The position numbers and the translations under genes were made by a program. The notes beneath the pieces were generated by a model. The model was not told where the DNA came from. It saw only the letters and a program-made list of their open reading frames with translations, and did no database searches. From contig CM059432.1 in assembly GCA_030390025.1 (NCBI GenBank), positions 60,452,001 through 60,516,000 of the forward strand: a stretch of 64,000 nucleotides of DNA, written 5' to 3'. The DNA is from Squalus acanthias (Eukaryota). Below are positions 1-64,000 of this stretch, one piece after another; the stretch's first letter is position 1; every line of letters begins with the position of its first letter.

Positions 1-745
1 TTGTTAATTCTTTTTCTTTTTAAAATATCTATAGAAACTCTTACTATCTGTTTTTATATTTCTAGCTAGCTTTCTCTCGTACTCTAATTTTTCTCTCCTT
101 ATTAATCTTTTAGTCATTCTTTGCTGTTTTTTATATTCTGTCCAATCTTCTGACCTGCCACCCATCTTTGCGCAATTATATGCTTTTGCTTTAAGTTTGA
201 TACTATCTTTAACTTTTTTAGTTAACCACAGATGGTAGGTCCTCCCCTTGGAATTTCTCTTTCTCGTTGGAATGTATATATTCTGTGTATTTCTACTGGT
301 CCTTTACTGGTTTCTAAAGCTCTCCCAATCCTCAGGCTTACTACTATTCTTCGCAACATTATAAGCCTCTTCTTTTAACCGAATACTATCCTTAACTTCT
401 TTTGTTAGCCACTTTTCCCATGGAGTTTTAATTTCTCCGTAGAATGTATATTCGTTGAGAATTGAGTATTTCTTTAAATTTTTGCCACTGCTTATCTACT
501 GTCATACCTTTTAATCTAATTTCTCAATCTACCTGAGCCAAGTCACCCCTCATACCTATATAATTGGCTTTATTTAAGTTTAAGACTCTAGTATTGGGAC
601 TAAGTATTTCACTCTCAAACTCAACGTGAAATTCTATCATATTATGATCACTCTTCCCCGAGGATCCTTTACTATAAGATTACCAATTAACCCTGTCTCA
701 TTACACAATACAAGATCTAAAATAGCCTGTTCCCTGGTTGGTTCC
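1..745 (-). mobile_element. CR1 LINE ORF2 fragments (decayed, EN-RT linker)
   Basis: Reverse complement resembles the CR1 segments at 27660-28200 and 18500-18900. Confidence 0.75.
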
Positions 746-754
746 ATGACGTAT

Positions 755-1927
755 CATCCACGCCCTTGTTCTCCTGACCAGCCTCCCATCATCCACCCTC
801 CATAAACTTGAACTCATCCAAATCTTTGTTTCCCATATCTTAACTCGTAACAAGTCCCATTCACCCATCAACTCTGTGCTCATAGAAGCATAAAAGATAG
901 GAGCAGGAGTAGGCCATTTGGCCCCTCGAGCCTGCTCCGCCATTTAATGAGATCATGGCTGATCATCCAAATTCAGTACCCTGTCCCTGCTTTCTCCCCA
1001 TATCCTTTGATCCCCTTAGCCTTAAGAAATATATCTATCTCCTTCTTGAATATATTTAATGAATTGGCCTCAACTGCCTTCTGTGGTAGAGAATTCCACA
1101 GGTTCACCACTCTCTGGGTGAAGAAATTCCTCCCCATCTCAGTCCTAAATGGCTTACGCCTTATCCTTAGACTGTGACCTCTGGTTCTGGACTCCCCCGC
1201 CATCGGGAACATCCTTCCTGCATCTAGTCTGTCTAGTCCTGTTAGAATTTTATAAGTTTCTATAGAATTTTGAAAGATGACCAGCAATGCATCTACTATT
1301 TCTAGGGCCACTTCCTTATGTACCCTAGGATGTAGATTATCAGGCCCTGGGGATTTATCGGCCTTCAATCCCGTCAATTTCCCTAACACCATTTCCCTAC
1401 AAATACTGATTTCATTCAATTCCTCCCTCTCATTAAACCTTATGTTCCCCGACATCTCTGGGAGTTTATTTGTGTCCTACATTATCGGAGTTTATCGGTG
1501 ACCTACATTAGCTCCTGGTCTGGCAATGCCTCAATTTTAAATTTCTCATCCTTGTTTTCAAATCCCTCCAAGGGCTCACCCTTCCCTCTCACTGTAAACT
1601 CCTCCAGCCCCACAACCCTCTGAGATCTCTGTGCTCCTCCAATTCTGGCCTCTTGCACATCCCCGATTTTAATCACTCTACCAGTGGCGGCCATGCCTTC
1701 AGCTACCTGGGCCCTAGCCTCTGGAATTCCTCCCTAAGCCTGTCCACTGTTCTTTCCTCCTTTAAGACGCTCCTTATAACCTACCTCTTTGACCAAGCTT
1801 TTGGTTACCAGTCCTAATATCTCCTTATGTGACTCTGTGTCAAATTTTGTTTGATAAAGCTCCTCTGAAACACCCTGGGATGTTTTACTACAGTAAAGGC
1901 GCTATATAAATGCAAGCTGTTGTTGTT
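755..1927 (+). mobile_element. L2 LINE 3' end, split by the CR1 at 883-1478
   Basis: L2 text (ctgtgctca...gacctacattagctcc) continues across the insertion and ends in the tail aaggcgctatataaatgcaagctgttgttg. Similar to 39725-40305. Confidence 0.75.
883..1478 (-). mobile_element. CR1 3' fragment with an internal deletion
   Basis: ORF 973-1455 joins KSPGPDNLHPRV...FQNSI directly to ETYKILTGLDRLD. Nearly identical to parts of 17845-20889. CR1 3' UTR present. Confidence 0.85.
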
Positions 1928-2583
1928 AGTCCATCCAGCCTGTTCTACACAATTGTGATACCTTGTGTATCACAATATACACACTCTCCACCCCACTCAA
2001 AATCTATCGATCTCAGTGTTGAAAATTTCAATTGTCCCAGCATCCACATCATTTTAAAGGAGAGCGCTCCAGATTTTCATTACCGTTCGTGAAGCATTGT
2101 TTCCTGATTTCACTCCTAACTGGCCTAGCTCTAATTTTAAGGTTATGCCCTCTTGTTCTGGATTCCCTCTCCAGAGGAAATAGTTTCTCTGTATCGACCC
2201 TAACTTTTATCATTTTAAGCACCTCGATAAGCTCACCCAACAACCTTCTAAACTCAAGGGAATACAAACCAATTTTATGTAACCTGTCCTCTTAATTTAA
2301 CCCTTTAAGCCCTGGTATAATTCTGGTGATTCTGTACTGTACTCTCTCCAAGGCCAATATAACTTTCCCGAGGCTGGGTGCCACAAACTGAAGGTTATAC
2401 GCCAGATGTGGTCTGACCAAGTCTCTGTACAAGTGAAGCATCACTTCCTTGTTTGTTATCCAAACCCCGTGAGATAAAAACCAATAATGCATTTGTTTTT
2501 GGCTGCTTTTTGTACCTGTGCACTAGCTTTTAGTGATTTGTGTACAAGGACAATTAAAACCCTTCGGTCCATCACAGTTCCTA
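1928..2583 (-). mobile_element. CR1 3' fragment (diverged family)
   Basis: LYRDLVRPHL and RTRGHNLKI ORF2 C-terminal motifs. Confidence 0.8.
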
Positions 2584-5096
2584 GGGTGAAAAATTCAGGG
2601 GCTTTACACCACCCGTTACCATCAAAAAATGGTGAAAGAGTGGCGGCGGTGGCTCTTTCGCCAGCTGGTGGCAGGTCCCGTGCCATCCTCCATTTTTGAC
2701 CTCCCCATAGTGCTGTCGGTAAGTATTAGCACCCTGCAAAAAAAATAGCAGATTGGTGACGTCCCGCCGACTTAACGTCACCACGGCTAACTTTGACCCT
2801 AGTGCCGAGTTCAGTGCTGGGTCATAACCATGCCAGGGAAACCCAGCGTGCAAAGAGACTGACAGAGGCACTGTCAGCGCCTCTTAAAGGGACACACACA
2901 TCTTTCAGGTAAGTTTCCATTAAAGCTTTTCAACTGGGTTTTTTGATTTTGTTGAAGTAGTGGCTTCCTGCAGTAGATGTTAAAAGTTTTTTTTAAGTGT
3001 GTAGGGAGTGCTGCTGGATGCTTGCACGGCCTCGGATGATAAAGGAAAGACTCTGAAAAAACAGATAATCCTGCAAATACTCAACAGGTCAGGCAACATC
3101 CATGAAGAGAGAAACAGAGTTTACATCTCAGCATGTTGCCTGACCTGCTGAGTATTTCCAGCATTTTATGCTGCCATTTCAGATTTACAGTATCCTCTCA
3201 CAGAGGGAAGAGGAAGACACAGAAGAGGAAGAAGCAGAAGAGGAGGAAGCCGAAGAGGAGGAAGCAGAAGAGGAGGAAGCAGACGGAAGGATGCATCCCA
3301 GACAGACCCTTTCTGGCCGGGATATCCGGGATGGAATCATCCGCCTGCGGTCCCAGTAACCACAACCCCAATTCCCCTTTCAACATTAGTCCCACACCTT
3401 AACTTCCCTCTGTTACTGACCATCAGAGCGTCCTTTTGGCCACGATGCTGAAATAAAAGCCATCACAAAGTAAACTTTCCAATCCAACTCTATACATCTA
3501 TCCATCCAATAGGAGATCAAGAAATCAACGCATCACCCTTATGCATTCTCTTAGTGACTGTCTTGTGTGTGCCTTTGCCTATCCTACAGATGTCACACAG
3601 TGCTACCCCAGTGGCTGCAGCATGGCTGGTGGAAGGCTGCTGATTTTCAGTGGGGGACACTGCAAATGGCCTTGCTGGTCGACCTTAAGGAGCAGGTGGC
3701 TGGGAGAGTCTAATCAAGTGATGGTGTTCTTCTCCTTCTTCACTCTCCTTTCTCTCTTCTTGGCCAACCACTGACTGGGCAGGCTGCATTTCCTGGGTGT
3801 GTGAAATGAGGAAGGCACAAGGGTGGAGTTGTGGTGAGGGGAGGGCGGGAAAGCAAGAAGTGCGTGCCAGGAGGAGGATAACATATAAGGATACAAGTAT
3901 CTTGTCTCCTTTCTGCCCCGCTGCTGTCCAAGGGCTCAGCCATGTCCCTGCCAAGAATTGCCTTGTACCATCTCCTCCAAGGGGGTGAGGTGAGGCTAGG
4001 AATGGGAGATGTGCCTCGTGATTGGTACAGATTATTGGTAGGTGAGTGGGGTGGGGGGAGTCATGCAATGAGAAGTGTGGGAGGCTGGTGATGCCGTTGG
4101 TAAGAGACAGCTTTTGAAGATGCATTCACTGACCTTGGCCAGTGGTCTGAGGTCATGAAGCTTCTTTGAGCACTGGAGCCAGGTGGTGCAGGCAACACTG
4201 GTGGCAGTGACGGCCTCGGTGACGTGGTCCCATATCGTTTTTTCTGGAAGGCCTCCTGGCCCCTGTGGGTATAGGACCTCTCTTGCAGTGTTGACCCCCT
4301 GCACAAAGCTGGAGTGCTGCGTGCAAGATTTTGGGTGCCCCGTCCCTGACTTGCTGAGCCATTTGTGTTAGTGCTGAAGCACTTTTCCCATTTTTTGAGC
4401 TTCAGAAGTGAATTCAGCTTTAAGCGCTGAGGAATTCCATTTGGGACTTCTTTATAATGGTAAATTGTTTATTGAAAGGCAGTAAGGGCTGAAAGGTGCA
4501 TTTTTCCACTGCATTGTAATTTTTATTAGTTCTGAATGCATTGCCCCTTTAATTCATAGCCCCTTTAATTGCCCACAATGCCTTGCGAACTCCACAGCCT
4601 CGCTCCCACAGGCTGTAAGAAGCAGCAACGCCTCGAGGCTAACACTTCAGTGCAACATTGAGCAAGTGCTGCATTGTTAAAGGGAACATCTTTCAGACAA
4701 CGCCTGGTTGAGGCCCCCTTTGCAAAATTGGTTTGCGACTGACCGCAGCATGCACGTGCATGTTACTATCAGTATTCGCAGGTGCTTGACAGCCAAACCA
4801 GTGGTCCTTAAAGGGACCTCTGGAGGTTATTAGCAGAAAGGTAAGTTTTAACTTTTTCACTTACCTTATTGTGGAGCTGGGACGATGCCGGCTACTTTTC
4901 ATCTCTCTCCCCCAGACTCTCCTTACGACCTTGGCTGCCTCTGGTGGTGCAACTGGCACCTGTAGCTCATCAGTAATAAAAAAATGAGGTCGGCAGACTA
5001 ATTTTCTGTGTTCCTGCCACCGGCTTCTATAGGCGCGTGCAGCCTGTATAGCACTGGGATCACACGCTAATTCAAGTGCGATCCAAATTCTAGGCC
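2584..5096. mobile_element. Decayed PIF/Harbinger transposon
   Basis: Weak TIR-like ends (GGGTGAAAAATT / AAATTCTAGGCC) with no matching TSD. Poly-Glu transposase tail at 3200-3290 (+). Myb/SANT remnant REVLYPQG...WDHVTEAV...WLQCSKKLHDL at ~4130-4362 (-). Confidence 0.7.
3055..3195. repeat. Inverted (fold-back) fragment of a Penelope-like terminal repeat
   Basis: aaatactcaacaggtcaggcaacat ... atgttgcctgacctgctgagtattt. Confidence 0.65.
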
Positions 5097-5119
5097 AAGG
5101 TGTCAAACTGAAGCCCATT

Positions 5120-5295
5120 CAGACAGATGTAGACGATCCCATGGCACTATTTGAACAGCAGAGAGCTCTCCTGGTATCCCAGCCAACATTCCTTCCTCAA
5201 CTAACATCACCAAACACAGATGAAATTATCGTTCATTTAATTTGCTGTTTGTGGGATCTTGCTTCACACAAATTGGCTGCTGCAACAGTGATTAT
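5120..5295 (+). mobile_element. DeuSINE/SacSINE1-like SINE 3' body, left part (continues at 15108-15190)
   Basis: Similar to 23070-23130 and 50330-50600. SINE text acagtgatTAT resumes as TATatttcaaaag after the 9.8-kb insertion. Confidence 0.7.
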
Positions 5296-5698
5296 GGCTG
5301 GAATTTTCCTGTTGCCGTGCGTGCGGGTTTGGAGGAGGGTCGGCTGTAAAAATAGCAAAATTAGGCAGCGCGTCGGAACCCGCCGTCATCCTGACTCCTT
5401 GTGTCTTTAACTCGGGCGCATTTGCCAGTGCGCCACGAACCCGATCGGGAGAGGCGGGTGACCTAATTAACCTCATTAAATGTTTGTAATCAGACCCTTA
5501 ACAGGCATTTTAACTGCAGCTTCTGAATTTAACAGCATGAGTACGGGAAGCACGCAGCTCGGAAACCTCACCTGTGAAAGGGAGGCGGAAGTACAGTGGC
5601 CATTGTGCTCGGGCAATAATTGACAGCTGGGAATAGCAGATAAATAGACACACCTTACACCTCATTAGTTGGAGGTGGCAAAGGTTTAAACTAGTAAA

Positions 5699-8623
5699 AT
5701 GGGGGAGGGATCTACAAGAAACGTAACCAGCCTAATTATAAACAAAACAGGAAAAGAGAGAACAGGAAAGAATAAAGTAAGGGAGGACATTGATGGCAAG
5801 GGAATAAATAGAGTTATAGAACAGCAGTCTAAAAAGATGGTTAAACATAAAGTGAAAGAAAATCCTATTAAAACTGAGTTAAACTGTCTGTACAGCAATG
5901 CACAGAGTGTCTGTAATAAAACAGGGGAGCTGGAGGCAATCATGCGTTGCGAGGAACCAGACATAGTAGGGATTACTGAGACATGGCTACAGAAAAATCA
6001 GGACTGGGAATTAAACATTGCAGGGCATAACATATTTAGAAAAGTTAGAGAGGGAAAAAGGGGAGGAGAAGCTGTACTTATTAGGGATAACATAATGGCA
6101 GTAGAAAAAAGTGACACAACTATCAGCAAGACAAAAATAGAATCCATATGGATAGAGAAAAAAGATAATAAAGGATCAATCACACTAATAGGTGCAGTCT
6201 ACAGACTACCTAATAGTGGAAAGGAGGTGGAGGAAGAAATATGCAGACAAATTAGGGAAATTAGTAAAAAACATAGAATAATAATCATGGGGGATTTCAA
6301 CAACTCCGATATTAATTGGACAGAAGAGGTAGGTAAAGGGGATAAGGGAATGGAGTTCCTACAATGTCTACAGGACTCCTTTCTAACCCAATATGTAAAA
6401 AGCCCAACAAGGGAGGATTCGCTATTGCATCTAGTAATGGGTAATGAACCAGAGCAGATAAGAGAAGTAAAAGTAGGGGAACATCTAGGCAATAGTGACC
6501 ATAATATAATACGCTTTAAGATGATAATTGAGAAGGACATAAGTATGACAAAAACCGGGGTAATAGATTGGAGAAAAGCTGATTTTGAGGGGCTGAGAAT
6601 AGAACTTGGGAAAATAAAATGGGCAACAATATTGGCAAACAACGATATAGAACAGCAATGGGAAACATTTAAAACAGTGATCAACAGAGTGCAGGAACAA
6701 TATATTCCGCTAAAAGGAAAGAACAAACTAAACACTACTGAGACTCCATGGATGTGTAATGAGAAAGGGCAAATCAATAATCTTGTGGTAAAGGGGCCTT
6801 TAGGGACAAGTGACCAAAATATGATTGAATTTTACATTAAGTTTGAGAATGATGTAGTCCAATCTGAAACTAAGGTCTTCAATCTAAACAGAGGAAACTA
6901 CAAGGGTATGAGGGACAAGTTGGCCATGGTAGATTGGGAGACTACACTAAAAGGTATGAAGGTGGACATACAATGGCTAACATTCAAGGAAATAATGCAT
7001 AATTTGCAACAAACATATATTCCTCTAGGGCATAAAAACCCAAAAGGAAAAGTGATCCAACCATGGCTAACAAAAGAAATTAAAGCTAGTATTAAGTCAA
7101 AGGAGGAAGCTTATAAAGTTGCCAGAAAAAGCGGTCAGCCTGAGGATTGGGATATTTTTAGAAATCAGCAAAGGGGGACCAAGAAATTGATAAAGAAAGG
7201 GAAAATGGAATATGAGCACAAACTAGTGAAAAATATACAAAAGGATTGTAAAAGCTTCTATAGGTATGTGAAAAGGAAAAGACTGGCGAAGGTAAATGTA
7301 GGTCCTTTACAGTCAGAGACGGGAGAATTTATAATGGGGAATGAGGAAATGGCAGAGAAATTAAATAAATATTTTGTTTCTGTCTTCACGGAGGAAGACA
7401 CAAAAAACCTCCCAGAAATACGAGAAAACCAAGGGTGTGGCGAGAATGAGGAATTTAAAGAAATTATTAGTAAAAAAACAGTACTAGCAAAATTAATGGG
7501 ACTAAAAGTCAATAAATCCCAAGGACCGGATGACCTACATCCTAGGGTTTTGAAAGAGGTGGCCATTGGAATAGTGGACGCATTGGTTGTCATCTTCCAA
7601 AATTCTATAGATTCTGGAACGGTTCCTGCAGATTGGAGGATAGCAAATGTAACCCCGTTATTTAAGAAAGGAGGGAGAGAGAAAATGGGGAACTACAGAC
7701 CTGTTAGCCTCACATCAGTAGTTGGAGAAAAGCTGGAATCTATTATAAAGGATGCAATAACTGGGCACTTAGAAACTAATAGTAAGATTGGGCAGAGTCA
7801 ACATGGATTTATGAAAGGGAAATCCTGTTTGACAAACCCATTGGAGTTCTTTGAGGATGTAACTAGTGGAGTAGACAAAGGGGAACCGGTAGATGTGATG
7901 TATCTGGATTTTCAGAAGGCCTTCGATAAGATCCCACACAAGAGGTTGGTGAACAAAATTAGGGCACATGGAATTGGGGGTAATACACTAGCATGGATTG
8001 AGAATTGGTTAACAGACAGAAAACAAAGAGTAGGGATAAACGGGTCTTTTTCAGGATGGCAGGCTGTGACTAGTGGGGTACTGCAAGGATCAGTGCTTGG
8101 GGACCAGCTATTCGCAATCTATATCAATGATTTGGATGAGGGGACTAAATGTAACATTTCCAAATTTGCTGATGACCCAAAGCTAGGTGGCAGTGTCAGT
8201 TGTGAAGAGGATGTGAAGAGGCTTCAAGGGGATCTCGACAGGCTCAGTGAGTGGGCGAGAACATGGCAGATGGAATATAATGTGGATAAATGTGAAGTTA
8301 TCCACTTTGGTAGAAAAAACAGAAAGGCAGAGTATTTCCTAAATGGTGAAAGATTGGGGAATGCAGATGCTCAAAGGGACCTGGGTGTCCTTGTACATGA
8401 GTCACTGAAAGTGAATGTGCAGGTGCAACAAGCCATTAGGAAGGCAAATGGTATGCTGGCCTTCATTACAAGAGGATTTGAGTACAGGAGTAAAGAAGTC
8501 TTACTCCAATTATATAGGGCCTTGGTGAGACCACACCTGGAGTACTGTGTACAATTTTGGTCTCCTTACCTAAGGAAGGATATACTTGCCATAGAGGGAG
8601 TGCAACGAATGTTCACGCGTTGA
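5699..8623 (+). pseudogene. 974-aa chimeric CR1 ORF2 (endonuclease from outer copy, RT from inner copy), frameshifted near the C-terminus
   Basis: ORF track. The post-endonuclease segment (SDH...YIPL...PW) occurs twice. Confidence 0.8.
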
Positions 8624-9096
8624 TTCCTGGGATGGCGGGACTGTCATATGAGAAGAGATTGAGTAAACTAGGCCTGTATTCTCTTGAATTCAGAAGAATG
8701 AGAGGGGATCTCATTGAAGCATACAAAATTATTACAGGGCTTGATAGGGTGGATGCTGGGAGAATGTTTCCCTTGGCTGGGGAGCCTAGAACCAGGGGCC
8801 ACAGCCTCAGGATAAAGGGTAGGCCATTCAGGACTGAGATGAGAAGAAATTTCTTCACACAGAGGGTGGTGAATCTTTGGAATTCTCTACCCCAGAGGGC
8901 TGTGGAGGCTCAGTCATTGGGTATATTCAAAACAGAAGTCGATAGATTTCTGACTAGTAAAGGCATCAAGGGATATATGGTGATAGGGCCGGTGAATGGA
9001 GTTGAGGCAGAAGATCAGCCATGATCTCATTGAATGGTGGAGCAGGCTCGAAGGGCCGAATGGCCTGCTCCTGCTCCTATTTCTTATGTTCTTATG
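6755..9096 (+). mobile_element. 5'-truncated CR1 nested in another CR1
   Basis: RT motifs QHGF, LDFQKAFD, FADD. 3' UTR ends ttcttatgttcttatg. ATG is shared at both junctions. Confidence 0.9.
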
Positions 9097-9540
9097 AATA
9101 AAGCCATAAGGGAACAATTGAGGGTACAGAAAGAGGCATACATTAAGTACAGTAGTGGAGTGCATGATAAGGGAGAATATGAAGAGATTAGGAGAGAAGT
9201 CAAAAAAACAATTAGGAAGGCAAAGAGGAACTATGAAATTAAATTATCAAGGAACATAAAACAAAATTGTAAAATATTTTACAGGCACAACAATAAAAAA
9301 AGGAAGGTTGGGATGGGAATAGAGCCATTCAGGGATAGACAGGACAATACCACAGGTAACGATAGAGAGATGGTAGAAATATTAAATCATTATTTTGCTT
9401 CAGTATTTACCAGGGAGATAGAACAGGTGGACATGACATTGGATGATGAGATTAGTAATGAGATAAGTGCATTTAAAATAAAATAAAAAGAGGGAATATA
9501 TTAAATAAACTAATCAAACTCAAAGAGGATAAAACCCCTG

Positions 9541-10433
9541 GGGGTAAAAATTCACTTGGTTGCGCCACCCGTTAGCGCCTTAAGAGGGCGCTAATGGGGC
9601 GCAAAGCCGCTAACGCCCGGGCGCAGCGATGTTTGCGCCGCTCGAGAACTTAACTTGAGATTGTGCGGCGGCGCTAAAACTTACCGCTGCGACCACCTGC
9701 GCGCGCAGATTGTGACGTCATTCCATGGTGCAACGCCCTTGGGGCGCCCCGTAGCGGAAATTGAGTGGCGCCCCCTGCCTTACCGCCTGGCGCTTCCAAC
9801 GACCAGAAGACTGGAACGCTATCAATCGCTGTGGGGCTGGGGGGGGCGCTATTTAAAGGGGGCCTCTTCCTGTCTTTTATTGTTGGTGGCATTTTTGAAC
9901 TACGCATTCTGAGAGAGAGAGGGAGAGACTTCTGGAGAGATTCAACGTTGTGTGAAGGAGTTTTGGGTACGGAGCAGCACTTTGCAGGTTCATTTTGATT
10001 TGCCATTCCTTGTATCGATTTAGCAGAGACCGTGGGAGCTGCACTCTGAGCTCTTTGCCTGGTGCTCTCCATTGTTCTTTCCAGCACATTTGATGTGCAA
10101 GTCTTTCCAGGCCGAGATTCAAGGCAGCAATGAACAGGATGTGGATGGAAAGCAAGATTAACCATCCCCTTTAAGAACTGGCCCGTGCCATTGTGTGTGT
10201 GTTCCATTGCTGACTGACATTACATGAGCTTCGCCAGCGCTCCGAGTTAGCGCCTCACTCCTTGGCCTTTGCGCCTTAAGAGAGGTGTGCAGCGCCTGCT
10301 TTAGCGCTCCACTCACCTCCCGGGGCGGTAAAAGTGAAGTTTCCTGTCAGTGCCGATAATTAGCGCCAGGCGCTAATATTTGCGTTCGGATGATATTTGC
10401 GCCCCAAATGGGGCGCGACCTAATTTCTACCCC
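9541..10433 (+). mobile_element. Non-autonomous Harbinger (893 bp), family of 31384-35518
   Basis: TIRs GGGGTAAAAATT / AATTTCTACCCC and TSD CTG. Confidence 0.9.
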
Positions 10434-12158
10434 CTGGATTTTAAAAGAATTTAGGGAATAGATAGCAGAAGTATTACTACACATACTTAATAATTCATTA
10501 GAAAAAGGTGTAGTGCCAGAGGACTGGCGGATAGCTAACGTAATACCTATATTTAAGAAAGGGGATAGAACATGTCCAGGGAATTATAGACCACTCAGCT
10601 TAACATCGGTGGTAGGAAAAATAATGGAATCCCTACTAAAGGAGAAAATAGAAGAACATCTAGAAACCAAAACCATAGTAATGATTAGTCAGCATGGATT
10701 TCAAAAGGGAAAGTCTTGCTTTCCCAACCTTATTGAATTTTTTGAAGAGGTAACAAAGAGAGTAGACAATGGTAATGCAGTAGATGTAATTTATCTAGAT
10801 TTTCAAAAGGCCTTCGATAAGGTACCCCATAATAGACTGATGAACAAGGTCAGCGAATGCAGATTCAGGGGACACGTAGCAGAATGGATAGCTAGCTGGC
10901 TTCAAGACAGAAAGCAGAGAGTGGGAGTAAAGGGTAGTTATTCACAATGGCAGAAGGTGGGTAGTGGTGTTCCACAAGGATCAGTGCTGGGACCACTGTT
11001 GTTCACAATTTATATTAACGATTTAGACTTTGGAATCGAAAACACAATTTCTAAGTTTGCGGATGGCACCAAATTAGTGGGGGGGGGGGGAGTCAATACT
11101 GAGGAGGACTGCAACAAATTACAGGAGGACATTAATAAACTTGCAGAATGGACATATAATTGGCAAATGAAGTTCAACACAGATAAATGTGAGGTATTAC
11201 ATTTTGGTAAGAAGAATAGGGAGGTCACTTATTACTTGGAGGGTGTGAGTCTAGGTGGGGTAGAGGAACAAAGGGATCTCAGAGTACAAATACACAAATC
11301 ACTAAAAGTTGCAACATAGGTTAGCAAAGCCATAAAAAAAAGCAAACCAAGCACTAGGGTTTATTTCTAGAGGTATAGAATTGAAAAGTAGAGAAGTTAT
11401 GCTAAACCTGTATCGAACTTTGGTTAGACCACACTTAGAATACTGCGTACAGTTCTGGTCCCCATATTATAAGAAGGATATAGAGGCACTAGAGAGGGTG
11501 CAGAGAAGATTTACAAGGATGATACCAGAAATGCGAGGGTATACCTATCAGGAAAAGATGAACAGGCTGGATCTATTTCCTCTTGAAAAAAGAAGGCTGA
11601 GGGTGACCTAATAGAGGTCTTTAAAATTATGAAATGTTTTGATAGAGTGGTTACAGAGAGAATGTTTCCGCTTGTGGGGAAGAGCATAACTAGAGGCCAT
11701 CAAGATAAGATAGTCACCAAGAAATCCAATAGGGAAGTCAGAAGAAACTTCTTTACCCAAAGAGTGGTGAGAATGTGGAACTCGCTACTACAGGGAGTGG
11801 TTGAAGCGAAAAGTATAGATGCCTTTAAGGGGAGGCTAGGCAAGCATATGAGGGAGAAGGGAATAGAGGGTTATGTTAATAGATTTAGATGAGGAAAGAC
11901 GGGAGGAAGCTTGAGTGGGGCATAAACTCCGGCATGGACTTGTTGGGCCGAATGGCCTGATTCTGTGCCGTATATCCTATGTAATGCCTAAGGGAAAAGC
12001 TGTTGATGACTCCAATCTGTGCACAGATTTAGGTTTCTGGAGTTTGCAGGTCATTTCTGCAACCTCGGAAGCCACTCTCACCACGTTGCTACTCAGTATT
12101 AGAACAGTGCGAGATTGGCCCTCTGATTGCTACTTCACCTGCCATCTACTACATCAGC

Positions 12159-12705
12159 ATGGGTGCCGCTTATACTGTCTCACCTTGGCCCTCAGAATCG
12201 GACCAAGATGAGCACCACCACCAACAACACCAGCCACACCAGCAGCAACCACAACAATAGCCTTCTCCTCAATGACCTGATGCTCTGCAGGAGAGAGGAG
12301 GGCACCACAAGATTGCAGCGCGCCAGAGGCGATACCCCAACACATGGTATACATGCAAAGGATGAGCTTCCTCAACATGACTGAGCAGCAGTGCTTCAGG
12401 AGGCTCAGGCTATCGTGCCAGGTTGTCGCAGACATTTGTAGCTTGCTGGAACAAGACCTGTTGCCCAGAGGTCCTGGTGGACACTCCTTGCCAGTGGCTG
12501 TCAAAGTCACCACCGCCCTCAACTTCTTCGCCTCAGGTTCCTTCCAGGGATCTACAGCAGACATTTGCGGGATCTCCCAGTCGGCTGCCCACAGATGCAT
12601 CACACAGTTTCACCGATGCCATGTTTCACAAGGCAGCCAATTATATCAACTTTGCCACTGATGAAGCCAGTGTTACTGAGCGGGCGCTCAGCTTTACAGC
12701 TCTAG
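12159..12705 (+). pseudogene. HARBI1-like Harbinger transposase, N-terminal remnant
   Basis: [13 protein letters not shown]...[20 protein letters not shown]...[12 protein letters not shown]. Catalytic half deleted. Confidence 0.85.
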
Positions 12706-12809
12706 ACCCGAAAGTGCTGCAAAGAAAAACATTCATGTGTCCAATCAAAACAACTGAAATATAGCACTAACATTTGCTGATATACCCATGTGCTTACCCT
12801 TGTGCATCT

Positions 12810-14813
12810 ACTTTTGTGTCATTTTTTGTTTGCAAGTGCTTCTACGAGGTACAGCGCCTGTGGCTTCAGCAGAGGTAGTTGCAGGCTGCTCACTTCCCTG
12901 CTGCGACTGCATAGACACTTTTGGCGGACATACTCTGGGTTTTGGAGCCTGTGATGGCCCCGCCAAAGTCTGCTCCTCCTGCGACTGTGCAGAGGCAGGA
13001 ATATAGGAACATAGGAACAGTAGTAGGCCATTGAGCCCCTCGAGCCTGTTCCGCCATTCAATGAAATCATGGCTGATCTGTGACCTAACTCCATATACCC
13101 ACCTTTGGCCCATATACCTTAATACCTTTGGTTAACAAAAAGCTAAAAATTAACAAAATGCTTCCTCGGGATTTGAGAAAACATCTAGGGCTCTGACTGA
13201 GGGGGAGGCAATGGGGCAGAAGTGCGAGTGCTTTGAGAAGAGCCCCCACTTCCATGTCCCCTCTCACCATCATCCTTCTCATGGGCCACCCACACTTCCC
13301 TGCTAGCAAGGAGCTGGAGAGCAGCTTGCTGCACAGCAGTGGGGCGATGAAGGCCCAAGTCTACGTTTACATCCCTCCTTGAGAGGAGGTCTATGAGCGC
13401 CTGCCATCTGCTGTCCACAGCTAGCATGTGCTCATGTGAGTGGCGCATTTGTTGCTCCATGTAGGTGGCCATCCTTTCCAGGGAAGAGCACATCGTTGCC
13501 ATCGGCTGCGACATGGTGGTGCTCATGTTGGAAATGGACTCCTCCATTCTCTGAACATTTGCAGACATCATGGCTGCAAAAGATGCCAGAGCCTCATGCA
13601 ATTGTTGCTGTCCCTCCAAGATCACCCTCTTTCTCGATGACCCCCCCCCCCCCGAGGCTCAGCGTCTACATGCAGCTCAGCAAAGCTTGGAGCATCCTGC
13701 GCCCTCTGACAAGGAGTCTCCACTGCTGCCCCTGTCAACACCATCTGCTCTTGTTCACTTGTGAATTGTGAGACACCAGGTGACAACTCTACTCTATGGC
13801 GCAAAGGACCCACCGAGGTGTGCGTATCTGTGCTGGTGCTGTGTGTGCTTCGGTCTGCTGATGCTGCATCCTCAGAGGTTGGAGGTTCCTCTGAGGAGTC
13901 GTCTTCCTCCTCCGGCTGGACAGTGGGTTGGTGGGGGGGGCAGTTGATGGACCTGTGGGAGAGTAAAGAGATGAATTAGAAGTGTTATAATAACAATGGG
14001 TAACGTTACCATTATGCACACGATGACATTTCACTGGCTGCTGACATGAGTCACCATATGGGTGACTGTTGTATGCCATGTGGCTTTATGAGATGTGATT
14101 CTGTCACCAGGAAGTGTCCCTCTCTCCACCACCCACCTCCAGCGTCTCTCGAGCTCCTGAAATTTCCAGAGCCGCCTCCTCTGCTGCTGTGAGGTGTGCA
14201 ATCACTGAGGGCCACCTCCGGTTCCTCTCCCTCTCCCTGTTGTTGTGCGCTCTCTTCTCCTGCAAGGAAGGAAAGAAGAGAAGTTTGAGTGAGAGTGATG
14301 GAAGGACTGTAAGGAATGAATGGCTTACTTCTGCAGAGGGATGACTATGGGGCCAAATGGCCTGCTTCTGTGGTGTTACTTGTTATGATTGCATTAGGAT
14401 GAGGGCGAGTGTGAGGGATGGTTAGTCAGATGGAGATGTATGTACATAGAGAGGATGGATGGGTGTACATGCAAGGTATGTTGGTGTAAGGAATGAAGTG
14501 CAGGAGGAGGCTTGGGAAGGCAGAGTGATGGGGATGTGTTGACAGGCACTACAGGATGAGGGCGAGTGTGGCATTGCACTCACCTTTCCTGACCTCATGA
14601 GATCATTGAAGCGCTTCCTGCACTGTATCCATGTCCTCCTGACCACATCCCTGCTGCTGACCTCCTCAGCAATATCCAGCCTGGCTCTCTTTGTTGCTTG
14701 TGGAGGTCTCCTTTGCCTGTCAGCAGGGAAGAGGACCTCCCTGCGTGCTCTGACAGTCTCCACAAGATTATGCAAGGAAGAATCTGAGAACCGGGGTGCC
14801 TTGCGCTATCCAT
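12810..14813 (-). pseudogene. Harbinger Myb/SANT accessory gene remnant (spliced)
   Basis: RARREVLFP...RTWIQCRKRFNDL, then donor AG|GTGAGT at 14584. Downstream coiled-coil and AGPS motif. Small CR1 3' fragment at ~13000-13185. Confidence 0.75.
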
Positions 14814-15222
14814 GTTTCAAAAGTTTTAGTTCTCCTTTGGCCTTTCTTTCACACCTTTCACCCTCCTCTGGCAACCTTCAAGTGAGTTGAGTGCAAGGCT
14901 GCTTTAAATATGAGCACTGGAAAAGAGTTATCGATGATGTCATCAGACCCGCACCATTTAATAGGGCTGGGAAACACTCATGACTCTTTCAATTGGGGCC
15001 ATCAAGTGAAAGTCGCTCTGAGCAGCACGTTGCTGAAAACATCGCGTTTCGGACCCGCTACGCCGCCCGCCCGCACCCAACCTGACACAAAGGTGAAAAT
15101 TCCGGCCTATATTTCAAAAGTAATTAATTTGATTGTGAGCATTCTGGGATGTCCCGAGGAACTGAAAGTGCTATATTAACGCAGATTATTTTTTTAGACC
15201 ACAAGAGAGCTTATGAAATATA

Positions 15223-16115
15223 GGGGTAAAAATTAGGTTGCGGCCCATTTGGGGCGCAAATATCGTCTGGACGCAAATATTAGCGCCTGGCGCTAATTAT
15301 CGGCACTGACTGGAAACTTCACTTTTACCGCCCCGGGAGGTGAGTGGAGCGCTAAATCAGGCGCTGCACACCTGTCTTAAGGCGCAAAGGCCAAGGAGCG
15401 AGGCGCTAACTCAGAGCGCTGGCGAAGCTCATGTAATGTCAGTCAGCAATGGAACACACACACAATGGCACGGGCCAGTTCTTAAAGGGGATGGTTAATC
15501 TTGCTTTCCATTCACATCCTGTTCATTGCAGCCTTGAATCTCGGCCTGGAGAGACTTGCACATCAAATGTGCTGGAAAGAACAATGGAGAGTACCAGGCA
15601 AAGAGCTCAGAGTGCAGCTCCCACAGTCTCTGCTAAATCGATACAAGGAATGGCAAATCAAAATGAACCTGCAAAGTGCTGCTCAGTACCCAAAACTCCT
15701 TCACACAACGTTGAATCTCTCCAGAAGTCTCTCCCTCTCTCTCTCAGAATGCGTAGTTCAAAAATGCCACCAACAATAAAAGACAGGAAGAGGCCCCCTT
15801 TAAATAGCGCCCCCCCCAGCCCCACAGCAATTGATAGCGTTCCAGTCTTCTGGTCGTTGGATGCGCCAGGCGGTAAGGCAGGGGGCGCCACTCAATTTCC
15901 GCTCCGGGGCGCCACAAGGGCGTTGCACCATGGAATGACGTCACAATCTGCGCGCGCAGGTGGTCGCAGCGGTAAGTTTTAGCGCCGCCGCACAATGTCA
16001 AGTTAAGTTCCCGAGCGGCGCAAACATCGCTGCGCCCGGGCGTTAGCGGCTTTGTGCCCCATTAGCGCCCTCTTAAGGCGCTAACGGGAGGCGCAACCAA
16101 CTGAATTTTTACCCC
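15223..16115 (-). mobile_element. Non-autonomous Harbinger (893 bp), inverted near-identical twin of 9541-10433
   Basis: TIRs GGGGTAAAAATT / AATTTTTACCCC and TSD ATA. Confidence 0.9.
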
Positions 16116-16190
16116 ATAGCCTCCAATGCATTAAACAGTATTAGGCTCATTTCAGTATATTCAAAATGGTAGCAGGTTTATGTTAAATAC

Positions 16191-16411
16191 CTCTCTTTGA
16201 TTCGGTACAATATCATTAATGATGTTCCTTTCCAAATCCAGCTTTTCCTTCAGTTGATATTCAAGCTTCTTCATTAAGTTTATTTCTTCTAGTAGTCTCT
16301 GTTTCAGTACTTCTGCATCGGTAACTTGATTTTGTAGATTTTGTAAATGATTTGCTTTAGACTCAACATGCCACTGTAATTCATATATATCCTGTGAACA
16401 TACCTCGTACT
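16191..16411 (-). CDS. CCDC178: Next coding exon of the CCDC178-like gene (221 nt, phase 1 to phase 0)
   Basis: Acceptor TTTCTTACACAG and donor GAG|GTATTT. G+AG joins in frame with the previous exon, giving EYEVCSQDIYELQWHVESKANHLQNLQNQVTDAEVLKQRLLEEINLMKKLEYQLKEKLDLERNIINDIVPNQRE, like human EHEAYLSDVIELQWHLEDKANQLQ (from memory). Not in the ORF track. Confidence 0.85.
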
Positions 16412-16439
16412 CTGTGTAAGAAAAGGATAGACAATTTCA

Positions 16440-17200
16440 ACTAAAAACAGAAAATGCTGGTAATGTACAGTAAGTGGATTAGCTTCTGAGTTTAGAACAT
16501 TCGGGTTGAACCCTTAATCATAACCAACACATTCAAATGGAGAAGCCCATTTTATTGCATTGACAAGGGTAAGTCAGGACATGTCCAAGTTAAAAAAAAG
16601 GTGAATGGAGAACAAGTAGAAGTCAAAAATTCAAATCTCTTAACTACTTTTCACAAAGAGGCCGTTAATGGATTTAATAGCGTATTGAAAAAAATGCTGA
16701 TAACAGGTATAAAGTGCTTTAGATTCGGTGGGAAGATCATTTCAAATTGAGTTTAGATATTTATATAGAATTTAAAAGACAACGATGAAAAAGACAGAAA
16801 GAAGAGTCACACGGCTTCAAAATGGAAAAGAACCCAGCAGAATGTGAATGAACCTACTGATAAAATCCAACAGGATAGTAGGGGACACAGCTAATATCTG
16901 AAGTTGTTGAAATCAATATTCTTACCAGAGGGCTGTAGAGTGCCAGGATGAAGATGGTACACTATTCCTGAAGTCTGTATTGAACAGTAGTAGCCCAAAG
17001 ATGAAAGATTGAGAATGAGAGAGGCAGTGGAAGTGGACAGCAATAGGGAGATGGACAGAATAGAAGTATTCAACAAGGCAGTCATCCAATCTGTGCTTGG
17101 CTTTCCTACAAAAGAGGACACTACACCATTAGCAGTTAATGCGGCATCCTAGACTGGGGAGGTATACGTAAATCTCAATCTCATACCCAACAGTGGAGAG
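16440..17200 (-). mobile_element. Old, decayed Penelope-like fragment
   Basis: Patchy similarity to 36321-36980 (aaaacagaaaatgctgg; atctgaagttgttgaa...ggctgtagagtgcc). Confidence 0.45.
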
Positions 17201-17221
17201 AGAAACAAAGGCAGAGATATT

Positions 17222-20200
17222 GGGGGCCAAATTAGATAGCCCCCGAAAACAGGTGCGGGGATCGCAATGCACCCATTTGATGTAATGCAGGCAGCACGGC
17301 ATCTTCATGCTGCCTGGTTATTTACATGATTTCTGTGTGCAGCCAGCACTAACTGTGCTCTTGATTGGCTGCACGCATCAGCAGGGGGCACAAAATCGAT
17401 ACTTGTTGCACTATTTCAAGCTAGCTTGCACTGCTTAAAGCTAGCCTGCACTTCTTAAACGGGAGGTACATTGTGGCTGGAGCAGGTGCTGGGAGTCCTT
17501 TGTGAGCTGAATCTGACCTGGGAAAGACAGAAGAATGGCTGAACGTGGGAGATAGCTGAACCCAGATTTTCCGATGCTGCACTGGAGGTCTTGGTGGAAA
17601 AGGTGGAAAGGAGAAGAGACGTCCTGTATCTGCAGGAGGCCCTCCAGACACATGACGAAAAGGCAGTGGGAGCAGATAGCCACGGAGTGCAATGCCAGGA
17701 GTTTAGCCCCAAGGAACTGGATGCAGCACTGCAAGAAATTTAATGACCTCACATGAGTGGTCAAGGTCATGAATGCATCTTCAAATGCCATATCCTATCA
17801 ACTGCACCACTAGCCTCAGCCACTGCTCAAATCACCACACCCCCAGGGAGACAGAGGAAAGGGAAGCAAGGGTAGAAACACAAGACAGGAAGGAGAAAAG
17901 CAAAAGTGGAAGGCAGAGAAATCAAGCGTGTAAATCAAACATGGCCACAGTAAACAATAATTCTAAATGGTCTAAGAGTGTTAAAAAAACAAGCCTGAAG
18001 GCTCTATGTCTTAATGCGAGGAGCATTCGTAATAAGGTGGAAGAATTAGCTGCGCAAATAGATGTAAACGGATATGATATAATTGGGATTACGGAGACAT
18101 GGCTCCAGGGTGACCAAGGCTGGGAATTCAACATCCAGGGGTATTCAATATTCAGGAAGGACAGGCAAAAAGGAAAAGGAGGTGGGGTAGCATTGCTGGT
18201 TAAAGAGGAGATTAACACAATAGTAAGGAAGGATATTAGCTCTGATGATGTGGAATCTGTATGGGTAGAGCTGAGAAATACCATGGGGCAGAAAACGTTA
18301 GTGGGAGTTGTATACAGACCCCCAAACAGTAATGCTGAGGTTGGGGATGGCATTAAAAGGGAAATTAGAGATGCGTGCAATAAGGGCACAGTAGTTATCA
18401 TGGGTGACTTTAATCTACATATAGATTGGGCTAATCAAATTAGTAACAATACTGTGGAGGAGGAATTCCTAGAGTGTATACGGGATGGTTTCCTGGACCA
18501 ATATGTCGACGAACCAACTAGAGATCAAGCCATCTTAGACTGGGTATTATGTAATGAGAAAGGATTAATTAGCAATCTTGTTGTGCGAGGCCCCTTGAGG
18601 AGGAGCAATCATAATATGATAGAATTCTTCATTAAGATGGAGAGTGAAGTAGTTGACTCAGAGACTAGGGTCCTGAATTTAAATAAAGGAAACTATGATG
18701 GTATGAGGTGCGAGTTGGCTAGGATGGATTGGGGAATGTTACTTTAAGAGTTGACGGTGGATAGGCAATGGCAAACATTTAAGGATCGCATGGATGAACT
18801 ACAGAATTTGTTCATCCATGTTTGGCATAAACATAAAACAAAAAAGGTGACTCAACCGTGGCTAACAAGGGAAATTAGGGATAGCATAAGATCCAAGGAG
18901 AGGACATATAAATTGGCCAGAAAAAGCAGCAAACCTGAGGATTGGGAACAGTTTAGGATTCAGCAAAGGAGGACAAAGGGCTTAATTAAGAGGGGGAAAA
19001 TAGAGTATGAGAGTAAGCTTGCAGGGAACATAAAAACTGACTGTAAAAGCTTCCATAGATATGTGAAGAGAAAAAGATTGGTGAAGTCAAGCGTAGGTCC
19101 CTTGCAGTCAGAATCAGGGGAATTTATAATGGGGAACAAAGAAATGGCAGACCAATTAAGTACATACTTTGGTTCTGTCTTCACAAAGGAGGACACAAAT
19201 AACCTCCCAGAGATGTTGGGGAACATAGGGTCTAATGAGAGGGAGGAACTGAATGAAATCAGTATTTGTAGGGAAATGGTGTTAGGGAAATTGACGGGAT
19301 TGAAGGCCGATAAATCCCCAGGACCTGATAATCTACATCCTAGGGTACTTAAGGAAGTGGCCATAGAAATAGTAGATGCATTGCTGGTCATCTTCCAAAA
19401 TTCTATAGACTCTGGAACAGTTCCCATGGATTGGAGGGTAGCTAATGTAACCCCACTATTTAAAAAAGGTGGTAGAGAGAAAACGGGGAATTATAGACCG
19501 GTAAGCCTGACATCGGTAGTGGGAAAAATGCTTGAGTCCATTATAAAAGATGTAATAGCAGAGCACTTGGAAAACAGTGACAGGATCGGACAAAGTCAAC
19601 ATGCATTTACAAAAGGTAAATCATGCTTGACTAATCTACAGGAATTTTTTGAGGATGTAACTGGTAGAATAGATTAGGGAGAACCAGTGGATGTGGTGTA
19701 TTTGGACTTTCAGAAGGCTTTCGATAAGGTCCCGCATAAGAGATTAGCGTGCAAAGTTAAAGCACATGGGATTGGGGGTAAGGTACTGACTTGGATAGAA
19801 AACTGGTTGGCAGACAGGAAGTAAAGAGTTGGAAAAAACAGGTCTTTTTCCGAGTGGCAGGTAGTGACTAGTGGGGTACCACAGGGATCGGTGCTAGGAC
19901 CCCAGTTATTCACAATATATATTAATGTTCTGGACGAGGGAACTAGATGTAATATCTCCAAGTTTGCAGATGACACAAAGCTGGGTGGGCGAGTGTGCTG
20001 TGAGGAGGATGCAGAGAAACTCCAGTATGATTTGGACAGGTTGGGTGATTGGGCAGATGCATGGCAGATGCAGTATAATGTGGATAAATGCGAGGTTATC
20101 CACTTTGGTGGCAAAAACAGGAAGGCAGATTATTATCTGAACGCCAAAGATTGGGAAAAGGGGAAGTGCAACGAGACCTGGGTGTCCTTGTGCACCAGTC

Positions 20201-21295
20201 GCTGAAGGTAAGCATGCAGGTGCAGCAGGCGGTTAAGAAGGCAAATGGTATGTTGGCCTTCATAGCGAGAGGATTCGAGTACAGGAGCAAGGATGTCTTG
20301 CTGCAGTTGTACAGGGCCTTGGTGAGACCACACCTTGAGTATTGTGTGCAGTTTTGGTCGCCTTATCTGAGGAAGGATGTTCTTGCCATGGAGGGAGTGC
20401 AGCAAAGATTTACCAGACTGATACCTGGGATGGCAGGAATGACGTATGAAGAGAGATTGGGTCGATTAGGCTTATATTCGCTAGAGTTTAGAAGAATGAG
20501 AGGGGATCTCATTGAAACTTATAAAATTCTAACAGGACTAGACAGACTAGATGCAGGAAGGATGTTCCCGATGGCGGGGGAGTCCAGAACCAGGGGTCAC
20601 AGTCTAAAGATAAGGGGTAAGCCATTTAGGACTGAGATGAGGAGGAATTTCTTCACCCAGAGAGTGGTGAACCTGTGGAATTCTCTACCGCAGAAGACAG
20701 TTGAGTCTAATTCATTAAATACATTCAAGAAGGAGTTAGATATATTTCTTAAGGCTAAGGGGATCAAGGGATATTGGGAGAAAGCAGGGACAGGGTACTG
20801 AATTTGGATGATCAGCCATGATTACATTGAATGGCGGAGCAGGCTCGAGGGGCCGAGTGGCCTACTCCTGCTCCTATCTCATATGTTTTAACTCACCTAC
20901 CAACAATCACTGTCAATCAGGACTCATACCTAACATTCATAGCTTCACCCTCACACACTTAGCACTCCTGCAAGCCTCACACCCACATCTCACAGCTTGC
21001 ACACACTGCCAGCTATTCAACCATGACAGCCACATAACCATAACATATAGACATTCACTGATACACTTCCCTCTCTCTTGCAGGAGAAGGTGGCACATAA
21101 CCGAAGGCTGCAGTAACTAACCGGTGGGGGATGCATGCTCTAACCCCCGATGGAGGAGACGGTGCTGGCCATTATCAGAAGGGCCACTGCTGAGGCAGTG
21201 AAGAGGACGGTATCCTCGTACCTAATCCTCCTTCTCACATCCCACTTACCCGATATCCTACAATCTCTTCTGACTTACAAGCTGTAGAGGGTGTA
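17222..21295 (+). mobile_element. Harbinger remnant (Myb-side end) with a CR1 in the first Myb intron
   Basis: End similar to the reverse complement of 50080-50125. PRFSDAALEVLVEKVERRRDVLY...WMQHCKKFNDL at ~17534-17765. Exon-2 acceptor tctctcttgcag at ~21083. Confidence 0.7.
17845..20889 (+). mobile_element. CR1 LINE, near-complete ORF2 with stops and frameshifts
   Basis: ORFs 17773-18747 (APE), 18751-19677 and 19864-20801 (RT, FADD). CR1 3' UTR present. Confidence 0.92.
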
Positions 21296-21460
21296 AGCAT
21301 GCACCTCTTCTCCAAGCTCATCTTGTCCATGAGACCCACCTCCTGCTCCCGCGACTCTATTCCCACCAAACTACTGACCACCCAACTTCCCTTCCTGGCC
21401 CCCATGTTGGCTGATATTGTTAACAGTTCCCTCTCCTCAGGTACTCGCCCCCTTCTCTTC

Positions 21461-21747
21461 AACCAAGAGGCATGCTGTTCCGAGGTTGTTCCGAGGTTGT
21501 TCCGTGTTCTCAGCTAAAAAAAGCCAACCGATCCCAAAAAAGAGGCATGCTGTTCCGAGGTTGTTCCGTGTTCCGAGGTTGTCAGATAATACTAACTGAC
21601 AACCAAGAGGCATGCTGTTCCGAGGTTGTTCCGAGGTTGTTCCGTGTTCTCGGCTAAAAAAAAAAGCCAACCCATCCCAAAAAAGAGGCATGCTGTTTTG
21701 AGGTTGTTCCGTGTTCCGAGGTTGTCAGGTAATACTAACGAGGTTGT
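21461..21747. repeat. Higher-order tandem repeat (2 x ~140 bp, built from GTTCCGAGGTT units) inserted in L2
   Basis: Direct inspection. aagaggcatgctgtt occurs four times. Confidence 0.85.
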
Positions 21748-22882
21748 CTGCTGTCATCACCCCTCTCCTTAAAAAATACACCCTTGGCCCCTCTGTCCTT
21801 GCAAGCTACCATCCCATCTCCAACCTCTCTTTCCTCTCCAAAATCCTTTAATGTGTTGTCGCCTCCCAAATCCTTGCGCACCTTTCCCACAACTCCAGGT
21901 TTGAATCCCTACAATTAGTTTTCTGCCCCTGCCACAGTACTGAAATGGCCCTTAGCAAAGTCCCAAGGGACAACCTATGTGACTGTGACCGAGGTAAACT
22001 GTCCCTCCTCATCCTTCTTGACCTATCTGCAGCCTTTGACATGGCTGATCACACCAACCTTCTCCAATGCCTCTCCTCAATCCTCCAGCTGGGTGGGACT
22101 GCTCTCGCCTGGTTCCATTATTATCTATCCAGTTGTAGCCAGAGTATCACCTGCAATGGCTTCTCTTCCTGCTCTTGCACCGTTACTTCTGAGTCCCCCA
22201 AGGATCTATCCTTGGCCCCCTCCTATTTCTCATCTACATGCTGCCCCTCGGTGACATCATTCAAAAACACGTCGGGTTCCACATGTATGCTGACAACCAG
22301 CTCTACCTCACCACCCCCTCTACTGTATCTGATTTGTCACACTGCTTATCCGACATCCCGTATTGGATGAGTAGAAATTTCCTCCAACTAAATATTGGGA
22401 AGACCGAAGCTATTGTCTTCAGTCCCGCCACAAACTCTGCTCCCTAGCCACCAACTCCATCCCTCTCCCTGGTCACTGTCTGAGGCTGAACCAGACCGTT
22501 CGCAACCTTGGTATTGTATTTGACCCCAAGACGAACCTTTGACCACATATTCACTCCATGACCAAGATTGTCTACCTACACCTCCATTACATCGCCCGAC
22601 TCCACCCCTGCCTCAGATCATGTGCTACTGAAAACCTCATCCATGCTTTTGTTACCTCTAGACTTGACTATTCCAATGCTCTTCTGGCCGGCCTCCCAAC
22701 TTCCACCCTACATAAACTCTGCTGCCCGTATCCTAACTCCATCAAGTCCTGTAGACCCATCACACCTGTGCTCACTGACCTACCTTGGCTCCCGGTCTGG
22801 CAATGCCTCGATTTTAAAATTCTCATCCTTGTTTTCAAATCGCTCCTTGGCCTCACCCTTCCCTATCTCTGTAACCTCCTGT

Positions 22883-23170
22883 GTCAGCTGTGGCTCAGTT
22901 GGTGGCACCCTCGCCTCTGAGTCAGAAGTTTGTGGGTTCAAGTCCCACTCCAGAGACTTGAGCACAAAAATCTAGGCTGACACTCCAATGCAGTACTGAG
23001 GGAGTGCTGCACTGTCAGAGGTGGCATCTTTTGGATGAGACATTAAAGTGAGGCTCCGATTGCTCTCTCAGGCAGATGTAAAAGATCCCATGGCACTATA
23101 TCAAAGAAGAGCTGGGGAGTTATCCCCTGTGGTTGTTAAAAGCACGATATAAATGCAAGTCTTTCTTTCT
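22883..23170 (+). mobile_element. tRNA-derived DeuSINE (SacSINE1-like), internally deleted
   Basis: Box A tggctcagttgg, box B ggttcaagtcc, Deu-like core gagtgctgcactgtcagaggtgg...ggatgagacattaaa, and an L2-like tail. Confidence 0.75.
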
Positions 23171-24524
23171 TTTTTTCTATTCTCCAACCAAACAACCCTC
23201 CAAGACATCTGTGCTCCTCCAATTCTGGCCTCTTGTGCATCCTCGATTTTAATCGCTTCACCATTGGCGGCCGTGCCTTCAGCTGCCTAGGCCCTAAGCT
23301 CTGGAATTCCCTTCCTAAACCTTCCCGCTTCTCTACCTCTCTCTCTTCTCATTTAAGATGCTCCTTTAAACCTAATTGTTTGACCAAGCTATTGATCATC
23401 TGTCCCAATATCTCCTTATGTGGCTCAGTGTCAAGTTTTTTTGCTAACGCTCCTGTGAAGCACCTTGGGATGTTTTACTACATTAAGGGTGCTACATAAA
23501 TTCAAGTTCTTGTTGTTGCCGCTCCAGAAAGCAGAAAGTGAAGAGGAGGTGGAAGATGCATTTGGTGCTGGGATCATGTTTTAGATAGTGGATATGATAG
23601 TATGGCCGAATTAGTGTCTAAGATGGAAGGTGAAGACAACAGGGAATCTTATGAGCAAAATAAAGTGAGATCAGAAGCACAGAAAATGCATCAGACAGGA
23701 TTAAAACCTGTCTTGAACAATGTTCCCTCTAATTCTTTTTAAACGGGCTGCACGGGCTATTCAAAATTCAGCGCATGTCATTTTTTCTATTTCAAAGCTG
23801 GCTCACTGGCTGCAGAGGGACCTGGAGAGCGCTGTGTGGCCGTGCAGCTTAAAGGGAATGTTGGTCTTGACCATGAATAAGGAAAAAATCTCAGTGGAGA
23901 AAAAAGCCACTTCAGAAGCTCTGATGCACAAAGTGTAGTCATCAGATATGATAGAAATGGAAGAGTTTAGAAAAAGGGATGAAGTCTCTAGAAAGAAGGG
24001 TAGAAAGCTTCATAAGTCAAGTTGTGCTTTTTTAAAAACTTTTAATTCTCTTTATAAGTCCTTCATCTCTGTTGCCACTTAACAGTGCCAGCATGATTCG
24101 CTGTGTGTTATAATTAACTAATTGAATATTGAAAAACATGTTCAACTCGAAGCAATTATAAGAACATAAAAACAACATAAGACATAGGAGCAGCAGTAGG
24201 CCATTCGGCCCTTTGAGCCTGTTCCACCATTCAATAAGATCTTCTACCTGACCACTTTCCTGCACTATCTTCACATCCCTAGATTCCCTTAGTACCCAAA
24301 AATCTATCAATCTCTGCCTTGAATATACTCAATGACTGAGCTTCCACAGCTCTCTGGGGTAGAGAACGCCAAAGATTCACAACCCTTTGAGTGAAGAAAT
24401 TTCACTTCATCTCAGTCCTAAATGGCAAACCCCATATTCTGAGAGTGACCCCTGGTTCTAGACTCCCCAGCCAGGGGAAACATCCTCCCTGCAGTTACCC
24501 TGTCAAGCCCTTTAAGAATGTTAT

Positions 24525-25269
24525 GGCCCAAAAATTAGTGCCGCTACACGAGAGTACGCACTGTGTACTCTCGCGTATTCTGTCTCCAATTGCCAGTTTT
24601 CTGCATGCACTGCGCATGCGCTGAAAACCGGCACTTGGTGATTTCAAATGGGGGCGGTTCCTCGGTGAACCGCGTGCGCGTGACAGGCTGCGCGCACGCA
24701 GTGCACTTAGTGCTTTGAACGCGCAGGTAAGCATGGAACATTTTACACATAAAGAAAGGAGGCGTAAGACCCTCTTTTAACAAGGTAAGTAGTTAATTAA
24801 GTATTATTTTGAATTTTTTTCAACAGGTATATCTTTTTTAGAGACTTTAAAAAAAGGTAAGTTGATTTTTATAACTTTTTAAAAGATTTTAAATTTTTTC
24901 AAAAATTTAATTTTTTGTTTAAAGTGGTTAATTTATTTAACTATACTTATTTTATTAATGTGATGGGGGTTTTTTTTAAATTTAATTGAGGTTTAGCTGT
25001 TCTTTTGGGGGGGTATAGTATTCATAGCTTTCACAGCCGTGCTGTGAAAGCTATGAATGAAAGATGGTGTGATGCCATTGGCTCTAACTGAGTCACGTGA
25101 TCCCACAGCTCGCATGAATTAACTGCGCCTGTGGGATACGAAAGCCCTGCACAGCTGCTGTCCAGAACATCAAGTTCGTGCGAGCTGGGAATAAAAAAGC
25201 CAGCGCGCAGTGAGAGATCGCGGGGAAGCCTTACCCTCGCACAAAGGCTCACTCACTAATTTTTGGGCC
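24525..25269 (+). mobile_element. Harbinger-type MITE (745 bp), second family
   Basis: Perfect 16-bp TIR GGCCCAAAAATTAGTG, TSD TAT, AT-rich core. Confidence 0.88.
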
Positions 25270-26054
25270 TATATGTTTCAATGAGATCACCTCTCATTCT
25301 TCTAAACTCTAGGGAATATAGGCCATGTCTACTCAATCTCTCCTCACAGGACAATACCCTCATCCTAAGAATCAGTTTAGTGAACTTGGGTTGAACTACC
25401 TCTAAGGCAAGCATATCCTTCCTTAGGTAAGGAGACTAAAACTGTACACAGTATGCCTGGTGTGGTCTCACTAAGGCCCTATATAATTGTAGTAAGACTT
25501 TACTCTTATACTCCAATCTCTTTGTAATAAAGGCTAACATATCATTTGTTTTCCTAATTGCTTGCTGTACCTGCATGTTAACTTTCTGTGATTCATGTAC
25601 AAGGACACCCAAGGTCCCTCTGAATACCAACACTTTCCAATCTCTCACCATTTAAAAAATATTCTGCTTTTCTATTTTTCCTACCGAAGTGGATAACCTC
25701 ACACTTCTCCATATTATACTCCATCTGCCGGATACTTGCCCACTCACTTAACCTGTCTATATCCCTTTGCAGCCTCTTTACGTCCTCTTCACAGCTTACT
25801 TTCCCACCTAACTTTGTATCGTCAGCAAACTTGGATACATTACACTCGGTATGCTCATTTAGGTCATGGATATAGATTGTGAATAGCTGAGGCTTAAGCA
25901 CTGATCCTTGCGGTACCCCACTAGTTACAGCCTGCCAACCCGAAAATGACCTGTTTATTCCTACTCTCTGTTTTCTGTCTGTTAACCAATCCTCAATCCA
26001 TGCCAATATATTAACTATACAAAAGCAAAATACTATATTAGTTAAATAAAAGAG

Positions 26055-26935
26055 ATGGCAGGGCAGGTGATGTTTTGCAGCTGTAGCATGTGGGAGCTGG
26101 AGGACCACAGTGTGATCCACAGCGACCACATCTGCAGTAAGTGTCTGCAGCTCGAGGAAATTTGGCCCCGAGTTGATGAGCTGGAGTCCGAGCTTCGGAC
26201 ACTGAGATACATCAGGGAGGAAGTTACCTGGATACTTTGTTCCAGGAGGCAGTCACACCCCTTAGGTTAAATACTTCAGATTTGGTCCGTGGTCAGGGAC
26301 AGGAGGGTGTGACTACGAGTAAGGCAGGTATGGGGATCCAGAAGGTAGCATTGGAGGAGCCTCAGCCCTTGCACTTGTCCAACAGGTATGAGGTTTTTGC
26401 AGCCTGTGTGGATGAGAGCAGGGACTGCAGGGAGGATGAGCAAACTGACCACAGCACCATGGTACAGGGGGCCATTCAAGTTGGGGCAGTAAAAAGGAAT
26501 GTAGTAGTGGTAGGGGCCAGTATAGTTAGGGGGATAGATACTGTTCTCTGCAGCCGAGAGCGTGAGTCCCGAAGGCTGTGTTGCCTGCCCAGGTGCCAGG
26601 GTTAAGGACATCTCCGCAGGGCTGGATAGGAACTTGGAGTGTGAGGGGAAAGATCCAGTTGTCGTGGTCCACGTAGGTACCAATGACATAGGTAGGACTA
26701 AGAAAGAGGTTCTGCTGAGGGAGTATGAGCAGCTAGGGCCCAAATTAAAAAGCAGAACCACAAAGGTAATAATCTCTGGATTACTACCTGAGCCACGAGC
26801 AAATTGGCATAGGGTCAATAAAATCAGAGAGTTGAATGCGTGACTCAAAGATTGGTGGGGGAAAATAGGTTTCGATTCATGGAGCACTGGCAACAGTGCT
26901 GGCGAATTGAATAACTAGGGTGGTAGATAGGGTTT
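26055..26935 (+). pseudogene. CR1 ORF1: zinc finger/leucine zipper plus SGNH esterase, frameshifted
   Basis: CSCSMWE...CSKCLQL...LESEL; VVVVG(A)SIVRG; PGARV; VVVHVGTND. Confidence 0.8.
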
Positions 26936-28918
26936 TGAACTAAATAGTCGGGGGGGAGGGTTCAGGTGAAGGGGAATTTAGAAAGTCAAAGAGAAAGGAG
27001 AAGGCAATAGTGCAGGGTAGCGACAGGGGTTATTATAACCAGAGTGTGACAGGAAGAGACAGTGCATACGAGTATAAGCGTGCACCAGCAAATAGAGTCA
27101 GAGTAGGGAAAAATGGTAAAATGACAAAATGAAAGGCTCTTTATCTGAATGCACACAGTATTCGTAACAAGATAGATGAGTTGACGGCACAAATAGAAAT
27201 AAATGGGTGTGATCTGATAGCCATTACAGAGACGTGGTTGCCAGGTGACCAAGGCTGGGAACTGAATATTCAGGGGTATTTGATATTTCGGATGGATAGG
27301 CAGAAAGGAAAAGGAGGTGGGGTAGCTCTGTTAATAAAGGATGAGATCAGTGTAGTGGGGAGAAATGACATTGGCTCAGAAGATCAAGATGTCGAATCAA
27401 TTTGGGTGGAGATAAGAAATAGTAAGGAAAAGAAGTGACTGGTGGGAGTAGTCTATAGGCCCTCTAACAGTAGCTACACTGTAGGACAGAGTATAAATCA
27501 AGAAATAATAGGGGCTTGTAAGAAAGGTACTGCGATAATCATGGGCGATTTTAATCTTCATATAGATTGGACAAATCAAATTGGCAAGGGTAGCTTTGAG
27601 GACGAGTTCATAGAATGTATTTGGGATGGTTTCTTAGAACAATACATTGTGGAACCAACCAGGGAGCAGGCTATTTTAGATCTGGTAATGTGTAATGAGA
27701 CAGGATTAATTAATAATCTCATAGTAAAGGATCCTCTAGGGAAGAGTGATCATAACATAGTAGAATTTCACATTCAGTTTGAGGGTGAGAAACTTGGGTC
27801 TGAAACTATGTCCTAAACTTAAATAAAGGCAATTACAAAGGTATGAAGACAGAGTTGGCTAAAGTGGACTGGGAAAATAGATTAAAGATTAAGACGGTAG
27901 ATAAGCAGTGCCAGACATTTAAGGAGATATTTCATAACTCTCAGCAAAGGATTATTCCAGCGAGAAGGATAAACCATCCGTGGCTAACTGAGGAAGTTAA
28001 GGATGGTATCAAATTGAAAGAAAAGGCATACAATGTCGCGAAGATTAGTGGTAGGCCAGATGATTGGGAAATTTTTAAAAACCAGCAAAGGATGACTAAA
28101 AAAATAATAAAGAGGAAGATAGATAGATTATGAAAGTAAACTAGCAAAAAATATAAAAACAGACAGTAAGAGCTTCTACAGGTATATAAAAAGGAAGAGA
28201 GTAGCTAAAGTAAACGTTGGTCCCTTAGAGGATGAGACTGGGGAATTAATAATGGGAAACAGGGAATTGGCAGAGACTTTGAACAAATATTTTGTATCTG
28301 TCTTCACAGTAGAAGACACTAAAAGCATCCCAATAATAATTGATAATCAAGGGGCTATAGGGAGGGAGGAACTTAAAACTATGACTATCACTAAAGAAAA
28401 AGTACTAGGCAAACTAATGGGACTAAAGGCTGACAAGTCCCCTGGACCTGATGACCTGCATACTAGGGTCTTAAAATAAGTGGCTGCAGAGATAGTGGAT
28501 GTGTTGGTTGTAATCTACCAAAATTCCCTGGATTCTGGAGAGTCATAGAGGTCCCAGCGGATTGGAAAACCACAAATGTAACGCCCCTATTCAAGAAAGG
28601 AGGGAGACAAAAAGCAGGAAACTATAGGCCAGTTAGCCTAATATCTGTCATTGGTAAAATGCTGGAATCCATTATTAAGGAAGTAATAGCAGGACATTTA
28701 GAAAATCATAATACAATCAAACAGAGTCAACATGGTTTTATGAAAGGGAAATCGTGTTTGACAAATTTACTAGAGTTCTTTGAGGATGTAACGAGCAGGG
28801 TGGATAAAGTGGAGCCAGTAGATGTAGTGTATTTGGATTTCCAGAAGGCATTCGATAAGGTGCCACATAAAAGGTTACTGCACAAGATAAGAGCTCATGG
28901 GGTTGGGGGTAATATATT

Positions 28919-29653
28919 GGCCCAAAAATTCGGCCCTTCCCGGGTGAGTACACAGTGCGTACTCACCCGTATTGCTTCCCAAAGTGCCGGTTTCTTGCAT
29001 GCACTGCGCATGCGCGGGAAACCGGAACTTCCGGTATGGTGAAGGGGGCGGTTCTGAGGTGAACCACGTGTGCGCTAGAGGCTGCGCGCACGCAGCACAC
29101 TTAGATTTTTTTCAGGTTTCTACGCGAGGGTAAGTATTGAAGATACTACGCTAATAAAAAGGAGGCGTAAGACCCCTTTTGAACAAGGTAAGTGGTTAAT
29201 TAAGTATAATTTTAAATTTTTTTCAACAGGTTTATCTTTTTTAGATACTTTAAGGAAAGGTAAGTTTTAATTTATAACTTTTAAAAAGTATTTTAATTTT
29301 TTCAAAAATTTAAATTTTTGTTTAAAGTGGTTAATTTATTTAACTATAGTTATTTTATAAATGTGATGGTTTTTAAAAAAATATATTTTAAGTTTAGCTG
29401 TTCTTTTGGGGCCGATTTCAATTCACAGATTTGACAGGTCTCCTGTCAAATCTATGAATGAAAGATGGTCTGCTGCCATTGGCTCTCCATGGCCCACGTG
29501 ATCCCTTGGGTCGCATCGCACTAACTGCGCCCCTGGAACACGCAAGCACTGCGCGCCGGCAGTTGGGAGAGGCCCAGGACCCGAAGTTCCGGTGGGCCCA
29601 AAACACAACGATCCTTACCCCCGCGGCAAGCCGGACATGCGAATTTCTGGGCC
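28919..29653 (+). mobile_element. Harbinger-type MITE (735 bp), relative of 24525-25269
   Basis: TIRs GGCCCAAAAATTCG / CGAATTTCTGGGCC, TSD ATT, shared interior. Confidence 0.88.
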
Positions 29654-30712
29654 ATTAGCATGGATAGAGAATTGGCTAATTAACAGAAACAGAGAGTCGG
29701 GATAAATGGGTCATTTTCAGGTTGGCAAACTGTAACTAGTGGGGTGCCACAGGGATCAGTGCTGGGGTCTCAACTATTTACAATCTATATTAATGACTTG
29801 GATGAAGTGACCAAGTGTACTGTAGCCAAATTTGCTGATGATACAAAGATTGGTGGGAAAGCAAGTTGTGAGGAGGACACAAAGAGTCTGCAAAGGGATA
29901 TAGATAGGTTAAGTGAGTGGGCAAAAATTTGGCAGATGGTGTATAATGTGGGAAAATGTGAAGTATGGAAGAATAAAAAAGCAAATTATTATTTAAATGG
30001 AGAGAGACTACAAAATGCTGCGGTACAGAGGGATCTGGGGGTCCTCGTACATGAAATACAAAAAGTTAGCATGCAGGTACAGCAAGTAATTAGGAAGGCA
30101 AATGGAATGTTGGCCTTTATTGCAAGGGGGATGGAGTATAAAAGAAGGGAAGTCTTGCTACAACTGTACAGGGCGCTGGTGAGACCACACCTGGAGTACT
30201 GCGTACAGTTTTGGTCTCCTTATTTAAGGAGGGATATACTTGCATTGGAGACAGTTCAGAGAAGGTTCACTAGGTTAATTCCTGAGATGAAGGAGTTGTC
30301 TTATGAAGAAAGGTTAAGCAGGTTGGGCCTATACTCATTGGAGTTTAGAAGAATGAGATGTGATCTTATTGAAATATATAAGATTCTGAGGGGGCTTGAC
30401 AGGGTAGATGCAGGGAGGATGTTTTCACTCGTGGGGGAATCTAGAAATAGGGGGCATAGTTTCAGAATAAGGGGTTGCCCATTTAAAACGGAGATGAGGA
30501 GGAATTTCTTCTCTCAGAGGGTCGCGAATCTTTGGAATTCTCTAACCCAGAGAGCTGTGGAGGTGGAGTCATTGAATATATTCAAGGCGGAGATAGACAG
30601 ATATTTGAACTACAGGGGAGTCAAGGGTTATGGGGAGCGGGTGGGAAAGTGGACTTGAGGCCAAGATCAAATGGCCTACTCCTGCTCCTATTTCTTATGT
30701 TCTTATGTTCTT

Positions 30713-30835
30713 ACTGCGGATGCTGGAAATCTGAAATAAAAACAGAAAATGCTGGAAATACTCAGCAGGTCAGGCAGCATCTGTGGAGAGAGAAACAGAG
30801 TTAACATTTCAAGTCGATGACCTTTCGTCACAACC
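30713..30835 (-). repeat. Penelope-like terminal repeat fragment with a degenerate hammerhead
   Basis: Same repeat as 36321-36420. Minus strand GTGACGAAAGGTCATCGACTTGAAATGTT. Confidence 0.7.
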
Positions 30836-31813
30836 ATGCATGAGCCCTAATTTTGTGTAATAACCTCTTGTGTGGCACCTTATCAAATGCTTTTTGAAAA
30901 TCCAACTACACTACATCCACTGGTTTCCCTTTATCTACCCTTCTTGTTACAACCACAAAAAACTCTTAACAGAATTGTCAAACACGATTTCCTTTTCATA
31001 AAACCATGTTGACTCTGCCCAATCATATTCTGATTTTCGAAGTGCCCTGTTACCACGTCCCTAATAATAGAGTCTAGCATTTTCCCTACTACTGATGTCA
31101 GGCTAACTGTTCTATAGTTCCCTGTTTTCTCTCTCCTTCCTTTCTTGAATAGCGGGGTTACGTTTGCTACCTTCCAATCCACAGGGACCGTTCTGGAACC
31201 TAGTGGATACTGGAAGATCAAAACTAATGCATCCACTATCTCTGTAGCCACCTCATTTAAAACCCTAGGATGCAGGCGATCAGGTCCAGGGGATTTGTCG
31301 ACTTTTAGTTCCATTAATTTTTTCAGTGCAATTTCTTTACTAATATTAATTTCTTTATGCTCCTCATTCTCACTAGACCCTTGGGGGGAAAAATTCGGTT
31401 GGGTTGCGCCTCCCGTTAGCGTCCTAAGAGGGCGCTAATGGGACGCAAAGCAACTAGCGTCCGGGTGCGGCGATGTTTGCGGCGATGTTTGCGACGCTCG
31501 TGAAATTGACTAGAGTTTTTGCAGCGGCGCAAAAGTTTACCGCCCCGATCTCCTGCGCCCACAGATCGTGACGTCAGTCGAGCGTGCAACGCCCTGGTGG
31601 CACCCCGGACCGGATATTGAGTGGCGTCCCCCCTCCTTTCAGCCTGCCGCAAGCAACGACAGGGAGACTTGAATGTTTCCCAGTCGGTGAGGGGCTGGGG
31701 TGGCGCTATTTAAAGCCGCCCTCTTCCTGCCTTTTTCTGTGGTAGACATTTTTGAATCACTCATTCTGACAGAGAGAGAGAGATCCTGAGAGAGAGACTT
31801 CTGCATAGAGTCA

Positions 31814-33046
31814 ATGCTGTGTGAAGTAGTTTTGGCTACTGAGCATCACTTTGCAGGTACTTTTGGATTTGACCTTCATTACTTCGATTGTCAAGAGACT
31901 TTGGGGGCTGCACTGATTCGGGGGGTCGTCCTGCGCCTGCAGAATCGGAGGCAACAGAGACGCAGAGAGAGAGTGGCAATCATGGCCAGTGGGAGGAGGG
32001 CCAACAGGCCTCTGCACAGGAGACCTTACCCTCTCAGGGTATTCCCAGAACAATTCTCCTACATTCATTTGTCTGAGGAGCAATGTTTGCGCAGGCTGCG
32101 CTTCAGCAAGGAGGTGGTCACTGAGCTCTGCCACCTACTGCAGCCAGATCTGCAGCCTCAACTGAGGACCAGGACGTCTCTGTCGGTGGCAGTGGAGGTC
32201 ACAGTGGCTCTGAATTTTTATGCCGCTGGCTCCTTTCAAGCAGCTACTGGGAACATCGGCAATATCTCCCAGTTCGAGGTCCATTGCTGTATCCGTCAGG
32301 TCACAAATGCCCTCTATAAAAGGAGACACCAGTACATCTATTTCCCGATGACCCGGGCCAAACAGCATGAATGCGCATTGGGCTTTGCGAGGATAGCGGG
32401 CTTCCCCATGGTGCAGGGCGCCATTGACTGCATGCATGTGGCATTGCGGGCACCGCATGAGAATGCAGAGGTTTTCCGAAACCGTAAGGGGTTCCACTCC
32501 TTAAACGTCCAGTTGGTCTGTGACCACAGACAGCTGATACTCGCTGTCAATGCCCGCTATCCTGGCAGCAGCCACAATGCTTTCATCCTGTGCCAGACTG
32601 GTGTGCCAGACCTTTTCCAGGCACCGCATCAGCCAAGTGGTTGGCTCCTCGGGGACAAGGGTTATCCACTGTGCACCTGGCTGATGACACCGCTCCGTAA
32701 CCCCAACACCCCTGCTGAGCTGCGGTACAATGAGAGCCATCTTGCCACCAGGAACATCACTGAGCAGACGATCGGCGTGCTCAAGCATCAGTTCCGCTGT
32801 CTGGACCACTCAGGAGGAGCTCTGCAGTACTCTCCTGAGCGAGTCTCCCTCTTCATAGTTGTGTGCTGCATTCTTCTTAACCTGGCAATCCTCAGGACCT
32901 AGCCAATGCCACCAGGCCTTGGTGCACCACCAGAGGAGGAGGAAGAGGAGGAGGATGATCAGCAGCAGCACCAAGGCGGGAGGGAGGCCCACAATGTTGA
33001 AACTGCAAGGGCCGTCCGTCAACGACTGATAACAAGCCGCTTCTAG
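31814..33046 (+). pseudogene. HARBI1-like DDE transposase with one in-frame TAG (32900-32902) before the acidic tail
   Basis: [32 protein letters not shown] (usually HD), [17 protein letters not shown]. The frame continues PMPP...EEEEEEEDD...LITSRF* to 33046. True start uncertain. Confidence 0.88.
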
Positions 33047-33389
33047 GCCCCTACTCAGGAAATGGCTTCTGGCATGGAGAACAACATGAATTAAAGCAAC
33101 CCGCAACCCCAAAGCTCGCCAAGGCAGCAATGATTCCAAAGGTCAAACCTGTACATTTTGAATACAAAAACTTTTTTATTTTACAAACTCTGTGTGTGTC
33201 ATTTCTTCATGACAAACTAATAGAAACAAACGCAAAAAATCATTAATTAACATAACTGGTTCTCACAACCTGGAGATAATGGCCAAAACACTAAACAAAA
33301 GTTTGAACATGGAACCTCGGCCTTTAATAAAAAAATTCCCAACATTTCGTCACACCTCCAACTTTTTGCCCTTTGAGGGTGATCTCCTT

Positions 33390-34315
33390 CTCTTGCGCAC
33401 TTCCCCCCTTCCCACCCTACTGCTCCTCCGTAAGGGGCCCCAGTGGCTGCAGCAAAGCTGGTGGAAGGCTGCTGATTGTCAGGACCTGAGACTACAGATG
33501 CCCTTGAAGGACGGCCTCGACCAGCTCTGGGCCTGGAGGGCCCGGCTGCAGACTGCACCAACTCTGCATGGGCGGCAGCAGTCTGGGCTACAGGTGGTGG
33601 CAAGTGCAATGGGGAAGTGACAGTGGTGGCAGCAGGAATGCTGTCATCTTGAGAGAGGACAGCACCTCCCTGCTCAACCATCACGCTGGCACTCCCATGG
33701 GGCAGCACCTCAGCATTCGGAGCAATCTGCTGGAGCACAGATTGCTGGCCTGCTGCAGCGCGATGAGAGCCCCGGGGAAATGTGTCCGAACCAGCGACAA
33801 TGGCAGCAGTCAGTGCTCGCGTGGCCTCAATCTGAGACTGCATGAGACCAGTCTGAGATTGGATCACGGCAACCAGTGACTGAATTGCAGCACTAAGCAT
33901 TTGCGTGGCATCCGCCTGTGCTACAGTGTAGTGCTCCACACTCCTTGCCAGTGCATCAATGCTTTCGGGCTGAGTTGAGTGTGCATGTCCACCGCCTGGG
34001 TGTTCATTTCAGCGATGAGCCGCTCCTCCTCTGCGTCCAGTGCAGCAGGACTCGCTGGCCTACTCTCCCTCCGGGGAGAAGGCCCCCGAGCTTCCCTAGC
34101 CACATTGCGTTGCTGCAGTCCGCTGGGTCCCAGAGCTTCATCCTCATCAGACCCTTCACCCCTGCTCCTCTCCAGGGAAGACGTGGTCCCAGTGTGGGCA
34201 TGGGCTTCCTCGGGAGAGGGTGGCGCTGAGGCTCCGGCTTCCTCTTCCTCCTTGCCTGCGGCTTCGCTCCCACTGGCAGCTTGAGGGCCCGTCTCCTCAG
34301 CTGGTGAATCACCAT
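33390..34315 (-). pseudogene. Harbinger Myb/SANT protein exon 3 (acidic linker plus coiled coil), frameshift near 33960
   Basis: Acceptor CCCTATTTCAG, in phase with exon 2. ORFs 33921-34415 and 33247-33939. Confidence 0.72.
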
Positions 34316-34473
34316 CTGAAATAGGGAGGTACAAGAGTGGCTTTAGCGTGAGGACAGGGGGGCAGTAAGGGAGGAAGGAGTGGAGTGATTTAGTAAGTTG
34401 GATTGAAAGTGTCAAAGGCTGGTGTTATGAGGGACAAGTGGAATGAGAGAGGAGAGAAAGCTGATGACCTTAC

Positions 34474-34636
34474 CATTGCTGTCCCGAATGGGGTCGACCT
34501 CTCCAGGGGCGACGGGACCGATCACCTGGCTTGCCACAATCCTGTGGACACGCGCCTCAAGATCACTGAGGGGTTGCAGCTGAGGCCGCCCTCCACCCGT
34601 CCATTGTTGCTGTCTCCTGTTATGAGATAGCTTGGC
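34474..34636 (-). CDS. Harbinger Myb/SANT protein exon 2
   Basis: Acceptor TTTTTCTTGCAG, AKLSHNRRQQQWTGGG...PLSDLE, donor G|GTAAGG. Confidence 0.8.
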
Positions 34637-34665
34637 CTGCAAGAAAAAGGACGGCGTCTGAGTAA

Positions 34666-34773
34666 ATATACAACCATGGTCTTGCCTGATTCGCCTCCCA
34701 TAGTTGAATAGCCCTTACAATATACAGCCATGGTCTTGCCTGATGTGCCTCCCATAGTTGAATAGCCCTTACT
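34666..34773. repeat. ~54-bp tandem duplication in Myb intron 1
   Basis: atataca(a/g)ccatggtcttgcctgat...gttgaatagcccttac occurs twice. Confidence 0.8.
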
Positions 34774-34920
34774 GTATGCAAGGTGTGGAATGTGCATGTG
34801 TGTTTCATGAGAGGGCCATAGGTGTTGGATGAGTGTTGGGCATTGGGGTTTTAAGACCCTCTGGCCATAGAGTGAGGTTGAAATGGAGGGATGGAGAGGT
34901 ATTGAAAAAAAGCCACTCAC

Positions 34921-35157
34921 ACTGACGACCCGAGTGAGGTCGTTGAACTTTTTGCGACATTGAGTATGGGTCCTGGGCACTATGCTCCTGGAGGAGATGT
35001 GCTGAGCCACCTCCCTCCACACTCTTCTGTAGTCGCGCGGCAAAGGCTTCCTGCCACTCTCAGGGTAGAGTATAAATCTTCTGCGCTCCACCGCGCCAAC
35101 GAGAGCCTCCAAGGCCCGCTCGCTGAAACGCTGAGCTCGTTCTCTCACCCTCTCCAT
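34921..35157 (-). CDS. Harbinger Myb/SANT protein exon 1 (DNA-binding domain)
   Basis: MERVRERAQRFSERALEALV...WREVAQHI...RTHTQCRKKFNDLTRVVS, followed by donor GTGAGT. Confidence 0.85.
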
Positions 35158-36380
35158 AGTCCTTGGCTGGAAAATGTAGGCACAGGTCTCTCCAGGCCGA
35201 GATTCAAGGCTCCAATGAGCAGGATGTGGATGGAGAGCAAGATCGACCCTGCCCTTTAAGAACTGGCCGCCACCAGTGTGTCTGTGTTCCATCACTAACT
35301 GACATCACCTGCGCTGCGCCCGTTCTCTGAGTTAGCGCCTCGCTCCTCGGCCTTTGTGCCTTAAGACAGGTGTGCAGTGCCTGATTTAGCGCTCCAATCA
35401 CCTCCAGAGGCGATAAAAGCCAAGTTTGCAGTCGGAGGCGATAATTAGCGCCAGGCGCTAAACTTTGTGCCCGGCCGATAATTGCGCCCCAAACGGGGCG
35501 ATACCGAATTTCTCCCCCTTGGTTCCCCACTATTTCTGGAATGTTATTTGTGTCTTCTACTGTGAAGACAGTTACAAAGTATTCCTTTAATGTCTCTGCC
35601 ATTTCCTTATTCTCCATTATAATTTCTCCTGCCTCTGCCTTTAAGGAACCCACGTTTACTTTCGTTAATCTCTTCCTTTTTACATATCTATAGAAGCTTT
35701 TAAAATCTGTGTCTTCCATACTTTTGAACATATTGCCATTTAAATGGAGTAACATTACTGGAATACTGTAGCTATTTGGCGCAGTCATCCCCCAGTCCTA
35801 ACTGCAAAACAGTATTTATTTTCAGTTCTTTAAGAGTTGGTAGCAGAGAGATATAATGGTGCAACAAAACAAACAGCCTACACAAAAAATGTGGGCTTTG
35901 CGTATGGATTCTGAACTACATTCAAAGAGAAATGCCACAAAAATGTAGTAAATCTAATTTAACTTTCTGATTTATTCATTCAAACAACCATCATACATAA
36001 TTAATGTCAAAACTGTACAGTAAATATGATGGGGAAGCTCTATAACTTAATTTGGAGGCAGCTAAGAACACAGAATTGCCAATGGTCTTGCCTTGAGATC
36101 GAGACAGTAACATTTTTCAAAATGTGTAAATTATTGTACTTCATATAGCTGCCTTGTAGATAGTCAAAGCAAATTGTTGTATGTTGGTTCAAAGAGTGGT
36201 CACAGCATAACTAGAATGAGCCTTTTTGACGAGCTAATGAGCAATATGGAAAGACACATTCTACTACCCATTTAGCCAAAGGCTGTTATACTACACAACA
36301 AAACTAGCTAAACTGGTGTAGAAACAGAAAATGCTGGAAATACTCAGCAGGTCAGGCAGCATCTGTGGAGAGCGAGGCAA

Positions 36381-36420
36381 AGTTAACGTTTCAGGTTGAT
36401 GACCTTTCGTCAGAACTGGA
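36381..36420 (-). ncRNA. Minimal type I hammerhead ribozyme motif in PLE repeat
   Basis: AGUU-CUGACGA-A-AGGUC-AUC-AACCU-GAAA-CGUU|AACU: core intact, stem I AGUU/AACU, palindromic AACGUU. Confidence 0.75.
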
Positions 36421-37611
36421 AAAAGTTACAGATTAACAGACTTTAAGCAGTTGCAGAGGCAGGGAAATGGGGGAGGGGAGGAAAGAACAAAAGGGAAGGT
36501 CTGTGATAGGGTGGAAGGCAGGAGTGATTAAAAGACAAAAGGGAGATTGTACAAAGCAAAAGGAGATGGCAATGGGACAAGTAAAGAAACAAAATGTGAG
36601 TTTCGAAGAGATGTAAACGGGAATGGCAGAAACATCAACAGCTGCCATGTGAAAAAATAGGGACAGAGGTTATGATCTGAAATTGTTGAACTCGATGTTG
36701 AGTCCAGAAGGCTGTAAAGTGCCTAATCGAAAGATGAGGTGCTGTTCTCGAGCTTACGTTGAGCTTCGCTAGAATAGTGCAAGAGGCCGAGGACAAAGTG
36801 GGGAGTGGAGCGGAGAATTAAAGTGACAGGCAACCGGAAGCTCGGGGTCACGCTTACGGACTGAACAGAGGCGTTCTGCAAAGCGGTCACCCAATCTGTG
36901 TTTAGTCTCCCCAATGTAGAGGAGACCACATTGTGAGCAGCGAATACAGTATACTAAATTGCAAGAAGTACAAGTAAATCGCTGTTTTAACTGGAAGGAG
37001 TGTTTGGGGCCCTGGACAGTGGGAAGGGACGAGGTAAAAGGGCAGGTGTTGCATCTCCTGCGCTTGCATGGGAAGGTGCGATGGGAAGGGAAGTGGGTGT
37101 TGGGGATGATTGAGGAGTGGACCAGGGTGCCTCGGAGGGAACGGTCCCTTCGGAATGCTGAAAGGGGAGGGGAGGGGAGGGGAAGATTTTTTTTCCTGGT
37201 GGGATCACGCTGGAGGTGGTGGAAATGGCAGAGGATGATCCGTTGAATGTGGAGGCTGGTGGGGTGAAAGGTGAGGACAAGGGGAATCCTATCGTGGTTC
37301 TGAGAGGGATAGGTTCTGCGAGACACTCTGCCCCTATTTTTTCACATGGCAGCTGTTGATGTTTCTGCCATTCCCATTTTCACCTGTTGTAGACTCATCT
37401 TTTGTTTCTTTACTTGTGCCATTACCATCTCCTTTTGCTTTGCACCATCATAGCTTTTGTCATTTAATCGCTCCTGCCTTCCACCCTATCACAGATTTCC
37501 CCTTTTTTTTCTTTCCTCTCCTCCCCCTTTCCCTGTCTCTGCAGCTGCTTAAAATCTGTTACATCTCTAACTTGTTCAAGTTTTCACAAAAGGTCATCGA
37601 CCTGAAACGTT

Positions 37612-39385
37612 GCAGGGAATTTTCCGGGGGTCAGCGGACGCGATCGGTGGTCGGTTGGGTGGGAAAGTGGGGGTTTTTTGACAGCGGGTCAGGAACCGCA
37701 GTGGCGGGAGAAGCAATTCAGGTCATTAGGACCTTGTTAACAGAGGATTAACAACAATTTTGAGCTCACCTTTAGAATTTACCAGCTCGCCAACGGGGTC
37801 CACGCTGCTCAGGGATCACGTCTATCAAGCTGGGCGGGAGTTGAATGGCCATAGAATCATCTCATTACTATACAGTTTGAAATGTGCTATAAAAGCTCCC
37901 ATCTCACAGCTGTTTACTTTCCAAGCTCAGAAACTGTTGCTTACTGCATATGGAAGACAGATTGAGCTTTTTGCAGGTTGCAAGTGTTTGGAGCAAGCTC
38001 TCTATCCAGTGTCACCTCATTGGAACAACCTCTCTCACCATTGACAGATTGCTTCTGTTATCTCAAGTTCACCTGCCATCTATTCCATCAGCATGGATAC
38101 AGTTTATACTCTCTCACCTTGGTCCTCAGAACCTGACCATGATCAGCCGCAACACCAGCATCACCAGCAGCACCAACAACCACACCAATCTTCTCTGCAA
38201 TCAACTGATGCTGCACAGGACAGAGGGCATCAGTACCCGACCACATTGCTGCCAGGGATGGCTTCACCATGGCCACATTTACTTCACTTGACGCTGCACA
38301 CCATGGCTGCCACATGATGCGCCAGGTTGGCACCACCCCACACCAACAACATAAAGCATCCCTACAATGCCCAACCCATTCCTTTCACACTCTTCAGCAC
38401 TGCGGGGGGTGTCGTTATGTCTCACCATTCACTGCAACTCACTAAGCCACTTCTAAAGATGCACACAAATCTATCCAAGAAGGCAAAGAGTTGAAAATAA
38501 AGATTTTAATGTTTGACAGCACATTAACAGAAACTTCACATGAACATTGGCTAAAACACACAAGTGCCTACCTTTCCTACATTACAATAGTGACTACACT
38601 CCAAAAGTACTTCATTGGCTGTAAAGTGCTTTGAGAGGTCCGGTGGTCGTGAAAGGCGCTATTTTCTTTTGTGTGTTGTTAGTTGGTATGATTGGACTAG
38701 GATGAGGGTGAGTGTGAGGGGTGGCTGGTGAGATGGGGAAGTAATAATGTAGATAGAGAGGGATGGGTGGAGATGCAAGGTAAGTTGGTGTGAGTAAGGA
38801 TGTGCTGGAGTAGGGTAGGGAAGGCAGAATGATGTGGATGTGATGAGTGGTACAGCAGGATGAGGTTGAGTGTGGCTTTGCAGTAACGTTTCGTGATCTA
38901 TTGAGATCATTGAAAGGTTTGCGCCACTGCAGCCTGATCCTCCTGATGACATTCCTGCTTGTGCACCCAGGCTGTGTTGGTCTCCTGGAGAGGTCTCTTC
39001 CGCCCATTGGAAGGGAAGAGAACCTCCCTGTGTGCTGTGACTCCCTCCATAAGCATATGGAGGGTGTCATGGGAGAGCCTGGGTGCAGCCCTACACCTTT
39101 GTGCAGTGTTTGTCAGTGTTTGCAGCACCTCAATGCTGTAGAACACTGACAGCACAAATGCCAAATTTGCACATGGTCCCTTTAAGGAAACCAGCTGATG
39201 ACACGTCATTAAATTACGTCACTAGACCCGCTTCCTCTAATTGGCCAGAAAACGTGCTAGGCGGGCTTATGAAGCTCAATCAGGGGAAAGTAATTCTACA
39301 GAGCGGGATGGAGACAGCAGCGGGGTCAGGACCAGCCACCGATGTCGTCCGCCACGGACCCACTGAGGTAGGGAAAATCGCGGCC
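37612..39385. mobile_element. Internally deleted Harbinger
   Basis: TSD GTT and imperfect TIRs (GCAGGGAATTTTCC / GGAAAATCGCGGCC). Myb remnant APRLSHDTLHMLMEGVTAHREVLFP on the minus strand. SINE piece at 38575-38665. Confidence 0.75.
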
Positions 39386-39724
39386 GTTAACACTGTTTCT
39401 CTCTCCACAGATGCTGCCTGACCTGCTGAATATTTCCAGCATTTTCTGTTATTTCAGATTTCCAGCATCCACAGTATGTTGCTTTTGTATTAGCTAAACT
39501 AGTGGATATTTTTGATTGTGTATTTTGAAAACTGTAGTTCTACAAATATCAACACAAGTGATACTTTCTTTCTCGAGAGGAAGGATATGGTGGCAGTTAA
39601 AATTTTAGTACCATGCTTTTATGATGTAAATAAAATTCAGTTACAATTTTAGGGGGAAATTTCTCATGTGGTCCTCAGACTTTTCTATCTGAATGGCAAA
39701 TATAAAATATATCAATTATTGCAA

Positions 39725-40305
39725 CATCCATGCTTTTATTACCTCTAGACTTGACTATTCCAATGCTGTCCTGGCTGGCCTCCCATCTTCCACCCTACGT
39801 AAACATGCTCATCCAAAACTCTGCTGCCCATATCCTGACTTGGACCAAGTCCTGTTCACCCATAACCCCTGTGCTCACTGATCTACATTGGCTCCCCGTG
39901 CAGCAATGCCTCAATTATAAAATTCTTCTCCTTTTGTTCAAATCCCTCCATGGCCTCGCCCCTCCCTATCTCTGTAACCTCCTCCAGCCCTACAAATCTC
40001 CAAGACTCTGCGCTCCTCCAATTCTGGCCTCGCGTGCATCCCCGATATTCATCGTTCCACCATTGCCGGCTGTACCTTCAGCTGCCTAGGCCCTAAGCTC
40101 GGAATTCCCTCCCTAAACCTCTCCGTCTCTCTCTCCTCCTTTAACTCTCTCCTTAAAACCTACCTCTGACCAAGCTTTTGGTCACCTGTCCTAACATCTC
40201 TTTATGTGACTAGGTGTCAAATATTGTTTGTTAATGCTCTTGTAAAGTGCCTTGGGATGTTTTTACTATGTTAAAGGTGCCATATAAATGCAAGTTGTTG
40301 TTGTT
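39725..40305 (+). mobile_element. L2 LINE 3' end
   Basis: IHAFITSRLDYSN, LHWLPV and the L2 tail. Confidence 0.85.
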
Positions 40306-43300
40306 CAAACAAGGCAGATGTGAAAAATAACATTCATATCTTCACACTCATGTGAAGTAGTGGAGGGATTCACAGGCTGATTAACAGTCTGGCTGGCCAA
40401 GAGGTAAACGCTTCTTCCATTGCCATAACCATCTTTATACCAGCCAATAAGGTGGTTAGTCCTATACATTGGGAGGGTTTTATGGGCTCCCACACCTATT
40501 GGGAGGGAGTATCACACTGGTTGTCAATCCAGAGTTCACAGCCAGGGGCTCGAGTCTCCATTCACTGGGACTATCTGGAGCGGGGTTCAAACCTTGCACC
40601 TTCTGACTTAGAGGCAGGAATGCTACCAATAAGCCAAAGGCTCACTGCACCAAAGATTGGTGATAATTGATAAGCTATGAAAATTGCCATATATATTCTC
40701 ACCAAACTGCTGGAACTAGCTCAGAGAGAGCAATGGTTCTAAAGAATCACAGAATCATAGAAATTTACAGCACAGAAGGAGCCATTCGGCCCATCGTGTC
40801 TGTGCCGGTCGAAAAGCGCCATCCAGCCTAATCCCACTTTCCAGCTCTTGGTCCGTAGCCTTGCAGGTTACAGCACTTCAAGTGCATATCCAAGTACTTT
40901 TTAAATGTGATGAGGATTTCTGCCTCTACCCTCCTTTCAGGCAGACCCCCACCGCCCTCTGAGTGAAAAAAATTCTCCTCAACTCTCCTCTAATCCCTCT
41001 AACAATTATTTTAAATCTATGCCCCCTGGTTACTGACCTCTGAGCTAAGGGAAATAGGTCCTTCCTATCCACTCTATCTAGCCCCCTCATAATTTTATAC
41101 ACCTCAATTAAGTCTCCCCTCCAAAGAAAACAGCCCCAGCCTATTCAATCTTTCCTCATAGCTAAAATTCTTCAGTCCTGGCAACATCCTCATAAATCTC
41201 CTCTGTACCCTCTCTAGTGCAATCACATCTTTCCTGTAATGTGGTGACCAGAACTGTACGCAGTGCTCTAGCAGTGACCTTACTAGTGTTTTATACAGTT
41301 CTAGCATAACCTCTCTACTCTTTTACTCTATGCCTCAACTAATAAGGGAAAGTATCCCGTATGCCTTCTTAACCACCTTATCCACCTGTCCTGCTACCTT
41401 CAGGGATCTGTGGACATGCACTCCAAGGTCCCTTTCTCAGTATCCAACTGTTTATTGTGTATTCCCTTGCCTTGTTAGTCCTCCCCATATACATTACCTC
41501 ACACTTCTCCAGATTGAATTCCATTTGCCACTTTTCTGCCCATCTGACCAGTCGATTGATATCTTCCTGTAATCTACAGCTATCTTCTTTACTATCAACC
41601 ACACAGCCAATTTTTGTATCATCTGCAAATTTCTTAATCATGCCCCCTATATTGAAGTCTAAATCATTGATATATACCACAAAGCAGGGGACCCAGTACT
41701 GAGCCCTGTGGAACTCCACTGGAAACAGCCTTACAGTCACAAAAACACCAGTCAACCATTACCCTTTGCTTCCTGCCACTGAGCCAATTTTGGATCCAAC
41801 TTGCCACTTTCCCTTGGATCCCATGAGCTTTCACTTTTTTGACCAACCTGCCATGTGGGCCCTTGTCAAAGGCCTTGCTAAAATCCATGTAGACTACATC
41901 AAATACACTACCCTCATCGACCCTCCTTGTTACCTCCTCAAAAATTTCAATCAAGTTAGTCAGACACGACCTTCCCTTAACAAATCCATGCTGACTGTCC
42001 TTGATTAATCTGTGACTTTCTAAATGATGATTTATAATGTCCCTCAAAATTTTTTCCAATAATTTTCCCACCACCGAGGTTAGGCTGACTGGCCTGTAAT
42101 TACTCGGTCTATCCCTTTCTCCCTTTTAAAAAAATGGCACAATGCTAACAGTCCTCCAGTCGTCTGGCACCGCCCCCTGTAGCCAGAGAGGACTGGAAAA
42201 TGATGGTCAGAGCCTCCACTATTTCCTCCCTTGCCTCTCTTAACAGCCTGGGATACATGTCATCCGAGCCTGGTGATTTATCTACTTTCAAAGATGCTAA
42301 ACCTCTTAATACTTCCTCTCTCTCTATGTTTATCCCATCTAATATTTTACACTCCTTCTCCTTAACTACAATGGCTGCATCGTCCCTCTCTACTGTGAAG
42401 ACAGACGCAAAGTATTCATTAAGAACCATACCCACGTCTTCTGCCTCCACGCATCGGTTACTTTTTTGGTCTCTAATAGGCCCTACTCTTTCCTTAGTTA
42501 TTCTCTTGCTCTTTATGTATTTATAAAACATCTTTGGATTTTCCTTGATTTTACTCGCCAAACATTTTTCATGCCCTCGCTTTGCTTTCCTAATTTCCTT
42601 TTTAATTTCACGACTGCACTTTCTATACTCCTCTAGGCTTTCTGTAGTATTGAGCTCTCGGTAGCTGACAAAAGCTTCCCTTTTTTTCCTTATCCTACCC
42701 TGTATAAGAACATAAGAAATAAGAGCAGGAGTAGGCCATACAGCCCGTTGAGCCTGCTCTGCCATTCAATAAGATCATGGCTGATCATCGACCTCAACTC
42801 CACTTTCCCGCCCGATCTCCTTATCCCTTGATTCCCCAAGAATCCAAAAATCTATCTATCTCAGCCTTGAATATACTCAAAGACTCAGCATTCACAGCCC
42901 TCTGGGGCAGAGAATTCCAAAGATTCACAACCCTCTGAGTGAAGAAATTCCTCCTCATCTCAGTCTTAAATGGCCTACCCCTTATCGTGAGACTATGCCC
43001 CCTAGTTCTAGACACTCCAGCCAGGGGAAACAACCTCTCAGCATCTACCCTATCAATCCCCTTCAGAATCTTGTATGCTTCAATGAGATCACCTCTCATT
43101 CTTCTAAAGTCCAGAGAGTATAGGTCCATTCTACACAATCTCTCATCATAGGACAGCTCTCTCATCCCAGGAATCAATCTAGTGAACCATCGTTGCACTG
43201 CCTCCAAGGCAAGTATATCCTTCCTGAGATAAGGAGACCAAAACTGTGCACAGTACTCCAGGTGTGCTCTCACCAAGGTCCTGTACAATTGTAGCAAGAC

Positions 43301-43581
43301 TTCCTTACTCTTATTCTCCAACCCCCTTGCAATAAAGGCCAACATGCCATTTGCCTTCCTTATTGCTTTCTGTACCTGCATGCTAGCTTTCTGTGTTTCT
43401 TGCACGAGGACACCCAAATCTCTCTGAACACCAACATTTGAAAGTTTCTCACCATTTAAAAAATATTGTTTTTCTATTCTTCCTACCAAAGTGAATAACC
43501 TCACATTTCCCTACATTATACTCCATCTGCCACCTTACTGCCCACTCACTTAGTCTATTTATATCCCTTTGCAGACTCTTT

Positions 43582-45227
43582 GGGCTGGATTTTGTCAGCC
43601 CCGAGGAGGCGGGTATGGAGGCGGCACTGCCGGTAAAGTTGCAGAATTTGGGGGTGGGTGGCAAACCCGCCCCCATCCCGCCTCCGTGCCCTCGTGAAAG
43701 GGATTAAAGCCTATTAACTGCCTGTTAACAGGTAGTTAAGAGGCAGAAAATAGGATTATCCCCATTTTTCGTTTTGATGTGCAGGCTTCCCGACCTCGGG
43801 GAACCCCGCCAGGGTGCAGGAGCCGAGTAGGGGGTCGGAGGGGACTGAATGTGCAATGTAGAGGTGAGTGAGGGGCGCAAGTGTGGAGTGGTAACTATCT
43901 AAGGTGAGTGTAAAGTGTTAGAAAATGTTCACTTACCTTTGTTTCTGCCTACAGCCTTCAGCTGCTGTGGAGCCGGAGTCCCAACATCTCCATTGTAGAT
44001 ATCACAGACTGGCTGTGGGATCCTCCGATCCTACAGCCAGGTGATTTCTGCAAAGTTGAAAGGTTTGATGAGTCTTGAACACTAGGGGGGAAATATTCAG
44101 TTGGTTGCACCTCCCGTTAGCGCCTTAAGAGGGCGGTAATGGGGCGCAAAGCAACTAGCGCCCGGGCGCGGCGATGTTTGCGCCGCTCGCGAAATTAACC
44201 AGACATTTTGCGGCGGCGCTAAACACTACCGCCACGATCTCCTGCGCCGACAGATCGTGACATCAGTCAAGTGCGCAACGCCCCGGTAGTGCCCCGGAGC
44301 GGATATTGAGTGGCGCCCCCTGCCGCTAGCAACGACAGGTTGAGGGGAGCGTTTTGCAGTCAGGAAGGGACTGGGGGAGCGCTATTTAAAGGCGACCGCT
44401 TCCTGCCTTTTATTGTTGGTGACATTTTTGAACCACGCATTCTGAGAGAGAGAGAGACTTCTGGAGAGATTCAACACTGTGTGAAGGAGTTTTGGGTACT
44501 GAGCAGCACTTTGCAGGTTCATTTTGATTTGCCCTTCCTTGTATCGATTTAGAAGAGACTGTGGGGGCTGCACTCTGAGCTCTTTCCCTGGGCCTCTCCA
44601 TTGTTATTTCCAGCAGATTTGATGTACAGGTCTCTCCAGGCCGAGATTCAAGGCTGCAATGAGCAGGATGTGGATGGAAAGCAAGATCAACCATCCCCTT
44701 TAAGAACTGGCCGGGGCCATTGTGTCTGTGTTCCATTGCTGACTGACATCACATGAGCTTCGCCAGCGCTCTGAGATAGCGCCTCGCTCCTCAGCCTTTG
44801 CGCCTTAAGACAGGTGTGAAGCGCCTGATTTAGCGCTCCAATCACCTCCAGGGGCGATAAAAGTCAAGTTTGCAGTCGGAGGCGATAATTAGCACCAGGC
44901 GCTAATCTTTGCGCCCGGCCGATAATTGCGCCCCAAATGGGGCGATACTGAATTTCTCCCCCAAAGTCTCATCAAACTACACTGAATGTCAGTGTTTGAC
45001 AGCTGACATTTCTTCTGTCAAAAAATCTTGACAGATGGCACGTCCGACGTTAACGTGCTCTGTCACTGACTTCCCCCTAATTGACCTGCTGAACCCGCTG
45101 GGCGGGCTTAACAAAGTCAATCAGGGGAAAATCCCGCTGGTTGGCCAGAAGCTGATGGGAGTTGGGATTGAAAGCCGACAAGCAGCAGTCCCGCCTCCAA
45201 AAGCTTTCCATTGACAAAATCCAGCCC
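43582..45227. mobile_element. Harbinger-type MITE (third family) hosting another MITE
   Basis: Perfect TIR GGGCTGGATTTTGTCA, TSD TTT. The CR1 frame is restored on removal. Confidence 0.88.
44086..44962 (+). mobile_element. Non-autonomous Harbinger (~877 bp), family of 31384-35518
   Basis: Collinear with 9541-10433, same internal junction. TSD not matched (TAG vs AAA). Confidence 0.88.
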
Positions 45228-47099
45228 TTTGTGTTCTCCTCACAGCTTACCATCCCACCTAGCTTTGTATCATCAGCAAACTTGGATACATTACACTCGG
45301 TCCCTTCATCTAGGTCATTAATATAGATTGTAAATAACTGAGGTTTCAACACGGATCCTTGCGGCACCCCACTAGTTACAGCCTGTCAACCTGAAAAAGA
45401 TCTGTTTATCCCTACTCTCTGTTTTCTGTCCGTTAACCAATCCTCTATCCATGCTACTATATTACCTCCAACCCCATGAGCTTTAATCTTGTGTAATAAC
45501 CTTTTATGTGGCACCTTATCGAATGCCTTTTGGAAATCCAAATATACTACATCCACTGGTTCCCCTTTATCTACCCTGTTAGTTACATCCTCAAAAAACT
45601 CTAATAAATTTGTCAAACACGATTTCCCTTTCATAAAACCATGTTGACTCTGCCTAATCATGTTATGATTTTCTAAGTGACTTGATACCACCTCCTTAAC
45701 AATGGATTCCAGCATTTTCCCCAACGACTGATGTCATGCTAACTGGCCTGTAGTTCCTTGTTTTTTCTCTCCCTCTTTTCTTGAATAGTGGTGTTACATT
45801 TGCAACCTTCCAATCCGCTGGGACCATTCCAGAATCTAGGGAATTTTGGAAGATCAAAACCAATGCATCTACTATCTCTTCAGCCACCTCTTTTAGAACC
45901 CTAGGATGTAGGCCGTCAGGTCCAGGGGATGTGTCGGCTTTTAGTCCCATTAGTTTCTCTAGTACTTTTCTCTACTTATATTAATTACGTTAAGTTCCTC
46001 ACCCTCATTAGACCCTTGGTTCCCCACCATTTTTGGTATGCTTTTTGTGTCTTCTACTGTGAAGACAGATACAAAATATTTGTTTAACCTTTCTGCCATT
46101 TCCTTATTCCCCGTAATAATTTCTCCTGTCTCAGCCTCTAAGGGACCACGTTTACTTTTGCTACTCTTTTCCTTTTTACATACTTGTTCCTTGACATCCA
46201 GGGGGCTCTAGATTTGGGAGTCCCACCCTTTTTCTTTGTGGGAACATATTTGCTCTGGACCCTCACTAGCTCCTCCTTGAATGCCTTCCACTGCTCTGAC
46301 ACTGATTTACCTTCAAGTAGCTGCTAAATCACATCTCAGCTTAGTAAAATTGACCTTTCCCCAATTGAGAACTTTTACATCTGGTCTATCGTCGCCCTTT
46401 TCCATAACTATGCTAAATTTAACTGAATTATAATCACTACCACCAAAATGCTCTTCCACTGATACCCCTTCCACCTGCCCAACTTAATTGCCTAAAACTA
46501 AGTCCAGAACTGCCCCCTTTCTTGTTGGGTAGGAGATACAGGGGGTTGTATTCATTATTCATCCACCCAAAATCATTTTAACTCAGCATTATAATTTTCC
46601 AATTTGGAGGTTTTTCAGTGATACTAATAAGGTATCTAAGCCTGAAAGAATAAATCTGCTTAGTTGTGCTGTCCTTCTGAAGAAACAAGGTCTTAAATGA
46701 AGGGAAGCTGTCATATCTGGCCTCCATATTTGACAACGGATCCTTGCATTATGGAATTACTATTAGAATGTTGGCACTCAGTTTCAACAAGTCTACCAAC
46801 CAAGTTTACCTTAATCAATGTTAATATTGGCTCATCCAACTAGATCTCATTAAAGATTTTAGGCACAAGATGAAATTATAGGAAGAAATACAGAAATCTG
46901 CAATAGATTAAGAGGTTGTCAAGGGTGACTGATTGACTGTCTTTGTTCATTGATTTGAAATGTTGCTATGAGATCTGTATCTATCGATCATCTGTTAAAC
47001 ATTGTATGAACTGTTCAGGGGCATCAGGTCGCTGTGCCATTAGACCTTGTGGGTGTCCATTGCCTGCCATAACATTTTACATCCCTATGACAGGTGAAA

Positions 47100-50000
47100 G
47101 AGAAAGGATGATGAATTTTTGACAACACCAATGATAAATCAGCACAGGATGCTAACATAAAGGAGAGGGGGGAGTTCTTTTCCATTGATAGAACATAACT
47201 GGGAACATGAAGGAAGACACCGTAGAGCAGAACAAGATGCCAGAAGGAGGAGGAGCAGGGCACTCAGCCGGAGGTGATATCCACAAAGGACTTCAGGGAT
47301 CACTTCTCCCATGTTAACTTGAGTGAGGAGCAGTGCATCAAGTGCCTTCACGTTACCAAAGAGATTGTCACTGAGATATGTCAGCTGCTGCAGCCACAAG
47401 TGCAGCCTCAAAGCAGGGCAAGGACAGCACTGTCTGTGGCTGCCAAGGTGACTGTTGCTTTAAACTTCTATGCGACGGACTCATTTCAGGGTGCAACAGG
47501 AGATATTGGTAACATATCCTAGTTCGCAGTGCACAGCTTTATCAGGGAGGTTACTGAGGCTCTCTATGCTAAGAGAAATACCTACATCTCCGTCCCAATT
47601 ACCAGAGAGAAGCAGAAGGAGCGAGCATGAGGTTTTGCACACATGGTAGGCTTCCCCATGGTGCAAGTGACTGCACTCGCATTGCCTTGCTTGCTGTGCT
47701 CCCCATCTGAACTCTGGAATCTTCATCAGTAGAAAGGGATTCCACTCCCTCAATGTGCAGCTGGTTTGTGACCACGGGCAGCGCATCATGCAGGTCTGCG
47801 CCCACTATCCTGGCAGCAGTCACGACTCCTTCATTCTGCAGCAGTCCTCTGTACCCCCTGTATTCCAACCAGCTTTCAAGTTAGAGGCTGGATATTGGGC
47901 GACAAGGGTTCCTGACATGGTTCATGACTCCGATCAGGAACCCGAGCATACTTGCACAGCAGGGGTACAATGAAAGCCATGCTTCCACAAGAAACATCAT
48001 CGAACACACCATCAGCTTTTTCAAACAACGCGTCCGCTGCCTGGACCGTTCACAAGGAGCCATGCAGTACACCGCTGAGTGGGTATCTAGCTTTGTGGTC
48101 GTCTGTTGCATGCTCCATAACCGTGCCATTTTGTGGGCGCAGCCCTTACCACCACCTGCCGGATGACAAAATGAGGAGGAGGAGCAGAAAAAGGAGGATG
48201 AAGAAGAGAGATAGCAACCTCGGCAGCCCTTTTCTGCTAGGGCTCTACGAGACCAACTCACTGAGGAGCGTTTCCACTGATCTCAAATACATCACTGCCA
48301 CTTTCCTAACCTTTCCTATTTCAATTACTATCATGTCATTCTCTTTCTGTCAACAATTATTGTCATCTCCCTCACTCGACTGCAGACATAAAAACCAACA
48401 ACAAATGCACAATCAAATCATAACTTATCAAAATAATCATGGCATTAACCTAACAACAAGGAACTAATTACCCTTGTGCATTCCCTTAGTACCTGTCTTT
48501 TGTGTTCCTTTCTCTACGAGGTGCTTCCCCAGTGGCTGGAGTTTGTAAGGAGGAAGACTGCTAAGCTTCAATTGAGGGGTCTGCAGATGGCCATTGGGGA
48601 TGACCTCGAGCAACTCTGGGCCTAGAGGGCCAGGCTGCAGACTGCACAGTCTTGGCCTGGGCTGCAGCAGTCTGGGTCGGATAGATGGCAGGCAATAAGC
48701 AAGGGCAGTGGCGGAGTGGCAGGGGTGGAAGCAGGAATGTCATCCTGAGAGAAGACAGCAGGTTCCTCTTACATGGTGCCATTGCCACTCTCCCAGGGCG
48801 ACGCCTCAGCAATCCTGGTGATGTGTTCGAGAATAGATTGCTGGACGACCTGGATGACCCTTTCAACAGTGGCACCCAGAGCCACAATAACATCTACCTG
48901 AACTTCCATAGCAGCAGTTTGTGCTGTGATGGAAGCTGTCAGATTGGTCATCAGACGCTCCATCATGGTTGGTTCCACAGCTGTGCTGATCAAGGTGATC
49001 ACCCTTCCCACGTGCATCTTCTTCTTCCTTCACTTGCTGAGGAGCTTGTACCTCTGGGGAATTTGAAATTAAAAAGGGACAAGGGTTAGGTTGTGGTAAG
49101 GAAAGAGGAGAGAGAAAGAAATACATCCTGACACTATCTGCAGCTTCTCATGCAAAGTGTGTGGGGTTGGGGTTATGTGAGAAGAAAGAAGGAGGATCAG
49201 GTATTTAGAAACCCTGATCATCGATCCCGCCAGCAATGCCAGTGGCCATAGCCTCTGCAATTCCCCTTCCTATGATGCCCGGGACTGTTTCTTCCATGGG
49301 GTATAGAACATGAATGCTGCTCCTCCTCCAGTTGCACTCTGATGCCTCCTGTTATGCACCACCTTCTCCTGCAAGAAAAAGGAAAGTGTGTTCGTGAGTA
49401 TCCTGCGATACATCCGGGTGATGTGGCTGTCATAGGTGAATAGCTGCCAGTTTGTGTGAGCTGTGAGTTGTGGGTGTGAGGTTTACAATACTGTTGAGTG
49501 TGTGAGGGTGACATTAATCATATGAATTGAAGTATTCAGTACTGATTGATTGAGAATGTAGGAAGGTGGGGGATGGGGTGGTGTGAATTAAGCATGTGAT
49601 GAGGCTAGTGGAGCAGCTGTTATGAAATGCCATTTGAAGATTGATCTCACCTTGACATTCTTGTCAGATCATTGATTCTTTTGTGGCACTGCATCCAGGT
49701 TCTTGGAGCAACACTCCTTGCATTTACTTCCTTTGCAATTTCCTCCCAGTGCCTCCTCATCATATGTGTGAGGGCTTTTTGTCCCCCGCGGATAGAGGAT
49801 GTCCCTCCTTCTCTCTACCTCCTGCACCAAAGCCTCTGGTGCAGCACAGAGAACCTTGGTGCACACTCTCTCCCAGCATCAGACATTTCATTAGATACTT
49901 CTAGCAGCAACAATGCACCTCCCCGTTAAGAAGTGCAGGCTGCCTTTAGGGAGCGCTGTCCACTCTCCATATCGGACCCCCTCCTGATGCGTGCAGCCTA

Positions 50001-50125
50001 TGATCAGCGCGGGTAACGTTGACTGTATGCGACAATTATTCAAATAAGCAGCAATGAATGTGTGAGGGTTAATCGCATACCGCGATCCCGGCGCCCGTTA
50101 TCTTGGGTTATCCAATTTAACCCCC
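47100..50125. mobile_element. Decayed two-gene Harbinger
   Basis: Transposase remnants on + (LSEEQC...KVTVALNFYA; QLVCDH...YPGSSHD; RNIIEHTI) at ~47200-48280. Myb remnants on - (EALVQEVERRRDILYP). Right terminus AATTTAACCCCC; left end not defined. Confidence 0.8.
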
Positions 50126-50329
50126 TTATATTTTAATTTCTTTTGTCCCAGTCCAATTTCGAAAAGTAATTCTTAGCCTTTCTTGTTTCAGCTGGGTACT
50201 CCAATTGAAGTAATCAGAGAGCTATATATTGGGGACATGAGAATGAGGGCTTTCTGTTTTATTCCTGGGTTTGCTAGAAATTACTTACATATTGGGCAGG
50301 TAATGGCACACTGAGCATGGGCTCAGGTA

Positions 50330-50600
50330 GTTGTAAAATATTCCATAGCATTTTTCAGAGAACTACATGGGCATTCTGGTGTCCTAGCCAATATTTATCC
50401 ATCAATCAACACCACCAAAAATAGGTTAACTAGTCATTTATCTCATTATGGAATCTTGCTGTCTGCAAATTGGCTACCTTGTTTGCCTACATAACAGCAG
50501 TGAGTACATTTCAAAAGCAATTCATTAGCTACAAAGTGTTTTGGGATGTCCTGAAGACAGGAAAGATACGATAGAAATACATGTTCATTCCTTTCTTTCA
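50330..50600 (+). mobile_element. DeuSINE-like 3' body (decayed)
   Basis: Similar to 5120-5295 joined to 15108-15190. Confidence 0.6.
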
Positions 50601-50804
50601 TTTATATAGGACATCCTGAGAATGTGCTAAGGTTCTAGATAAATGCTTTCTTTAAAAGGATGCAGTTCCTTGGACTTTTACTATGAATCCTAATTTATTT
50701 TAAACTAGATATTGACAACGAATTTATGATAACCATATGTTGAAATGTTTTCAGCTTCAGTTTTCAGCTAATGATTTTTATCTCAGCAAACTAGAACATA
50801 GAAA

Positions 50805-51021
50805 AGAGCAAAAGCAAAATACTGCGGATGCTGGAAACCTGAAATATAAACAGAAAATGCTGGAAATACTCAAAGGTCAGGCAGCATCTGTGAAGAGAGA
50901 AACAGAGTTAACGTTTCAGGTCGATGACTTGTAATTCATTGACCTGAAACGTTAACTCTGTTTCTCTCTCCACAGATGCTGCCTGACCTGCTGAGTATTT
51001 CCAGAATTTTCTGTTTTTATT
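50805..51021. repeat. Fold-back of a Penelope-like terminal repeat (~80-bp arms)
   Basis: ataaacagaaaatgctgg...gttaacgtttcaggtc / gacctgaaacgttaac...ttttctgtttttat. Confidence 0.8.
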
Positions 51022-51075
51022 ACCTAGAAGAGAACTATGGTTTTGCTTTATTTTTATCACAACAAAATAAAATAC

Positions 51076-51279
51076 CTTTTTGTACAGCTTCAGGAAGCTC
51101 CTGCAGCCACCAGAGTGACAGCTGATCAATTTTGTTTCCAAGTGTTGTCACCCGCTCTCTTTCTACTTTTAAAGCCTCATCTGTCTTTTGGCATTCAGCT
51201 TCCAGTTGCTCCATCAAGCCAGTGATCTCTGATAGGACTGCCCTTGCCTCTTCATGCAAAGCTGTAGTTTGGTCATATT
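51076..51279 (-). CDS. CCDC178: Internal coding exon of a CCDC178-like coiled-coil gene (204 nt, phase 1 to phase 1)
   Basis: Acceptor TTCTTATGTAG and donor AAAG|GTATT. Translation (E)YDQTTALHEEARAVLSEITGLMEQLEAECQKTDEALKVERERVTTLGNKIDQLSLWWLQELPEAVQK matches my recollection of human CCDC178 (KIDSWSVWKLQELPLAVQK). Non-repetitive sequence. Confidence 0.85.
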
Positions 51280-51789
51280 CTACATAAGAAGCAGATATCA
51301 GCAATTACAAAGGCAATCAGTTTTGCCGAAGCAGCAGTTGAAGCGGTAAAATAGAATAAAGACTTTAAACACATACAAACAAGCTTCAATTAAAATTGGA
51401 CTCTACGATTTCGATTTCCATCCTGCAAATACTGAGCACTACATTTCATGGTCTCCACAAACCAAAGTTCCACGTGAGGTGACAAAGCAACCAAAATGGT
51501 TGCCCATTCTACAGCTTCCTTGCCTCTGGTATCAGTTTGGCAGCACTCATTTATACTCCAACCTGACACCATTTTCTAATCAGGGAAAGCTTTGCTCTGA
51601 ATGCCAGTCAAGTTTCTGATGTTAGCAAAAATCTGAGTCTGATCTTAAATCACATTAGAATTTGCAGGAGGTCCAGTGAACTAATCATTTAAACTTTAAT
51701 TTTTTAATTCAAAAAGTTCACTATGCATTGGTTATGTTTACACTGTAGCATTTTCCTGATTTATGATGTATCTGTATCCTATCCCGCAC

Positions 51790-52227
51790 CAAGTTTTGCT
51801 CACATAGCATCCCAGCCTCGCTAACTTCCCCTAGCTCCCGGTCCCCAACTCACTGAATTTGAAGTCCTCATTCCCATCTTCAAATGTCTCAATGGCCTTA
51901 TCCCACCATATCTTATGAACCTCCTCCAGTCTTATAGCGCCTTCCTATCCTTTCACACTGGCATTCTGTGCATCCTCAATTGGTGGCAGAACCTTCAGCT
52001 GCTTGTGCCCAACTCTGGAATTCCCTTACTAAACTTGTTCTCCCCTTTTTCCACCTTTAAAAAAAAAACTTCTTTAAAACTCATCTCTTGAACCAAGCTT
52101 TTGGTCACCTCTCCTAACTCTCCAATCAGTCCATTCCCTTTATTTGTTTACTTATTCTTTCTCTTTCTATAAAGTGCCCAAGGATATTTCCTACATTAGA
52201 AGTGCTATATCAATATAAGTTGTTGTC
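51790..52227 (+). mobile_element. Old L2 3' end
   Basis: Diverged similarity to 39850-40305. Confidence 0.6.
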
Positions 52228-52779
52228 GGTTTTATTGATTGAGCAAACCAAATTGTGCTTTTATTAGAGAAATTATAGAATGTGTGATACTTTCTGGCTC
52301 AAATTCTATGATTTGGTTTATATTTGTACAGAAATTATCAGTGGCCTTGATTAATATTAATGTTAATGTAACTATGTAATTAATATTAACGTTTACTAAT
52401 TTTTAAGGAAGATAAAGATGAAGACACTAGGGGAGATACTCGAATTTTGTAGGAGATAGGTGCATTTAGCAGTAACGGGGAGTTGGGGGAGCATATGAGT
52501 TAGTAATGTTGAGTAGTACTGGGGTCACTTGGTTGAGGAAGTATGAACAGGTATAAGACTCCGGGAGAATGCGCATGTGGGATGGCAGTGACGGTAGGTC
52601 CAGATTTCTTAAAAGTGCTCATTCAGTCATTGCTGGGGAAATCTGTAGTATTTAAAATAAATATTGTTGAATATTTATTTTAAACAATACAGGTTTTCCC
52701 ACTGCTGGGTGTCCCCCCCCCCCCCCCACCCCCACCCCACCCTCCCCTCACGTGAACATATCCCAAGCGCCTCTGTTAA

Positions 52780-53420
52780 GTCTGCTAAAAAATGTAAATA
52801 GACTTCTAGATTTTATCACAAGAGGTGTAGAATATAAAAGCCAAGAGGTAATGTTGAGGCTATATAAAAGTTCAATAAGACCTCAGCTAGAGTACTGCGT
52901 GTAGTACTGGGCTCCACGCTAAAGGAAGGATATTGAGGCTTTAGAGAGGGTGCAATGCAGATTCACTAGGATGCTGCCTGGTATGAGGAAATACAAATAA
53001 TGACAAAGACATTAAAAATGGAAAAAAATGTTTTTTTAAGGTTACAGGGTGATATGATAGAAGTGTTTAAAATTATGTACGTATAGGGCAGTGTAGATAG
53101 AAGCAGATTGTTTTCAGTAGTTGAGGGTTCTAGAACGAGGGGCCATAGATACAAGATTAAATGTAAAAGATCTAAAACAGAGAGCAGGACAAACTTCTTT
53201 ATACAGAGCTGTGAGACTATGAAATTGACTTCCAGGGTTAATGGTTGAGGCAGAGACATTGAAAATCTGATCAGATAGGTGGATAAAGGAAAAGGGGATG
53301 AAGGGATATTGGAACAAGGTGACTAAATGTGATTAGGACTATTTGCTCGTGGGGAAAGTAAATCTCAATATAACTTGGGGTGAATGGCCTGTTTCTGTCT
53401 TGTAATTGCTGTGTATTTCT
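52780..53420 (+). mobile_element. Old CR1 3' fragment
   Basis: RPQLEYCV and RTRGHRYK motifs plus 3' UTR. Confidence 0.75.
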
Positions 53421-53857
53421 ACGTATTTCGTAACTGAAGCACACAAACCACATTTTTATTAAAATCAGGTCCAAGAACCTATAATAACACATGTATGGCA
53501 CAAAGAATGCACTTATCCTCCAAAGGTAGACTTTAGCTTCTACCTACACACAGCTGAAAGTTGGCCCCGCATTACATAATGCTTCATTTTTTTTAGATGT
53601 TTAACAACATTCGCTGTTCTTATGTCAATTAAAAACAATCTCAGGTTCATAATACACATCCTATGAAATTAGGATGGAAGGGGATAACTGTGCTAGCTGT
53701 TGATACAGTTAAGTAAAAAGAGTAAAATTCAGTGAACAATTCTGGGAGAAAGACTGTTAAAAATACTTCAATGGATCACTTAGTTAAAACACAGAAAGGG
53801 TCATTTTGAATAGTAAAGAGTACTTTGCTTACAATTGTGAAGCTGAAGCAGTGTCTT

Positions 53858-55800
53858 GGGGGCGATTTTCTGACGTCCGAGGAGGCGGGCTTGGAGGCGG
53901 GAAAATCGGAAAAAATGAGTGCAGGTTCAGAACCCGCCTCCGCGGGATTTTGCCGGTTACCAGTTTTGCAGGGCGGGAAACGGTCCCGCCTCCAGCTGGC
54001 CAGAGAGGTTGTTAAGAGCCTTAAATGGTCGTTAAGGGCCTCTCTAATCCTATTTTGAGAGGCCCTCGTTATTTTTCGACCATTTTCAGCATGTTCCACG
54101 ACCCTCCTAAGCCACGCCAGCTAAACCTGGCGGGTTGACAAGTGGGTGGCCTCCTCACAGCTGCAGCTCCACCATTAAATCATTTATTTCATCAGGGATT
54201 AGTTGCAGGTGGCAGAACTTTGCTTTAAAAGGTCTTTGAGCACTTTTAGCAGGCCTTCCTAAGTCGAAGGTGCTGCAGCTTGAATCTATCAACTGTGGGA
54301 CATCCTTGGAAGACCCTCTCCCTGCCTGCAATGAGCGCTTCCCCAACGGAGGCATCTGCAAGCAGCATGGGAACCATTCATTTTCTTTCACCATGGACCT
54401 CAGATTCGGATGAGGAGTATCCACGGCAGCAGCAGAACCAGGCAGCTCAGCAGCAACAGCAGCAGGAGCCCCAACCTCCTGCTCAACCACCTGATGCTGC
54501 ACAGGGCAGAAGGCGCCAGCGCATCGAGGCACCTCGCTGCAGGAGATACCCCCAACAGAGGGTTACAGACAGAGGATGAGCTACCTCAACATGAGTGAGC
54601 AGCAGTGCCAAAGGAGGCTGAGACTTTCGCGAGAGGTTGTCCGAGAGATCTGCAGACTGCTGCAGCAAGACCTGGTGCCCAGAGGAACGGGTGGACACCC
54701 CTTACCAGTGGCTGTCAAAGTCACCACCGCACTCAACTTCTTTGCGTCAGGCTCCTTCCAGGGATCATCAGCAGCCATCAGCGGCATCTCCCAGTCGGCC
54801 GCCCACAGTTGCATCACCCAGGTTACCGATGCCCTTTTTGCTAAGTCCCACAATTAAATCCAGTTCTCAAGGGATCAAGCAAGTATAACCGCCTGTTCAG
54901 TTGGCTTTGCAAATATGGCAGGCATGCCAATGGTGCAGGGCGTCATAGACTGCACACATGTGGCCCTTAGGGCACCCCATCACAACCCAGCTATCTTTGT
55001 CAACCGAAAGGGCTTCCACTCCCTCAGCGTACAGCTGGTGTGTAACCACAAGAAGGAGTTTTTGCATGTTTGCACCAAGTTCTGTGGTAGTTGCCATGAC
55101 TCTTTCATCCTGCGGCACTTTAGTGTTCCTCCGCTTTTCAATCTACCAAACCAACTTAACGGATGGCTCCTTGGTGACAAAGGCTACCCCCTGAAGAAGT
55201 GGCTAATGACGCCGATCAGGAGGCCAGCTAACGAGGCTGAAGAGTGCTACAATGCCAGCCACACTTCGACCTGGTCCATCATCGAGCAAACCATTGGGTT
55301 GTTGAAGATGCGCTTCCGTTGCCTTGACCGATCAGGTCACCATACAGGGTCTCCAGAATGGTCGTGGTCTGCTGTGCACTGCATAACATCGCACAGCGTT
55401 GTGGCTTGCAGCTTCCTGATGAGCAAGTGACTCAGTTCCAGCCCTCCTCAGATGAGGAGGAGGAGGATCTGGAGGAGGAGTAGGAGCAGGAGGAGAGGAG
55501 GAGCAGGAGGAGGTTAGAGCGCCGGAGTATCGACCAGTAGCAGTGGCAGCACACGAGCACATGGCTGCCCGGGATGCAAGGGATGAACTTATCCTGGCCA
55601 GATTTGCATAGGTTGCCCAAGTTGGCACATGTCCTTGGCTCCATCCTAAGACATCATTGACAATGGACATGACTCTCTGGCCTCCTTTCACTCTGGCCAC
55701 CAACCTTACAACACAAGTGTGGCAGGAGCCCGCAATGTGGAGCTGCCTAAGGCGAAAGAACAAATCCCATAACGCCAACATTTTTGCATCAAATTATTTT
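53858..55800 (+). mobile_element. Harbinger left end plus transposase pseudogene (~54367-55611)
   Basis: Terminus [54 protein letters not shown]; acidic tail. Stops and frameshifts present; right TIR not found. Confidence 0.82.
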
Positions 55801-56649
55801 AATGCTTTCCAACATGAATGGCATTTCATCAATACACAGAAACATTTACCCAATCTGCACACAGATCTGGAGGTTATATCACTTGCCAGCTGGACCCACA
55901 CAGCCTTGGTTTCTTTGGGAGGCCTCTTCCTCCCAGATGAGTGGAAGAACACCTACCTGCTAGCTGTCAACCCCTCAAACAACATTTGCAGCGCCTCATC
56001 TGAGCACCTCGGGCAGGCCCTTGCCTTGGAATTGGACATAGTGGTTTCCCATGGCGCGCAAAATCTTTTCTCCTAGCAGACCGATGACTGAACAGTGTCT
56101 AGGTTATTACATAACACTGTCAGTGATCATATTGAGAAGCTGCAGCCTCAACAACAACAACAACTTCTATTTATATAGCGTCTTTAACGTAGTAAAACAT
56201 CTCAAGGCGCTTCACAGGAGTATTTTAAGACAAAGAATTTGACACCGAGCCACATAAGGAGAAATTAGAGCAGGTGACCAAAAGCTTGGTCAAAGAGGTA
56301 GGTTTTAAGGAGCATCTTAAAGGAGGAAAGAGAGGTAGCGAGACGGAGAGGTTTAGGCAGGGAATTCCAGAGCTTAGGGCCTAGGCAACAGAAGGCACGG
56401 CCACCAAAGGTTGAGCAATTATAATCAGGGATGCTCAAGAGGGCAGGATTTGAGGAGCGCAGATATCTCGGGGGGTTGTGGGGCTGAAGGAGATTACAGA
56501 GATAGGGAGGAGCGAGGCCATGGATGGATTTGAAAACAAGGATGAGAATTTTGAAATCGAGGCGTTGCTTAACCGGGAGCCAATGTAGATTAGCGAGCAC
56601 AGGGGTGATGGGTGAACAAGACTTTGTGCGAGTTAGGACACGGGCAGCT

Positions 56650-57197
56650 GAGTTTTGGTCTCCTTATCTAAGAAAGGATATACTTGCCATAGAGGGAGTG
56701 CAGCGAAGGTTCACCAGACTGATTCCTGGGATGGCAGGACTGTCGTATGAGGAAAGATTGGATCGACTAGGCCTGTATTCACTAGAGTTTAGAAGAATGA
56801 GAGGGGATCTCGTGGAACCGTATAAAATTCTGACAGGGCTAGACAGACTGGATGCAGGGAGGATGTTTCCCCTGGCTGTGGGTTCTAGAACGAGGGGTCA
56901 CAGTCTCAGGTTACGGGGTAGGACATTTAGGACTGAGATGAGGAGAAATGTCTTCACTCAGAGGGTGGTGAACCTGTGGAATTCTCTACCGCAGACAACT
57001 GTGGAGGCCAAGTCACTGAATATATTTAAGAAGGAGATAGATAGATTTCTAGACACAAAAGGCATCAAGGGGTATGGGGAGAGAACGGGAATATGGTATT
57101 GAGATAGAGGATCAGCCATGATCATATTGAATGGCGGAGCAGGCTCGAAGGGCCGAATGGCCTACTCCTGCTCCTAGTTTTCTATGTTTCTATGTTC
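56650..57197 (+). mobile_element. 5'-truncated CR1
   Basis: FWSPYLRKD...GIKGY and 3' UTR. Confidence 0.88.
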
Positions 57198-57892
57198 TAA
57201 TGTGAGAAGTCGCACAACACCAGGTTATAGTCCAACAGCTTTATTTGAAATCACAAGCTTTCGGAGCGCTGCACCTTCGTCAGGTGAAGTGAAGAGATGC
57301 ATATAGGCACAGCATATATAGTCAGAGAACACTGCCAGATGATTACAGTTAATCTTTCTAACTGCCCTTTATCACACCTCAGCAGAGAGATAATCATGGC
57401 AATCAAAGGTGTGGATGGTGTCCAAACAGGTCAGTCAGGAAAACATTACATCAAAGACAATGAGGTGGGGTCACAAGGGGTCAATTGTGGCAGATGCTGG
57501 GGTCTGTATGGAAAACAAAAAACTTTTTTTGCTGGAAATCACAGCAGGTTCGGCCACATCTGTGTAGAGAGAACAAGCCAACGACGACTCGAGTCTGGAT
57601 GACTCTACGTCAGGTGGGGTTACATGTAGCGTGACATGAACCCAAGATCCCGGTTGAGGCCGTCCTCATGGGTGCGGACCTTGGCTATCAGTTTCTGCTC
57701 GATGATTTTGCGTTGTCGTGTGTCTCGAAGGCCGCCTTGGAGAATGCTTACCCGAAGATCGGAGGCTGAATGTCCTTGACTGCTGAAGTGTTCCCCGACT
57801 GGGAGGGAACACTCCTGCCTGGCGATTGTTGTGCGGTGTCCGTTCATACGTTGTCGCAGTGTCTGCATGGTCTCGCCGATGTACCATGCTAT
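57198..57892 (-). mobile_element. Penelope-like element, second family (GIY-YIG C-terminus plus terminal repeat)
   Basis: MQTLRQRMNGHR...PVGEHFS...EQKLIAK...GLNRDLGF. Confidence 0.82.
57251..57287 (-). ncRNA. Minimal type I hammerhead ribozyme motif (second PLE family)
   Basis: UCAC-CUGACGA-A-GGUGC-AGC-GCUCC-GAAA-GCUU|GUGA: stem I UCAC/GUGA, palindromic AAGCUU. Confidence 0.75.
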
Positions 57893-59395
57893 GTTCTATG
57901 TTTTGGATCACCTTAAGTTTATGTAGGGTAGAATGTGGGAGGGCCAGCCAGGCGTGTGTTGGAATAGTCAAGTCTAGAGGTATCAAAGGCATGGATGAGG
58001 GTTTCAGCAGCGGATGAACTGAGGCAAGGGCGGAGACGGGCGATGTTACGGAGGTGGAAATAGGCGGTCTTAGTTATGCTGCGGATATGTGGTTGGAAGC
58101 TCATTTCAGGGTCAAAAAATGTTGCGAACAGTGTGGTTCAGCCTCAGACAGATATTAGGGAGAGGGATGGAGTCAGTGGCCTCACCCAATACCTAATGAA
58201 AAAGTACACACATTCTGCACCAGCACCATATTTTCCAACACCTTCTGGTACTTTATGTTACCACTCACTAGGTACTTGTCAATGCTGTACTGATTTTCTG
58301 ACATTTGCCAGAAAACTGTCCTTTGGCATTCAGAACTTATCATTGTATTGTTCCAGAGAACTGGTGCATTTAACCATTCCTCCATAAGTGCATGGTAAAT
58401 AGTTGACTGTATGGCAACCATTTTATGCTATAGATGGCTTTCCCATTGTTGAGGATGGTAGACATTAGCTACCTACAGATGCCATCAGTATTTGTGGATA
58501 TCACCAAAAATTATATCCACTGCCTCAAATGCAATGGGTTTGCAACATACAGAAAATTATCCTGTCAAAATTCCACAGTTAACACATGACTCAAATCAGC
58601 CCGTGTTAGTTGTGTTTTACCTAGTTATTGATGTAGGACAACTGACTGCAGTGCCGGCTTCATAACCTTTATTACCCTGAAATTGTGGCTGCTGATGCTT
58701 CTAACCAACCCCAAATGACAGTTAAACATTAATAAACCAGGTTCATAAATCCACAAAATTTGGTCTTCTGCATCCCTTGGGGAGTGAGTGCCAGTCTCTG
58801 TCTAGTCTGGCCGAGAAGTCAGGGAAAAACATGGTTGATATTTTCAAGCAGAGACTATAATGACAGGAAAGCTGAAAAAGCAGCAGCTCCAATTTTTATA
58901 CCAAAGGCTCAGGAAGGTGGCACGTGGAAGTGGGCAGGGATCACCAGCAGCCTAAAGAGGAGCAATATGGCGCCAGAGGCAGTGCGTGCAAAGAAGTGGG
59001 GCCAATCTTTGGACTAGTAGAAGTGGGCCCAGCATAGGAACGGCCCAAGTGGAAAAGAAAAAGTTACGGTACCAAGCCCCGACGATCCCTGTCTGGTCTG
59101 TCTCATTCAGGCAGAAACTGGGCCAATATTTTACAGAGGTGGTGCTTTTTCAAGTGGGACCTGGAATAATGGGAAAGTCCAAAATCCCTGGTTCGTTTTT
59201 TTTTTAAGTTTCATCATAGAGCTCCTGTCTCACACGAGGGAGAAGCAGGACTAATTTCCTTAAATTTAATGTAAAGCATTTTCTTTTGCAAAAGGTTTAC
59301 GGAAGATCAAATTAACTAAATGACCCCGCTCCCAAGAAAGCAATTAAGCAGTAAATTATCGTCACCAATCGCAGCTGTAGGCTCCCCAGTACTAA

Positions 59396-60597
59396 GGGCT
59401 AGAAATTCAGTGGGTTAGCGCCTCCAGTTAGCGCCACAGCAGGGCAAATCCCACGCTGCACAGCAAATTCGGTGGCCCCGTAGCGCCGGCGATAACAGTT
59501 AGCGGTCCCTTTCGCCATGCAGATCGTGACGTCAGCGAGTGTGCAACGCTCGCTGGGAGCCTGAGCTGCAAACTTCAGTAGCGCTCCCTGCCTTACCGCC
59601 TCACGCCGACAGCGCCAGGGAGCCGAGGCGTGAACCAGCCGGCTGGTGGCTGGCGGGGTGCTACTTAAAGGGATGCGCCCCAGCTGTCAAGGAACTTCCG
59701 TTCCAAAGGTCAGTTATGAGTGGCAGAGAGTGCAGAATGTATCTGCAGCCAAATAAAGACTGCTTAGTCCCCGGAGTGTTGCGGATCATCAAAGCACTTT
59801 GCATTTCATCTCACAGCATATCGCCATTCTGCACACCCCGAATCATTGGGGGCTGGTGTGCAGACTCTCAGTGACCCTCCCCTTAATGGCTGGAAGGCGC
59901 CTGCGCCAATGCTCACTTCCGATTACACAACACCTCATATTCGTTCATATTTCAATTTCAGATCATAACCTAGGCCCCTATCAAATATATATTTTTATCC
60001 ACACCTTTTGTTTGTGTTTTCTTTTCTTCTCTTCCACATGGCAGCTGTCTTTCATTCTGCCAGCGCAATTTACACTTCATCTAGAGCCATCCTTTGTTTC
60101 TTAACCTATCCCATTACCATCTCCTTTTGCCTTGAATATCTCTTAATGTCTCTTAACCTCTCCTGCCTTCTACCCTATCACAGACCTTCCCTTTTGTTCT
60201 TTCATCCCCTCCCCCCTTTCTCAGCCCCTACACTTGCTTAAAAATCTGTTCCATTTCCTCTTTTTTCCAGTTATGACGAAAGGTCATCGACCTGAGACGT
60301 TAACTCTGTTTCTCGCTTCACAGATGCTGCCTGACCTGCTGAGTAGCGCCAGCATTTTCTGTTTTTATTTCAGATTTCCAGCATCTGCAGTATTTTCTTT
60401 TTGTACCTCATATTCGTTATCGCTTGGAGCCTAATGCCACTTACCTACTCCATTAGCGCCTGATTTAGCGCTCCCCTGCATTCTTTGAGCGCTGAGACTA
60501 AATTTAGCAGGCAGCAAGATTGATTAGTGCCTGGCGCTAAACTTCCAACTTCTCAAAAGTTAGCGCCCCTTCCTGGGTACTACTGAATTTCTACCCC
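59396..60597. mobile_element. Non-autonomous Harbinger with a PLE repeat insertion (~60010-60405)
   Basis: TIRs GGGCTAGAAATTCAGT / ACTGAATTTCTACCCC and many TTAGCGCC motifs. Flanks TAA/AAA. Confidence 0.78.
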
Positions 60598-60851
60598 AAA
60601 GAGCTTAAATAAGCCCATTTGTAGCCTCCTAAAAGAGAATGAGTAGCAAGTTATACCGTCAACAAATGGTAGCTAAAGGCTTCATACAGTCATAGAGTCA
60701 TAACGGCACAGAAGGAGGCCATTCGGCCCATCGAGTCCGTGCCAGCTCTCTGTAGAGCAATCCAGTCAGTCCCATTCCCCCGCTCTATCCCCGTAGCCCT
60801 ACAAGTTTATTTCCCTCAAGTGCCTATCCAGTCTCCCCTTGAAAACATTGA

Positions 60852-61599
60852 GGGCTGGATTTTGTCTTGGGGTCGGGTTGGGGTCGTGTTATCCGCATTT
60901 CGTGTTCCCCACCCGACTCCAGATTAACGTGGATCAATGATGCAATTTTCACTTAATTGGGCAATTGAGTTCCAGCATGTGGGAACCCATGAACTAATTA
61001 GTGGTTTCAGTCTGAAAGTCGCCTCTGATGATGTCATCATTGCTGACTGGTCTCAGAGATTGTCTGGCTGTTGGTGAGAGAGGAGCCTGGCTTTTGATGT
61101 GAGTGGACCTGGATGGGGGATGGGGGAGGGGAAAGGAGAGAGAGAGAGAGAGAGAATTTGTTTGCATTCAAGTCCTCTCACAGCAAAGGCCAGGCAGTCT
61201 CTGAAGACATTCAATTCAGCAGCATCAGAAGCGACTTTCAGACCTAATACTACTACCTTCATCACATCTCCGTTGTAGTGGACCTGCAGCTGATAGTCAG
61301 CTATCCACTTGTGCTCCCGCCAGGTTTCACTGGAGTGTTTTACACCAGGCGTACTTCACGTCAGAAAAGGGTTAAACTAGCTAAAACGTTTCAAAATGGC
61401 ATTACAGAGCCAATTTAGGGCTTGTTAAGGGCTTTAATGGCCTCTCCCGCCTCTTGGAGGCGGGACGGAGTCGGGAACCCCACGACTGATTTTGTCAAAA
61501 TTGCGTGGAGACGGGATGGGGTCGGGACCCCCGACCCCGCAAATTTAACCCCCCACACGCCTCCAAACCCGACTCCATGGGTCATTCAAAATCCAGCCC
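60852..61599. mobile_element. Harbinger-type MITE (748 bp)
   Basis: TIR GGGCTGGATTTTG / CAAAATCCAGCCC and TSD TGA. Confidence 0.85.
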
Positions 61600-61827
61600 T
61601 GAGTGTCTCCACTTCCACCACTTCCGTCAGCAGCGAGTTCCAGGTCATCACCACTCGCTGAGTAAAAAAGTTTTCCCTCACATCCCCCTGTATCTCTTGC
61701 CCAAAACCTTAAATCTGTGTCCCCTAGTCCTTGTACCATCAACTAGTGGGAACAGCCTTTCCCCATCTAGCCTATCCAAACCCGTCATAATCTTGTACAC
61801 CTCTATCAAATCACCCCTCAACCTCAT

Positions 61828-62388
61828 ACAATAGCAAAATACTGCGGATGCTGGAAATCTGAAATAACAGAAAATGCTGGAAACACTCAGCAGGCCAGGC
61901 AGCATCCGTGGAGAGAGAAACAGTGTTAACGTTTCAGGTCTGTGACCCTTCGTCAGAATTGGAAAAAGTTAGAGATGTAACAGGTTTTCAGCAGGTGCAG
62001 AGGCAGAGAAAGGGGGGAGGGGAGGAAAGAACAAAAAGGACGGTCTGTGCTAGAGTGGAAGGCAGGAGAGATTAAATTATAGCTAAAGGAGATGGCAGAA
62101 TCATCAACAGCTGCCATGTGAAAAAATAGGGGCATGGTTATAGACTGAAATTGTGGAATTCAATGTTGAGTCCAGAAGACTGTAAAGTGCCTAATCGAAA
62201 GATGAGGTGCTGTTCCTCGAGCTTACGTTGAGGTTCATTGGAACAGTGTAAGAGGCCGAGGACAGAGTGGGAGTGAGCAGAGAATTAAAGTGACAGGTGA
62301 CCGGAAGCTCAGGGTCACCCTTACGGACTGTTCCGCAAAGTGGTTTCCTCTACATTGGCAAGACCAAACGCAGCATTTTCTGTTGCTT
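61828..62388 (-). mobile_element. Penelope-like 3' fragment
   Basis: Collinear with 36321-36890; short inverted YIGKTK piece at ~62340-62375. Confidence 0.8.
61924..61962 (-). ncRNA. Minimal type I hammerhead ribozyme motif in PLE repeat
   Basis: AAUU-CUGACGA-A-GGGUC-ACA-GACCU-GAAA-CGUU|AAC: core and stem II intact, stem I weak. Confidence 0.68.
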
Positions 62389-64000
62389 TTCACCCCTCAA
62401 CCTCCTTTGCTCTAATGAAAACAAATTCAACTTCTCCAACCTGTCCTTGTCGCTAAGATCCCCCATCCTCGGAACCATTCTGGTAAATCTCGTCTGCACC
62501 CTCTCAAGGGCCTTCACATCTTTCCTAAAGTGTGGTGACCAGAACTGGACGCAATACTCCAGTTGTGGTCTAACCAGCGCTTTATAAAGGTTCAGCATAA
62601 CTTTTCTACTTTTGTACTCAATACCTCTATTTATGAAGCCTAAGATCCCATATGCTTTGTTAACCACTCTCTCAATATGTCCTGCCACCTTCAGGGACCT
62701 ATGGACATTAACTCCCAGGTCCCTCTGTCCCTGCACACTCTTTAAAACTGTGCCATTAAGTGTATGTTGCCTCTCCCTGTTCCTTCTGCCAAAATGCATC
62801 ACCTCACACTTCTCTGTATTAAATTCCATCTGTCACTTGTCTGCCCATTCTGCTAGCCTTTCTATGTCCTGTTGCAGTCGATTGGTATCATAATCACTGT
62901 TTGCCACACCCCCAAGTTTGGTGTCACGGCAAATTTAGAAATTCTACTCTGTATTCCAATATCCAGGTCATTTATATATATCAAAAAAAGCATGGCCCCA
63001 GCACTGACCCTTGGGGAACACCACTGTCTACCATCCTCCAGTCTGAAAAACAGCCATTTACCACAACTCATTTTTTTCTGTCCTTAAGCCAATTCCTTAT
63101 CCTAGCTGCCACTGACCCACCTATTCCACGAGCCTCAATTTTGTTAACCAGCCTTCTATGTGGTACTTTGTCAAACGCCTTCCGAAAATCTATGTAGACA
63201 ACATCCATTGCATTCCCTTCATCAATCTTCTCTGTTACTTCATCAAAAAATTCAATTAGATTAGTCAAACACGATCTGCCTTTTACAAATCCGTGTTGGC
63301 TCTCTTTAATAAGCTTAAACTTCTCCAAGCGCCTGTTAATTTTTTCCTTGATTATTGTTTCTAAAACTTTACCCACCACTGATGTTAAACTGACCGGCAT
63401 GTAGTTACTAGGATTGTCCTTACACCCTTTCTTGAACAATGGTGTCACATTTGCCACTTTCCAATCCTCAGGCACCTCCCCTGCATCTAGGTAAGATTGG
63501 AAAATTATGGCAAGCCCTTCTGCTATCTCCTCCCCCAATTCCCTTAGCAACCTGGGATGCAAGCCATCTGGACCAGGCGACTTGTCCACTCTAAGTATAC
63601 CCAGCCTTTCTGGTACATCCTGTCTATCAATTTTCACCCCTTCCATTGCTTATACCTTTTCCACTTCTACCGATATTTTGTCAGCATCCACCTCCTTAGT
63701 AAACACCAATACAATGTACTCATTGAGTATTCTAGCCTTGCCCTGTGACTCTAAGCATATATCACCTTCTTTGTCTCTAATAGGCCCCACCCTGCCTCTT
63801 ACTACCCGCTTACTGTTTACATGCCGGTAGAAAATTTTTGGGTTCCCTTTTATGTTAACCGCCATTCTACTCTCATATTCTCTCTTTGTCAATCTTACTT
63901 TGATCTTCACATCCCCTCTCAACTTATTGTATTTGGTCTGCTTCTTCCTTGAAGAATTCATCTGACATGCATCATACACCCGCTTTTTTTGTTTTATCAT

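What the first reader, a model, noticed from the sequence alone, without database searches (positions are those of the whole stretch)
36381..36420. Hammerhead ribozyme motif in the recurrent PLE repeat, in sense inside the CCDC178-like intron
Seen: on the minus strand the repeat reads AGUU CUGACGA A AGGUC-AUC-(G/A)ACCU GAAA CGUU AACU. This gives the hammerhead boxes CUGANGA and GAAA, a stem II, a GUU triplet and a stem I, with stem III replaced by the palindrome AACGUU. Other copies: 61924-61962 (core intact) and 30799-30835, 37578-37611, 50905-50956, 60266-60305 (degenerate). Established: PLEs carry minimal type I hammerheads thought to cleave as dimers through a palindromic stem III. Inference: this copy is transcribed within the host pre-mRNA and could cleave it co-transcriptionally if paired with another copy.
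Basis: partly seen in the sequence, partly recalled or inferred. Interest (0 to 1): 0.75.

Follow-up and report, generated by a model that had tools for sequence, protein, structure and literature searches.

The report
Shark Penelope hammerhead buried in hairpin
The small self-cutting-RNA motif is real, but it is one of more than 100,000 end-pieces of a known kind of jumping gene in this shark genome, and this copy landed together with its own mirror image, which is predicted to zip it into a long double helix, so it likely does not cut the host gene's RNA.

Summary
Observation confirmed. 36417-36381 (-) is a minimal type I hammerhead (cut site 36385/36384) at the end of a truncated Penelope-like element (PLE). 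It lies in sense in a 34.7-kb intron of shark CCDC178. Such cores number about 127,000 genome-wide (control 487), and their stems covary between families.

The inference that it cleaves the host pre-mRNA is not supported. The copy is one arm of a single insertion (36319-39490) bounded by a 14-bp target-site duplication. The other arm (37326-37611) is antisense, is transcribed first, and is predicted to pair with 30 of the 33 hammerhead bases (stem II probability about 0). The proposed partners are broken, antisense or buried. Intact copies show no strand bias in CCDC178 (5 sense, 4 antisense). Published PLE hammerheads are slow, need a dimer or protein, and left no RNA-seq ends.

In young 3.2-kb tandem elements the hammerhead overlaps the first AUG. 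Short copies start at its first base far more often than at the cut, which suggests templates are uncut transcript 5' ends. The scan has noted shark PLE hammerheads many times before (236 notes), this 5'-end pattern included. Known kind; low interest.

The parts
36381..36417 (-). Minimal type I hammerhead motif (family A); predicted cut between 36385 and 36384 after GUU; stem II has a C.A mismatch and an A-U closing pair
   Evidence: sequence; passes descriptor; no Rfam hit
36319..36380 (-). [quoted passage not shown]
   Evidence: blastn to young unit L161; tail profile hits
36418..36665 (-). PLE 3' UTR / pLTR upstream of the hammerhead
36666..37341 (-). Broken C-terminal remnant of the PLE ORF: Cys-rich linker (CKRRRCNTC) and GIY-YIG endonuclease end; 83% identical to the young 1004-aa ORF over 169 aa
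   Evidence: young ORF weakly matches RVT_1 and GIY-YIG
37326..37611 (+). Inverted partner arm (UTR plus mutated hammerhead up to GUU), antisense in the CCDC178 transcript, 87% over 287 nt to 36385-36668; predicted to bury the sense hammerhead
37612..39384 (.). 1,773-bp later insertion with rough terminal inverted repeats that splits the inverted arm at its GTT triplet (Harbinger/MITE-like; label recalled, not tested against a library)
39385..39490 (+). Rest (tail) of the inverted arm
36305..36318 (-). Target-site duplication, copy at the 3' end (14 bp, 1 mismatch)
39491..39504 (-). Target-site duplication, copy at the 5' end
51076..51279 (-). CCDC178 exon upstream of the intron (aa 159-232 of P0002)
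16191..16411 (-). CCDC178 exon downstream of the intron (aa 228-305 of P0002); phase matches
16412..51075 (-). CCDC178 intron (34,664 nt, GT..AG) that holds the motif
61924..61960 (-). Second sense copy in the preceding intron: boxes intact, stem I 2 of 4 pairs, antisense neighbour at 60153-60405
30799..30835 (-). 5'-truncated sense copy: C3 lost, 15.2 changed to U
50843..51021 (.). Fold-back pair of short copies lacking CUGANGA (180 nt, 91% inverted identity)
60032..60405 (+). Antisense copy with a mutated core
57251..57287 (-).

Best explanation
This is the minimal hammerhead motif from the terminal repeat of a truncated Penelope-like retrotransposon, inserted in sense in a CCDC178 intron together with an inverted copy of itself, and it is predicted to be locked in a long RNA duplex and so is likely inert toward the host transcript. 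Shown: the motif; the PLE context; the host intron and strand; one insertion bounded by a target-site duplication; very high copy number; stems preserved between families; overlap of the hammerhead with the first AUG in young tandem elements. Predicted by folding: the antisense arm, made first, pairs with the hammerhead as it leaves the polymerase. Inferred: the motif's real job is in the element's own tandem transcript, where neighbouring units 3.2 kb apart could pair through ACGU, probably with help from the element's protein. Also inferred: most genomic copies were copied from RNA that had not been cut.
For: Single insertion 36319-39490 with a 14-bp TSD. In a fold of 36300-37650, hammerhead bases pair with 37579-37611 at probability mostly 0.9-1.0; stem II probability is 0.0; arm duplex -416 kcal/mol. 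Co-transcriptional snapshots: 16 of 18 bases paired when the RNA ends at 36400, 30 of 33 at 36385. Without the arm, stem II probability is only about 0.12 and stem I under 0.01. Half-site dimers lie 9.3-13.6 kcal/mol above the monomer folds. Copy number: 15,524 exact, 45,515 family A cores, 127,138 relaxed cores. In CCDC178, 18 sense vs 12 antisense tails and 5 vs 4 descriptor-passing hammerheads (p=0.36 and 1.0). Young elements have a 1004-aa ORF in tandem units about 3,198 bp apart, a GUC triplet, and the cut 26 nt after the first AUG, as in the Anolis element PAc. There the ribozyme needs the protein, uncut RNA is the main template and no RNA-seq ends were found at the site (PMC11167929). 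Monomers are inactive and dimers weak in vitro (PMC4209133). Slow intronic ribozymes do not affect splicing (Fong 2009 as cited in PMC10919898).
Against: No RNA data from this species bear on the locus, so inertness is not measured. Folding is an equilibrium model without proteins; helicases or editing could open the duplex. The strand counts come from one gene and would miss a modest bias. The core and triplet of this copy are intact. Copies decay slightly less in the core than downstream (2.5% vs 4.4%, p=0.06), but subfamily differences inflate the downstream figure.
Confidence: 0.86

Rival explanations
1. The copy pairs with another sense copy in the CCDC178 pre-mRNA, or with PLE transcripts in trans, and cuts the intron co-transcriptionally, lowering CCDC178 output.
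For: Intact core, GUU triplet, stem I 4 of 4 and sense orientation. Fast intronic ribozymes can lower mRNA (PMC12069562; PMC10919898). The family still has young copies with intact ORFs, so its protein and RNA may be present as helpers.
Against: Predicted burial by the antisense arm. Partners are defective or distant. The cut would have to beat splicing: 19,973 nt to the next 3' splice site, about 5-6 min at the elongation rate quoted in PMC10919898. Minimal PLE hammerheads are slow. No sense depletion in this gene.
Confidence: 0.04
2. The insertion matters to the host, but as a roughly 290-bp intronic double helix (an editing substrate or a modifier of splicing), not as a ribozyme.
For: The duplex is predicted with high probability. 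That long intronic inverted repeats are edited by ADAR is general knowledge (recalled).
Against: Such inverted pairs are the ordinary product of PLE insertion (PMC8557442 Fig. 2 legend). Five of seven sense copies examined in this gene have an inverted neighbour within 6 kb. The duplex is 13.5-20 kb from either exon. No editing or conservation data were obtained.
Confidence: 0.06
3. The family A motif is no longer a working ribozyme even in the element. It is kept because it overlaps the promoter and the start of the ORF.
For: It overlaps the first AUG and codes MKGHRPETST. The closing pair of stem II is A-U or G.U, rarely the canonical G-C. Few genomic copies begin at the cut. In PAc the ribozyme is dispensable for insertion in vitro.
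Against: Stems are preserved by compensatory change between families: 290 of 300 cells paired vs at most 229 in 2,000 shuffles (relatedness not controlled). The A.C mismatch at 10.1-11.1 occurs in only 178 of 45,515. N7 and H17 vary as hammerhead rules allow (H17 is not G in 29 of 30). The youngest subfamily has GUC.
Confidence: 0.04

Closest known systems
Minimal hammerheads (min-HHR) in pLTRs of metazoan PLEs (Cervera and De la Pena 2014, PMC4209133; abstract, results, discussion and part of methods read)
   Same: Type I; no helix III; palindromic 15.2-16.2; an extra nucleotide between 9 and 10.1; 4-bp helix I; thousands of mostly single copies tied to truncated PLEs; close pairs on opposite strands.
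   Different: The stem II closing pair is A-U or G.U rather than the conserved G10.1-C11.1; helix II is 5 bp; copy number (over 100,000) far exceeds the 4,000-9,000 reported for coelacanth and Xenopus. Sharks are not named in the parts read.
Anolis PAc (Poseidon) hammerhead (Frangieh et al. 2024, PMC11167929; main text and part of methods read)
   Same: The hammerhead overlaps the ORF start, with the cut 26 nt after the AUG; genomic copies end in a short tail just inside the ORF; tandem organisation.
   Different: The shark element has the CX2-5CxxC linker of Neptune/Nematis-type PLEs; activity and protein dependence are untested here.
EN+ PLE insertions with an inverted 5'-truncated partner (Craig et al. 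2021, PMC8557442; passages read)
   Same: A sense copy plus an adjacent inverted copy forming one insertion; RT followed by a C-terminal GIY-YIG.
   Different: Here the inverted arm was later split by another transposon.
Domesticated intronic ribozymes (RECK/HH9-type hammerheads, CPEB3; passages in PMC6155905 and PMC10919898)
   Same: Sense orientation within an intron of a protein-coding gene.
   Different: Those are complete monomeric ribozymes conserved at one locus. This is a decayed, dimer-dependent repeat copy with no evidence of locus conservation.

Membership tests
PLE min-HHR | CUGANGA and GAAA boxes with an NUH triplet in type I order | tested here: met
PLE min-HHR | Helix I of 4-5 bp and helix II, supported by covariation | tested here: met
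   4 bp + 4 bp in this copy; 290 of 300 cells paired in 30 unselected cores; A.C in 178 of 45,515
PLE min-HHR | No helix III; palindromic 15.2-16.2 | tested here: met
   ACGU here; C-G in 10 and G-C in 20 of 30, with the pattern limiting both places to C or G
PLE min-HHR | [quoted passage not shown] | tested here: met
   A at 36406; A in 47 of 47 tail-anchored copies spanning the motif
PLE min-HHR | Highly conserved G10.1-C11.1 pair (a typical trait rather than an absolute one) | tested here: not met
   A-U in this copy; family A is mostly A-U or G.U; family B keeps G-C
PLE min-HHR | Located in the pLTR of a PLE | tested here: met
   Follows the ORF end and UTR here, and recurs once per 3.2-kb unit in the tandem array L161/L162
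PLE min-HHR | Self-cleavage as a dimer | not testable with these tools
   needs an in vitro assay
Rfam hammerhead families | Covariance-model score at or above the gathering threshold | tested here: not met
   no hammerhead hit; expected if the models require helix III (inference)
EN+ Penelope-like element | Single ORF with RT followed by a C-terminal GIY-YIG | tested here: met
   young ORF: RVT_1 E 2.6e-5 and GIY-YIG E 6.6e-4, both below the curated cut-offs; window remnant 83% identical
EN+ Penelope-like element | Tandem/pLTR and inverted insertion structure | tested here: met
Neptune clade | CX2-5CxxC linker between RT and EN (shared with Nematis) | tested here: met
   definition in PMC8557442
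Neptune clade | RT phylogeny placing it in Neptune rather than Nematis | not tested
   no tree was built
Domesticated intronic ribozyme | Able to fold into the active form in the pre-mRNA | tested here: not met
   predicted stem II probability 0.0 in context; a computation only
Domesticated intronic ribozyme | Conserved at the orthologous locus in other species | tested here: inconclusive
   one contig covers the flank and tail but stops before the motif; conservation of the motif itself remains open

The most novel reading that the evidence does not exclude
In these shark PLEs the hammerhead forms the first 37 nucleotides of the capped transcript (start at the A of an initiator-like CCAGTTC) and contains the first AUG. 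A protein-assisted dimer cut at +33 would remove cap and start codon together: a self-limiting translation switch rather than a step that makes the template. The stubs of about 100-135 nt that start at +1 would be the fossil record of uncut templates.
Probability: 0.3. Interest if true: 0.55.

Novelty: new member of a known kind. Interest (0 to 1): 0.22.

Why it matters
As a host-regulation finding it matters little: tens of thousands of such copies must sit in shark introns, and this one is among the least able to fold. Two things are of use. First, it is a clear worked example of why intronic PLE hammerheads are tolerated: they need a partner, and many arrive with their own antisense arm. 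Second, the genome holds young, intact tandem elements whose hammerhead overlaps the start codon, which makes the open question of what PLE hammerheads do directly testable in a vertebrate Neptune-type element.

Tried and rejected
Rfam: no hammerhead family matched; a weak CPEB3 match at 40362-40436 is below threshold.

RNA evidence: no RNA holder was listed. Contigs from four runs guessed to be RNA were laid. They are dominated by paralogous repeat copies and cannot show ends, so they are no evidence either way. Whether the motif is conserved at the orthologous locus remains open.

Cap-derived G: G precedes the +1 A in 55 of the first 100 listed boundary copies (my count). Among the first 30, however, 8 have an inverted partner upstream (6 with G), and in 4 copies with a resolved TSD the G belongs to the TSD. 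A cap signature is not shown.

Cleavage footprint in DNA: 179 matches start at the cut vs 122 at a control 3 nt downstream. Only 12 of 30 and 5 of 20 have unique flanks; 3 of those 12 look like ends of the other transposon, and only 1 of the 12 has a TSD. At most a weak excess (2-3 fold after rough correction); inconclusive.

Conserved splice acceptor after the hammerhead: rejected as a family feature, because young elements read CCACGG-ATG without the AG.

Preferential core conservation among dead copies: not significant (p=0.06 and 0.17).

The dimer row for the 50905 copy was cut one base out of register and is disregarded. The unit-to-unit comparison was ungapped and is not used.

Lunse et al. 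2017 was not available; it is known here only from the review PMC6765202. A literature search on G10.1-C11.1 gave two papers, seen as listings only, so the effect of the A-U pair on rate is not cited.

Full report
1. The observation. The minus strand at 36417-36381 reads as a minimal type I hammerhead: AGUU, CUGACGA, an extra A, AGGUC-AUC-AACCU, GAAA, C, GUU, AACU. The predicted cut lies between 36385 and 36384. In this copy stem II has 4 pairs because of a C.A mismatch, and it closes on A-U. Rfam gives no hammerhead match. The motif is not chance: a descriptor that demands stems finds 17 hits in 664 kb around the locus and none in ten shuffles. Genome-wide, an exact 29-nt core occurs 15,524 times (control 0), family A cores 45,515 times, and a relaxed core 127,138 times (control 487).

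2. The host. Exons at 51279-51076 and 16411-16191 (-) have matching phase and GT/AG ends. The second gave 11 hits, all chondrichthyan proteins and 10 named CCDC178 by their first-listed source, the best at 93% identity. Nineteen pieces of the 891-aa relative map in order on the minus strand over C8:60,072,318-60,546,470 of a 3.7-Gb genome. The motif is therefore in sense in a 34,664-nt intron, 19,973 nt before the next acceptor.

3. The repeat. Upstream of the motif lie a UTR and a broken ORF end with a Cys-rich linker and a GIY-YIG motif. The remnant is 83% identical to a 1004-aa ORF with weak RVT_1 and GIY-YIG matches. That ORF's RT region is matched at 100% in all 150 places scored, several with the full 1004-aa frame. 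One locus holds units in tandem about 3,198 bp apart with one hammerhead per unit. It is an endonuclease-bearing PLE with the linker described for Neptune and Nematis (PMC8557442, passages); no tree was built. In the young units the first AUG lies inside the core (CUG AUG AAA), the triplet is GUC, and the cut falls 26 nt after the AUG. This is the arrangement reported for Anolis PAc (PMC11167929, main text).

4. Is the structure under constraint? Between lineages, yes. In 30 cores picked without regard to stems I and II, 290 of 300 pair cells are standard pairs (column shuffles: mean 210, maximum 229 of 2,000), with C-G/U-A, A-U/G-C and C-G/G-C exchanges. These come essentially from two families and their subfamilies, so they are few independent events. 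The 10.1-11.1 pair moves among A-U, G.U and rarely G-C; the A.C mismatch is only 178 of 45,515. Among individual copies, no. In 47 of 89 tail-anchored copies that span the motif (from 88 loci among the first 100 listed of 19,092 matches), the core differs at 13 of 512 positions against 61 of 1,380 downstream (p=0.06).

5. Could this copy cut the pre-mRNA? The sense piece (37341-36319) and the + strand pieces (37326-37611 and 39385-39490, split by a later 1,773-bp insertion) are one insertion: a 14-bp duplication with one mismatch flanks them at 39504-39491 and 36318-36305. This inverted layout is typical of PLEs. In the CCDC178 transcript the antisense arm is made first. Folding 37650-36300 pairs the hammerhead with 37579-37611 at probabilities mostly 0.9-1.0, stem II probability is 0.0, and the arm duplex is -416 kcal/mol. 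Truncated folds that mimic elongation show 16 of 18, then 30 of 33, hammerhead bases paired. With the arm left out, stem II still forms with probability only about 0.12 and stem I under 0.01. The isolated 37-mer prefers a hairpin that pairs the core with the cut site. Half-site dimers are 9.3-13.6 kcal/mol less stable than the separate monomer folds.

Partners: 61960 has 2 of 4 stem I pairs, lies 25.5 kb away in the previous intron and has its own antisense neighbour (-358 kcal/mol). 30835 has lost C3. 50905-50956 is a fold-back without CUGANGA. 37578 and 60266 are antisense. Across the gene, tails number 18 sense and 12 antisense and descriptor-passing hammerheads 5 and 4: no depletion, at low power.

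The literature agrees. Single min-HHRs were inactive and dimers weak (PMC4209133). PAc needed its protein, used uncut RNA and left no RNA-seq ends. Slow intronic ribozymes did not affect splicing (Fong 2009, as cited in a passage of PMC10919898). On the other side, engineered fast hammerheads in an intron do lower mRNA (PMC12069562, passages), and Xenopus retrozymes are modestly under-represented in introns though over 40% lie there (bioRxiv 10.64898/2026.07.22.740005, abstract, results part 1 and discussion; its supplements were not seen). No RNA data were informative.

6. What the family's copies say about mechanism. Of 89 copies, 41 run more than 45 nt upstream of the cut. Of the other 48, 26 begin within 28-36 nt of it, around the first base of stem I (p about 1e-7), and 3 within 0-4 nt, two of which look like ends of another transposon. 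Genome-wide, 1,505 matches break at that base against 177 at an internal control and 179 at the cut (control 122); the patterns differ in length, so the ratios are rough. Eleven of 22 unique-flank copies that start at +1 have an 8-14 nt duplication reaching the junction, against 1 of 12 that start at the cut. The start sits in CCAGTTC, which fits the initiator consensus YYANWYY (recalled). By eye, several short family B copies begin at an A 6-7 nt before C3 in a similar context. I infer that transcription starts at the hammerhead's first base, that reverse transcription begins about 100-135 nt downstream as in PAc, and that templates were mostly uncut. Any copy that spans the cut site, this one included, must have come from uncut or re-ligated RNA. 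A cap-G signature was suggested but not shown. D. virilis Penelope differs: its start lies 46 bp before an intron (PMC2377424, passages) whose end meets helix I. A search for Penelope-like + transcription start + hammerhead + start codon listed 2 papers, neither on this point by title or abstract start; shark + Penelope + hammerhead + retrotransposon gave 1 review whose only shark mention is the animal's head. The library lacks most subscription journals. Earlier notes of this scan reached the same reading on other DNA; I saw them, and they are not independent evidence.

7. Verdict. A real, ordinary member of a known class. Inert passenger 0.86; functional duplex 0.06; host cleavage 0.04; non-catalytic relic at family level 0.04. 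Interest 0.22. The only lead of wider interest is the overlap of hammerhead, inferred transcription start and AUG in young elements.

Noticed in passing
window 37612-39384; also G000:C8:60621503, 60214531, 60242537; L195, L220: GC-rich insertions with GGGC...ATTTT-like termini repeatedly sit at the GTT/ATT just before AAC of this hammerhead, i.e. at the cut site in DNA. In two cases both halves of the split copy were found, with an apparent 3-bp duplication. Looks like target preference of a Harbinger-type element (label recalled), and can be mistaken for a cleavage footprint.
   Followed up: partly
window 57251-57895 (-): End of a second PLE family (family B) with its own hammerhead. Between its ORF end and that hammerhead (about 57520-57615) lies a relic hammerhead-like motif with altered boxes (CUGACGU ... 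GAGU) and a family-A-like tail; nearly the same relic recurs at G000:C8:60638414, so it is part of that subfamily's UTR.
   Followed up: partly
G000:C8:60405344 (-), L046: A young family A copy with GUC, perfect stems and no inverted neighbour within 6 kb, in sense in another CCDC178 intron; the best candidate in this gene for a cleavage test.
   Followed up: partly
L039:31-2715 (+), G000:C8 about 60.332-60.335 Mb: An 895-aa uninterrupted family B PLE frame inside a CCDC178 intron, between two hammerheads in opposite orientation about 3.2 kb apart.
   Followed up: partly
L161/L162, G000:C4:15,716,000-15,726,000: Tandem array of three intact-looking 3.2-kb family A units with 1004-aa frames; the family appears recently active.
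   Followed up: yes
window 40362-40436 (-): Weak match to the CPEB3 (HDV-like) ribozyme model, 25.5 bits against a threshold of 35 (E 0.018), several pairs broken; lies in sense in the same intron.
   Followed up: no
window 3052-3195 and 50843-51021: Two short fold-back pairs made only of PLE tails or half-hammerheads.
   Followed up: no
window 6752-9096, 17773-20887, 27133-30669 and others: Much of the window is long interspersed repeats; some frames look like the endonuclease-RT of CR1/L2-type LINEs (by eye).
   Followed up: no
L013-L018, G000:C1 6.99-7.13 Mb: Truncated family A ends repeated at about 1.68-kb spacing inside a larger duplicated unit, giving closely spaced same-strand hammerheads.
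   Followed up: no
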